A DNA stretch of 63,036 nt, counting the filler, from Vannella sp. (lineage: Eukaryota): NCBI GenBank assembly GCA_023345925.1. It is 6 parts of 6 records of this genome, joined end to end, with 100 filler letters (N's around TTAATTAATTAA, not from the genome) between each part and the next. Parts side by side here need not be neighbours in the genome. Positions count along the whole stretch, not along the records: positions 1 to 12,872 come from JAJQQN010000596.1; 5 more parts are not named here. One strand, 5' to 3'. Position 1 is the first letter of the stretch. Every line of letters begins with the position of its first letter. The translations under genes and the position numbers were made by a program. This document shows, piece after piece, positions 1 through 63,036 of the stretch. The notes under the pieces are model-generated. The model worked only from the letters and a program-made list of their open reading frames with translations, searched no databases and was not told the DNA's origin.

Positions 1-120
1 CTGTGATACTGGAAGAGGTACTGGCTGTGATACTGGAGGAAGTACTGGCTGTGATACTGGGGGAGGTACTGGCTGTGATACTGGAGGATGTACTGACCGT
101 GATACTGGGGGAGGTGCTGA
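1..120 (-). repeat. 24-nt tandem repeat (5 copies) encoding mucin-like STS(P/S)SITA
   Basis: + strand unit ctgtgatactggaagaggtactgg and variants; in frame with LRR gene last exon, Thr codons vary synonymously. Confidence 0.85.
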
Positions 121-1334
121 GAGAAGCAGAGCTGCTAAGGTTTGCTTGAGGGCATGCACCCGTGACGTTATTGCATGGGTTTGCTCCAGAGAGTCTCGTA
201 GGCATGGATGAGCAAACGAAAGTCTGTCCATTAAGCTGGATGACCCCAGCAGGAGGAATGGGATTTGGCAAAGGGCCGCAAAGCAAATTGTTTCCGAGGA
301 AGCCGTTCACCAGGAACCCCAGAGTCGTCCACGACTTGAGAGTGCCTGAAATCTGATTGTTTCGCAAGTAGCTGTGCGCCATCAGTCTCTATCGTGCGTT
401 TGATGAATCACTCACAAGAAAGTAAGCTTGGTCATGTTTGTCCATGTTGGAAGAGTTCCGGTTATCAGGTTGTTATCCAACAGTCTTTCAGAGACAAGCA
501 CGATTAGTATGTTTGAGACTCCTCGTATAGACTCACAAAGTATCAAGGGCCCCTAGCTGGGACCATTCTGGAAGGCTGCCAGAAATTGTGTTGTTGGACA
601 GCTCTCTAGGTTGGAAAGGTCATCATCCAGACCTCAGCTCTGTGGAGCAACTCACATGACAGTGAGAAGGGTCAGAGGGAGCCATGCAGGAAGGGTTCCA
701 GAGAAGTTGTTGTTGCTCAGCGATCTTTTTGGGATGGTCAGTCAACACACTTAACGCCTCTCGAGAAAGGTTAACTTACATTGACTGCAATTTGACGAGG
801 TTAGACAAAGATGGAAGAGTTCCAGACAGCTGATTTGAGGAGAGGTAGCTGTTGAAAGATCTCTCAGCAACCCAACTGAAGGAGAGGGCGAGGGAACTTA
901 CATTCCCCTTAGTTTGGTCAGATTCAGCCAAGCTGGTACAGTTCCAGAGAGATTATTGTTCGATAAACTTCTAATCAGAAGAGAACTAACGTTAGAGCTA
1001 CTATCAAAGGCTGCATTTACAACAAGGAAACTTACAAGGTTATTAGAGAAGGGAGCTGAAGGTCTGGGAGTGTTCCTGTCAGGCTGTTATTGCTGAGGAT
1101 TATGCTCAAGACATTATTCTCTGTTGCATCACACATGACACCAGACCACATGCAAGGGTTGGGCAAACTATTCCACCCGTAGGAGTCCGTCCAAGAGCTC
1201 CCTCCCGTAGCGTTGTAAAGTGCAACGAGAGATTCCTTCTGACTGTTAGGGACGACACAAACAACAGTGATTGAGAAGGCAAGGGCAAGAGTCAGACGCA
1301 GCAAACGCATGGACAGAAAGGAATGAATCTTCAT
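1..1334 (-). CDS. Secreted/surface LRR protein (signal peptide, LRRNT cap, ~8 LRRs, Ser/Thr-rich stalk); 3' end runs off window
   Basis: Exon 1 encodes hydrophobic leader and ALYNATGGSSW..W...NPCMWSGVMC cap; five 69-nt exons (902-970, 780-848, 656-724, 537-605, 416-484) each encode one LxLxxNxLSGTLP repeat, bounded by GT-AG phase-2 introns; last exon (<=371) continues into STS(P/S)SITA repeats. Confidence 0.85.
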
Positions 1335-1388
1335 CAGGAAATGTCACGTGTCCTTATGGCGATGGGAAGTTAAAAAATTCGTACAATG

Positions 1389-1725
1389 TGTTATTATACA
1401 AAGCACAGGTTTCCTCACCAGTAGCTGCCTACCCCAAGAGTGAGAGAATTCACCCCCCCACTCAACCACCAGCGGACGTGGTTGAGTGGGGCGTGAATTC
1501 TCTCAGTGTCTACTATGGCATCAGCAAGTCTACCCTCAAGACTGGGTGAATTATTTTGCCCTCGCCACTCGTGACTTCCCTCTCTGAGTTTCATCCGGGC
1601 TTGACCATCTATGCCCGTCTTTCGATAGAGATATCTCAACCTTTGGAGGTCAAAGGCAAGCTGTTGGAGGATGAGCAGTTCGGGCTCCAATTGGGCTGAG
1701 ATTGAAAATGTTATTATACAAAGCA
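1389..1725. mobile_element. Putative short insertion/structured element: 303 nt flanked by perfect 17-bp direct repeats, containing a 27-bp stem hairpin
   Basis: tgttattatacaaagca at 1389-1405 and 1709-1725; inverted repeat tgagagaattcac..ccccactcaaccac / gtggttgagtgggg.gtgaattctctca at 1441-1505. Confidence 0.4.
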
Positions 1726-1757
1726 TGTTTCTAAAGAGGGCCGCAAGGTAGTTCTAC

Positions 1758-3508
1758 CTAGGAAGAGCCAGATTGAAGGAGGCACTTTTGGGTTTGAATA
1801 GCTTCTGTGAGAACAGAAACCCAAGCATCTGCGATGCCTTTCTCGTCAATGATCATTGATATATTCGCTTTGGAGCCAAAATCAACCTTGTAGCCTTCCT
1901 TTGTGTGAGAAGCCGAATGGGAGAGAGGGAGGGAGTAACAAACTGTTCTTTTCTTTGGTGACAGTCACCTCCAAGAATCTCATATTGCAATGCGCAATGT
2001 ACTTGAGTTTCCGTTTGTTTGAGCACTTCGCGATCAGAACGATGTCATTGAATACCCACGCCACCCCTTTAAACGTGATTTTGGCGATTTGGATCTTCTT
2101 GAACTCCAATTGCATGTGAACCATTCGCCCAGGAATCATCACAGGTATTGGCTGCATATGTGTTATCCCATATGCAGTCTACTACATCTCAGAGTCTTGT
2201 ACTCACAATGTTAGCAACTTGGGCACCAATTTCAGCAAGTCGAATGTTGTTTTCCGCTTTCTTCTTGGACTCGTTGATTGATAAGACGACTTGATCTATC
2301 TTTGAGGCCGCATCAGAGAGTGCTATGAATGCAGGATGGTCAAAAGCTGTAACCCGTAAAAGGTCCTGACAGGAAGTGAGCTTTCAGAAGCGGAATTGGG
2401 AAAAGGGAATCCCACCCGCATGAATAAAGGGTATTTGCATATTCGCTGCACTGGCTTGATCAAGAAGGCATTCAAATCAAGGTTACGAGACTCTGCCAAG
2501 ACGCAAACATCAGCTTTCTCTGCAAGAAACGCTTCGAACTGAACCGATTGTCCCATCAACTCTTGAACAGTGGCCGTGGCAATAGGCTGATTCGAACAGA
2601 ACACGTTATAGATCTTCATATAGTCTGCAATGCCCATAAAGGCCTCCGCCACCCGACACTGCCGATCGTCCCCCTCCGCATCGGCGACCTTCCGAAGACC
2701 GGAAAGGAGCTCTTCGTTCACTTGAGGGAGCAAAGCGATGTTAGACCAGATCTTATGGACGGCATCTGGAGATATGAGGGGCTTCCCAGACAAGAAGTCC
2801 TTCTTCTCGACCATCGGTTTCATGATTTTCTGTGGTTTGGTTATTTCCCGCCCTTTTGGTCTTGTTCTCTCTCTCCCTACCTCAATCATGACGTCCAGGT
2901 CGCGAAGGTAGATCTCTTCTGTTTCTAGTAACTCGTTGAGAGTAGATGTGGCCTTCTGGTGCCGCGCTTTGGTCTGTTCTTCTGTCTCCTGTTGGCTCAG
3001 AATGAGAGTTGTTCCATCCTCTGTTGCCTTCCGTTCTAGCCGCTACAAGAGGTGCTGTCTTTAGTACTAGATGATAAGGAAGTGTTCTTCGTACTCTCTT
3101 CTTCATCTCCACCTCAGAACGAGGAGAAAGGATCTCTAATGTCTTGAAGGTGATAAGAGGAGCGGACTCCTCTCGTGCTATCTCTCCCTGCAGCTTGCTG
3201 AGAGATGCAGAACCCCTCTTAAAGTAAGCTGAGCCACGACTCAACGAGCGAACCATCCGTTTCCTCCTCGTAACCACAACAGGCTCTGATTCGCCCTCCG
3301 CCTGCGTTTCCCCCTCTATCAGCCCCCCAGAGAGCTCCCTCTCCACCACTGCCTGCTCCTCCTCTTCCTCTTTCTTCTCCTGTATAAAAGACACTTCAAA
3401 CGACGGAGCAGACACGCTCGTCGTCATCATCGAAGGCAGTCGAGCGGACAAGTTCCTCCGAATCGCCGCCGGCGACTTCGGCTGCAAGGGGCCAACCTCA
3501 AGGTCCAT
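1758..3508 (-). CDS. Dbl-family RhoGEF (DH-PH), multi-exon
   Basis: Spliced motifs NELLETEEIYLRDL, IWSNIALL, FLIKPVQRICKYPL (DH); WVFNDIVLIAK and terminal DAWVSVLTEAI (PH); TAG at 1758-1760. Confidence 0.85.
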
Positions 3509-3593
3509 CCACCAAATGACTCCTAAAACAGAGAACAACACCCAAGAGGGAGCGAGGAGCCACGGGCAGGTGGGCGTCAGAGTTCATCGTGGT

Positions 3594-4601
3594 TTAATGG
3601 GGACGGGATCGCGCCTGTTTGGATGTCTTCCACCCACTGGACGATGTTTTCATCCGAGTGGGACTCTAGGAACACGTCAATGCTTCGGCTGCCTTGGAAT
3701 TGGTGGACGACGCCTTGGTCGATGCTGGGGAGGGTGAGTGAGGGTGTTAGATGGCTTGTCTGGGTGGTCTTACTAGAGGATGGTGGGGCAGGTGACTACG
3801 TCAGCAGAGTGACACACGTTGGGTGAGTTGGCGCAGTTGGCTTCGGCCATTCTGATGTTCGGGAAGCGTTTTTCCACTACTTTGGCGATCCTGCGCCAAG
3901 CAACCTTGAATACACGGCTGTGGAAGTCGAAGTTACTGATGCTATGTCCCTTTTGATCAGTACAGCCTCTTTCCTTGACGCCACACGGACAAACTGATGA
4001 TCCACTCTTGTCGAGGGAGGAGATCAACGTAGTTATCATCTGTGAACTCCACGATCTTCCCGTTCACGTTCTTCCTGACCCATTGACGTAAAGCCTTGAC
4101 CTCTTGCTCTAAGGAGGTGAAGGGACCGCCAGAGTAGACCCTTCTGGTCTCATCCAGTTCGATGTATCTGTCCAGAACTCAACAGAGGCTCGTAGAGTGG
4201 AGGAACCAACCTACAAGCGGTACATTGGATATAATGATGATGATGCACCAGCATCTAAGCAGTCATCTGGACCAAGTAGAGTGAGAACTCGGTCAGAAGG
4301 TGCTCCCCTCGACTACCTTCGATCGCTGTGCAGTCGACCTCTCCCAGGTGAACTGGCAAGTCTCCCTCCTGAACTTCCTTCCACAATGCAACATCTTGGC
4401 AACGAGGGTGACTCGGTTCGCAGCTGCAACTCTTGTCAGCAAGAGAACCTCTCGACAGAGATCGCAAAGCTCTCACAATCGAACGAGCCACGCCCCAAAC
4501 ATCACCTCCTCGCGCAAGTCCTCTCGTATTACCGTTACTGGCATCTTACAGGACACCAGCGCGACAGCCAACAACACAAACCAAGCGGTTGCCTTGGCCA
4601 T
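3594..4601 (-). CDS. Secreted PDI-like protein with two non-canonical thioredoxin folds (missed by ORF track)
   Basis: Manual splicing: MAKATAWFVLLAVALVSC leader; WLVRFCEPSHPRC..LGEVDC; IVEFTDDNY..WIISFISNFDFHS..AEANC..VC..V..CPTILYIDQG..FQGSRS; five GT-AG introns keep frame. Confidence 0.65.
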
Positions 4602-4635
4602 GCCCCCAAACAATGACTAAGAAGAGGTCTTTGTA

Positions 4636-5478
4636 TCAACAGACTGCGCAATCGTTCTGGGACTTGTGCTTCTTGATGTGTCCAATGGTGTAGAGGGAGT
4701 TGTAGTGCACCTCCCCAAAGAAAGAGAGCCAAACGTGCCTCTTAGGAGGAGAAGAATGGCCCCTGGGAAGTACTTCCACGTGGGGAGTGTCTGGGTACGA
4801 TGTGATAAGGTTAATGACGATGTTGAGTCGGTCGGAGACTGCTTGTAGCGTGAGATGATCGCCCCACGAGCGTGACAAAGACATCCGCTCACAGTAACGC
4901 AAATAACTTCCCTCCCGCTCAGCGTCCACGAACTCCACGTAGAACTCAGGGCAAGCACGGAGTTGTTCAACAGCATGCTTTCGGAGAGTACCTGCCTGGC
5001 CTACGCCCTGGAGGAGCTGATCCGCCAATGAAGCAAACTGGCACGCTCCATCCCCATCCACTTGGTACTCTTCCAATCCGTAGAGAGCGAGGCGGCGGCG
5101 GAGAAGCTCCTTGGCAGATAAGAGAGCCTCTCGAGAGGGGACGTTAGCTCGAGTACTTGGCTTTAGAGGGGATGCCGCAAGTGCACTTCCCCTTTCGTCC
5201 ACAATGCGGGGAGGAGGCTGATGCAGGAGAGCCGCAAACCGATGCTCCAACTCCATGGAATCTCCATCCTTCTCCTTCTGTGTCTGAGATCCCTGAGAAC
5301 CATTCTGGCCTGAGACACCTTCTGTTTGGCGGGGCAGCTGAAAGAGGCGATCCCCCTGCTGGCCCTGGGAATGTGGAACAGCTACATCCCTTACCGTTGG
5401 ATAGAGAACGCGCTGCCTATCATCTTTCTCTTGCGGACACCAAAAGACCGCTTCTGTCTCTCTCGTGTCGCCTCCCAT
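4636..5478 (-). CDS. OTU-domain deubiquitinase with C-terminal CaaX-like motif
   Basis: VDGDGACQFASLADQL, WGDHLTLQA, EVHYNSL catalytic motifs; ends HIKKHKSQNDCAVC*. Confidence 0.85.
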   Translation of the reverse strand: MGGDTRETEAVFWCPQEKDDRQRVLYPTVRDVAVPHSQGQQGDRLFQLPRQTEGVSGQNGSQGSQTQKEKDGDSMELEHRFAALLHQPPPRIVDERGSALAASPLKPSTRANVPSREALLSAKELLRRRLALYGLEEYQVDGDGACQFASLADQLLQGVGQAGTLRKHAVEQLRACPEFYVEFVDAEREGSYLRYCERMSLSRSWGDHLTLQAVSDRLNIVINLITSYPDTPHVEVLPRGHSSPPKRHVWLSFFGEVHYNSLYTIGHIKKHKSQNDCAVC

Positions 5479-5524
5479 TCGTGGGTGTGTAAATGGCTTT
5501 CATTAATCATTCGCATCAATGCGG

Positions 5525-5595
5525 TGAATAGGTGATGTCACCTTATTCATCTGAAGTGGGGAGTGAAAAAGGCGGGAAAATGTTCTTGGCGGGAG
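5525..5595 (+). promoter_or_regulatory. Divergent promoter: near-palindrome plus two E2F-like sites upstream of INCENP
   Basis: tgaataggtga-tg-tcaccttattca (5525-5549); ggcgggaaaa (5571-5580) and ttggcgggag (5586-5595) match E2F consensus TTTSSCGC on the other strand. Confidence 0.5.
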
Positions 5596-5646
5596 GATGG
5601 AGTCGTTGGTGTCTAGAGAGGTATTTGTTTGCTCTCCTCTTTAGTC

Positions 5647-7254
5647 ATGGCACGGCCAGCTCATCGGCTTGACGATGTAGTCCAACGAGCGAGGAAAACG
5701 AGGATGGCTCTTCAAGAGGGACTCAAAGTGACTCTAACAGAGCTTTCTACCTGCAACAATCCCAAAGATAGAGCACACTACGATGATTACTTCTTGTAAG
5801 TGAACATGACATCGCTCTAACCTCACTAATGCATCCGCAGAGACCTGAAGAAGAGAATGAATCTCGCTTACATCCCCCGAAAGCCGCTTCTGCCCCTCCA
5901 AAACCTTCCTGAGGCACCCATGAAGGCCACTATCAAAGCACGCAGTCCTGTTCACAAGACAGAAGCTCATCACAGCTCTCACACAAGCGAATCCAGTGAT
6001 CTGGTGATCTGCTTGTCTGATGATGAAGCAGAAACGACCTCCCAAGAGGTCTCTCATGAGCTCACTATCACTGAAACAGACACTGAGTCGGAGCAAGAGT
6101 CAGTGGAAGACAAAGAACAAGCAGACGAGGAGGACACCTCCTCGGAGAGTGATGAAGAGGTGGAGCGCGCTGTTCCAGTCTCGATCTCCCCTAAAAGGGG
6201 CGTGGCTCCCAAACCTTCAACTCCTCGACGGTCAAAAGCCTCCCGTAGCTCGACAAGACACTCGCTAGCGATCGTCTGCGGTAGCGACACGGAGACGGAG
6301 CCATCAGACCAGGAGGAGGACCGAGATGATGACGACTCGTTCTCTCTTTCAGGTGCAACAGATTCAACTGGGTCGGTCTTCCTACCCTCTGGGAAAATCG
6401 AGGTCTCCAGTCAGCAAAGGAGAACAAGCTCCTTGTCGCCCCTTCCTTTGGCCAAAGTGCGTAGCTCCTTCTCCTCTTCTCCTATGATGGAGAACAGCAA
6501 CTTTGGGTCGATGAGCCCCGAATTGTCTCCTGATGCAGACAAGAATGATAGCGGCTGCTTTGAATATCAGTCTTCTGGTCTCCCCAAGTACTCTGCTGGT
6601 GAAGAAACGGTCTTCCTGGTGTCTGTGGATGACTCTAGCTTCCCATTCACCAAGCCCAACCCCCAAAGCACCAAGCAAAAGGTGGTCGAGCAGCAAGTGG
6701 AGCCAAAAGGGCCTGCTCCAGTCTCTTCCAAACCCCAGGCGCTTCCCAAAGCACTCCCAGTAATGTCAGCGCTGAAATCACCGCAGGTCTTCTTACCACG
6801 AGTGTCTCCCTCGTTTCAAGCTGTCCGATCTCCTCCGGCCTCTCTCATGCGTTCCCCTCTCTCGCCACTTCCTCGTCGACTACTTGAGGATGAAGGACCT
6901 CAGTCTTACATGCTCACCCCGCCTAAGATTGCCATGGCCAAGGCAGACGACTCGGACGAATCAGATGGAGACGAGAAGGCCATCCCCAAGTGGGCGCAAA
7001 AGGACAACTTGCGTGTTCAAGTGCACCGCCAGTTCACTACCAACCCTGACCCCACTATCATCTTCCCTATCCCCGACACGTGTGACTTGGAAGAGATGTT
7101 CACGGTGTTGGGATCCCCCGCCAGTGCCATCCGGAGAAAGCGCAAACGTCCAAAGAACTTCCTCCGGCAACGAGGAAGCTCCGGCTACTGGGAACGAGAC
7201 CGCGTTACAGAGACAGAGAAGGAGAACTTCCGTAAGAAGATGCGCTACGTCTAG
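5647..7254 (+). CDS. INCENP: Inner centromere protein (IN-box/Aurora-binding domain)
   Basis: ATG 5647, one intron ~5796-5840, joins ORF 5857-7254; C-terminal IPKWAQ..L..QV.RQ..DP..IF..CDLEEMF..RGSSGYW..D IN-box. Confidence 0.75.
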
Positions 7255-7313
7255 GAGCGCTGTACAATACACAATGAAGAAAGAAGCGGACTGTATGCAG
7301 GTTGACCCTTAGA

Positions 7314-8900
7314 TTAGTATTTGAGCTCCTTGAAGAGACCTTCGTCTTTGTTGAGGGAGGTGAAGAGGTCTGCATTGAAGGACCCATCCTCGCGTATCAA
7401 ATTGCTTGCCATCTTGTCAATAGCAATGACAGAGAGCACTGTCTGCACGAAGGCATCAATGAGGGTGTCCACAGATAGACCGAGCGAGTTGAAATCACGG
7501 CGATCCATGAGCATCAGGCGAGCCGTCTCGGTGTCCCAGTTGTTGTCTCCTTCCTTCTTGACTGACAAGTTGGTCCCAAGCATAGCCCAGCTGTCTGAGT
7601 CAGGTTCCAGAGTAGAAGCCAAAGGGGAGTGTGCCTTCCTCGCGTAGATCACCAAAGGGCGATAGCAGCCCAGTTCGTAGTCATAATGGATCATCATCCG
7701 CAAGTCAGACACGAAGGTTTGGCACTTCTTGTTGGGGATAGTTCCCACGTGGTAGTATTGGCCGCTTTTCTGGATGGAGCTCCAGTGGTAGTTGCCAATG
7801 AGGGACTGGACGATGTAGTTATCGTAAGGGGAGTCCTCCTTCATGAACTCCTCCAGTTCACGTTGGTTTGTGATGGTATACACTCCTTGTCCAGCATTGC
7901 TGTAAGGCACCTTCACCACCGCGTGTCCACCAAAGCTGCTAACGTACAAAGGAACCTCTGCCTTTGAGACGTCACGAATGGTTTCGGGCGTGCGGATGTG
8001 CACTCCAAGAGTGTTGTGAGCCAAGTCTGCGTTGTAGAAATCGTACGCCTTGGCAGCAAGAGCCTTGTTACGTCCACCAGCCAGACAAGCAGCCAAAGGA
8101 TTGATGATGAGAGTCTTTGTTCTTCCGACAAAGATGCGATCCCAAGGCTTTTGGGTGACGTAGCGGAATGCCGCACGGATGGGAACCCACTCCCCATCCT
8201 GCTTGCGAATCTCCAACACGCGATCCTCGGTGAACCGGCAAGGTGGGGTATCGTCTTGCTGGTACCACTCGGTCAAGTAAACCTCTTCACCAAACACATC
8301 TGCAATGGTGTTGGCGTAACCAGAAGCTTCCATCACGTTTTTGTCGTAGATGACAGCGAGACCACCCTTGGGCAACTTGTCTGCGTTCTCATCAATGTGG
8401 GGCTTGAAGGTCTTTGATATCAGAACCTTGTAGCCTCCATGGTCCTCTAAAGTTCACAAACAAGGTAAGTGGAAATTGCTAGGCAGCCTCAGAGACCAAC
8501 CTTCGTCATCAAGGAGAGGCATCGACTTCTGACCGGAAGGGCAAGAGTTTGTCTCAATGATGATAGTTTGGCGGTTTCTGTGGTTAATTAGTCATGTTGG
8601 TGAGTCTCAAGTAGCTACAATTCGAAGAGAAACTCACCCATCCACGGTGGTGACGTGGAAGAGGTCCGACCCAGCCCAAGGGAAGTGCTCAGGCTTCTCC
8701 GCAAGGATTTTCTCAATCTGAGAAGGATCCACGGAAGGATTCAGATGACAGAAGCGACTCAACATGGACTTGGGGGAGAGATTCATGAAGAAAGCCACCA
8801 TGGGGTGAACATGAGCGTTCAGAGCGCGTTGGTAGAAGTGATGCTCTCGCTCAAAGTCTCCAGGTTTGCAGATAATGGTCTTTCCCTTGCCACCACCCAT
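7314..8900 (-). CDS. Circularly permuted ATP-grasp amide ligase-like protein, 3 exons
   Basis: N-terminal [17 protein letters not shown] (D..ExN metal motif) precedes [14 protein letters not shown] and YIVQSLI (ATP-binding motifs); two GT-AG introns near 8580-8638 and 8447-8500. Confidence 0.7.
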
Positions 8901-9026
8901 CGCTTACGTCACAAGAAACAATGGCGTGCTCCAAAATCCAATGCACCAATCACAGAGCAGCCGAAAGAATCTCCGAAATGAATCTGGTGGCTTGGCGGTT
9001 GGCCTTCTATTTTCTAAGCTTCTTTG
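8901..9026. promoter_or_regulatory. 126-nt bidirectional promoter with CCAAT boxes and CRE-like site
   Basis: CCAAT at 8938-8942 and 8946-8950; TTACGTCA at 8904-8911; separates ATGs at 8900 (-) and 9027 (+). Confidence 0.45.
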
Positions 9027-9901
9027 ATGAACGTGCAGATCATCGGAGAGAAGGAATTTGATACAAGTTATGCCCCCAAGGGTATCTCAGAGATGGAGGA
9101 GATCATGATCTTCCCTCCAACTGCCTCGTACGGAAAGATTGATTTTCTGTGGCACGCCTGCTCCACTTCTTACGATGCCAACCGCACCTACATGTTCATG
9201 TCGGGGTATACTCGTTTGGTCTTACGTCTCGATGGTGGACAGCTCCTATTGAACCACAACAACGAGTCGCACTCCCACGTAGTGAAGCGGGTACGGCTGT
9301 TCTTGAAGAAGACCGTAGTCCTCACCCTGATTTCTCTGTGTAGAACAAGTTCTACGAGTTCTCTGGTGACTGGCTGTCTACTTGTGACGTTGATGGGCCC
9401 GTTACGGACTTCCTTGTGTCCTACAAGACCGGTGAGTTAGTTTGCTTCTTTTGGATCGTTCTCTTCTCCTTCTTACTGATTGTAGGTGAGGTTGCTGTGT
9501 CTGCCAACATCTTCGAAAGCTGTGGGGATGAGGTTGTTGTCCCTCTCTCTTCACATGGAACTTGCACTCTCCTCTACAACGCACAAGGAGAGACAGCAAC
9601 TGTGACCTATCGAGGGGTTGCACACGACCTACCCCCTCGACATGCTCTGTTCTTCAACAAAGGTACGATGGATCCCTTCCCCTCCGATTCGTTAGCGTTA
9701 ACGCCCTTTTAGACGTCTCCTTTGGTAAAAACTCCTCCTAGATACCCTACGAGCGATGACTGACCATCACATGACATCCGTATAGAGGCAGAGGATGAGG
9801 AGGAAGAGTGTTTGATCCAGATGAAAGGAGAGAAGGGCTGTGTTGCCCGGATCGTCAGCGTCAAGTTCTCGGTTGGGAATGACGCGTTAGCCATGCTGTA
9901 G
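9027..9901 (+). CDS. Divergent HutD/Ves-like bicupin domain (possibly N-terminal half of a fusion with the downstream deacylase)
   Basis: Spliced EIMIFPP..DFLWH..S..SGYTRLVLRLDGGQLLLNH..FYEFSGDW..DGPVTDF follows HutD pattern EI..P..DF.WR.S..FPG.DR..F.GD..GP..DF; introns at 9291-9343, ~9432-9485, 9663-9712, 9725-9785. Confidence 0.55.
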
Positions 9902-9933
9902 GTCCACCCTTACCCATCAAAGGCGCGTTTGAA

Positions 9934-11279
9934 ATGACCATGAGAAGCGCTGATGAGTCCCAAATCCATCACGAAGAGGTCACTACGGAGGAAGAGGGGC
10001 GAACCAAGTTGAACTTGTTACCGAGCGCCAAGTACTCTGCTGCAGGCCTTCACCAGTATCGGTGGCAAAGAACCCCTTACACGGCACCAAGCATGGACTT
10101 GAGTGCACAAACAATGGCGCCCCCTCCCATCTCAGTGGACGAGTACGTCCACCTTGGTTGTTGTTCCGTTCGTCCCTGACAGCCTTGAGCAGCTTGGACA
10201 TCAACTCGATGGAGAGAGGGAGAGTTCACACAGCATGGATCAACCTTCTGCAGGACGGATGCGGAGAATGGATGAAGATCCCAGTCATTGTCGCTCGCGG
10301 ATCTCGAGAAGGACCAGTCTTCGGCATTACCGCCGCTGTTCATGGTAACGAACTGAACGGAGTCCCGGGAATCCATCGTTTGATCTCGAACCTGAACGTC
10401 AAGAAGCTCTCAGGAACTGTCATCGCCTGTCCGGTTGTGAACATGTCAGGCTTCTTGGACTACACACGCAACTTCCGTGATGGCAAGGACCTTAATCGAA
10501 CCTTCCCTGGTAAGGCCACGGGAGACGCCTCCCAACAGTACTGCCACGCTGTCATGGTCAAGCTTGTACGCCACATGGAGTACCACATCGACCTTCACAC
10601 AGCCAGCTTTGGTCGAGTGAACTCGTACTACATCCGAGCAGACATGCAGGACCCCATTGTCGCTGACTTTACTTGGCTGTGCAACCCGCAGATCATTCTC
10701 CACAACAGTGGACAAGATGGCACTCTGCGAGGTGCTGCGACAGAAATGGGGATTAAGAGTCTCACCATTGAAGTGGGGAACCCCCAAACCTTCCAGTCCC
10801 GCTTCATCTCGTGGACTTATGCGGGAGTGAGACGCCTTTTGCACTATCTGAAGATGTACCATCTTTCAGATATCTCTGTTGGCCCCCCCAACAAGGAGAA
10901 CATCATTCTTTGCAACGGAGGTTACTGGATGTACACCAGTTGTGGAGGAATCCTTGAGGTTTACCCTCGTAAGAGAGCCCCGCTATGGAGATGACAACAT
11001 TAGACTAACTCCTTGTAGCGGTGAATGCCTTGGTGAAGGCCGGAGACCTTATTGGAAGAGTGAAAACTATCTTCGGCAACATTGCTGAAGAGATTCACGC
11101 TCCAGAGGCCGGTGTTGTTGTTGGGAAGAGCTCCAACCCAGTAGCTTTCGCTGGAGATAGAATTCTTCATCTTGGCAAAGGTGGGAGCATTCTTCGTATT
11201 CTCCTTATACTCTTCTCACTCTCGTTTAGCACACGACATCACCCAACCCCTCGGAAAGGCACACGGAGAGAATTATTGA
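9934..11279 (+). CDS. Succinylglutamate desuccinylase/aspartoacylase (AstE/AspA, M14) zinc hydrolase
   Basis: AAVHGNELNG, DLNRTFPG, IDLHT, IEVG motifs, C-terminal barrel-sandwich with GDRILHLG; three introns; ends GENY* at 11279. Confidence 0.9.
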
Positions 11280-11309
11280 TTTTTTTGCGGCACCAGAGGA
11301 AGAAGTTGA

Positions 11310-12843
11310 CTAACGGAGGAATAAACAGTATAACACCAACACTATCACCATGGAGAGGAGATAAACCAGCCATTTGCGACTCTGAGAAGTTTGCTGGAGG
11401 CTAAGAGAAATGAGAATGATTCTGTTTCCGTTCCATTGGGTGACTTACAAGACCTCCTGATTCCTTTGAATGGTCTCGTTCTTGCGAGCAATCTCTTCCT
11501 GCAAAGCCAGAACCTTCGCAGCGAGTTGAATATCGCGGGAACCTTCCTGTCCGCCTCTGCGTTGCCGAAGAAGATCCGCCTTTTCAGTGGCGGAGGCAGA
11601 AGCCAAAGAAGCTTCCTTCTGCTTGTAGTTTTGTTGGATATTGGCGAAAAGGGAAGCTTTGAGATGCTCCATTTTGATTTCCTCTGGCTGCTGAAGGAAG
11701 AGTTTGAATGACTTTTGGCAGTCCATTCCAATAGAGACTGGCCAAGAGGCCAGGTCCTCTGAAGAGGCGCCCAGCCACTTCAAGAAATACTTGTTTTTCG
11801 TTCCAGGCAAAAGTGACTTATCAACGGGCGGGGGCGGGCTTGGTTCTTCCTTAGGAGGGGAGGATTGACCTTGATTCGCTTGATCCTCTTCCGAAGCATC
11901 AGCTTCACTCTCCTCCTCTGGGGCACTTGAAAAGTCCACAAACTTTGGTGCTATTTCAACATTTGGGAGGGGTTGGACAGCCTCCGGTTCTCTTACAGGC
12001 ACTGTCAGTGTCTCAGGAGGGGTTTGGATCACAATTTCACGAGACTCGTTCTCATTTTGAGTCTCAGGTACATGTTCTGGGGTCGATTGCATCGGGGGAA
12101 CCTCAGAAAAGGAGGGTTCTCTATTCAGGGCGACTTCAAAGTAGTCTGAATGAACGACTTCAGTGTCCAATGAGACGCTTTTCGTTTGAACTTCCTCTGT
12201 TTGAGAGTCATCTATCGCAGTGATTGGTGAAGAGGACTTGTAGCTGGTCGACTCTGCAGAAGGAAGCTCGATGTGAGCTTGAGCCGCGATACATTCCCAG
12301 AGGCGGTGAAGCCACTCCGTCTTCTGAGCCTCTGACTTTGTGAAAATGACAAAAGTACGCTTTGAAGTGAAGATACGGAACTCCACTGCCTTCTGTGAGG
12401 GCGAAAACGAGCAAACGAAGAGTGATTCCCACCTTTGAAGCGCGTGGCGCTCTCGTAAACGTCTTCAACCCTGAGAGTGGCGTGTATGGCGAGGAAGATC
12501 TTCATCCGGTAGGTCTTCCCCATCTTCTTGGTGATCAAGAGCAAGTCGTTGAAGAGAAAGAGGTCTCGACACTTCGCCCTTCGCTCCTTCTCATCCCAAA
12601 GCCCCACCTCTCCTTCTCTTTAATACCTAGTCAATAGGACATCAGCGACAGTCACCCATATCACTCACCCAATGAACCTGCGATCAGCTGCGTTGGTGAT
12701 CAGCTCCTGTTCACCAGTCAGCCCTACAACGCCAACCAAACCAAGATCACAAAGTACAGCACCTTTGGTTTGGGACTAAGCATGTCATAGACGCGCTGAA
12801 CCTCATCAGGAACGCCAGGAGTGAACTTCGGCTTGGCGAACAT
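11310..12843 (-). CDS. PH-domain protein with acidic linker, coiled coil and C-terminal transmembrane tail
   Basis: RDLFLFNDLLLITKK..FVIFTKSEAQKTEWLHRL PH; last exon (11310-11400) gives RKWLVYLLSMVIVLVLYCLFLR*. Confidence 0.7.
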
Positions 12844-12872
12844 TCCCAAAAGAGCCCAAAAAACAATGAAAA

Positions 12873-12972
12873 NNNNNNNNNNNNNNNNNNNNNNNNNNNN
12901 NNNNNNNNNNNNNNNNTTAATTAATTAANNNNNNNNNNNNNNNNNNNNNNNNNNNNNNNNNNNNNNNNNNNN
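12873..12972. other. Artificial contig linker
   Basis: 44 N + TTAATTAATTAA (stops in all six frames) + 44 N. Confidence 0.97.
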
Positions 12973-13505
12973 TATCCTTGCGGATATATTGATTTACAAG
13001 TATAAAATTTAAAGAACAAATATTATCACATCTAGGCAGGATTCTGGCTTAGAGGCGTAAAATAATGAAGCATTTACTCTGGGTTACGTCTAGTTCACTG
13101 GACGAAAGTGGTCGTAACCATGTCTCGTAGCTCGCCACTGTTCCAAGTTCTTGCAGAATGTCCCCTGTTCGTTGTGCTGCAGATTGGGTGGCGAGCGCGG
13201 TTCTCATCTGGAATGAGGAGTTTTCGAGGAGCTCCTTCCAAGGCACCTCCTCAGCCCACAACAGGCTCCGTTCTCTGTAAACCTAGTCAGAAGCGCTAAC
13301 CCATTGCCAATCAAACATCCATGACCGGACGAGGACGCTGATGATTCCCAAACAACCAAGCTCCCTCCCAACCTGAGAAGGGCGTGTCCAGGAGAAGGAG
13401 TTGCTGCGGCATCTGTCGGCAACTGTCAGAAGCCACAACGCCTCTGGAAGGGCCTCCTAGGCGGGTTGATGCTCGAAGCACAACATTTGTTTGTGTCCGT
13501 GTGGG

Positions 13506-15227
13506 ATGAGCCGCTCTCCGCCTCGGAAGTTGCAAAGGGTCCGAGTGTATGCGTGTGACTGGTGTAGGGCGAACAAGAAGAAGTGTAATGGCCTGCACCC
13601 GTGCCAAAGATGTTCCCAGTCGCAGTTGTCGTGTTCCTTCAGCGGTTCTGCTGCTGAGTTGATGACTCGCAGTCCATCACCACCGCATGCTCTCTCTAAA
13701 GAGGTTCAAATGGTTGACTTGACAGTCACAAGAAGGTACTTCCAGCTGTTCAACTCGGCCTTGAGACCCCTCTTCTTGAGCGAAGGCGACTTTGACTACG
13801 CGCTGCTGGCTCAATCGGGCTCAGTAGTGCATCAACTGCAGTCCTATTCGATCCTTGCATCGATGTATTATAACTTTGGAGGCTCTCCGAGTCTCTGCTT
13901 GGACTACGAACATCGGGCGAGGCGCGCTGCCATGGAGTTGTTAGATGAGTTCACTCTGGAGGCTGCAAAAGGGTTCCACTTGTTAGCCTTCCACTACTGG
14001 GGACGCAACAATGACAAAGCCGAGCATTACCGATGCATATCCCTCTCTATCAGTCGGAGAGTTCTAGCAAGAGGAGATGCGGACCAAGAGAAGGCGACTC
14101 GGCTCTATTTGAGCACTCTGGCTATCTCAGAAATATACGAGCCGTCATTAATGAGTGACTACGACCTGCTTTTCCAGCACCAACCGCGAGCAGGTGGCTC
14201 CAGGCCATCCCAACGCGTCGAAATACTGCCTCAACGCGTTCTCCTTCCTTTCCGAGCCAACATCACCCAGAATACGGAATTGAGCACGGAAGAGCTCCAC
14301 TTTTACATTCGCTTCCGTGTGGAGATAAGCTCCTCGTTATTGAAGAGTTCTGGTGTTCGAGGGGAGAACCCTTTGCGAGGTATTGACCCAGATACTTTTC
14401 AACGACTCTCCGATATGTTACAGGAGACTGTTCACATCATGGGCCGACATCATGTCAAGCATCCGTATCCCATTCTCCACCAAGTGGTGGGTCCTCTTCT
14501 TTTTGGGATTCTTTACTGTGCAGGGTTTAGGCACTTGTCTCTTTCTTCCATTCATCAAGCTCTTCTGATTCTGGAGTCAAACCAATCTATCATAGCTCAC
14601 ATGAACCCGTTTGTCATCAGCGTTCTTCAGATGGCTTTCTTTGTATCTTACCACCAATCGGATTATCATCTGGCTCACCGTATTGTTAACCAACAAAAGG
14701 CCTTAGCAAACATATGGCCTTTCGTTCACCAGCAAGTCACTTCAAACTTGCTTATGTTGGAGATTCTCTCAATCCCAACCCCTCTTTCGCACGGCTCATT
14801 GCCAAACAGGGTTAGTGCTGGCCAAGCGCCATCAGTTTATCCGGAGACTGCCAGCTATCCAAGTAACTCATTTAAGGATGAGCTGTTTGAGTTAGAAGGC
14901 GCTAATTCCCACACAAGCCCTTGTTGGTCCACATTTGAGTCTCCACCAGCTCCTTACCCAAGCATATCTAACGTCCAGCCACAATCATCTTGGTCCACAT
15001 TTGAGTCTCCACCAGCTCCTTCCCCAAGCATATTTAACGTCCAGCCACAATCACCTTGGCCCACATTCGACTCTCCACCAGCTCGTTCCCCAAGCAAACC
15101 TAACGCCCAGCCCCAAAGGAGCAACCAAACAAGCTTCTTATGGAACAGCATCGACAAGAAACCAGCCAACCCAAACCGTCCGGAGGAAAGTCCATTTCCG
15201 GGCATTCCATTTGAATTGTCCGGATGA
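13506..15227 (+). CDS. Zn(II)2Cys6 (GAL4-like) transcription factor, intronless
   Basis: ACDWCRANKKKCNGLHPCQRCSQSQLSC binuclear cluster followed by helical middle region. Confidence 0.85.
   Translation: MSRSPPRKLQRVRVYACDWCRANKKKCNGLHPCQRCSQSQLSCSFSGSAAELMTRSPSPPHALSKEVQMVDLTVTRRYFQLFNSALRPLFLSEGDFDYALLAQSGSVVHQLQSYSILASMYYNFGGSPSLCLDYEHRARRAAMELLDEFTLEAAKGFHLLAFHYWGRNNDKAEHYRCISLSISRRVLARGDADQEKATRLYLSTLAISEIYEPSLMSDYDLLFQHQPRAGGSRPSQRVEILPQRVLLPFRANITQNTELSTEELHFYIRFRVEISSSLLKSSGVRGENPLRGIDPDTFQRLSDMLQETVHIMGRHHVKHPYPILHQVVGPLLFGILYCAGFRHLSLSSIHQALLILESNQSIIAHMNPFVISVLQMAFFVSYHQSDYHLAHRIVNQQKALANIWPFVHQQVTSNLLMLEILSIPTPLSHGSLPNRVSAGQAPSVYPETASYPSNSFKDELFELEGANSHTSPCWSTFESPPAPYPSISNVQPQSSWSTFESPPAPSPSIFNVQPQSPWPTFDSPPARSPSKPNAQPQRSNQTSFLWNSIDKKPANPNRPEESPFPGIPFELSG
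14924..15121 (+). repeat. 66-nt coding tandem repeat (3 copies; WSTFESPPAPxPSIxNVQPQSx)
   Basis: ttggtccacatttgagtctccaccagctcct recurs at 14924, 14990 and (variant) 15056. Confidence 0.85.
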
Positions 15228-15318
15228 AACTAATTTAGCAGTGCCTAGTTCTAAATTAAGCTTTGTCGTTATAATTGATTCGATTCAATCCCATTCTTTT
15301 CTTTCACCATTCCTCCAG

Positions 15319-16583
15319 GGTCGAGGCTGACGTGCGCTTGCACTCCCTGCAGGCTGGCCAAGAAGAAGTGCGACGGCGCTTCTCCTTGTGCGCGGTGTTT
15401 GAGTCTGAGAGTGGAATGTTCGTTCCCTTCGGGGCGCTTCCCGTTGATGGTTTCGCCTCAAGAGCAAGCACCACCGGTCGAAGAGGAAAGCTGGGCGAGC
15501 GTGCAGTGGAACGATCCATCACGGGCTACAGATGACTTTGGACGTTGTTTTACCCCTTTCTCTTTCTTTGGTGGGCTGAAGAGTGACCTGCAACAGGCAT
15601 TGCTCCCCGCCCCTCTCATGGTTGAAGTCGCCGTTGTGCGGGCGTACTTGTTGCAGATCCAAGGCATTCTTGAACACGAACGAGATCAACTCATCGTTAT
15701 GGCTACTACGGAGGCTCATCAACTCCACGACGAGTTCTCTTTCGGCGGAGTTCAAACTTTCTCGCTTCTTGCTTTCTACTTTATGACTCAGGACCGCTGC
15801 AAAGGCCGCTTCTATCGTGATATCGCGCTTTCTCTTTGTCGTCAGCTTCGCTCTGTGTCTGATACGTTGCTGCAGCTGCACTTGGCCACTCTGGACATGG
15901 CGGACTTGTTTGACAGGACCCTCGCGCAGGACTTACATCAGGTCAAGGGGGAGCTTCAAAGGTCGACGAACATCTCTCTTGGTGTTGTCTCTTCTATTGA
16001 CTGTCCCTTGACGACACAAGGAATGATGGTTTGGCTGAACTTCCGAGCCGAGTTCGCTCGTCTGGTGAAGGTCAATGAGGACTTTCAGCAGTCAGTTCCC
16101 TTTCAGTTTTCACGAGCAGATGGTCTATATGTTGAAGAGCTGTTTCGCAATGCCGTCACTGCGTTGGGGGTGATCAAGAACGCTCCTCTCTTCCACTATG
16201 TTTGGGCCATCAAATCCTCGTTCAAGGCCCTATTGGCCTCTTCGAGTGGCCAGATCTCTCGAGCAATGGCGTTCTTAGGCAATGTTGTTACTCACTTCGA
16301 GAGCCATCCAACGCTCCTTCCTCTCACAGGAGTCCTGTTTGCCCAACTTTTTGACGCTCTCTTCCGAGTTGCCATTTTCTATCGGGATATCTCTCTGGCC
16401 TCCTCTTTTCATCTACTGCAGAAAGAACTGGTTCAAAAGTATCCTGTTTCAGCTGTTGTAGCTGAAGCGCAGGCGCTGATACTGTCCAGCCTTCAATGTG
16501 ATACTCTCTCATCTGAACCAAAGTCGTCGGTTTGGCTTTCTTCTGTTGAACTTCCTCAGCTTCCACACCTCAGTCCGTACTGA
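15319..16583 (+). CDS. Second Zn(II)2Cys6 transcription factor, tandem paralogue; start codon not found
   Basis: ACTPCRLAKKKCDGASPCARCLSLRVEC in frame upstream of ORF 15399; LHDEFSFGGVQTFSLLAFYF parallels LLDEFTLEAAKGFHLLAFHY; in-frame stop at 15276, acceptor-like ttcctccAG at 15318. Confidence 0.75.
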
Positions 16584-16633
16584 AAAAGCAATTTCTCTGA
16601 GTTTATGTCAACGCTGCCATAGGTCGAGCCCTC

Positions 16634-19600
16634 TTAGGGAGCGAGAATGTGCTGGTAATCGCGCAGTAGTTTTTCGTGAAGAGAGGAACTGTTGTTGGTT
16701 AATATGAATTGATTATTTGAGCAGAGATCTTAATCTTACCATCCAGGATGAGATTGAGCGAAAGAAATCCCCAGTTTTGCCCACTCGTCTACGAAAGGAG
16801 ATCCCCGACGAGAGAAAGAAACGGCAATGTTCCAGGCCTTTGAATAGATAAACTTAGAAAACTATGGCGTTGGCGTGAATAGTGAGTGAGAATGAACTTA
16901 CCTGTGCAGCGAACCACTCGACATCCATTTCTGAACAGCTCCCTGTGCTCTGGACAAATTCGAGGATTTCTTGATAGACTGTCACCTCTCTTTGTCTTTC
17001 AACTAGAAGACGGTAAATTCGACAAACTGCGGAGTGCTGCAATTGAGGCTCTCGTTTGAGTAAGTAGATGGCTTCCCTCAAGAGTGAAATGGCAGCTGGG
17101 GAGGGAATGGTTAGAAGCTTCTATGCAAATCATCAGGTGGTTCATTACTCTGCAAAGAAGTGCACTGGAAAGTTGAAAGACTCTCCAAGAAGGTGTACTG
17201 AAACCCAGCGACAGACGAAGACGCCTGAAATAGATAAGTCATGTTCTTGAACAAGTAGGATCCCTCACCTTGATTCTTTGCTGAGAAAGGGATCCCACTT
17301 CAAGGAGGGTGACAGCCATCGAGAAATACTCCAGGCTGCCTTTCCACGAAGGCATACTGGTTCCATGGCTCGCAGCCCACAGAATGGCTTCACTCAATAA
17401 TCCCACCTTCTCCGAAAGGATAGTGCATGCGAGTTTGGCCTCGCTAGATACCTATGAGGGATTAGACTGGTACTTTGATACTGACACCTTACGCGAGATT
17501 CCTCCAGCAAACTGGAACAATGCATAATCAAGACTGAGACGCAGAATTCAAACGGATCTTTGCATTGTTTGCGGAGCTGGCGAATGATGTCAACAAGATG
17601 ATCCCCCTTAAATTTGTCTCACCTGAAATGCAACTTCGAGCAGAGACGCAGCCACTTTCCATCGCTGGCGTTGCAGTTCTTCAATTCTAACAGGGAACTC
17701 AGTAAGCAAGAATCTTCTGAACAGAGGGCCTACGCAATATTCCAGCAAACGTCACTCATCAGAGTAAAAGAGCTTTCTCGTGTTTGAGGGAGGAAGAGTG
17801 AGTCCATAGATTGCTCCTTGATCATGGATATGCACGCTTTCATCGTCACTGCCATCTGCACAGAGGAGGACGCGAGATACTGTCTGAAGAAAGGGGGTGA
17901 GTAAATCTCGGATTCACTAAATCACTTTGAGTACTTTTCGAAGCTAAGGTAGCTTAATCTGCACCAATTGACCAACAATTCTCCAAACTTTCCGTCAGTC
18001 AATGATGCTCTTGGCTCCTGAATGATGCGAGCAAGTGCAGCGATAGCTGTCTCAACCTTTCCGCTCTAATGAAGTTAGAACAGCCATAAGGAATAGTTAC
18101 TAACAAGATGAGCTGCATCCGCCATCACCTCCATGTAGAGAGAGAAGTCTACTGAATTGGAGCTTGGTACGTTTCGAAGTAACTCAAGGAGAGTGTCTTC
18201 GTCTGCAATACATTAGTCATAATGAATCCAGATGGAGAATTACTCACCGTCTGGGCTACAATCTCTCAAGGTTATGAGGAATCTCACGTAGTGTGATGCA
18301 AGGGCATTGGGCTCGTGATGTTCAGCAGATAGTAGAACTCCTCTAGCATTGTCCAAGTCATCCATCTGTAGATGGCATCTGGCAAGCCATCTAAGTTGAT
18401 TTGAGTGAAGCGAATAGGAATTGAAGTAGAGGAAGCCACCTATAAACCTTAGCCAAATCTGAAGAAGCGGTGGGGAGCAAAAATTCACTACTGAGGCTGA
18501 ACCAGCGGATTGCTCCTGCATGATCTCCTCTCTGCTCAATTGAGTCGACCATTTGAAGAGATAAGAACCTACTTCGAACTGAGCAATTGCCATTGTGATG
18601 AGCTCCGAGTGAAACTTCACATCAAGAGTGTGTGAAGAAAATCCCAGAACTTTTCGTCTGGCAACAGATGATGCGAACTCAAAAGTCCTCTCTAAGTCTT
18701 GTCGATGGGCCAGAATTTCAAGACGTGCCATCCAGTTGAGGGCCAGATCCTCCGGTTGAGAACTCCAAAGAGCCTCAGCTTGAGAAAGGACTGCGAGCGC
18801 TCCCTCAACACTGGAACTGTTAGGAAAATTCGGATTTGCCTTCAACTTACTGATTTGCCTTCTCTGTCATCATGCATGCGGAGATGATGCTGCCAGCAAA
18901 TGTAAGTAAATCACCAATTCGGAATTTCATACGTTTTGGTGCAGGTGACATGTCGAGCCAGATCTTGCAAAGACTTTACCACAATGGCCCCACTGAATTC
19001 GCCTCGAAGGGATATCTTCAAGCGAAGCAAGTAGCCAGAAGGAGAAGGCGATTTCTGTACTCCGTTAATCAGACTTTGGTCACCTTGTACAGGGCTCACC
19101 TCATTTGCAATCGTGACTGTGGTGTTCGCGCTCTCTGCGTCCCCGAGCTGAAGGTGACAATGGGCTAGTAAACGAAGGCTTCTGGCCAACTTCGAGGGCT
19201 TTAAGCTTCCAGATGCTTCATACACTTCGATTGAATGCGTCAACCTGCGACGTAAATCAGATTTCACTGAACTAAAGGCGCAACTTACCAGGTAATTGCA
19301 TCTGGGAAACTGTCGGTTTGGAAATATCGGAGAGCTGAGTTGTACAAACTCATCGAGAGTGAGTAGTGTTCATCAGGTGTGGACAATAGTTGTTTTGCTC
19401 GAGACAAGGAATCTATGGCAGATTCTGAAGACCTGCAAGCCCAGTACTTCAAAGGAGTAGTGGTGAGAAGAAGAATCAGGCAGTGAAGTCTTACCCAAAA
19501 GGAGCGTGCAGTCAAGAAGGAGACAATGGCAGACTTCAACTGTGGAGGAGCACTTCCCACAGCCTCTTCACATTTCTTGTAGAGAGGTTCGCCTGCAAGC

Positions 19601-20132
19601 ACAAAATCACCAGCTTCCACTGATTTGTTGAGATCTGCTAAAATGTGAGCAATGTAATGCTGTAAGGCGAGTGACTACCTAGCAAGCTTTGAATTGTGAG
19701 TGCCAGGAACTTTAGGCAAGTGGTGACAATCTCTAGATCAAGACTGGGAAGGATTGACTCTGCACGGACAAGAAAGTTGCAAGCTGTCGCTCTCACTGGA
19801 TCTTCTTAGGAAAGACCAGTTTGGAATGCCACCTACATGAAGCGCACTCTTCCTTTTGGACGTTGGTACGTCTTGCCATAACCACTGCTGCATTCCACAG
19901 GCGAACACCTTCCTCCCACTTAGCTTCTCCATACTCCAAAAGAGGTCCATTTACCCAGCACTTCCAAGGTCTTTGGATTCGTCAACTCAAACACGGACAA
20001 AGACTTCAAACCCAGGTCGACGCTTGTGATGTCTTCCATCCGCACATCCTTTCCTGCCTTCGTCCGACCCTCCAAATCCTCCACTGCCGCTACGCGCCCC
20101 AGTTTAGACAGTGTGGAGCAAGGAGAAGCCAT
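16634..20132 (-). CDS. ZIP4: SPO22/ZIP4/TEX11-like meiotic TPR protein, many exons
   Basis: EEGVRLWNAAV..VRATAC, LYNSAL..AITW, LRLLAHCHL, RWLARCHL..SAE..EPN, terminal EWFAAQAWNIAV..EWAKLGI match ZIP4/TEX11 pattern. Confidence 0.6.
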
Positions 20133-20249
20133 CGTACCTGAAAGATTCACCAAGACTGAAGCATTCATCAGCGAAGGAGGCAAGAAAGTGGTGAAACAGA
20201 GGCTCTGATGCAAATCCCAAAATATCTCCAAAATATCTGGCAAGTGATT

Positions 20250-21566
20250 TTAGGCATTTCCTCGGAGGAATGACTCTATCTCCTTATGATTTACTGGAGA
20301 AAGACCATCTTTCCATATTTGAGTACCAAAGGGCGCCAAAACTCGTGAGAAAGCGCCGAACGATTCTCCAGGCGCATCGGAAGGCCCATCAAGCACAGAG
20401 AATGCTACAACATCAAAGGCTCCGACGAATCGAGGCATACAGAGAGCCATGATGAACAAGCGAGCGATTTCCTCTGGCGGGTTCGCGTAGACTCCACATC
20501 CGATGGGAGTGGCGACAAAGATTCTGGGACGGGGAGCTTCTCCCATCATCTGCACTGCCATATCAAGCCAGGAGACTATCTTAGCCAGAGTTAGCCGCCT
20601 CTCTCGCTTTGAGATTCTCGAAGTAGAGTTCGGGGCATCAACCAACGGAGGTGACTTGAAAGCCCATCCCAACACGAAGGAGAAGAAGATAGGCTTTGGG
20701 AGGAATGCGTATCCTGAAGGTTCTCCAGATCTAAAAACACAGGCTCCCGGTATTGCAAGTCCTCCAACACAGGGCAAAGGATAGACCCAATCGGATCCAG
20801 ACCGAACATTGTAAGGATCTTCCAGCGCCTCTACAATAGAGGTTCTCCTGTGTAGATTCTCTTCCATCGCTGCGGCACCCTTCTTCCATCCTCCCCCAGG
20901 GAAATTGTACGAGCCATTGACTAATACGGTTATTGACTTGGAATGGACTCCCAAAGCCTCCTGAATCGTCATTGCCGTCTCCAAGACATCGCCATAAGTC
21001 AGCATAGTGCGAGTACCTCCTAAACAAGTGGAAGTGGCCACCAAGTCTCTTCCATACCAGTCAAACACCTCTTCCATGAACTCAGGCGACTCCGCTTCAT
21101 AGTCCACTCTCCTCGTAGATCGGGCGCTTTTTACTAAGCGCTTCCTTGCAAGCTTAACAGTGGTGCCGTCAGGTAAGCTGTACCAGTCCCGTAGTAAGGT
21201 TCCGAGGGTCCCAATCTGGACCAAACACCGAAGTGCCCTTCGATACTGAGGCCCCTGATGGGAGGCCTGCTCAGCTGCTTTGAACCACGCTGAAGGATCG
21301 AAACGAAGTCGCAGGCACTCCTGTTGCTTCTCCTCCCTTAGAATGCTGTTCAAGTCGCTGAAGAACGCGTCATCCATCACCCCCTGCTCCTTGCGACTTG
21401 CCAGCGCCCGCGTGACACCAAAAGGGGCGCTCTTCACTTCCATAGGCCTCTTCTTGCCCTCCTTCACGGCCCTACGCTCCTCCCCAAGGGGTTGATCGTT
21501 CACGCGCCTCTCGAGTCTCTCCCGCTTTGGCATGGAGAAGGGGAATAACGAAGGTATTCCCGTCAT
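20250..21566 (-). CDS. Microbial-type poly(ADP-ribose) glycohydrolase (DUF2263/TIGR02452-like macrodomain), intronless
   Basis: VLVNGS..PGGGWKKGAAAMEENLHRRT and PIGCGVYANPP motifs. Confidence 0.75.
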   Translation of the reverse strand: MTGIPSLFPFSMPKRERLERRVNDQPLGEERRAVKEGKKRPMEVKSAPFGVTRALASRKEQGVMDDAFFSDLNSILREEKQQECLRLRFDPSAWFKAAEQASHQGPQYRRALRCLVQIGTLGTLLRDWYSLPDGTTVKLARKRLVKSARSTRRVDYEAESPEFMEEVFDWYGRDLVATSTCLGGTRTMLTYGDVLETAMTIQEALGVHSKSITVLVNGSYNFPGGGWKKGAAAMEENLHRRTSIVEALEDPYNVRSGSDWVYPLPCVGGLAIPGACVFRSGEPSGYAFLPKPIFFSFVLGWAFKSPPLVDAPNSTSRISKRERRLTLAKIVSWLDMAVQMMGEAPRPRIFVATPIGCGVYANPPEEIARLFIMALCMPRFVGAFDVVAFSVLDGPSDAPGESFGAFSRVLAPFGTQIWKDGLSPVNHKEIESFLRGNA

Positions 21567-21587
21567 TCTCCTTCTGGCGTCCTTCTC

Positions 21588-22119
21588 ATGTCCATCAACC
21601 CTAACCCGACCGTGTTCCCTGTGAAGGAGCTTGCTTCAGGGGCTTGTGGGGAGGCGATTGATGCTCTTGAGGTCTATGGTGTGTTGGATGGGCGTGTAGG
21701 TTGTGGTGTTGATCGGTGTAGATATCATCAGGGACATCAAGGACCCGGAGCACCCATTCACGTTGGAACAGTTGCGCGTGGTCGACGAGAACAACATCAA
21801 CGTAGTCGATCATGGCGAGACTTGCTCCATAGTCATTCACTTTACACCAACAGTAACTCATTGCACACTAGCCTCCCTCATCGGGCTCTGTCTCCGAGCC
21901 AAACTCCAAAGGTACCTCTCCAAACCTGCCAAGATCGACATCTTTGTCGTTCCCGGCTCCCACGAGTCCGAAGGAGACTGTACGTACTGACCAGCTACAT
22001 GGCTTTGCTAAGATGATGCAGTGAACAAGCAAATCAACGACAAAGAGAGAGTTCAAGCCGCCATGGAAAATGAATATCTTCTTCAGGCGATAGAAGGATG
22101 CATTGAAGAGCCTCAATGA
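21588..22119 (+). CDS. CIA2: Cytosolic Fe-S assembly factor MIP18/FAM96
   Basis: INPNP, DIIRDIKDPEHPFTLEQL, FTPTVTHCTLASLIGLC, NKQINDKERVQAAMEN; two introns. Confidence 0.92.
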
Positions 22120-22279
22120 CCACTTAAGCTTTCCCATTACCAGGATTGATAGAGACCCACAAGAAAGTACGGAGTCAAGAGAATCTGAAAATGTGAATAC
22201 TTCGAAGAGACTTGTCCCACGAGGTCTTAAGGTTGTTTTGGGAGGTTTAGATGGATGATAAAGTGTACTTGTGACACCA

Positions 22280-24344
22280 TTAAACTCCTAACTTGGTAAA
22301 TCTCTTCTGCTTTTCCTCTCCCCATCGGGACTGGCGATTTTGGAGGTACTCAGAGTAGTTGCCTTGGAAGTAGTAAACGGATTTGTCAGGCTCAATAGCG
22401 ATGATGTGTGTGCACAGGCGGTCAAGGAACCAACGGTCGTGACTAACAATGATGGCTGTCCCTGCAAAGTTCTCAATTCCATCCTCCAGCTTCCTGAGAA
22501 CCTCCAAGTCCAAGTCATTTGTCGGCTCATCAAGTAAAAGAACATTAGGCCCTCGCTTGAGCATCTTAGCCAAATGAACTCGATTCCTCTCTCCTCCACT
22601 TAAGAGTCCCACAGCCTTCGATTGGTCGGTACCTGAGAAAGAGAACTACGAAATTAGTAAATCTCACTGCACTGAACAGGACGCTCACCGAGGCAACAAA
22701 TGCGCGAGCATCAATGGTGGTATTGCCAAAGGGAATGGTGGGAAAGCCTTCCGAGATCTCATCAAAGACAGAAAGATTCTCTGACAAAGTATCTCGAGCT
22801 TGTGTAATGTAACCCAGCTTTGCAGTAGACCCAAATTCAACCTTGCCTGCATCAGGAGGAATCTCCCCGGTAATAATCCGGAACAATGTCGTCTTCCCAG
22901 AACCATTTGGGCCGACAATACCGACAATGGCTCCCGGGGGAATGACAAAGGAAGCCTTTTGGAAGAGAACCTTCGCACCGAAAGAATGCGAAAGGTTCTC
23001 TACCGAGAGCACAACTTCTCCGAGTCGAGGACCAGGAGGGATAACAATACTTCCTGGACGATACTTCTCGAGCATATTTTGATCCAGTAATGCCTCGTAG
23101 CGTTTCACGCGGGCCTTGCTCTTAGCTTGTCGAGCCTTTGCAGGCTGATTGACCCACGCTAACTCCCTTTTCAGTGCTTTAGCATGAGTGACTTCATGCG
23201 CGGCCTCCATCTCGAGGCGCTTTGCCTTCTCTACAAGCCACTCGGAGTAGTTTCCCATGAAGGGGATAGCTCGGCCTCGATCAACTTCAAGAATCCACCC
23301 TGCAACGTTGTCAAGGAAGTAGCGATCGTGAGTGACAGCAAGAACTGTGCCCGGGAACTGGTCCAGGTACTGTTCCAGCCACTGCACGCTCTCAGGATCC
23401 AAGTGATTGGTAGGTTCATCAAGAATAAGAAAGTCTGGGGCAGCGATGAGCGTACGGCAGAGCGCCACTCGCCGTTTCTCTCCTCCAGAGAGTTTCGTGA
23501 CCCCGCTATCAGCTGGTGGGCATCTCAGCGCCTCCATAGCTCGCTTCACCTTGCCTCTAAGGTGCTTGATACCTTGGGTTTGGATGGTTCTGTTCAGTTG
23601 GTCTATCAGCTCTGTCAGAACCTTCCTTTGGATATCTTTGTGGACCTACCTAGCTCCTTTAGTTCGCTGGCGGTCAGCTCCCGATCCTCTTGGTCTTCTA
23701 TCAGCTGGGTGCTAGTTAGTGGTTGTAGTGTGAAGCGAGGGATCGGTAGCGCACCTCCTCTTGTCGATCAAGAATATCGAGCTTGTCTTCGATGCCTTCA
23801 AGGATGTTCTCGTACACAGTGAGGTCCTCATCCAGCTCTGGCTCTTGTGAAAGGTATCCAATGCGTATGTTAGGAGACCAGACCACTTGTCCATCGACCT
23901 CTTCGTCCACACCAGCGATAATGCGAAGGAGCGTCGTTTTACCCGATCCGTTGATCCCTAAGATACCAATCTTTGCTCTGGAACAGTACTCGTGTAAGTG
24001 ATGGATCTCTATGTAGCTTTGAGGACCTACCCGTGGTAGAAGGAGAGATTAAGATCGCGGAAGATCTCACGGGAGCCTGGAAGGGTCTTCTGGACGTCCT
24101 TTAGGCTCAGAATGATCTTCTTAGCACCTTCTCCTTTCCGTTTCTTTCTTGAATCCGTTGCGTAGTGAGTCCTCTGCACACTTGGTACGCCAAAAGGGCT
24201 CTCCAAAGGGGAGTTCCCGCTCCCAATGCCAACTGGGCCAACCGAGGCCTTGCTAAACGTCCTCAATGGCCCCACTGGGGTCCATCGGGCACTCGCTGAA
24301 GCAGGTCTCAAGATTGAAGCGCGAGTGGCCACGCTCCGCAACAT
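22280..24344 (-). CDS. ettA: ABC-F ATPase, EttA/ChvD type, with N-terminal mitochondrial-type presequence
   Basis: [53 protein letters not shown] linker, [21 protein letters not shown]; Arg/Ser/Ala-rich leader [20 protein letters not shown]. Confidence 0.88.
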
Positions 24345-24492
24345 GATAACAAATGGGTCTCCACAAACCTCAGTTGAAGGCTTCCTGGAAAGCAAGGTGT
24401 TGTGGCTCGATTGGTTAGCTCGATAGGAGAAGGATCCTCCTGAAAGAGGACTTGAAGGGGGTCTTGAAGCATTAGGTTGGTGCTTTATTCGC

Positions 24493-25818
24493 TCAGATCT
24501 GCTTGGCCATGTACTTGCTGTAAGCTTCCATGTTACGCCTCAAGATATCCTCGCAAGGGCCCAACACCCGCTGGAAGCGAGCACGGTCCAAGCGGACGCA
24601 TTTGAGACTGTCCGTCCTTGCGGTCACAGTGGCAGCACGAGGTCGATCTGTAAGCAAAGCAATTTCACCAAAGTAGTCAGACACAGACAGGTCCACAAGG
24701 TGCTTCTCAGTGCCTTCTCGGTCAACTTGGGTTACAGTAGCGTCTCCCTGAAGAGGGGATCAGTTCTGAAGGGTTCCATGCATCCACAAAGGACCTACCT
24801 CAATGATAATGTAGAACACGTCACCAGTGTCTCCTTGTTTGACAATGATGTCTCCTTTCTTGAAAGCGATGGGTTCCAGAGCGTCTGCGACAACAAGACG
24901 TTCATACTTCTGCAAGGGAGCTACAAAGATGTGAGAACAGTTGAAGAGCCCGCACGACTTTGCCTACCCAGAATTGGCACTTTGTCGAGGAACTCTTCGT
25001 AAAGCTTGCGCTTGCGCATGGTAGAGTCCATCAGAACCCTTCGGTAGGTAACACGGTCAATAACCCAAAGAGAGACTGCAGTGACCGCCTGTGGGGAATG
25101 AGGACGGGCGTAACGGTTGAGAGGTTTACGTACGACAACGTCAGCGGCACGTGGAGTGTTGTAGATGAGAGCCAACTCGCCAAAGCTATCACCAGTAGTG
25201 ACGTGCAGTACCAGCTTGCGCTCTGTGGGAGAGTTGACGTAGATGTTCAATTCTCCCTCGTCCACGACGTAGAACTGGTCTCCATCCTCGCCTACGTGGT
25301 CCCTCTGGGTCAGTAACCTACTTAAAAATGGGGATTTCTGAACGTGTACCTTGGCGAATGACAAAGTCACCAGGAGCGAAGTTAACTTCGGACATGTGAT
25401 CGAAAACCTCCTTTCGCTCCGCATCATCGAGGTGAGAGCATAGGATGTGGCGAGAAAGAGCATCGTTGAGCTTTTGGTTAGCTGATGCATCTTTGGGCTT
25501 GGATTCAGCCACCATCGTGATAGATTGAACCTCTCCGTTTGGCTCTGAGGAGACGGCACCTCGACGTTTCCTGTGGCGCACAAAATCGGGGATCTCGTCA
25601 TTCATATCTTCCCCTACGTTGCTATCATCTTCGTCCATCTTAGATTCCTCTCTCGCTTCACGAGCCTCCGTGAAAGAGGTCAAGAAAGCAAGGATGTCGG
25701 TAGGCTTCTCCTGAGCGAGTTGGCTCAAGAGTTCCCTCAAGAGAAGGGCAGCCCCCGACGACTCTAAGTACTCCTCAAAGTCCTCTGGAGGGTTGTCAAC
25801 CAGATCGATGAAGGACAT
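24493..25818 (-). CDS. pkaR: cAMP-dependent protein kinase regulatory subunit
   Basis: N-terminal D/D-like helix pair, RRGAVS pseudosubstrate, [14 protein letters not shown] and [16 protein letters not shown] cassettes. Confidence 0.93.
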
Positions 25819-25853
25819 GGCGAGAAGAATAATGATCCCTTTTTCGGACGGGA

Positions 25854-25914
25854 ACGATCGCCGATGATCTGCTTCCTTGAAGACTTCCTGTTTAAGACTT
25901 CACGATCGCCGATG
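25854..25914. promoter_or_regulatory. 13-bp direct repeat upstream of pkaR
   Basis: ACGATCGCCGATG at 25854-25866 and 25902-25914, enclosing two aagacttc copies. Confidence 0.4.
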
Positions 25915-25923
25915 CAAACGCCC

Positions 25924-26023
25924 NNNNNNNNNNNNNNNNNNNNNNNNNNNNNNNNNNNNNNNNNNNNTTAATTAATTAANNNNNNNNNNNNNNNNNNNNN
26001 NNNNNNNNNNNNNNNNNNNNNNN
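25924..26023. other. Artificial contig linker
   Basis: 44 N + TTAATTAATTAA + 44 N. Confidence 0.97.
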
Positions 26024-26560
26024 ATTGACTCTGGTCAGTGGAAGATCACAGATGGCATCAATGCCCCCAGGAGAGGAAGGATGGTAATTCTCCGTTCCTT
26101 CCTCATCGGAAGTGAAATAATGGCGGGAATGGAGTGGTGGTGTGTTCACCAAGTTGATTCCTGTGTTGATAACCCACATCAAGAATAGAACAGAGACGCA
26201 CATGTGCGTGGGGAAAGCGATGGCCCACCACTTGTCTGGGTAGTAGCTGATTCCCATCTGCAGAAGGAAAGAGTTCGGCGTGTAAGCCCAGATCAAGAAG
26301 ATGACTATGGCGAAGAGGCTGATGATCCAACCAACGAACCCGTATACCTCTGCATTAGCTTCTTTGGGAAGAGAGCCCTCTGGAGAAGAGGGTTTCAAAC
26401 GAGCTGTTTGATTCTGCCCTTCATCCTCGTCTCCCAAGGAAGGCACGATCTCCTCCCGCGTTACTCTTCCATAGATCCTCCCCACACTCTCCCTCCTTGA
26501 AGGAACCGGAATGTTAGGAATGGAGAGACTCCGGCTCGACCTCCCGCTCTCCCTTCTCAT
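26024..26560 (-). CDS. PIGP: GPI-GlcNAc transferase subunit P (3' truncated at contig end)
   Basis: EVYGFVGW..FLIWAYTP..LLQMGISYYPDKWWAIAFP..ICDLPL. Confidence 0.88.
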
Positions 26561-26574
26561 GACCGCCCAGACAA

Positions 26575-27150
26575 ATGCCAATGCTTGTGAGATATTTAGA
26601 AAGTAAAATGCCAGAAAGAAACAAACCTTTCGGGGACCTCCTTGTTCTTCCGAATTGTTCCAAAGTTGTCCACAAGATCAATCGTGATAATCTCCGTTTT
26701 GGTGAAGGAAGAGGGAACATCCCTCGGCCACACCAGAGAATCAAGGGAAGAGGGAACATCCCTCCCATGCTTGGTGTCTTGTGCCGATGGCATTTTACTC
26801 TCGCCCTTGACGAGAGCGGCGGCGTCTGGACCTGGGGAACCGGTCATTCTGGGCAAATTGGGGACGGGCAACACTTCCAATCTCTGGTCCCCTCGTTGAA
26901 AGGAATGAGCGCCCTGCTCGCTGGTGGGCACCATTCATTGGCGTTCCCACAGGAAGGCAGCCTGCTGGTCTTCGGACACAACCACACGACCCCCTATCTT
27001 CTCACTGCCGAGCTTTGCCCTGTCCAGCCAGCTCTCCCTCATTCATTCACCAGCAGAGCACAAAGAAGAGTGCCCGCTTCCTTTGAGGCCCTTCTGAGAA
27101 GAGAAAACACCGGGGAAGGGAATCATTGTAAACGACATTCACCCGGATGA
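26575..27150 (+). pseudogene. Degenerate RCC1-repeat fragment
   Basis: HFTLALDESGGVWTWGTGHSGQIGDG and AGGHHSLA..LLVFGHN: only ~2 repeats, second lacks GQLG; internal duplication ggaagagggaacatccctc at ~26707 and ~26746. Confidence 0.5.
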
Positions 27151-27173
27151 CGGAATGAAGAAGTGTAGTAGGT

Positions 27174-27722
27174 TCAAAAGGTGGTGCAGTGGGAGGGTTC
27201 TGTCCTTCTCTTAAGTAGCAAATCGTTCTTCTCTTGAATGTCTTTGTGGATTTCGCGAATCACCTCGTGGAAGGCTTCCTCAACGTTGATGTTATCCTTT
27301 GCGGAGGTTTCGAAGAAAGGACAACCAAAGGATAACGCTAACGTAAGTCCTTCTTCGTACGCCACTTCTCTGTCACCCTCCAAGTCACACTGGTTCCCCA
27401 CCAGGATCATGGGAACCTTCTCCTCGTCCTTAGCGCGGAGGATTTCGTCGCGAAAAGAGGTGATCTCGTCGAAGGAGCTTCGGCAGTTGATGGAGTAAAT
27501 GCAAAGGAAGCCTTGGCAGGAACGGTAACACTGCTGTCTCAAAGCTTGATCGTAGAGTAACAGGATTTCGACCTCCAAGACCTCCCCATCCACAGACAAC
27601 CGTTTGCGGAAAGAGTCCTCGATTTCGGGCCCAATCTCTGTGACATAGTGTCCATGCACCACCCTCCGGATCACTGACGCCCTGCCGACACCATGTTCCC
27701 CAACCACCCCAATCCTGACCAT
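27174..27722 (-). CDS. Divergent Ras-family protein, probable pseudo-GTPase, intronless
   Basis: IEDSFRK, QGFLCIYSI, FFETSAK, CaaX CTTF; but GEHGVGRA, no DxxG, NQCD. Confidence 0.8.
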   Translation of the reverse strand: MVRIGVVGEHGVGRASVIRRVVHGHYVTEIGPEIEDSFRKRLSVDGEVLEVEILLLYDQALRQQCYRSCQGFLCIYSINCRSSFDEITSFRDEILRAKDEEKVPMILVGNQCDLEGDREVAYEEGLTLALSFGCPFFETSAKDNINVEEAFHEVIREIHKDIQEKNDLLLKRRTEPSHCTTF

Positions 27723-27790
27723 CCCCAAAATGCTTTGTTTTTAGGAAAATAAATGGCAATGATACGACGGTAAGATCAGCCCATTATTTC

Positions 27791-28902
27791 ATGGACGATC
27801 ACACGCGAGAGCTGCTGATCGGTTATGGTTGTGCGATCGCGGCGGCTTTGTGCTGGGGAACACAAGGGATCTTCGTGAAAGTACCGTCTGTGGTCAAGGC
27901 GGAGTGTGACCCCATCGTCTTCCAGTGCTTTTACTCGTTCTCCATCTTCGTGACCTCTTGGCTCTTCCTTGTCATCGGCCCATTCCAATGGACGTGGTAT
28001 GGAGTGGCAGGTGCCGCTTTGTGGGTACCTACCAACATGATGGCGATCGTGGCGATCGGTTTGTCAGGTTTAGCCGTTGCACAGGGCGTTTGGTCTGGCT
28101 CTATCAGTAAGAGCAGCTAGGAACCACTCTCGCTCGACTAACCACAGACACAGTTCTTGTGTCCTTCCTGTGGGGTGCCTTTGTCTTCAAAGAAGAGGTC
28201 CACGACTGGCCATTGACGATTGTGGGCCTAGTTCTCCTCATGGTCGGGATAGGCGGGCTGTGTGTGTGCAACTTGAGGAAGAGGATGTATGTGCATCCAT
28301 ACTTGAACTTCCTGTACATTCTAGTGCCCTGCCTGGGAAGACCAGAGGATCCCTTTGCGGATGAAGAGCTTTTGGAGCTCAAAGCAACGGAGATCTTCTA
28401 TGATAAGACAACAGAGAAGTCAGAGAGTCAGCTATGGTTCTACGTAGGACTTGGCATCTCCCTTCTGATGGGTCTATCGGGAGGAGCGATGATGGTTCCG
28501 CGAACAATCTCCATCCGCGAGGAGGACATCGGCCCTATTCCCTATGCAGTCTGCTTTGGGGTGGGTGTAGCACTTGTCACAACAGTATTAGCATCAGCCT
28601 ACTTCCTCATGCAGCTCATTCGAGGCAGAGGCCCCCCAAAAGTGCTTCATCTGAAAGTAGCTTTGATTCCCGCCTCCATTGCGGGACTCATCTGGAACCT
28701 GGGCAACATCTTTAGCATCTACGCGACTCTCTATCTCGGTCTAACCGTAGGATTCCCTCTCACCCAACTCGCCCTTCTAGTAAGCGGGCTTTGGGGACTC
28801 ATTCTCTTCCGAGAGATAACTCGATTCAATGCTATTATCGCCTTCTTCGCTTCCGCCGTCATCCTCCTCGTTGGTGCTGTTCTCCTCGCTGTATTCGGAT
28901 AA
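27791..28902 (+). CDS. DMT-superfamily transporter (TMEM144/GRP-like), one intron
   Basis: ~10 hydrophobic segments, GLAVAQGVWSG, GLIWNLGN, VGFPLTQLALLVSGLWGLILFREI. Confidence 0.8.
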
Positions 28903-28967
28903 ACCAAAACGCATCAGAAAGGGGATGGACGGATGAACGGGCCAATCATTGGCTGGGAGCGGCGGGG

Positions 28968-30073
28968 ATGCTGAGGCGAGGGATGGAGTACGGACTTTCG
29001 GCTTTTGTGGGGGTGAGGAGGGTTTGGACTGAGGCCCCGAAAGCAGTGAAGCGGCGTAGTGTTGCAGGGAGTCGTGTGGGTGGGAGATTAGCCCTCGAGG
29101 ATGTGCCAGCAGCGAGTAGGAGCCCCGCCTTGCAAGAGAAGTTCTTGGAAGTGCAGCGGCAACAAGCTGCAGAGAAGAAGCCAGCTTCTAGTGCTTCCAA
29201 ACAAGAACGAGACTCATTAGTGTCTGACTATGAGAGAGAAGCGGCTCTCTATCAGGAGGAAGGAGAAGGTTCCCTCGACGCGGAGCTGCGAAAGGCGGGA
29301 GATGACAAATTAGCCGATCAAATGGCCTCTCCAGAGATGAATGACCTTGTCAAACGTGAGACCAAGCTTCTGAACATCCTCAGTGCCCTCACCACCCCCC
29401 AGATCTGCAGAAAGGCATGGAGAAGGACCAAGAGTGGGCGATCGAAGTGATGCTGACGAACAAGTACTACCGCCGCTATGATCTCGAAGTAGAGAAGCGT
29501 ATTGCCGAGCTGAACTACCAGTAAGAGCTCCCAAAGCCCTCCTCAACACGTGCTGATCGTGGGATCAGTTACCGAACCAAGTACGGGAATATCACGGCGG
29601 AGGTGTACCAGAAGTACCTGGCAGACTTTACAAGAGTAAAAGAAACACTGGAGAACAAGTACCTTCATGAGACAAGAGAGTACGCAGCCCGCAAAGCCTT
29701 CCGCAGTGCTCTGGTCCAGAAGAAACAGCGAACTCCTCAAATATGGAAGCTCGGCTCCTTTGCAGAGCGCCAGCGGGCCTTCGCAACGTGTATCAAGTGG
29801 AATTGGGTGTGTCACAAGAAGTATGATGATTGGATGAAGGCCAGCGAGGCTGCAGCCTACCAAAAACAGTCTTCTGGAGACAGTCTTTATGAGCGAATGA
29901 AGGCCGAAGAGGCCAAGCTCGCTCGTCAAAAGAAGGAGCAGAAAGAAGAGTCAAAGAAGAAACCTCGCCCGCCTTCTACCGGGCCCTTCACAGAAATGAA
30001 TCTTCTCGGATACCGGGACCATCCGCTCTATTCCGAGCCAGATGATCTGGATACAGCTCTGGCTGTCATTTAA
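28968..30073 (+). CDS. Unknown helical protein, possible mitochondrial presequence
   Basis: ATG 28968, introns ~29356-29402 and 29521-29568 join three ORFs in frame; basic leader MLRRG..VRRVW. Confidence 0.6.
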
Positions 30074-30109
30074 ATGCTTGGGATACACTTTCATTGCAGT
30101 AACATAATC

Positions 30110-32730
30110 TTAAATCTCTGCTACGGACTCATCCGGGGCAGATTCTGCCTCCTCGTGGCTCTCATTTGACTCTACTAACTCTGTTTTGGCCAATTCTCCT
30201 GATTCAAGGAGGCTTCCACTCGCCTTCTTGGATTTTTTACTCTTTTTGCGGTCTTTCGGCTTGCTTTCTGAGGCGCCACATGATGATTGTGAGAGAGTCT
30301 TTCCCCTTAGGGAAGCGCTTAAGTAGATTATGGTGAGAGCCACGGGAGGAAAGAGTGATGCAGAAGCTGTCCAGGGAGCCAAATCTTCATCTGTACCAGT
30401 CTGGAGAATGCGTTCAGGATTCCAGTTCCAGATGGCGCCAGACTCCGCACCAGAAAGTTTGAATTCATTGGTGAAGTCTGTCCAAGAGTATGGAACTGGC
30501 TCTTGGCCCTCGAGGTTAGCGCTCCACGTCAATCCATCCCATTGAATACGCCCAAACTGCTCCCCAGAGGCTCCAACTCCATCCCAATGGTATGTAAGGT
30601 CCGTATGAGAAGCACTGATAACTCCTTCCGAAGAAAAAGACCAAATCTCTTCTCCATGAGACAAAGTAATCGTCTCAGATCCAGCTGCAGGAGTGAATAG
30701 CTCCTTCACAAACCCTCCAGCATCAGAGCAGACTGAACGGCCCTCACTAACTTTCGCACAAATTGTAGAGAGTCCAACAATCCAATGGAGCATCTCGTGA
30801 GACATCTCACAAGCAAGAAGGATTGCCTCTCCAATCACTTGCACTTTGAAAACGAACTCCTTGTCCTTCTTCTTTCCAAGATCTGACTCCACTGTCACAC
30901 TGAGGATATCTGCAAGGGCGTAAACTTTCACCAAAGAGGCGCACTATTCGAAAATAAGATACTTTCGGGGAACAAGGAAGGAAGGAAAGGAGTTCCTACC
31001 GGTTCGTCGCGATAAATCTCGAACTTTTCAGTGTTGAGAATGGCCCATCGCTGCTTCCATGTGGAAGAGAAGTTTGAGGAAGTCAATACTTGAATTGTTC
31101 CTCTTTGTTGAGTGGGTGCCTGACTCCCATTCAGTCTCTCTAAAAGTAGTATAGTTGTTCTCACTTACCGTAGATGGCTCTACAGTTGTCTTTCGACCAA
31201 ATAGAGAGCTCGCCCGGGCTTTGACATCGATTGTGCCTCTTCGTCTGGAAGGGACGGGGGATCGCGAAGCTCTCTCGTCTGTTTGAGGAATTTGGAGCAG
31301 ATTCTCTTCCTCCTTCTTCTTCTCCTTCTTCTTCTCCTTCTTCTTCACTGCCTTGACCTCTGAAGGGGCTGTGACAGGGGTTGAAGGGTCGGAACAGGGA
31401 GAGGGCGCCGGTTCGACAGTCGTCGAGTGAGTTGGAGACGGTGGCGAGACCCACGACAAGTCTGATCGCACTCGTGCACGTGGATGGCGCTTCTCTGTGT
31501 CTAATCCAAGCTCCGCCTCTGTCTTCTTCCTGCGCATCATCTTGCTGAACAGGTTTTGCTTGAGCTTTGCGTGGCGCTCCTCTGCCTGTGCCAGGGCGAT
31601 CTGAGCTGCTTCTGGCATAACAGAAAAGGGAGCTGCCTTTGTCAGCATCGCTCCTCTCATGCTACGGCGGGGCTCTGGTGACGGTTCAGGCCTGTACTCC
31701 TCTTCTTGGACTTCAACCTGCTCCTTTACAGACTCTGAAGGCTCACGGCAGAGTTCTGTGTCTTCTTCGTTCTCTTTGATGCTAGACTCGTCTTGCAAAG
31801 GGACTTGGGAAGAGGGAACAGCCTCAGACGCGTCACTGACTTCCTCCGCAATGGCGGACGTCTCTCTAGAGATCTCCTCAGGCTCCTTGTCTTCTTCAGA
31901 GCACTCGGCTGTCTGCTTATCGATCTCTTGAGCCCTCTCCTTTTCCCTTTCGCTCTCCCTCTCAGCTGCAAGGGCTTTCTCCTTCTCCTGTTCCTCAAGC
32001 AAACGAGCTTTGCTCGACATTCGGAGCTTCACCAAGCGTGAGGGCTCAGCAGAAGATTGGTCGCTCTTGTTCATAGGCTCCTTGATGGATGTCTGAAGCA
32101 GGAGGAAGCCGATGTTGAAGAACTCGTCGCCCTCGATCATTTCCACCTCATACTCGTCCATTTCTCCCGTGTTGAGGAACTGTGCCGTTGGAGGTAAGTA
32201 CCTGAGCAACCTTTCATACAGGAGAGCATCCAGACCTGGAAAATAGAGTACAGGAACGCTTCAATCTTGAAAAGAGCCTCCGCAGAATCTGTCCGGTCCA
32301 GGTAGAGGGTGATAGAGCTCACACGGCGCTTCAAGATAGAGAGACGAAAGAGACAAAGGTTAGACCAGTCAGCAAGGTTGATCTGAGTCGGCTCGTTCAT
32401 CACAGACTGGTCCAAACCGATGCCGAACATGTTCATGCACTAAAAGGCCCCCAGGTCGAGTCAGAGACGTACAAGTACCAGAGGAAGTGTACGAGGTTGA
32501 CGTACATCCGTAATACCCTTTAACTCCTCGTGTACGATGACAGCGTCCTCATTCGAGGCGAGAGTGAGAAGATCTTTCCGCATCAGGGCCAAATGGTCCT
32601 GGAACTTGCCACAGTACTCTTTACACAACTCCCTCTTCTCATCTATTGCCTCTTCATCCTCCTGCAAGCGCTCAATATCCCGTTCCCGTTGGTCCGAAGG
32701 CGCATAAAAGTCCACCTGAAGCTCGCTCAT
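30110..32730 (-). CDS. Unknown N-terminal domain + acidic linker + PH + Trp-rich C-terminal domain (paralogue A)
   Basis: WKQRWAIL, FVFKVQV..LLACE..EMLHWIVGL PH; N-terminus nearly identical to neighbouring gene. Confidence 0.75.
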
Positions 32731-32905
32731 CCTCCAAATGACCTTCGAAATGCCTTTTTCTATTTTCTATTATTCCACTTGGCCCTGACATGAAAGGGGA
32801 GGGGCTGAAATTTCTTTGGAAATTTCCGACTGGGGAAGGCTGGTTTTGGGGCGTTTGGCCGTCTTGGAGGTGAGCTTGTGTGGGTGGGGTCAAGTAGAAG
32901 GATAT

Positions 32906-35448
32906 TTAATGAGCGGATGTGGCTGTGTCCTGGCGTTTCCGCCGTTTGGGTTTCTTGGAGGCTTTCTTCCTTTGTGCGTTGCGTTCTTGAACGGTTTGGC
33001 CTTCGATTTGTTTGGCTTCTGGGAGGATTTGGTGGCCGTGAAGAAGGAGACTTAAACAGACAACAATCATGTTGACTGGAGGGGCGATGGGTCGAAGAGA
33101 CTTCCAAGGTTTCTTGAGCTCAACGGATTCGTCCCCGATTGCGTCTGTGCGAATTTGCAGGAATCGGTCTGGTCTCCAAGCCCAGCATGCTCGACTCTCT
33201 CCCTCCTCATCAAGAGAAGCAGAGCGGAACTCCTTGTTACACTCCACCCAATTGCATTCGAAGGTCACTTGACCTTCCCGGATGACACTGAATGTGAGAC
33301 CGTCCCATTGGATGGTACCAAGATTGTCACCAGCCACTGAGCGACAGTCTAAACCATTCCACATATACTTGATGGGAGATCCGACCAACATCAGCATGCC
33401 AGATGCATAAATCCATTGTTCTTCATCCCGTTTGATAGCAGACTGCTCTTCGTATTGCTTCATGTAGAGTTCTTGTACCCAGATGCTCTAAATCCAATGA
33501 GAGAGAAGCCAACTAGGTTTGAGAGAGAGGCAACTAACTGTCTGGTCGTTCAGAACCTTCTCCGGATAGGATTTGCTGAAGATTCTGCTTATTCCAACTG
33601 CCCATTGTAAGAGCTCCTTTCTTGTGGGGGCACAGAATTGAATCGAATCGCCAGGCACATCCAATATGAATATGAATTCACGCGCCTCCTCTTTGCCCTT
33701 TCCCCCTTTCTTCTTCCCCTTATCCTCCTTCCCTGACTCATTGCCTGCAGGTGACTCAATCAATCGTAGGCCAGAGATCAGGCCAATGGAGAGTGTCCTG
33801 CTAAGATCTGTACACTATCTTCATGTCAGTATGGCTCCAGGATCCGCATCTGCTTTCTCACAGTATCATCTCGGTACAGTTCCAACTTGTCCTTGTTCAG
33901 AACAGCCCAACGCGTTCTCCAAGAAGGTCGTATTCCTGACCCCAGCTGGCGAAGTGTCCCATGCACCAAAGGTGGTTCCTGCAAGACAGTCAGTACTCTG
34001 AAGGCTCATAATCAAGGTGAACCGACCATGGAAGGCTCCAATTGACTCCGTTTCACAGTAAAGGCAGATATCGAACGCAATCGATCCTTCTTGCGTGGGT
34101 TTGGAGGACTTTCTTCACCATCCCTCACAGATAACACCCGCTTAATCATTGGCGAGTTGGTCGGGGCCAGGAATTCAGGAGCTGCGTTCTCTGACGTCAG
34201 AGAGTCCTTTCGTTTGCGAGTGAGCTTTGTCAAACGACTAAGGAGCAATTTGGAAGTGCGAGGAGCAGTTGAAGGTGAATCAGTAGCATCTGAAGTGGTT
34301 ACAGAAGACTCCACCCCTTTGGGGGATGAGGAAATAGAGATGGCAGGTTTGTCTTTGCGGTCTCTTTTGCTCTTCCTCCGCTCCCTCTTTGCAGGGCTAT
34401 CAGGAATGTCGTAGATGGCTTCTTCCTCAACAGTAAGACAAGGAATGGACGAGTCAGACTGAGTGAGAACTATTTCAACCGAATCAGTGAGATCCCGGGC
34501 CTCTCCGGCAATGTCAGAGTCCCTTTGCTGCTCTTCTGGCTGTGGCTCGGGCGTGGCAGTGACTTCATTCTCCTTCATGGTCTCTGGAAGTACCTGAACA
34601 TCATCTTCTGCCGACTTCTCGTCGGGAAGGGGCTTGCTGAGAGGTTCTTCCTCCTCAAGATCCATCTCCTCATTCTTTAGCTCTTCAGAGACATCAGGGC
34701 TCTCTTCAGAAGACTCTGCTTTCACTATAGGTTCCTCTTCTTCGGGTTTGGTCGACTTGACGGGCTTATCCTGTCCATATGACGCAGCCAAAGGACTTTC
34801 CTTCCTCTCGTGTCGATTGAGAGGATCCTCCATGGACGACTGCAAGAGAAGGAAGGAGATGTCCCAATAGGCATCCTGTTGGATCATCTCGACTTCGTAT
34901 TCGTCCATCACTCCAGTTTGAAGGAACTAGAGGCGCGTTAGGCGTTGTATCTCGCCGTTCTCCTTCTCACCTCAAACACAGAGTACAGGAAGGCTTCTAT
35001 CTTCAACAGTGCCTCAGCAGAGCCTGTTTTGTCAATGTATATGCGAATGGAGCTCACACGACGCTTCACAATCGCCAGGCGGAAGAGGCAGAGGTTCGAC
35101 CAGTCCGCCAGGTTGATTTGCGTGGGTTCATTCAACACAGATTGATCCAATCCGATCCCAAACATGCTCATGCACTGCAGAAGCCTGAGGAACATCCTGA
35201 ACAGTGGGGAGAGAACGTACGTCCGTGATGCCCTTCAACTCCTCGTGGATGATCACCGCATCCTCATTGGAAGACAGTGAGAGGAGATCCTTGCGCATCA
35301 AGGCCAGATGATCCTGAAACTTGCCACAGAACTCCCGACAAAGAAGGCGCTTCTCGTAAAACTCGTCCTCGTACGCCGCCAGCTCTTTCGCCACGCGATC
35401 TCGCTGCTCCGGAGTGGCATAAAAGTCGACTGTGAGCTCCCCTGACAT
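32906..35448 (-). CDS. Unknown N-terminal domain + acidic linker + PH + Trp-rich C-terminal domain (paralogue B)
   Basis: WRTRWAVL, FIFILDV..QFCAPTRKELLQWAVGI PH; IQWDGLT shared with paralogue A; same early intron positions. Confidence 0.75.
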
Positions 35449-35815
35449 CAGCCCCAAGCCCACAGCCCCGGCAGGCAGCCAGATAATAAGTCGTCCACGA
35501 GATCATAATTGCGCGTTTATTCCCAGTCATAACTCTCCTTTGCCTTGTCCTCGTCTGATTTCCGGGAGAAGCAGATTGACAGTCGTAAGGTGTTGCACAA
35601 CCGCCTTTCTGCTGGCGGTTGCTGGCACCTCCCCATGATCCGCCGCCCAGACCGTGGATTCTCCCGCCCTTTGCCCAACACCGCCAAAGCCCTCACAAAA
35701 GGCCTTCAGCAGCCAAAGGAGAACTGTGTTGCCACTTCCTTGGTTCCCAAACAAAGTTAGAGAAGAAGCTGGGCCAAGAGGATGTGTTATTGGAAGCTTT
35801 GAAAGAAGTCGGGTC

Positions 35816-37571
35816 TTACTTCTTGCTCTTCTTTTCCTTCTTCTCCTCCTTCTTCTCCTTCTTCTCCTTCTTCTCCTTCTTTTCGCTCTTCTCCTCCTTC
35901 TCCTCCTTCTTCACCTTCTTTTTCTCAGGCTCGTCTCCAGCCACAGAAGAACGCTTGCGCTTCTTGAGGGGAGCTTCCTCCATCTTGACGTCAGCGACTG
36001 ACTCGACAACAGAGGCACCTCCAGCAGCCTTCTGTTGGAGTTTAGCCTGCTTAGAGACCTTGTCCTTCTCGCTCAAAAAACCTTCAGTCCAATAGTCGGG
36101 GGTCTGCTCTGTGGCCTTTCCGTACTTGTCCAACAGTTGTTGCTGAATGAGCTCCTTCTTCCTTGTGGCGCGAGGGCCCTTGCCCCACTTGCGAGGGTAT
36201 GTGTCTCGATCCATGATCACACGCTTGATCTTGGCAACATTGCCGTGATCAATGGTGGCGAGCACAGAGCAGGACATTTGGGCAACAGCCAAAGCGATAG
36301 CCTCACCCTTGGTAGTCATCAAAACAACCTCTGTGTTGACATCAATGCCGTCATCGTAGCGAAGAAGTCCGGGGATCATCAACTGAGCTCCGTAGCAGAT
36401 CGCGTTAACGGCACTGTCCTTGACGACGATTCGCTTGTACTGAGTCAGCAACAACTCGAGAGGCTTGACCACTCGGCGCAAGTAAACCTCTGCAAACATG
36501 ATCAGTCCCAACCGACAAAGAAACTCTCTAAAGAGACCGACGCACCGCTCTTGTTGTGTTCATACTGGTACTGAGCGTCGAGAACGTCGTGCATAGTGAC
36601 GATGTCATCCTGAAATGCAATTAGAACCGATCACAGGGTCTGCAAGAGCACTTACGGCTTCAGAGAGTCGACCAGATCGCACTCGGCGGAGCTCTTGCAT
36701 GTGCGCACCAGTTCCCAAAAGGAGACCCAAGTGGACGCAAAGAGTTCGAACGTATGTTCCAGCTTCGCAATCGAGCCAGACAATGCCCAGGTTGCGCTCG
36801 CTGTCGAACTCGAGCAACTTGCTGGAGTAGATGGTGCGCACTCGAAGAGTTTTCTTCACAGCAGAGATCAGAGGAGGTCTCTGGAAGAGAGCTCCAGAAA
36901 GAGTCTCAACAGCCTTGGCAAGTTGTGCCTCAGTGGCGTCGGAATGAAGGCGGACGACTGACACGTACTCCTTACCAGCACTCTGCTGCGCCTTAACAAG
37001 GCGAGTAGCACGGTTAATGCAAACGATCAGATCACCAGTAACCTTGGGATCTAGCGTTCCGCTGTGTCCAGTCTTCTCCACCTTGAGGATGCGTCTAACA
37101 TGCAAATGTCAGTGTTTGAGGCACGCAGGAGGGCGGAAACGAATGGGAAAATTGCAGTAAATGAGAGGTAGATGACACGTACTTGATCCAGGCGACAACC
37201 TCGTGAGAGGAAGGGTTAGCAGGCTTGTCGAGATTGATGACTCCGTAGTTAAGGTACTCCGTCAATGGGCGCATCAGGGGAGAGCAACCCGATGCAATAG
37301 GAGTGTAGTGTCCAGTGCGAACATGCATCTTGTCAAAGTTCTACCCGAAGCGATCAATACAGCCCCAAACAAACACCCATTGAACCACCAACCTTCAACA
37401 ACAACGGCCATTGGGAGGTATCCAACGCAGGAGTGATGTTCTCTGGCTTGATCGAGTAGTTTCCGTCTGCCACTACACTCCCTTGTTAACACCACACCCA
37501 CCCCCAGCCATCCCCACTTGCTTGAGTCCGACGGGCGCTGGAGAAAAGGAGAGTTTATCAATCTCTCCCAT
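35816..37571 (-). CDS. CBF5: H/ACA pseudouridine synthase dyskerin (5' exon uncertain)
   Basis: [45 protein letters not shown] domain, KKE tail. Confidence 0.95.
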
Positions 37572-37625
37572 TTATTACCCAATAACCTTCTAATTTATGC
37601 ATTTATTTGTGGGAGCCTCCCTTTG

Positions 37626-38545
37626 ATGGCTTCGAATGGGGTTGGAGTCGCGGAAGTGCGGGAACGGATGGAAGCGAGAGCGAGAGAGTATATTGACACT
37701 CATATGGCGCAGAAGATCGTTAGCATGGACTTGTTGTGTCGTGTGAGTGGAGTGGGAGGAGTGGGGGACGGAGGCTCACGGTTTTCTTTAGCAAACGCAA
37801 GACTTGATCACAGCTGAGGCTTTCCGACAGCAAGTACACAGTGATTTGGAGCTTAGAAATACCCCCGCTCCTTTAGGAAAGAAGCGAAAGCTATCGGGAG
37901 CCGCTTCAGCCTCTCATCTTGAAGACTTGGAGGACTCTCCCCTTCTTCCTTGCAACAAAGTCAGTTTCTCTGAAGGGTGGGCATATGTACTCACCAACCA
38001 CACAACAGACCATCAGGGAGATCGCTTCCACCATCAAAACGGAGGCGATGCAGCTCATGGAATGCATGAACACAGTTCGGGTGTGGATCAAGGTGAGTGA
38101 AGGTGCTGGTGAACGAACCACACGGTCTGAATGGTACCTGGCAGTTGAACATCCCCCGAATCGAGGACGGTAACAACTTTGGGGTGGGAGTTCAAGAAGA
38201 CATCGCTTCAGAGCTGATGAATGGCGTGGATGACACCTTTGGCATTCTCACAGACCTCTCCAAGTACTATCAGAGCCGGGCCAAGTTGGCTTCCAAGGTA
38301 GAGACCGAACCCGTCCCTCTTTCCCTCCCGAGGGGGCGGAACTGATCCTCGTTAAGGTCCTGAAGCACCCTTCGATTGAAGACTACCGCCAATCGATCGT
38401 CGAGTTAGACGAGAAGGAGCTTTACAATCTCCGCCTCTCGCTAATGGCCATTCGAGACATCTACCACAGCGCCCACGACTTGATTGTCAAGAACCAGTCG
38501 AAACTCGAGAAGCCGCGCTCTTCCCACTCCGGACTGCTTTACTGA
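37626..38545 (+). CDS. PSME3: Proteasome activator PA28/REG (gamma-like, KKRK NLS)
   Basis: LNIPRIEDGNNFGVGVQE activation loop, YYQSRAKLASK, DLIVKN..KLEKPR..LLY*. Confidence 0.9.
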
Positions 38546-38763
38546 TCATGAACATTCCTTTTCAATCACTTTGTAGTTCTGGAAACCAGGATCATGATGA
38601 TTCCTTTCTTCTAACTCAATCTTTAGCGAATGGCTGGAACGAACATCTTTAGGTGGAAGTGGAAAAGTCGAATTTTCAAGAAGGAAGGATTCATCTCCCT
38701 TTCAGGTTGAATGACGACTGCCTGAAGGCCACTAACGGAAAGTCCTCGTTTTCGCAGCTCATC

Positions 38764-38863
38764 NNNNNNNNNNNNNNNNNNNNNNNNNNNNNNNNNNNNN
38801 NNNNNNNTTAATTAATTAANNNNNNNNNNNNNNNNNNNNNNNNNNNNNNNNNNNNNNNNNNNN
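38764..38863. other. Artificial contig linker
   Basis: 44 N + TTAATTAATTAA + 44 N. Confidence 0.97.
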
Positions 38864-39812
38864 GTTTTGTCCTTTGCTCCGGAGTGGAAGCGATGTTCGG
38901 CGTACATTCGAATGCAATGTTGGCCTGCAGGATGGAGAACCCATTGAGCAACCTGCTGTTGGTAGCTTTCACTGAAATGGTCAAGACCTGGCCAGCGGAC
39001 TTTCCACATTTCCGGAAACGCAGCTGCTGCTACAAAGTAGGAAAGAGCACTGAAGGTCAAATCAGCAGCAGTAAATGAGTTACCAACCAAGAACTTCCGG
39101 CCGTCACTCAACGCTGCTCCCACTTTCTCAAACACTGCGTCAATCTTGGCAGTACTTTCTTCGATGCTGTCTGTTCCTTCCAGATCAATACCCAGCTCCT
39201 TTGTCATCTGCGAATCTTGTTAAAGGTCCTCCACAGTTGGGCCTCTCTGCTTACCACACGTTTGATACCAAAGAGCATTTTCGGCGCCATTCTTCTTTCT
39301 GCGTTGGAGAGCTCGGCTGTCATGACGACCAATGACAGTGCTGTATCCTTGAGCACATGAGAGTACGCGAATCTACGAACAGCCACTCCCAATTGCTGGT
39401 CAAAGTAATCTTCCCAATCGGCTATTTGGGGAGCAAGATCCTCCGGATAAAGCCATGATAATGAGCTGTCGGAGGCTTGCAGATAACGAAGGATCTCAGT
39501 TGAATCAGTAGTGAAAGGAGTCTCTGCGTTCCGAGTGACAAGGCAGGGAGTCATGGACTTGTCCTTGGTAACGGGGAGAGTGTAGAACATTTGAACGCCA
39601 GGAAGATGTGGGTCTTCCGTAAACTCTCGAGAGCCCAAATCCAAAGCCCACCTCACCTTCTCGACGTAATGAGAGATTCCGATGCTGATAAGTCTCAATT
39701 TGTCCGGATCTTCAACTGCCGGAGACAACCAAGTCAACGCACTGCCCACCATCTTGAGGGGGAATGGCAAATTGGCCCACGAAGCCTGTGGCATGTCTTG
39801 CACTTCACTCAT
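38864..39812 (-). CDS. Glutathione S-transferase-like protein (3' end at contig edge)
   Basis: SHYVEKVRWALD, TPCLV..TDSTEILRYL, FLVGNSFTAADLTFSAL; one intron. Confidence 0.85.
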
Positions 39813-40094
39813 CGGGGGCAGAGAAAGAATGGCCAAGGCACCAACTCCGAATCAACGCGGCGATTGGCTGGCGGAAAACACTTCCGATTGGTCAAAGACC
39901 GAGTCTTGGTGGGCCAAGTCGCATGCTCTATGGTCGGGTCCCTGGATCTTTCAACGTCCAGTTCCTGCTAATCGGCGGTCCGAAGGGCATGTTCTAGTCG
40001 TACTTCCCTTTTCAGAGTTCAGTTCTTCCAAGTAAATCCGCATCGCGCAAGAGAGAGAGGAGAGACCTTTTAGTTATTCCACAATAGGACGATC

Positions 40095-42255
40095 TCATTT
40101 GCTGGACTTCTTTTGAGGCTTCTTTCCCGCTGGCTTTCCCTTTTTGGCGCTTTGGCCGCCCTTTTTGGTGTTTTGGCCGCCCTTCTTGGGTTGCTGAGGA
40201 GACTTTGCTTTTGGCTCAGGTGCTTTTGGCTTTGGAGGGCTCATGAAGCGAGGAATAGACTCTTCCTCGCCATCACTATCACCTTCTTCCTGAGAATCAG
40301 TGGGCTCTGTAGGCTCACCTACTGCTGTTCCTTCTTCGTCCTCCTCTTCCTCTTCCTCTTCCACGTCAATCTCGGACTTCTTCTTTGGAATATCATTCGC
40401 GAACTTCTTCAACTTGCACACAAAGAACCCATCAGTGTTGTGAGTATGAGGGTAGAAGCGGCGGACGTGTTTCAAAGAAGGGTGGAAGCGCTTGTTCCGG
40501 TATTTGGTGAATCCGGGTGTGCCGAAGGATAGTCCAGTGTCAATGACCTTCACATTACGACGGTGAAGGACATAGTCCACCACAGCTTCATTCTCTTCGA
40601 CAGTAACAGAGCAAGTCGAGTAGACAATGATTCCACCCTCCTTTGACTTGGCATTGCAACTGTCAATCGCAGCGAGGAGTAGCTCCTTCTGCAGTTGGGA
40701 GGTCTTGATGATGTCCTCCTCTACTTTGCTGACCTTAACGGAAGGATCCCGAGAGATCACACCCAACCCGGTGCAGGGAGCATCAAGGAGAACCCGATCG
40801 AACCCGCAATTCATCAAAGAAGCGTACTGGCGGCCATCATAGTTAGTGATAACCGCATTCTTCACGCCCAATCGATGACAGTTGGCCACCAGTGACTTGG
40901 TTCGCGCCTTATTCGAGTCATTGGCGAAGACAACTCCAGTGTTGTTCATCAAGGCACAAATGTACGTGGTCTTGCCTCCAGGGGCAGAGCACATGTCCAA
41001 CACCTTCTCCTTCTCCAGTGGACCTAATGCCATGACTGGCAAGAAAGAAGAAGCACCTTGGAGCATGTAGTATCCAGAAAGGTACTCGGGAGTGGCACCA
41101 ACAGGCACCTGAGAATCATACACCTGCAACCCTACTTTGCTCCATTTGATAGGGTCGAGGTTCACACCACGGTTGATCAAAGCCTGTGCGAGATCTCGCC
41201 GCCGGCTCTTAAGAGTGTTGGTACGAAGAGTGACAGGACGAGGCACTTCATTCGCCTCAAAGAACTCCACTGCCTCTGAAGGAGAGAAGAGCCGCAAGAA
41301 CAGCTCTGTCAAGTACGAGTTGTATCCGTACACAGTTTCCAAGTCCTCCTTGAGCTACAAGAGGAGATCAGTTGGCTGATCAATCATGATCAGAAAGGCC
41401 TCTCTCCCTCTTACCTTCTCCAGGTAGTCCTTGCGTGAAACACCGTCCTGCTTGGATGCCTTGAAGTTGTTGAGTACACCAATGATCTCCTGGATCCGGC
41501 GATTGACGTCTTGAAGGTCTTGGATGTCCTCATTGTTCAGATCAAACTTCTCTCCGTCTGTGATGTTCGTCTTGAGCTCCTTTTCAGCTTGTTCCTTAGC
41601 CAAGCGGATCTTTTGGTCCTGAAGACGAGCTCGTCGCTCAATAGCAGTCTCCTCTCCATCGGATTCGTCCGAATCGCTGTTCATCATCCCCTCCTCCATC
41701 TCGTCATTGTCGTCCGAGTCGCTGTCATCGTCGTCCTTCACCTTGAGCCAAGATGCATTGTGGTCGCTGAAAGCGCCCTGAGCTGCATCGCTGTCCTCGC
41801 TGTCATCATCGAGCAATTGTTTTCTTCTGTACGATCGAATCCAACGCAAGAGGAGTGATCCGTTAGCCAAGCCTTCACAGCGAGATGCAAGATCAAACAA
41901 GTGGGGCACTTAACTGGATAGAAGAAGCCTGTTCCTCGCTATCATCCTCGGCATCGCTAGCGAGGGCGTCCATGTCGAACTCGTCGTTCTCTGCAGCGAT
42001 GTCTTCGCTGCTATCATCCGCATCAAACAGAGATTCGATGTTGCTGGCTTGAAGCGTCTCCACGGTATCCTCCTCCTCCTCTTCTTCAAAGGCAGGAACT
42101 TTAAAGACAGTCTCCCTGAGCGATCAGGCCCTCCCAATCAGCATAACATCACACCAGCCCCCTAACCACACTCACTTTGAAGTCTTTTGCTTCTTCTTAG
42201 GTGTTCCACCCGCGCTGGACCTCGGCCGCTTCTTCATCCCCACGTTGCGACCCAT
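40095..42255 (-). CDS. NOP2: 25S/28S rRNA m5C methyltransferase
   Basis: RPVTLRTNTLK, LDMCSAPGGKTT, LLDAPCTG, YSTCS..EENE, HNTDGFFV. Confidence 0.95.
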
Positions 42256-42405
42256 TCCGGCTTGCCAAAAGAAAGAACCAAACTCACTATAATTAATGAA
42301 ACTTTGCAACAAGGAAAATGAAAGCTCTTCAAAAGATCTTTTGGTTTTGGGATATTTTGGTTGGACCAATCAGGAGTCAGTGGATCTTGGCCTCTTGGTT
42401 GGGAC

Positions 42406-43945
42406 ATGTCTTCCTCGACTGCTATTCCAAGTTTGTGTGGAGATGAGAGGAGTGATGGAGTCTAACAGGAATGGACAGTTTCCCCGCAGCTTGCAGATGC
42501 ATTCAAGCGTCAGGATTCGCGTTACTTTGTTGTTCGCATTGAGAATGGTTTGTAGCGTGGGCTTTGGTGTTGCCCTTCTAACATGTTGTTGTAGAGGTGC
42601 TCGTGAACAGCTATGGACATCCAAAGGGCGGTTCAGTACAGAGTGGTGCGTAATTGAGAGGGAAGCGTTTGATGGAGGTCTCATGTGTTACAGATTGGAA
42701 CACGGTGGCTCAGAATACCGGTGGCTCTGCTTGCTACATTCTCTTTGAGCTGGCTGCAAGGAGTTGGATTACAATCACCTTCGTCCCTGCTGGAACAAAG
42801 GTTGGATTGATGCTTGGAGGGTTCCTAGGCTGACTTTGAGAGCAGATCCGGGACAAGATGATCTATGCTGCCACCAAGGCCACCCTCCTGAACCATCTGG
42901 GCTACCAGTTCTTCTCGGAGGAGCTGCACGCAAATGATGAGGTAAGAAAAGCTTCCTGCAACGCTGCAGGGTAAGCTGACTTGCTGGTTCTCAGGAGGAA
43001 CTCAAGTATGATTACTACATTGCCTCAAAGAAGCCTGTCAGCGCTCTCAGTGCAGCTGAGGAGGTCCGAAACCAAGTGGTATGTGGTCTTGCAAGCAATC
43101 AGGAGGGATTGGTGACCCTCCGTCTAGTACAAGCAAGAGGATGAAGAGAGAAACTTCCGTTCGAGTGTCATTGGGTCATCCGGCATCTCTAGTGGCTCAA
43201 AGGCTGCTGGCAAAGGCATTGGAGGGTACCACTCCGTAGCGATGCCCTTCGATCAAAGTGCTGAGTCTCTTGTACGAAGCATCATCAATGGAACAAACTC
43301 CTTTGTCGAGCTGGTACGAAGATCTTCACCACAAGTCAGCACACTGACTTGAGCAGGCCATCAATGACGGAAAGGACGGAATCATCGGTGTTAGCGGCAA
43401 GAACGTTGATATCTCTGGTGCCCCTTCACAAGTGAACACTTCAGAGCCTCGATATTACCTCCTCAAGCACCAGGGGAAGAATGGTGCGGAAGTTGTCCTC
43501 TCCTTTGGTCCATTCTGACAAGTGGGGACAGCTCTGGTCTACTGCTGCCCTGCAAAGTCTCCTCCAAAGCTTCGAATGGTCTACTCAACCGCGAAAGGCT
43601 CCGTTTGTGCCGAGGTGGCGAAGCTTGGCTTTGCCGTGAGCAAGACCGTACGTTTCCTCCTCTCCACACCGCCCACACTCACCCCTCTCGCAGGGAGAGA
43701 TCACAGAACCTTCAGAGCTCACTAGTCAGCTCATCAACGAGCTGAACGGGTCAACTCCCGGCCCAAGCGGGAACCGATTCGGAGGTCCCACTCGCTCCGC
43801 CGTCTCTGCAGGTGACGGAACCGTCAAGTCTTCACGGCAATCTGTCATGGCAGGTGCTCATCCCATCTACTCGCTCATGGGAAGCCCCGGAAGCGACGGA
43901 GCGCGCAAAAAGAAGATCGTTCTTCCTCCCCCTGGAGCCTACTAA
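42406..43945 (+). CDS. TWF: Twinfilin (two ADF-H domains), ~10 exons
   Basis: Spliced WITITFVPAGTKIRDKMIYAATKATL and LVYCCPAKSPPKLRMVYSTAK; tail KKKIVLPPPGAY*. Confidence 0.88.
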
Positions 43946-44061
43946 CCGAGTATGCACTGAATACACGGAACCCTCACCGGTACTATCAACTGGATGCCTT
44001 TGGGTGCCATTTGAAGGTTCTCCTTCTCTGGTGTGCGGGTCCGCTTCACTCTTCTCGCTGG

Positions 44062-47000
44062 ATGAGCATCATACTCTCCCCACGCAGCCACAAGGAGGTC
44101 AAGAGAGACTCCAAGAGGGCAGGGGAGGAATGGGTTAAGGAGCTCTCCTTTGCTGTAGTGGACGCCTTTGTGGGAGAAAACGAGGAAGGGATGACTCCTT
44201 TGCCCTTCCAGGAGTATCTGTTGGCGACGCAGTTGACGGACACCATCTTACATGAACGTTTCGTTCGTCTGACAAGGCCTTCGTTGAGGGAGGAGGTCAC
44301 AAAGGACCATCCTATCAAAGGTGTCCAAGGGACCGTCCATTTCCACAGCCTGGCGGGACTCTTTGACCGTCTTCTCGCTCTTAAGTAGGGAACTAGTGTA
44401 TGCCCAGATAGAGAGCTAACTGAACTGGCTAGGCTTGAGAGTTTAGACCTGCTTATCATCTGTTTCAGCATTACTTCGCAATCTTCCTTGTCTGCTGCGA
44501 TGAGATGGCTTCCAGTCATCCTCAAAGCTACACCATCTCTTCCAATACTCCTGGTAGGACTCCAGCTGTCACCTGCAGTCTCCCTGATCTAACATGGCAG
44601 CCCAAAGGTTGGAGATCACGTAGAACAGCGAATCACAGGCTCTCCTCAGCCTGGCTTTGTACAAATGGAAGAAGTAAGGCTCCATCTCTCTCTTATCACT
44701 GCGTGTGGACTCAAAGGGGCCAAAAGGGGAGAGAATCAGCAAGGAAGATGGCCGCCTACGACTACCTGGAGGTCAGCACCACTCAATTCACCGGAATCTT
44801 ACCACTCTTGGACTTTGCTATCAACTATGCACTTCAAGGACGTGCGAGACAGCTGCCTGACTACTCCATGACCGAAAAAAAGGCGAAAAGAGCCTTTCAG
44901 GAAGCTATTTCTCTCTTCTACAGCTATCCAAGTGCCGATACGGAGCAGAACTTCCTCAAGTTACTCAAGAGGAACACTTCTAAGCAGCAGAAAACGAGCA
45001 GAGTGGACTTATCTGGTCTCAATTTGACGGAGGAACGAATTGACTTTCTCTTCTCTGACCATAATCTCAAGTCCTTGTGTTCCCAAGACGGGATAGAACT
45101 GGACTTATCGCTGAATCGACTTTGCTGCATCCCCCAGCAAGTCATTCAGAACCTTAACAAGATTATTTGGCTTTCTGTGGAGGGGAATCAAATTCACAGC
45201 CTTCCGGTGCAGTTAGTTGACTTGGAAGTATTCAAATGGAGAGGAAATCCTCTCTCATCCATTCCATCTTCATTTCGAGAGGACCACGATAACTGGGAAC
45301 GAGTGCGTTGGTATCTCAGCAGTATTTCTCTGGGCTCTGCCCCTTGGACTGAGGCGAAGATACTTCTTGTTGGAGAGGAAGGAGTCGGTAAATCTACACT
45401 CCTAAAGTGCCTCCAGTCTCCCAAGAACAAAACAGACACGAAGGAAAACCTGTCAACTAACGGCATCCAAGTCAGCCGCTCCATGGAACTCGATGCAAGT
45501 AGTCCTGTCCGGTTCAATGTTTGGGATTTAGGAGGGCAGGAGGTATTCTACCCCACCCATCAGTTCTTTTTGACATCCAATAGCATCTATCTCCTGCTTT
45601 TCGACCTTTCTTCGCCCTCCAAATCCAACGCTCGGATGGAGTATTGGATGCAGCTGATTCGGTCGTTATCGCAGAACAGTCGGCGGGCTCCCATCTTTAT
45701 TGTTGGCACTCATGCAGATAATCCTTCTCTAACGGACGCAAAGATATCTGCTCGGTTGAACGAAGTGGCGAAACACTTCCGACCTGCCACTTATCGGGGG
45801 ATGCAGACAATCCATTCTATTTCGTGCAAGAATGGACAAGGAATGAGCGAGCTTAAGGAGCGCATCAGTGCCTTGACACAAGAGTCCTGGTTCCAGCAAT
45901 GTGTTGCTCTCTCGTGGCATCACCTGCATGAGCTTATCTCAACAAAGAGGGAAGGTGGAATCGATAGGGTCTCGTGGGCAGTCTATTCTGGTTGGGCAGA
46001 GCAAGTAGGAGTCCCAGCAGTCGAGCTAAGAGCTTGCACCACCTTCCTCAACGACGTCGGAAGTATAATCTACTTTGAAGGGAAGCATAGCTCCCCTTCC
46101 GTCCTGGTCATTCTCAATCCGCAGTGGCTAGCTGATGTAATGTCCAGCTTAATAACTTTCCGCCACAAGTGGATCAAAGAAGGTCGCATCTTCGAAGATG
46201 ACTTGCGCCTTCATGTCCTTTCAGAATTTCCACAAGAGACGCACGACGAGCTTATTGGACTATTTGAGAAGTTCTCGGTCATTTATCGAAGCAAAGTGGA
46301 GGGGCGAAGCGTTGTTATCGTTCCATGCTTATTGAATGCACAATTGGACAGCTCACAAAAAGTGATTGCGGATTCTCTGTGGCCAAGCGTGATTGCACCG
46401 GGAGAAGTGTGTTATGGGCGAATCTATGCATTCCCGTTCATTCCTGTGGGCTTTTTGGAGAAGATTATCGTTCGGGTGATCCGCTCGCCTTCTCTGTCTC
46501 CTCATATTCTCTGGCGCAATGGGCTGCTAGCTACATTTGATAATCAAGTGGTTCGCCTGGAGTTTGAACAGGAGCGGAACGTGTTCTCGATTCTAGTTCG
46601 CGAACCTGTGGCTGAAGGTAACTTCTCACAGCGTTCCTTGGCATTAAGAGAGATCACAGATGCCGTGGAAACGCTACTTGAGTGTTTCTTTCGGATGGAG
46701 ATTGAGCGGCTGATTCCTTGTAGTCACTGTCTCACTGCTAACGAGAGCATGCCGACCCTCTTTCATTATCAGAGAGTGATTGAAGCAACAACTCAAGGAA
46801 CACTCCAGTGTCACGGAAAAGAAATCACGCTGGTCCAGCTAGCTCCAGATATTGCTTTTGCTGACATGGTTATCATTCCTCCCTCCCAAATCGTTTTGGG
46901 AGCGAAAATCGGAGAAGGTGGGTTTGGAACTGTGTACTTGGGGACGTTTAATGGCATCCAAGTGGCAGTGAAAGAGCTTCTCCCTAAAGAAGAGGAAAAC

Positions 47001-47882
47001 GCATCTGAATTGTTCCAAAGTTTCCAACAAGAAGCGTTCTTGATGAGCTGTCTTGACCATCCTAATCTGGTCAAGTTGTTTGGTATTAGCACGCATCCAC
47101 GGCTCCGTATGGTCTTAGAGCTTGTCCCTTGTGGAGACCTCTTTGACTTTCTTCACCCGAAGGGCCCTTCTGGTGAAAGAGGGCAGATCTCCCGTTTCCA
47201 TTTGCGTTGGGAGCTTCGTCTCCGGTTGGCATTTGACATTGCAAGAGGAATGCTTTATCTTCAGAGCTTTAACCCTCCCATCGTCCATCGAGACTTGCGC
47301 TCTCCCAATATCTTCCTTTCTTCTCTCAACCCACAGAGCGATGTTTGCGCAAAAGTAGCAGACTTTGGACTATCCCGGATGGTGGCACCGGATTTAGGGG
47401 GTGCATTGGGGACCTGGCAGTGGCTAGCACCTGAAGTATTCAACGCCAGCGGCAATGATCGATACGATGAACGAGCTGATTGCTTTAGCTTCGCTATTGT
47501 GTGTTGGGAGTTAGCTTCTCGTGAATTTCCTTACTCTGAGTTCGAGCGCAACCCAAAGTACTCTTCCATTCAGCCAGATGGATCCTGGCAAGTCAACCTT
47601 TTCAGTCTGAAGCAAGCCATCTCGGATGGTCTCCGACCAAGCTTCCCCCCTGAAAACGAAAAGGTCCCTCCTGCATTTGAAGCTCTGATTAAGCGCTGTT
47701 GGGACGGTAACCCGAAGAAGAGACCCGCTTTCCCTGAGATTGTAGCGGAGATCCGGACGATGATAGACTCTGCTTATCTTCCACCTCTCCACCAAATGGG
47801 CATCAACACACTCCCGATTCTCCAATACGGTTTACGAAGGCTTGGAGGATTGGTCAGGTTCTTTGGGAAGAAAGACGTTTAA
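44062..47882 (+). CDS. Roco protein: degenerate Rho-like domain - LRR - Roc - COR - TKL kinase (5' start approximate)
   Basis: Roc GEEGVGKST, WDLGGQ, VGTHAD; COR LNPQWLADVM; kinase IGEGGFG, VAVK, HRDLRSPN, DFG, APE; upstream exons splice into Rho-like sequence. Confidence 0.88.
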
Positions 47883-47935
47883 ATACCCTTTATCACTTGA
47901 ACCGCAGGAAAGGGAGAAAAGGAGGCTCTGCTTGA

Positions 47936-48766
47936 TTAGAGGGAGCGAGTCCGACGGTGAATGTTAACAATTCGACTGTTTGGGAGGTCCCACATGAGTT
48001 GGTGGCGTCCATCAGCTTCGTATGCCAGAGAATGTCCGTCATATATGACCAGTTTGGGTCGGGCAGTGCGGAGGTTAGTGACGCAGGAGGCGGAAGATAT
48101 CATGCACCTTCGGATATCAAAGTACTCCAGTTCTGGTAGGACGTCTGGATTGTCTGCTATCGTTTGAATAACGCTATCAGTGACTGCACGGGTTTGCTTA
48201 ACACAGAGGAATCGACAAGCTGACAGATGCTTGAGGATCACAAGAATGCCTTCAGTGGTCAGATGAGTGCATCGATGCAAGGAGAGTTCTTCTAATTGAG
48301 AGCGTTCCAAGATACGGTGCAACGCAAAATCTCCAATGGAAGAAGGGAGCTCCACTCTCGTTATACGAGAAGGAACCATTGAAATGAGAGCTTCGTCGGA
48401 AAGGTTGGTTTGCCCCAAATTGAGTTCTTCCAAAGCTTTGCAAGAACGAGTGAGTTTGATGAACCCAGCGCTTGTGATTCCAGTCCGATACAAGCTGAGA
48501 CCGCGTATTTGAGAAGGGAGATGTTCGCAGATGGCATCAATGATTCTATCAGAAAAGCAGAATTGCTTCTGTTGCTCCCAACGACCGAGATGCAACGAAA
48601 GTAACCTGGGCAAGACCGCTAAGAGAGCGATAACTGTACTTTCAGTGAACCTGCCCTTGTACAGTGAGAGGCGTTCTAACTGGCTGAAGGAAGAAGGTCT
48701 ACTTTTGATGAGAGTCAAGAAAAGCTTGTCGTCAACACTCGCGCAATCCTCCAGAATCAAGCTTCT
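47936..48766 (-). CDS. Cys-containing LRR (AMN1/FBXL-type) protein, 5' truncated
   Basis: LxxLxLxxCxxLTDxG-type repeats: LEELNLGQTNLSDEAL, LEELSLHRCTHLTTEGI. Confidence 0.75.
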   Translation of the reverse strand, partial: RSLILEDCASVDDKLFLTLIKSRPSSFSQLERLSLYKGRFTESTVIALLAVLPRLLSLHLGRWEQQKQFCFSDRIIDAICEHLPSQIRGLSLYRTGITSAGFIKLTRSCKALEELNLGQTNLSDEALISMVPSRITRVELPSSIGDFALHRILERSQLEELSLHRCTHLTTEGILVILKHLSACRFLCVKQTRAVTDSVIQTIADNPDVLPELEYFDIRRCMISSASCVTNLRTARPKLVIYDGHSLAYEADGRHQLMWDLPNSRIVNIHRRTRSL

Positions 48767-48866
48767 NNNNNNNNNNNNNNNNNNNNNNNNNNNNNNNNNN
48801 NNNNNNNNNNTTAATTAATTAANNNNNNNNNNNNNNNNNNNNNNNNNNNNNNNNNNNNNNNNNNNN
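48767..48866. other. Artificial contig linker
   Basis: 44 N + TTAATTAATTAA + 44 N. Confidence 0.97.
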
Positions 48867-50868
48867 GGAAGGAAAGCGGTGGAAGCTTCGGACAAGCGCG
48901 TTGGTTGTGGCGACCATTCTCATCGTTCTCTCCATTCTCTTTGAGCTTTGCAAGGAGCATGTGGAAGAGACCACTTCAGAAGAGCTGAAACCCGTCGTTG
49001 AGCACCTGTTTGGAGGTAAACCTCTCCCTCCTAGATCTGCGGGTTGTGGCTTGCTCTAACGCCTACTAGAACTGACCGTACTGGGCTTCCTCAGTCTGTT
49101 AACCTTCCTCTTTGTCCAGGTAGGCTCGCATACAGGGAACCCCATCTCCGTCCGTATCTTTGGAGAGAGTGAAGACGAACTTCTTTCCGAGCTGATTGAG
49201 TGGATTCACATGTCCATCTTCGCCATTCTCGTCATTTTCATCATCCAAGTTGTTCTCCTCATCCGTCTTGGAGAAAGGGAGAAGTGCCGTTGGATCTACG
49301 CTGAGGAAGCGGTAAAGTTCAATCGCGATGGGCTCTTTGCGACGTACCAAACTGAGCTTCTCGCTCGTGAAGAGCAGAAGCGCAGACACCTTTGGAAGTT
49401 CCTTCCCTTCCTCAACCCAGCCTCTCGGATGGAAGACGACTTTAACTACTTTGCCATTCGGCGGGAATTCATCAACCCGCGGGATACTACCCACTCACCA
49501 CTGCCCCGGGACTTTGACTTGTCCAAGTACCTTTCTATCTGCATGGGAGAAGTCCTCGCTGAGATTGTAGAGATCACCCCGAGGACTTGGCTGTGTTTAG
49601 AAGTGTTCTTCGTTGGAGTGTATTTTGCCAGTTATGCTCCTTACCATATCCTCATCACTCTCTTCTTCTCCTTTGGTTTTGTTCTGTTGGCGTGGATCCT
49701 CGCTATCTCAATTAAGATGACCCGAATTAAGAATAAGCTCGTTCCCCGACTTGCTGTGAGAACCTCCATTAACGAGCAGACCGGCCTTTTGGAGCCGAAG
49801 CAGTTTGAGGACCCACTGTTTCTCTCTGAGAGACTGGTCCGCAGAACAGCGCTCGGAAAGATGATCTTTGGACCTCCCGCAAACAAACACGAGCGCCTTT
49901 TCTGGTTTGATTCCAAAGGGCCAGAACTTGTCGTCTTCCAGATCCGCTTGATTGTCCTCTTATGTGCTATCTACATCAGTGCATTGGTTTTAATCTGTGC
50001 AACGTACGTTTGAACAACGCACGGAAGGTACTAACAAGTAACTCTTTGTAGGCCCCGAGAATGGTGGTACATAGCAGTGTATATCCCTGTTGGTCTTTTT
50101 CCCATTGCCCTTGTTGGATTCAAGTACACTCCTCGTGTACTCCGCGTGTACGTAGATCTTTGAGTATCTCGGAACTAACATTCCTTGTCCAGTTTGGTTC
50201 TCACTGCCAACATCGAAATGCTGAAGAACCATGAGGTCATTGCAAAGGTTCTACGAACTCAGCGAACTGCTAGAAGCTTGCAAACTCTGAAAGTCATTCA
50301 ACTAATGAAGTTCAAGACAAGACGAGCACCTAAAGAAGAAATGGATGAAGAGGATGCAAAAGCAAGTCCTGTTGCCTGCATGGCAGCCGCTCTCTCTCCA
50401 GAGAAGAAAGCTTCTCTTCAGGAGGTTTTCGATCTCTTTGATGCGGATAAGTCCGGAAACATCTCAGTGACAGAGCTGATGAGTGTCTTCCACTCTCTCG
50501 GACAACACATCACGGAAGTGGAAGCATACGAGCTAATCCATCAACTCGACCAAGATGGAGACGGCGAGCTTTCTTTCGACGAGTTCTGCGAATACTTCCA
50601 AGAATGCGCTCAAGACGGTGATGAAGATCCAGAGGAGTCCATCAAGAGCATGTTCACTATCTTCGATAATGACCAAAGCGGGGAAATTTCCACTTCCGAA
50701 TTCATTGCCGTTCTCCAAAAGCTTGGATCTCAATTGACCTCTGAAGACATTCAAGCCATTGTTGAGGAAGTAGATGACAATGGTGATGGCATGGTCAGTC
50801 TTGAAGAGTTCAGCAATCTTATCCGCCGTCATCTCCTCGAGCAGAAACGAAAATGCTCTCGAAAGTAA
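48867..50868 (+). CDS. MLO-family membrane protein fused to four EF-hands (5' truncated)
   Basis: LSILFE..ELTVLGFLSLL, IHMSIF, FDLSKYL, LFWF..PELV MLO motifs; DADKSGNIS, DQDGDGELS, DNDQSGEIS, DDNGDGMVS loops. Confidence 0.75.
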
Positions 50869-50909
50869 AAGGGAAGGAAGATAAACCTATTTAGGTAGCC
50901 ACTGCGGTT

Positions 50910-52218
50910 CTAGACCTTTCGGGGCTTCTTAATTGGGGGCGCGTTTTCGTCCTGTACCTTGTTGGAACCTTCTTTGTGCTGCCTTTGATCCCGATTGGGT
51001 TTGGTGCGTGGTCCAAGAGCGAATTCGGAGTCTCCTGTGTAGCCCTGATACAAATGGGTGGCCTTATCAAAAAGATAAAGGTTTCCATTCTCGTTGTAGC
51101 CCACAAGTAGATCTGTCCCAGCCAAAGAAGAGAGTCCAGTCCATCGAGAATCTCCCCGGAAGTTGCTTTTGGTGTCCACCGTCATCCCCTCCCGCTTATC
51201 CATACTACATCGCCATCTACCGCAAACTAACTGCCATCAATGTGAGAAATGCTCCAGAAAAGTGGACAAGAGTGTACCTCAGAGTCCATTCCTGCAACAA
51301 AAGCCAATTCATCTGACATCTCGGAGAAGAGAATCGAAGTTACCTTGATTTGTGGTCAGATTACAAAGTATGGAACTCTCCTCAAAGGACTTACATCAAA
51401 TTTGAGGCAATTGGTCCACCGGGACTGGAACTTCCACTTCCGGGTGTCCATCACTTCGACTGTCCTGCAGTTCCCGCCCACCGCTATTTTATGGTTGGAT
51501 GTAGCAGAAGCATACAACCAGCTTGAGGTAGCCTTGTAGAGATTAGTAAACGCATTATTGCAGGAGATTCTCGTACCGGCATCCTTTCGGTGCACGCATT
51601 CTTCCCCCGCAAGTCCCACAGACACACTTGATTGTACTCTGTTGTGATGAAAGTAGAGCTTCCTCCTTCTGTGGAGGTGATAGAAGTGGGATAGAACACA
51701 CTGCAGAGTTCTCTGAGCTGTTGTCCAGTTTGTAGGTCAGTTTGAACCAAAGACTTGGCAGATTGATGCACACTGATGATTTGGTGCTCTGAGGGATCTA
51801 ATAGACCCCCTGCCCAAGACACTGATCGGTTCTGAGAGGCTGGGAACTCACGAACAAGTCCAGATACATCACAAAAGAGGGATTCGCCCAAACCGTTCCA
51901 AGCGACAAGTTTCCACGAGTCTCTGCCTTGATCCGCGACAATAAGTGACTCTATATCAACCTGAGATGAAAAGGAAGCGATCAAGTTTGTCTGAGCAGCC
52001 ACAAAGCCAGGCTGGAGTCGGAACGGCTTCCCCTCCAATGCGGAAAGAGTCGCCATCTGCTCCGGCAGTCTCACCACGAACACAGAAGGTCCCTCCGCCA
52101 CAGCCACCACACTTTCCTTTCCATCCAGATACAAAAAGGCTGCTTTACACGACTGAACAGCCCCTGGAGAGCGTCTCCCAGTCGCTGCCGCAAACACCGA
52201 CAACCTGCAGCGCTCCAT
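50910..52218 (-). CDS. WD40-repeat protein
   Basis: VCLWDLR, VEVMDTRKW, GNLYLFD repeats over three exons; basic tail. Confidence 0.65.
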
Positions 52219-52304
52219 CAAATGGACCTTTTATGAAAAAGACACAAATTGATTATAAGCTGGAAAAAGTAGACTTCAGAGATCAAAAGGTCCACTTCCT
52301 TGGA

Positions 52305-52340
52305 CATTTCCCTCATTTCCCTCATTTCCCTCATTTCCCT
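52305..52340. repeat. 9-bp tandem repeat (catttccct)x4
   Basis: Four consecutive copies between methyltransferase stop and WD40 start. Confidence 0.85.
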
Positions 52341-52365
52341 TCGGGCTGTGGAGCTTTGTTGTTGT

Positions 52366-53073
52366 TTATTCCTTTGGGAGAGGAGAACGTGCCTCCCATA
52401 AGCTCATGCAGCCCACCTTTTCGACCTTGACATCTGCAAAGGTCTGGTGCAAGACCTCGACCAAGTCAGAGTGGCGATCTCGCTGGTTGTTGAGAGCACC
52501 AAGAGAGTGGGAGACCTTCAACACAGCCTTGGCGAATGGGTTGAGAGGGGTGTCTACGGGTGTGACACAGGCCCCAAAGACCACACCTCCAGGGTTCAAC
52601 ACCGCAGCAGAGTTGCGGAGCACGTCAGCCTTCTCATGATGGCTTCCAGGGATGCAATGGAGTAGGTGGAACAAGCCAATCGAGTCAAATCGCCCTTCCA
52701 CAGGGAAGGGGAGAAGAGCATCTCCCACCACCTCGGACACAGCATACCGGCGCAATCTATGAGCAGCAAAGCGGGTAGAGTTGGGATTCAGATCCATTAA
52801 CACGATCTCAGGTCGAGGAATGGGCCACACTGCGTGATCAAGAAAGTATCCGCTCGCCACCCCCACATCCAGATGGCGCTTGCCAACACAGCGATCGTAC
52901 AAAGCATGCTCCTTCTCCAGAGGACAACCCCATGCTCCCTGCACTACCAGCTTAAGCACTGCCAGATCATACAGCGGTAAAGTCAAGGCTCCATAGTACC
53001 TCGCACCTGCGCTGATGGGCGCCGCCATCATGAAATGACTTGACTGCTCCTCCGCGCTCTGCCATTGGTTCAT
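52366..53073 (-). CDS. Class I SAM-dependent methyltransferase, intronless
   Basis: LYD..V..AWGCP, HLDVGVASGYFL motif I, LMDLNPNS, LFHLLHCIPG, LNPGGVVFG. Confidence 0.85.
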   Translation of the reverse strand: MNQWQSAEEQSSHFMMAAPISAGARYYGALTLPLYDLAVLKLVVQGAWGCPLEKEHALYDRCVGKRHLDVGVASGYFLDHAVWPIPRPEIVLMDLNPNSTRFAAHRLRRYAVSEVVGDALLPFPVEGRFDSIGLFHLLHCIPGSHHEKADVLRNSAAVLNPGGVVFGACVTPVDTPLNPFAKAVLKVSHSLGALNNQRDRHSDLVEVLHQTFADVKVEKVGCMSLWEARSPLPKE

Positions 53074-53084
53074 GCCTTGCTCGT

Positions 53085-53908
53085 TTATCTCGTGCGATAG
53101 GAAGAGAACTGTGCATGTTCACTCGCCTTTCGAAGATCGTCCAGGATGAGTGTGCCAATGGCATTGGTCCCTGCTGTTCCCTCTTCCGCTCTTTCTGTGA
53201 TCTTCAACTCGTATGTGATCTCCTTCCACACTTGGGATCTCTCTACTTCCTGTGAAGGCCATAAGTGATCATTCTGCAACGATCAAGGAGACTCGTGCCT
53301 GGTATCCGAGTGCCTTGCTGAACAGAGACAGCGAAGGGGCATTGTTCATGGAGATCTTGGCCTGGAACTTACGCAGATTCAAGTGCTGGGCTCCGTAGGA
53401 CATCATTAGAAGGAGGCTGACCGAAGGTAAGCAGATTGTAGGGAGAAACAGAGAATGTACCTCTCCTTTCCCACCCCTTTGCCTCTGGCACTTTCCTCAG
53501 CCACCATCACCTGGATTTCTGCGTGTTGGTTATCTTCGTGGTCGTTTAGGAAGAGGTTGACGTCGCCAATGATGGTCTGTAAGGAAGGATCGGAAGGATC
53601 TGCCAAAATGAAAGTGCATTCTGCTCTCTTTGAGACCCTAAGTTGCACTTCTAGGCATCTTTGACCTACTCTTATCATCATTAGCCCAATCCTGTTGCAT
53701 TAGAATCTCCTCTTCCATGGAGAGTGGCTCAGAAGCGGTCATTTCTGTCTTTTCTGTCAACCCAGCACACACAGGCTATAGCCGACTCGGACTGACCTTG
53801 CAAGAAGGGGCTCTTCATCCATTCATGATACCTCTCCACGTGCTCCTCACAATAGGGAATAAGAACAACAGAAGTCCCCCAAATGCAAACGTCCTCGTTC
53901 TTCCTCAT
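53085..53908 (-). CDS. NAT9: GNAT N-acetyltransferase 9
   Basis: VLIPY..HVERYHEWM, TASEPLS.EEE..MQQDW..D.K.KCTFI, IGDVNLFL, ARGKGVGKE. Confidence 0.9.
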
Positions 53909-54200
53909 CTGCTGATTGAATCAGCAAATTAATGAGAAAGGCAGGCAAAGAGGGAATTTTATGAGTAATAAAAAACATTTGAAAGATGCGAAAATTGGGC
54001 AGTTCTGTCATTTCTTTGCCCTCCTTCTTGCAGTAAGTGCGCAGAGGTGGTCGGTGATCCTGCTTGGTTGTGATGAACGAAACTGCGTTATCTTCCTGAG
54101 ACGAAAGTCAGTGAAGACGCTGTTAGCACAAACTGACACCAGCGACCTATCCACCTTTGTTGGCCATTTCTCATACTCACCCTCTATTCAGCTCCCTCTT

Positions 54201-54430
54201 ATGCTCACCCGCGCGTCATTAGCTGCGTGGAGTAACTGGAAGATCGCTGGCTTCTTCTTTGTGTTTGGAGGAGGGCTTGAGCTCTTCATGATCAAGACTG
54301 GCTTCTGTAAGTCAGATGCTTTCTTTCGAAACACCTTCCCGAACTCACCTTATTAGATGAGGTTGCGGTTCGTAATGAGTTGGAAAGGAGAGCTTCTTCT
54401 ATGCATTTCGAAGATGATGATGACCTTTGA
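54201..54430 (+). CDS. Small single-pass mitochondrial protein, SMIM4/UQCC5-like
   Basis: FFFVFGGGLELFMIKTGF|YEV across one GT-AG intron. Confidence 0.6.
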
Positions 54431-54495
54431 GACTTCCACTCTCCACCTTGTAGATACAGCATGTATGTGTGTATAAACGATGTATTTTAGTATCT

Positions 54496-55804
54496 TTAAC
54501 CTGTTAACTGGTCCTTTGGGCCCAAGCGAAGGACCATCTTCCGATCAGGACGTTCAAGGGCTTGCGTGTGTGCCTCGCCCACCCTCTCAAGGGGGAACAA
54601 GCAAGTCGCGTCAAGGAAGCACTGGAGGTTTCCTTCCTCCAGCAAGCGCATAAGATCCTCCAGCAGGTCTTTTGAGTGTGAGGACGGATCGAGTACTCTC
54701 GTTCACTTACGAAGAAGTCGGCCTTGCTGGGTTCCACTGGAGAGATAATCGTGATCAAACAAGAACGCCACTCTCCCCGTCTTGAGAAGGAGAAGATCAC
54801 TCGCAGGAGGGTCAATCTGGAGGGATCAGTTGTTGATCGCTAAGATGGCCGTCGTACCTGCAAGGGACGACCCGTCACAAGTGTTCCAAATGGAGCCAGG
54901 CACTGAAGGAGAGTGGTGATGGGAAGATAACCGCTATCATGAGCCTCGCTACTGAGAAAGGACGCAGTTGGGGGGCCTTCCAGGAGGATATCCACTCCCA
55001 GCCCTGATGTGAGGAGCATGACCAAGTCAACCACCTCCGAGTCGTTTTCGTAGCTGATTGTTTCGACTAGATCGTGGCGCGGATGCACCAGAGGCTCTCC
55101 TGATGCCTCAACGAGTGCTATCACCCGCATTCCTCGTGCTACAGCCACTTGCATGGCTATTCGTTGCTCAAAGAGATGACTCTTATGAACGAGAACGCAA
55201 TCTCCTGCTCTGCTATTGCACAGAAGCTGGAAGGTGACTTGGGCTCGCATTCCCGCCGACAAACATCCTACCGCTTGCTCCCAAGACAAGTGAGGGGGCT
55301 TAGATACTAAAGAGTGATGCCTAATGAGTCTACGTAACGCTCAAAAGGCCACAAAAGCCTACCTGCGAAGTACTCTTCCAGTATCAACTCTTCTCGGTAT
55401 GCGCCGTCGTGGCCAAGAGGTAGGAGGGCTATCAGGGACCCCAGTTACATCAATGATGTATAAGATGGAGAAAGAAGCGCTCACCAACGAGAGAGTCCCC
55501 CACTGTGAAGCGAGTCACCTCCCGCCCCACTTCCAGTACTTCTCCAGCACATTCAAAGCCCAGGACACAAGGTAAAGTCACTCCTCTCTCTTGAAACAGC
55601 CCCCTCCGTACCCGAAGATCGGTGGGGGTGACACCACATGCCCTCACAGCTACCCTCAATTGAAAAGGTCCCAAACCTTCCTTGCTTGGCTCCTACCACA
55701 CCTTCTCAGCCTCCCCAATCACTCTCCAAGGAGTTCCTTACGGCTTTAAGAGTGAAGCAGCCATCATCCCCACCGTACTCCGTCACAAGGACGTGCAAAG
55801 GCAT
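54496..55804 (-). CDS. CRYZL1: Quinone oxidoreductase-like protein 1 (MDR family)
   Basis: LGFECAGEVLEVG..F.VGD; spliced LQIDPPASDLLLLKTGRVAFLFD..QQGRLL matches CRYZL1 C-terminal pattern. Confidence 0.7.
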
Positions 55805-55846
55805 CAAAGTGCTAAAGAATGGCCTCCAAAGGGGCCAGCAGGTATT

Positions 55847-57218
55847 CTAAGCATCTTTCTTTGCATCGTACTCCTCAACACGCTGCCGTTTGGCTTGGTA
55901 GAGCTTCTGGCGCTTCGAGGACAGATTGCCGACGAGTTCTTCCACAGACGGGCCCAACGGGCGCTCTAGAAGAGGTACATACTTCCTCTTGCGTGAAGGG
56001 GCCTCTACAGTATCTGAGACGCTCGGTTGGAGGGTATCAAGCATGTGGCGCATGATTGTGGACTTGATTGTGAGCTCCTCCCATTGAGTTTGGAGTAGCT
56101 GAGTCACTTTGTGAACGACTACATCATCGTATACGAAAGAAAGATCGCCAAAGTCGCAGTCCCACAGGACCAGAGGCTGCTCCGGGGCCATGTGATAGAT
56201 TGGCTTGCGAGGGAACGTTCCCACATCTAGCATTCGTGTGATGACGTCTGGATCCTCTTGCCCTTTGCCCACCATGAAGAGAATAGCCACAATACAGCGT
56301 ACTTGATGCCAAAGGAAGCCAGATCCACGAAGGACAAAGGCGCACAGTTGGCGCTCATTCTCTTCTGATCCAGTTTGGACCGCTTCGATGTCAGCACCGC
56401 GTATCTCCCGTACAAAGCTGAGTACATTGGCAGCATCTATCTTGCAGAAGTTACGAAAGTCGTGTGATCCCACGAGGAGCTGAGCGGCGACGCGCATTCG
56501 TTCCACATCGAGACTGGAACGAAGGAAGAAGTACTTGTACTTCCGTTCAGTGCAGCTAAAGCGCGCAGAGAACTCTTTGCTCACTTCCGCAGCCGCGTAG
56601 ATCCTGATCTCCGAGGGCAGCAGCGAGTTGATCTTCAAAATGTAGCTTCTGAGCGAGATTGGAGGCAAGACGGGAGCAGCCTCTCCTTCAGTTGACGGTG
56701 GAAGAGGTTGTAAAGACCTCACATTCAGTGAAACGACCTGCGAGAAGGCGGACACGCCGATATCAGTCCGACCGCACCTTTGAAAGGAGACAGATTCGGG
56801 CAGTCCGAAGGGCCCATCGGCTGAGAGGAGGTGTTAGAACATTGAAGAGATACGGAGGATCACTTGGTCACCTTGAGAGTTCTCAGGGACAAGCTTTGCC
56901 GTTCTAAGAGCACGAAAGAGATGTTCCTCAATGGTATTGGCTCGGTCAGGTTGCTGGGCAAGCCCGTGCATGTCCCAACCCAAGTAGTAGAACTGGTGCA
57001 AGCTAAGAGTGAGTAAGGGATCCAGTAATGTGCACTATTCAGCATAGCGAGAGACGCACCTTGAAAGCGAGGTGGTGAGTGCCATAGCGCGTCCAATCGA
57101 CTTCCCCCGCCTTTCCTCGTTGCTTCTTCCCCTCCACACTCTTCTCTGACCCTGCCTTTCCTTGTAAAAGCATCGCAATGAGCTCCGCCTTTGTCCTCCT
57201 TTCCAAATCCTTCTCCAT
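55847..57218 (-). CDS. PUS3: tRNA pseudouridine 38/39 synthase (TruA family)
   Basis: RCGRTDIGVSAFSQV, FSARFSC..RKYKYF, GSHDFRNFCK, GFLWHQVRC, PLVLWDC. Confidence 0.92.
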
Positions 57219-57470
57219 CCCGATTCCCACCCGAAAATGACTCCTTTCTGTATTACGTAATGAATACGGCCATTTTCTTCGTGGTCATCAACAACAGCCA
57301 TGCCCCGTGCATCTGCAACTCCGCCCCTATCTTCACTCGCCTGTGGGAATGATCTCTAAGCCGTGCCCATTCTCTTCTCCAAGCCCCTCGCTTGTGGTCG
57401 GCGGGGACGACTCACCCCATCCTCAGAAATGGTCACCGATCGATGGTTAGTTTACGTAATACCTCCTACT

Positions 57471-58229
57471 TTAATTATCGATGGACTTGTCAGCTTTGAG
57501 AGAGAAGCGGCACTTGTGACGAAGGTAATAGCCGCTCCAGATTCGAAGCCATTCCTTTTGAGTCTGAACAGGGAGATAGTCATTGAGTTGCACGTATAAT
57601 GAGTTCACAAACTCTGCTTTGCAGTCAATCACATAAGACCACACCGAGGCAGTCTGTCTCTCATACTCGCGCCTCTCCTTGTAGCAAGTATACATAAAGG
57701 TGCCGAACTGACACGAATACACACAGTCGATTAAGTACAGAAGCAGATCCTCACCAAACTCAAACGCGCGTGGAAACTGTTGAATCAACTGCCAAACTGC
57801 ATCCAAGAAGAGAAGAAATGTGGCTGAGTGCTTGTCCGTGATCTTCTTGCCTGTGAAAGTTCCAAACGTGTGGCCAAAGTGCATGATGTCCTTTTCTATC
57901 AGCACACAGAACCCTTCAATCGTCCGATAGAAGGGGTCAAGAAGGAGCTGGGTGAATGCAGATAGAGCAGAAAGAGTTCCAACTCCAGTATCACTTTGAA
58001 GGAGGACAGGGTACTGTCCCAGAGATTGAGAAACCCTGTTAGCGACCTCCATGAACTGGGAGAGGAACGCGAGCCAATCAGTCACGGCCTGCTCATTCAA
58101 CAGTTCAGCAGAGTCCCCGATTGGCGTACTCCCGACACAAAGGCTTGATAGAGCCTTCACTCGATCCAGGATGAGCTGGTCTTCTAACCTGAGCGGGAAA
58201 ATAGTGCAGTTGTTGGCGTAAAAGTCATT
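57471..58229 (-). CDS. Myotubularin-related pseudophosphatase, 5' truncated
   Basis: QLLLDPFYRTIEGF..LIEKD..FGH, QQFPRAFEF, SCQFGTF; catalytic VHCSDGWDRT replaced by LQSDTGVGTL. Confidence 0.85.
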   Translation of the reverse strand, partial: NDFYANNCTIFPLRLEDQLILDRVKALSSLCVGSTPIGDSAELLNEQAVTDWLAFLSQFMEVANRVSQSLGQYPVLLQSDTGVGTLSALSAFTQLLLDPFYRTIEGFCVLIEKDIMHFGHTFGTFTGKKITDKHSATFLLFLDAVWQLIQQFPRAFEFGEDLLLYLIDCVYSCQFGTFMYTCYKERREYERQTASVWSYVIDCKAEFVNSLYVQLNDYLPVQTQKEWLRIWSGYYLRHKCRFSLKADKSIDN

Positions 58230-58329
58230 NNNNNNNNNNNNNNNNNNNNNNNNNNNNNNNNNNNNNNNNNNNNTTAATTAATTAANNNNNNNNNNNNNNN
58301 NNNNNNNNNNNNNNNNNNNNNNNNNNNNN
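58230..58329. other. Artificial contig linker
   Basis: 44 N + TTAATTAATTAA + 44 N. Confidence 0.97.
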
Positions 58330-58699
58330 AAAACTCCAAAATTTTGGGAGACGTTTGCCGAGCACTTTTTATTCTCCCAAAGGTGAGTTTGGTGGTGAAG
58401 GTGGATGATGACAAACTTGCTCCTTCTGCTGAAAAGTCATGAAGAAGACGCACATCCGGAATCTTATATGTGCATGTCTGATCACCTTGTCCATAACTTC
58501 ATCCTTTTCTTCTTACTCACCAACCTACAGGTTATCGTCTTCAATCAACAGGAGCAATAAACAATCAGTATTTACATATGTACAGTGTTGGCTATCGGTC
58601 CCCTTCAACTGGGAAAGTCTTTGACCTGGTTCGGTTAGCCTGCTGAAGGACATACGTGCGCACTAGATCTTTTCTCAGTCGCTTCTACGAGACAAGATA

Positions 58700-60527
58700 T
58701 TACTTACACTGACGAGCAACCGCCTTTTGAGCCACACAGCGGTACAGTTCTTGAAGTTCCGTTTGGCTCGACAACGAGTTGGCCTCGAGATAGAAGTCCA
58801 TAGCCTGAGTCTTCGCGAAGAGAGTAGCTTCTTCAAAACTGATAGCTCGAATGCCGTCGTTTTGGAGCCCAAGAAGACCAACAACAGTCTCCGTCCGATC
58901 GAAAGCGCGGATCAGATTGATCCAAGGTGATCGAAGATCCTCCATAGCCAGTCCCTCAGTTACATTGAAGGCCAGAATACACACATCAAGGTCACTGCAG
59001 TAAGCCTCCAGCATTCCAAAGTATCGCTGGCTCCCGCTAATGTCCCAAATGTGAAAGGGGACGAGGAGATCAGGACTTTCCAGGAGGACATCAAATGGTA
59101 GCATGGACACACCCAGTCTCCCATAAAGCTCATCTTCTGGTGGAGCATATCCTCGTACGCTCTTTTGAACAAATGACGTCTTCCCAGCACCGCAGGGGCC
59201 AAGGAACACTATTTTGTAGCTGTTAAGAAGCGTTCGGTGCGATCGGAGGTAGTTGCCACCCATTGCAATCTTTTCCAGCTCGGTTAAGTTCAAGAAGCAC
59301 CTGTCACACACTCTGCGTGGTTTGCCAAAGCCTTTGTGCTCCATTTTCATGCGATGGCTTCCACATTCTTTACAACAAAGGCATCCACAGTTCTTGCAGC
59401 GATGCTATCTTCTGGTCAATTCACTTGCCTTTTCATCACAGTGAGCTTACCTTTCGATAGGAGGAAGAGAAGATCACTTTGCACAACTCACAGAAACTCA
59501 CAACGGGCTCGGTTGGATTGTTCTCCAAAGATGTATCGGAGACCTTCCTAGGCGCTAGCTCAGTGGCTGATGCATATTGAGGCATCGTTTTGGTGTGAAG
59601 GGGAAGCAGGTTATGCTTCAAGCTGTGGAGGAATCCTGCTTTGCCTTTCCCCATTCTCCTCTTTTGCCTGGAATTGGGATTATGAAGAGGAGGCTCACTC
59701 TCTGCGGACATGAATATGATTTTTTGGACTTTTTGCTCTGAAGCAATGTGGGAATGAGACTGGGCAGACCGCAAGGCACCTTCAAAAGCCTGCCTTTCGT
59801 TCTTATCGATAGCCCTACCTCGAGGACGAGTTGTGTGTGATTCAGCCTCGGAGTCTTTCAAAGGGTTGCAAGAGTCTGCACTTGATCGGCGAATGAGATT
59901 CCTCCTCTGGCGATTGTCAGAAGTGCGAGAGGCTAAAGTCCATTCATGAGGCGTGGCAATCTGTTGTGATGCCGCTAGATGGGTCTTTCTTCCTACTTGA
60001 GAAGCCTGATTTGAACTGGAGCATGTCGCTCTCGTATCCACTCGCTTCCCCACAGGAACAGACATCCAAATTGACTCCTTTTCCGTTTCAAGCGGCACCC
60101 TTGTCTCTCCTTCATCATCTGAGAGCTCACTCGGAACGTAGGAAAAGGGAACGAAGAGACAACTCGTATCGGACTGTTTCCTTCGGTCGATTACCGGTCT
60201 CTTCCAGGCACTCGACCCTTCTGACAGACGCCCAGGCTCGTCCACTGGACGAGTGAGTAATAAAACCGGTCTACTTGAAGATCCAGAGCGCCTATGTCCC
60301 ACCCATTGGGGTGCCAGCGCGTCTCCTGCAGAGGAAAGAGGTTCCTCCTCCATTAAACTCGCTAGTTCGCGGGAATGCTCCTCATCATCCGAGGTAGCTG
60401 TTTCACTTGTACTCATTTGGTCAGAAGTGAACCCATCCCAGCTCCATTCATCTATTTCGCCCTCTCCTGAACTGTTTGGCAGATAGTGAATGGACACGAC
60501 CACATTCACGGGACACTCCCCCTCCAT
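58700..60527 (-). CDS. FYVE zinc finger fused to Rab-like GTPase domain
   Basis: CELC..F..RK|HRCKNCGCLCCKEC..RVCDRC; KIVFLGPCGAGKTS, WDISG; one intron ~59406-59450. Confidence 0.8.
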
Positions 60528-60595
60528 CCCCAAGAAGGGCAATAAATAATGAGGACGATTAAAAATGGATGGCTCGATGATGATCACTTCCTTTG

Positions 60596-62323
60596 ATGCC
60601 TTTCACATTGGATGTTGCTGTCAATCCCTTGGGTTGGGGTCCTTTGATGGCTCCTGAAGAACAGGGCGCGGTACCGTTTCTTCCTTTTGGTAGGAATGAT
60701 AAGCTGAATCGTATTGCGGACTGGACGACGCCCACTCATCAAGGACGCGCTGGTGAGGAAGCTCTCTCTCTCTCTTTTGCTGATCAATTCTGATCTTTGC
60801 TGGGCATGATAGGACGTGATGTTCAGTCTGCCTTCTCCTTCTCTGATGCAGATGATGGTAGCTTCACCATTGTTGACGACGTCACCTCTCAATCCAAGTA
60901 CAGTCGCACCAAGCGCTTTGGCAACAACCGAAACTCTCGCGCCTGGTCTAACAACCGCACGTGGACCAACACAACATCTACTTCTGCAAGTAGTAACGTC
61001 AATGCACGCCGGATGCGGCAACAACCACGTACCGGCAAGCGCTGGAGGAACAACGCTCATCGCTACAACCGCGTACGTTCACTCAGTAGCTCCCTTTAGC
61101 ATCTCATCATTTTTATATCTTTAATCGAGTCCTAACATCAGCGTGGGGGCTGCAGTACATCGAGAAGCGCACTTATGATCCTTCGGTCACCGTCAAGGAT
61201 GAGTGGACGCAAGTGGAGAGCATCGATCTCAATGCTCTTACTACTTTGGTGTTCGCTGCACCGGAAGCTGAAGATCTGGTGAACATTGGCAAGCTGAAAA
61301 TGCTCGATACGTCCTATCTTACCCTCCTCTCCAAGAACGAGAAGAGTTTGACTCGCAGAGATGAATCTGCCTTCTTTAACAAGACGGCTAGTGATGACGC
61401 AATCCTCCGTTCCTTGTCAGAGCAGGACCAGGGCACCGTCTTTGCCTCCGACTCGGTCTTAACTCTTCTTATGAGTTGCACGCGCGCCATTTACCCTTGG
61501 GACATCATTGTTCGTCGTGTTGGAAACAAGATCTTCTTGGACAAGCGAGAGGGCTCTAAGATCGATCTACTGACCGTCGGAGAGACTTCTCTGGAACCCC
61601 CTCTCAACGATAAGGACATGAACTCCGCTATTCCTTTGAGCAAGGAAGCCACTCTGATCGACCAGTACTTTGCTCGCCAAGTCGTCACCGATGCTGAGGA
61701 GCATTCCATTGACTTTAACACTGACTCGATCCCCAGCGACTTTGTCATTGGCAATTCTTATCGCGGCTATCGCTACCGCAGATGGGATCTGTCAGAAACC
61801 GTTCGAGTGGTTGCTCGCTGTGACGTTGATGGCGCTGATATCGATAAGAACGGTGAACAGCGCCTGATCAACATTAACGCTCTCAGCGAATACGATTCTA
61901 AGTTGACAGGTGGCATTGATTACCGTGCTCGCCTTGACAATCAACCTGGAGCAGTCTTTGCCAACGAGCTAAAGGCTAATGGCTGCAAGTTGACACGCTG
62001 GGCTGCCCGCAACATGCTCTCTGGTGTGGATAACTACATTCTAGGGTAAGTGAAGGTTACTAAGAGGTCAACTCCATTCACAATCCACCAGTTTCGTGTC
62101 CCGAATCCAACCAACGAACCCAAACAAGCATTCCGTCATCAAGGTCAGATCGTATAATCCCACCGACTTCAACACTCAAATCAACGCCAACGTCGATAAC
62201 TTCTGGGGCATTCTCAAAGCCCTCTCTGACCTGCTTCTCCAACAGAGTGAGGGAACCTACATCCTCATGAAGGAGCCAAACGACCCCGTCCTCGTCCTCT
62301 TCCGCGTCCCCAGCTCGAAGTAG
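60596..62323 (+). CDS. eIF3d: Translation initiation factor 3 subunit D
   Basis: NPLGWGP, PFGRNDKLNRIADWT, YPWDIIV..KIFLDKR, YRYRRWDL, ELKANGCKLTRW, KEPNDP. Confidence 0.93.
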
Positions 62324-62393
62324 TTGCAAAGACGTCCAATGGATGAATTGATTCGTCACCGATTCTGATGATTTGATTTCATTTATTTTCACC

Positions 62394-63036
62394 ATGCGGC
62401 TGGGTTGGGTCGCGGGCCTTCTCCTTTTGTGTGTGTTTGGCGTTGTTTGGGGCAGCAGTCAAGACGGGACTCCTGAGATTAGCTTGGTTGGGCAGAGTAC
62501 GTTCTAGCAGAGGATGAGGCCGCTTTCTGATCTTGCTCTTGTAGCCAGTCGGTGCTTTGTTCATGAACAACGAGGGAATGACACTCAAGCTTCCTGTGGA
62601 AGCAGCATGTCTCCTTGTACAACCATCAACCGATGCATAGAACAGATGAAGCAGTGCTGTTTCAATCACACCATTAGCATTATCGCGCAATCCAACCTTA
62701 CAGCGTCTGGTGGGAACTCTAGTGAGTAGATCCTATCCTCAGTGCTCCTATTACTCACACCACCTCAAGATATCACCATTGGTGAAGACATGGACTTCCC
62801 ATCCCTCTCCATCTCTTCTATCCAGCAATCAACAGTATGGGATCTTGAGAACCAGGTAACAGCTCGGCCTTCGTCCCCCCCTGAAACGTCCTCTCAGACC
62901 CAGTATTCAGGGATTTGCTTTGGCAGTGAACCTATCCCGAGAGTTCAGCCTTTCTGTGTCCTTCTTCGCAATCACCCGCTCATCAGAAAGCGCAATACGG
63001 GTGGAGGGAGGAGACGCCTTACTACTGGCGGTCACA
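62394..63036 (+). CDS. Unknown secreted/membrane protein, multi-exon, runs off window
   Basis: MRLGWVAGLLLLCVFGVVWG signal peptide followed by short GT-AG introns and N-glycosylation sequons. Confidence 0.5.

What the first reader, a model, noticed from the sequence alone, without database searches (positions are those of the whole stretch)
7314..11279. Candidate undescribed peptide make/break system: circularly permuted ATP-grasp ligase head-to-head with HutD cupin + AstE/AspA deacylase
Seen: three bacterial-flavoured, intron-containing coding units on one contig share a 126-nt divergent promoter. The ligase has its D..ExN motif ([13 protein letters not shown]) N-terminal to the VKxP..GxGV and YIVQ motifs, i.e. 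permuted order; the hydrolase has intact HGNE/DLNR/DLH/E residues. Established: bacterial ATP-grasp amidoligases (RimK-like and permuted types) are often encoded beside M14 AstE/AspA hydrolases, and HutD cupins bind small histidine-pathway metabolites. Inference: a co-regulated eukaryotic module that synthesises and hydrolyses an acidic-amino-acid peptide, polymer or acyl-amino acid (nitrogen store, osmolyte or protein tag), with the cupin as sensor or allosteric domain. I know of no characterised eukaryotic pathway with this trio.
Basis: partly seen in the sequence, partly recalled or inferred. Interest (0 to 1): 0.88.

Follow-up and report, generated by a model that had tools for sequence, protein, structure and literature searches.

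The report
Ancient amide make-and-break gene pair
This protist has two back-to-back genes, an unclassified ligase with a predicted circularly permuted ATP-grasp fold and a zinc-hydrolase-family gene fused to a cupin, whose relatives travel together in bacteria and co-occur in early fungi and amoebae, and which likely build and cleave one still unidentified small peptide-like metabolite that is probably not glutathione.

Summary
The motifs, permuted order and 126-nt head-to-head gap are real, but there are two genes, not three: a 490-aa ligase and a ~611-aa HutD-AstE/AspA fusion. The ligase family has no Pfam or NCBIfam match above cut-off, yet 3,915 relatives. A 78%-identical homologue models as a circularly permuted ATP-grasp, closest to the ATP-grasp-type GshA 3K1T (Z 17.4). 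Among 121 genomes of one Saprospiraceae-type family, the hydrolase orthologue (62) and a GshB-like ligase (59) occur only in the 70 that carry the ligase. In Myxococcota the hydrolase lies beside it in 17 of 18 loci, 5 head-to-head. Sixteen of 16 Myxococcota genomes tested also hold canonical gshB, so this is probably not a replacement glutathione route. Thirteen eukaryotic ligases (amoebae, heteroloboseans, fungi) form one supported clade; in six named species the two genes co-occur but look unlinked. Best reading, inferred: the ligase makes a gamma-glutamyl-amino-acid amide and the hydrolase cleaves it. The cupin-as-sensor idea is weakened here, since this copy lost the HutD signature. This scan noted the bacterial operon before on other DNA; no characterisation turned up in ten paper searches.

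The parts
8638..8900 (-). Ligase exon 1 (ATG at 8900); carries D79 of the permuted metal-binding segment
   Evidence: colinear with P0002/P0003
8501..8577 (-). Ligase exon 2; carries E96 and N98 (ExN motif)
7314..8446 (-). Ligase exon 3 to stop; pre-ATP-grasp, lid (K292) and C-terminal sheet (D361, R363, R383, N406)
8901..9026 (.). 126-nt gap between divergent start codons; two CCAAT words; presumed shared promoter (untested)
9027..9897 (+). HutD/Ves-like bicupin domain of the fusion gene; exons 9027-9290, 9344-9431, 9486-9662, 9713-9724, 9786-9897; lacks the WKNG signature
   Evidence: fold of homologue P0121 matches 1yll, 5v00
9898..9947 (+). Predicted intron that removes the apparent cupin stop and fuses cupin to hydrolase (acceptor may be 3 nt earlier)
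   Evidence: in-frame join; colinear with P0121; no read support
9948..10142 (+). Linker exon; low model confidence in the homologue (residues 219-279)
10193..11279 (+). AstE/AspA (M14-like) zinc hydrolase domain; exons 10193-10968 (acceptor may be 10190), 11019-11180, 11230-11279

Best explanation
The locus is two divergent genes, a ligase with a predicted circularly permuted ATP-grasp fold and a HutD-AstE/AspA fusion with an intact zinc-hydrolase motif set, which likely form a synthesis-and-turnover pair for one small amide, most likely a gamma-glutamyl-amino-acid dipeptide that is not part of glutathione synthesis. Inferred steps: the ligase would use ATP and Mg (D79, E96, N98, K292) to make an acyl phosphate on the side-chain carboxyl of glutamate and condense it with an amino acid; the zinc hydrolase would clamp that amino acid's free carboxylate (R375, N384, R385) and cleave the amide (E476), returning the amino acids. 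In most bacteria a GshB-like second ligase would extend the dipeptide by one residue. The N-terminal module (HutD in fungi, Balamuthia and here; SPX in Acanthamoeba) would gate hydrolysis by nutrient state, which would suit a soluble nitrogen or amino-acid reserve; in this organism that module may be altered or dead.
For: Shown: AlphaFold2 model of P0003 (78% identical; pLDDT 93.7) has 3K1T, a putative gamma-glutamylcysteine synthetase, as best VIA match (Z 17.4, rmsd 4.0, 334 aligned, model 48-463), above ArgX (13.8) and YgiC (12.9); canonical ATP-grasps align only from about residue 138. ESM Atlas: 6 of 30 hits are PF08886 GshA clusters (score 0.91, 159 shared features). Catalytic-type residues are conserved in 44-49 of 49 diverse rows. 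Co-occurrence in 121 genomes: hydrolase orthologue in 62 of 70 ligase-positive and 0 of 51 negative; GshB-like in 59 of 70 and 0 of 51. Adjacency: hydrolase in 53 of 80 and 58 of 80 loci, GshB-like in 56 of 80 and 54 of 80, many contigs truncated; Myxococcota 17 of 18 and 14 of 18, 5 head-to-head. The second ligase keeps the Arg, Asp, Glu and Asn set of GshB (assignment to E. coli residues recalled) but scores below equivalog cut-offs. The hydrolase's carboxylate-binding position is His in 105 of 109 loci with a GshB-like neighbour, mixed in 16 without, and Arg in 115 of 115 readable eukaryotic fusions, as expected if it reads the ligases' product. Precedent: CphZ, an AstE-fold enzyme, cleaves the isopeptide beta-Asp-Arg and binds the C-terminal carboxylate with R102/N112/R113 (PMC9974463, passages); it is a fold hit. 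HutD is implicated in handling formylglutamate (PMC8034625, passages).
Against: No substrate is shown. 3K1T is only 14% identical and is itself 'putative'. Fold does not fix chemistry: the permuted ligase Cp1B joins a dicarboxylic acid to an amino acid (PMC12568646, passages), and the hydrolase's nearest solved folds are N-acyl-amino-acid deacylases (3cdx, DoeB). Profile alignment of the ligase with the GshB-like family is weak (probability 0.3-5%), so the residue equivalences rest on motifs. Co-occurrence counts are not independent (related genomes, some duplicate loci). 8 of 70 ligase genomes lack a full hydrolase orthologue and 11 lack the GshB-like gene. In 6 of 6 named eukaryotes with both genes the longest-contig figures differ, so the genes look unlinked. 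No long hydrolase homologue from Naegleria, Acrasis or Rozella was among the 120 listed. The window cupin lacks the WKNG motif found in 102 of 120 fusions.
Confidence: 0.45

Rival explanations
1. Same make/break logic, but the acyl donor is another acid: aspartate (beta-aspartyl dipeptide) or a dicarboxylic acid such as succinate, giving an N-acyl-amino acid.
For: Nearest solved hydrolase folds are desuccinylase/deacetylase-type and CphZ; permuted ligase Cp1B uses dicarboxylic acids (PMC12568646; fold hit).
Against: Best fold match and Atlas neighbours are GshA-type; the usual partner is GshB-like, a family known for gamma-glutamyl substrates; DoeB, AstE and aspartoacylase equivalog scores are far below cut-off.
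Confidence: 0.22
2. The ligase tags a protein or peptide C-terminus or side chain (RimK-like) and the M14 enzyme removes the tag.
For: Weak RimK-family scores (E 0.045-0.1); G-x-D motif as in RimK/GshB; RimK-like genes sit beside a different AstE clade in the same genomes.
Against: No recurring substrate gene in the neighbourhood clusterings (ORFs under 90-120 aa were not examined); 54-60% identity from bacteria to eukaryotes fits a small invariant substrate; the hydrolase clade is separate from the RimK-associated one.
Confidence: 0.12
3. The ligase makes a peptide- or glutamyl-polyamine conjugate, like glutathionylspermidine synthetase/amidase or YgiC/YjfC.
For: Arginine decarboxylase, agmatinase and DHS-like genes in 16 of 80 and 10 of 80 loci, four times inserted between ligase and GshB-like gene; YgiC and GspS are fold hits at Z 12-13.
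Against: No such recurring family in the 18 Myxococcota loci; the hydrolase keeps the carboxylate clamp, which a polyamine leaving group would not need; conserved R383 aligns with the GshB-like Arg (weak).
Confidence: 0.1
4. The ligase is a fourth type of gamma-glutamylcysteine synthetase and the bacterial trio is an alternative glutathione pathway.
For: GshA-type fold; GshB-like neighbour; in the 121-genome family PF04262 was found in 0 of 121 and a strong PF04107 match in 3 of 121, none among the 59 GshB-like genomes.
Against: 16 of 16 tested ligase-positive Myxococcota genomes have a separate canonical gshB above cut-off and 15 of 16 a PF04107 match; the hydrolase, not the GshB-like gene, is the most constant partner. 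Whether the eukaryotes also hold canonical GCL was not tested.
Confidence: 0.08

Closest known systems
ATP-grasp-type glutamate-cysteine ligase GshA (PF08886; PDB 3K1T)
   Same: Best structural match over the whole permuted chain (Z 17.4, 334 aligned); nearest named bacterial family in the Atlas; works with a GshB-type enzyme.
   Different: 14% identity, no PF08886 score; travels with an M14 hydrolase; present beside a canonical glutathione pathway in Myxococcota; present in eukaryotes.
Glutathionylspermidine synthetase/amidase, YgiC/YjfC, eukaryotic glutathione synthetase, Cp1B (permuted ATP-grasp group)
   Same: Same permuted topology; GspS couples synthesis with a hydrolase.
   Different: No Pfam match; G-x-D where those enzymes have R-x-D (their motif is recalled, not tested); the hydrolase is a separate M14 zinc enzyme.
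RimK plus AstE/AspA-family peptidase pairs
   Same: ATP-grasp ligase next to an AstE/AspA hydrolase; such pairs exist in the same genomes.
   Different: Ligase permuted, 12-13 bits against RimK cut-off 143; hydrolase in a separate clade with its own motif after the third zinc ligand.
CphZ, DoeB/EutE, AstE, aspartoacylase (PF24827)
   Same: Fold, zinc ligands, catalytic Glu and carboxylate clamp.
   Different: About 15-21% structural identity; all equivalog scores far below cut-off; fused to HutD or SPX in eukaryotes.
Batrachochytrium 'succinylglutamate desuccinylase' XP_006682402.1 (PMC5005798)
   Same: It is fusion homologue P0168.
   Different: That paper lists it only as a bacterial transfer candidate with unknown pathway; the passages read show no mention of the cupin, the ligase or a function.

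Membership tests
Circularly permuted ATP-grasp ligases | ATP-grasp fold | tested here: met
   Model of 78%-identical P0003; all top Foldseek and VIA rows are ATP-grasp enzymes
Circularly permuted ATP-grasp ligases | Metal-binding D..ExN segment N-terminal to pre-grasp and lid domains | tested here: met
   D79/E96/N98 precede K292; permuted enzymes align from residue 13-48, canonical ones from about 138; N-terminal segment aligns to the C-terminal D..ExN of GshB-like proteins, low probability
Circularly permuted ATP-grasp ligases | ATP-dependent amide formation | not testable with these tools
   needs assay
GshA, ATP-grasp type (PF08886) | Score above the family cut-off | tested here: not met
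   no PF08886 row for window exons or 30+ homologues
GshA, ATP-grasp type (PF08886) | Same full-length permuted fold | tested here: met
   3K1T Z 17.4, rmsd 4.0, 334 aligned
GshA, ATP-grasp type (PF08886) | Supplies the first glutathione step where other GshA types are missing | tested here: inconclusive
   fits the Saprospiraceae-type family, not Myxococcota
GspS/YgiC, CP_ATPgrasp_1/2, eukaryotic GSH synthetase | Pfam score above cut-off | tested here: not met
   no rows at E up to 10 or 0.1
RimK family (TIGR00768) | Score above 143.4 bits and canonical domain order | tested here: not met
   11.9-13.1 bits; permuted order
AstE/AspA (PF24827) | Score above cut-off and fold | tested here: met
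   113.5 bits against 25; TM 0.77 to 3cdx/6twm for homologue P0121
AstE/AspA (PF24827) | H-E-H zinc ligands, catalytic Glu, R/N/R carboxylate clamp | tested here: met
   H333, E336, H418, E476, R375, N384, R385; roles from PMC9974463
DoeB, AstE or aspartoacylase equivalogs | Score above NCBIfam cut-off | tested here: not met
   homologue P0121: 60 vs 402.7, 17 vs 305.7, 21 vs 180
CphZ | Acidic D222/E223 pocket for Arg/Lys | not tested
   no residue-level structural alignment was obtained
HutD/Ves (PF05962) | Score and bicupin fold | tested here: met
   P0121 51.4 bits against 25; 1yll TM 0.88, 5v00 0.79; window exon 1 alone 23.8 bits
HutD/Ves (PF05962) | Conserved WKNG motif shared with solved HutD | tested here: not met
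   present in 5fcc/1yll alignments and 102 of 120 fusions; absent from the window protein and P0121

The most novel reading that the evidence does not exclude
An unrecognised core metabolite pathway, acquired once before amoebae, heteroloboseans and fungi diverged and since lost from most model eukaryotes, makes a glutathione-like gamma-glutamyl peptide as a soluble nitrogen reserve whose breakdown is switched by interchangeable nutrient sensors (acyl-glutamate-sensing HutD or phosphate-sensing SPX); this locus would keep the ancestral bacterial head-to-head arrangement.
Probability: 0.25. Interest if true: 0.85.

Novelty: new variant of a known kind. Interest (0 to 1): 0.62.

Why it matters
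A 3,915-member enzyme family with 54-60% identity between bacteria and eukaryotes and no family model points to a widespread metabolite nobody appears to have named. The locus gives a short, testable substrate list and a matched hydrolase, and suggests that early eukaryotes carried a small-peptide storage or turnover pathway separate from glutathione, still present in early-diverging fungi and amoebae.

Tried and rejected
No genome is held for the window, so a third partner or canonical GCL in this organism could not be sought. RNA evidence was uninformative: one run, one 244-nt contig, no joints. Pfam, NCBIfam and PDB sequence searches did not classify the ligase. A search for longer ligase forms gave 8 hits and no fusion to a hydrolase or second ligase; finding none is weak evidence. 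Attempts to obtain PF08886 sequences for a profile comparison failed: 0 of 5, 0 of 5 and 0 of 40 genomes, with no control ringing, and a motif scan of viral contigs found nothing; absence of PF08886 from these genomes is therefore not established. Three separate genes: rejected. Joins from the donor at 9872 to acceptors 9902 or 9923: out of frame. Recent bacterial transfer or contamination: rejected by introns, eukaryotic neighbours and the tree. Bd 'glutathione synthetase' of PMC5005798 as the eukaryotic third partner: not supported, its tree text lists actinobacteria; not tested further. 10.64898/2026.04.15.718621 (abstract and outline) concerns another enzyme. The first ligase tree was the quick one; the careful one used 30 rows chosen by me and left out the divergent representatives. 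No complex prediction was run, since binding is not claimed.
Full report
Setting. The window is a eukaryotic assembly of contigs joined by N runs, the first at 12873; no genome is held. Neighbours include an INCENP-like gene, an OTU protease, a Roco kinase and Zn2Cys6 factors. The ligase groups with amoebozoan rows at modest support (80/79), so an amoeboid protist is likely; one member of the closest fusion cluster is labelled Dicrateria by its source, so the host is not settled.

Anatomy. The minus-strand gene splices to 490 aa. The plus strand gives one ~611-aa protein: an intron at 9898-9947 removes the apparent cupin stop, and the model is colinear with P0121, 57% identical in the cupin and 78% in the hydrolase. 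Of 120 listed long homologues (155 found), 105 carry both HutD and AstE/AspA; they come from Mucoromycota, chytrids, an aphelid and Balamuthia. The two ATGs are 126 nt apart. The one RNA run available gave no splice evidence.

The ligase. Exon 3 finds 3,915 relatives, none of the 120 listed with a Pfam domain, at 54-60% identity in Saprospiraceae-type bacteria, Naegleria, Acrasis, Balamuthia, Stygamoeba, Rozella and Mucorales, and in Myxococcota. Pfam, NCBIfam and PDB sequence searches give nothing above cut-off. I folded P0003 (78% identical) as a full-length stand-in: pLDDT 93.7. Foldseek's best rows are permuted ATP-grasp ligases. VIA ranks 3K1T, a putative gamma-glutamylcysteine synthetase, first (Z 17.4, 334 aligned), with canonical ATP-grasp enzymes aligning only from about residue 138, which confirms the permutation. 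The Atlas's named neighbours are an archaeal ATP-grasp cluster (0.93) and PF08886 GshA (0.91). D79, E96, N98, K241, K292, Q327, D361, R363, R383 and N406 are conserved in 44-49 of 49 diverse rows. Their equivalence to GshB-type residues is motif-level only (hhalign 0.3-5%).

Bacterial context. In 80 genome loci the hydrolase orthologue lies nearby in 53 and a GshB-like ligase in 56; in 80 metagenome loci, 58 and 54. In 121 genomes of the family of G001 (Portibacter, L044) the ligase is in 70; the GshB-like gene (E below 1e-100) in 59 and the hydrolase orthologue (E at most 1e-135) in 62, all ligase-positive, against 0 of 51 ligase-negative genomes; thresholds were set by me at the score gaps, and one mid-scoring hydrolase lies in a ligase-negative genome. 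In the phylum of G004 (Myxococcota by record title) 19 of 121 genomes have the ligase; of 18 loci fetched (G004 and G271 not refetched), 17 have the hydrolase alongside (11 same strand, 5 head-to-head, 1 convergent) and 14 the GshB-like gene. Related genomes are not independent, so these counts show linkage, not a probability.

Not glutathione. The Saprospiraceae-type family lacks PF04262 (0 of 121) and mostly lacks strong PF04107 (3 of 121), which first suggested a replacement GshA. But 16 of 16 ligase-positive Myxococcota genomes tested hold a separate canonical gshB above cut-off, and 15 of 16 a PF04107 match, while the operon's GshB-like proteins stay below cut-off and resemble PRK12458. 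Polyamine genes occur in 16 of 80 and 10 of 80 loci and not as a recurring family in Myxococcota.

The hydrolase and cupin. The P0121 model (pLDDT 78, disordered linker) matches DoeB, 3cdx and CphZ in one domain and HutD (1yll, 5v00) in the other. The hydrolase clade is distinct from RimK-associated AstE proteins (quick tree). In CphZ, R102, N112 and R113 bind the substrate's C-terminal carboxylate (PMC9974463, passages); the window keeps R375, N384, R385. The last position is His in 105 of 109 bacterial loci with a GshB-like neighbour, mixed in 16 without (6 His, 3 Arg, 7 other), and Arg in 115 of 115 readable eukaryotic fusions (5 of 120 unreadable). HutD is implicated in limiting formylglutamate, function otherwise unknown (PMC8034625, passages). 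Its WKNG motif is in 102 of 120 fusions but not in the window protein. Acanthamoeba P0413 and P0239 carry SPX in that slot.

Eukaryotic history. In a careful 30-row tree, 13 eukaryotic ligases form one clade (97/97) with heterolobosean (100/100) and fungal-Rozella (100/100) subgroups; the long Trichuris row falls outside, and a clade including it is not rejected (p-AU 0.24). This fits one early acquisition, though transfer among eukaryotes is not excluded. Six named species hold both genes (Absidia, Hesseltinella, Dichotomocladium, Lichtheimia, Bifiguratus, Balamuthia), with different longest-contig figures in all six, so they look unlinked. In a close relative, exon-sized pieces of both genes (P0400, P0406) are recorded on contigs of the same length, 25,678 nt: circumstantial support for linkage beyond this window.

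Mechanism. Shown: gene structure as a model, fold class, intact catalytic motifs, linkage and co-distribution. Inferred: amide synthesis by acyl phosphate, glutamate as donor, an amino acid as acceptor, cleavage by the partner, extension by the GshB-like enzyme in bacteria, nutrient gating and storage. I put the make/break pairing at about 0.8 and the gamma-glutamyl product at 0.45.

Novelty. Ten full-text searches showed no paper on this family or operon, judged from listings. The Bd fusion gene appears only as a transfer candidate (PMC5005798: passages, section 12, supplement passages). Cp1B precedent: PMC12568646, passages. Iyer et al. 2009 on amidoligases was not held (reference seen in PMC7824862); it and its supplements may list this family. 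Earlier scan notes describe what reads as the same bacterial operon; none covers the eukaryotic HutD fusion. Verdict: a new variant of a known kind, interest 0.62.

Noticed in passing
window 12873-12972, 25924-26023, 38764-38863, 48767-48866, 58230-58329: Five identical-pattern N blocks (44 N, 12 nt, 44 N): the window is several contigs joined, so genes beyond 12872 are not true neighbours.
   Followed up: yes
window 5830-7254 (+), 4636-5499 (-), 11445-12464 (-): Flanking genes: INCENP ARK-binding protein, OTU protease, and an acidic protein with a weak PH-like match; unrelated to the pair.
   Followed up: partly
window 8901-9026: Two CCAAT words in the gap against 0.25 expected per 126 nt; weak hint of a shared promoter element.
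   Followed up: partly
window 11268-11279; P0121-P0240: The fusion ends in a conserved xENY tail; KENY in 100 of 120 homologues, absent from the bacterial hydrolases aligned. Role unknown.
   Followed up: no
P0413, P0238, P0239, P0157: The same hydrolase is fused to SPX in Acanthamoeba and an unnamed eukaryote, and to a weakly matching other cupin in P0157.
   Followed up: partly
L214:3016-6916, L215:2244-5826: A second PRK12458-like system in Myxococcota: N-formylglutamate amidohydrolase fused to a GshB-like ligase, next to a MATCAP peptidase.
   Followed up: partly
L004, L054, L063, L069: Arginine decarboxylase, agmatinase and a DHS-like gene inserted between the ligase and the GshB-like gene; a GNAT-nitrilase fusion in 8 of 80 loci.
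   Followed up: partly
L223-L227: A paralogous hydrolase subclade in Saprospiraceae-type genomes, with Arg at the clamp and no ligase within the fetched flanks.
   Followed up: partly
P0275, P0439, P0296, P0435: Divergent ligases in the nematode Trichuris suis and in Fonticula; a probable tandem double ligase in Entophlyctis.
   Followed up: no
window 13470-16580 (+), 20253-21635 (-), 44439-47879 (+), 49060-50010 (+): Two tandem Zn2Cys6 factors, a microbial-type PARG, a Roco kinase and an Mlo-like protein on other contigs of the window.
   Followed up: no
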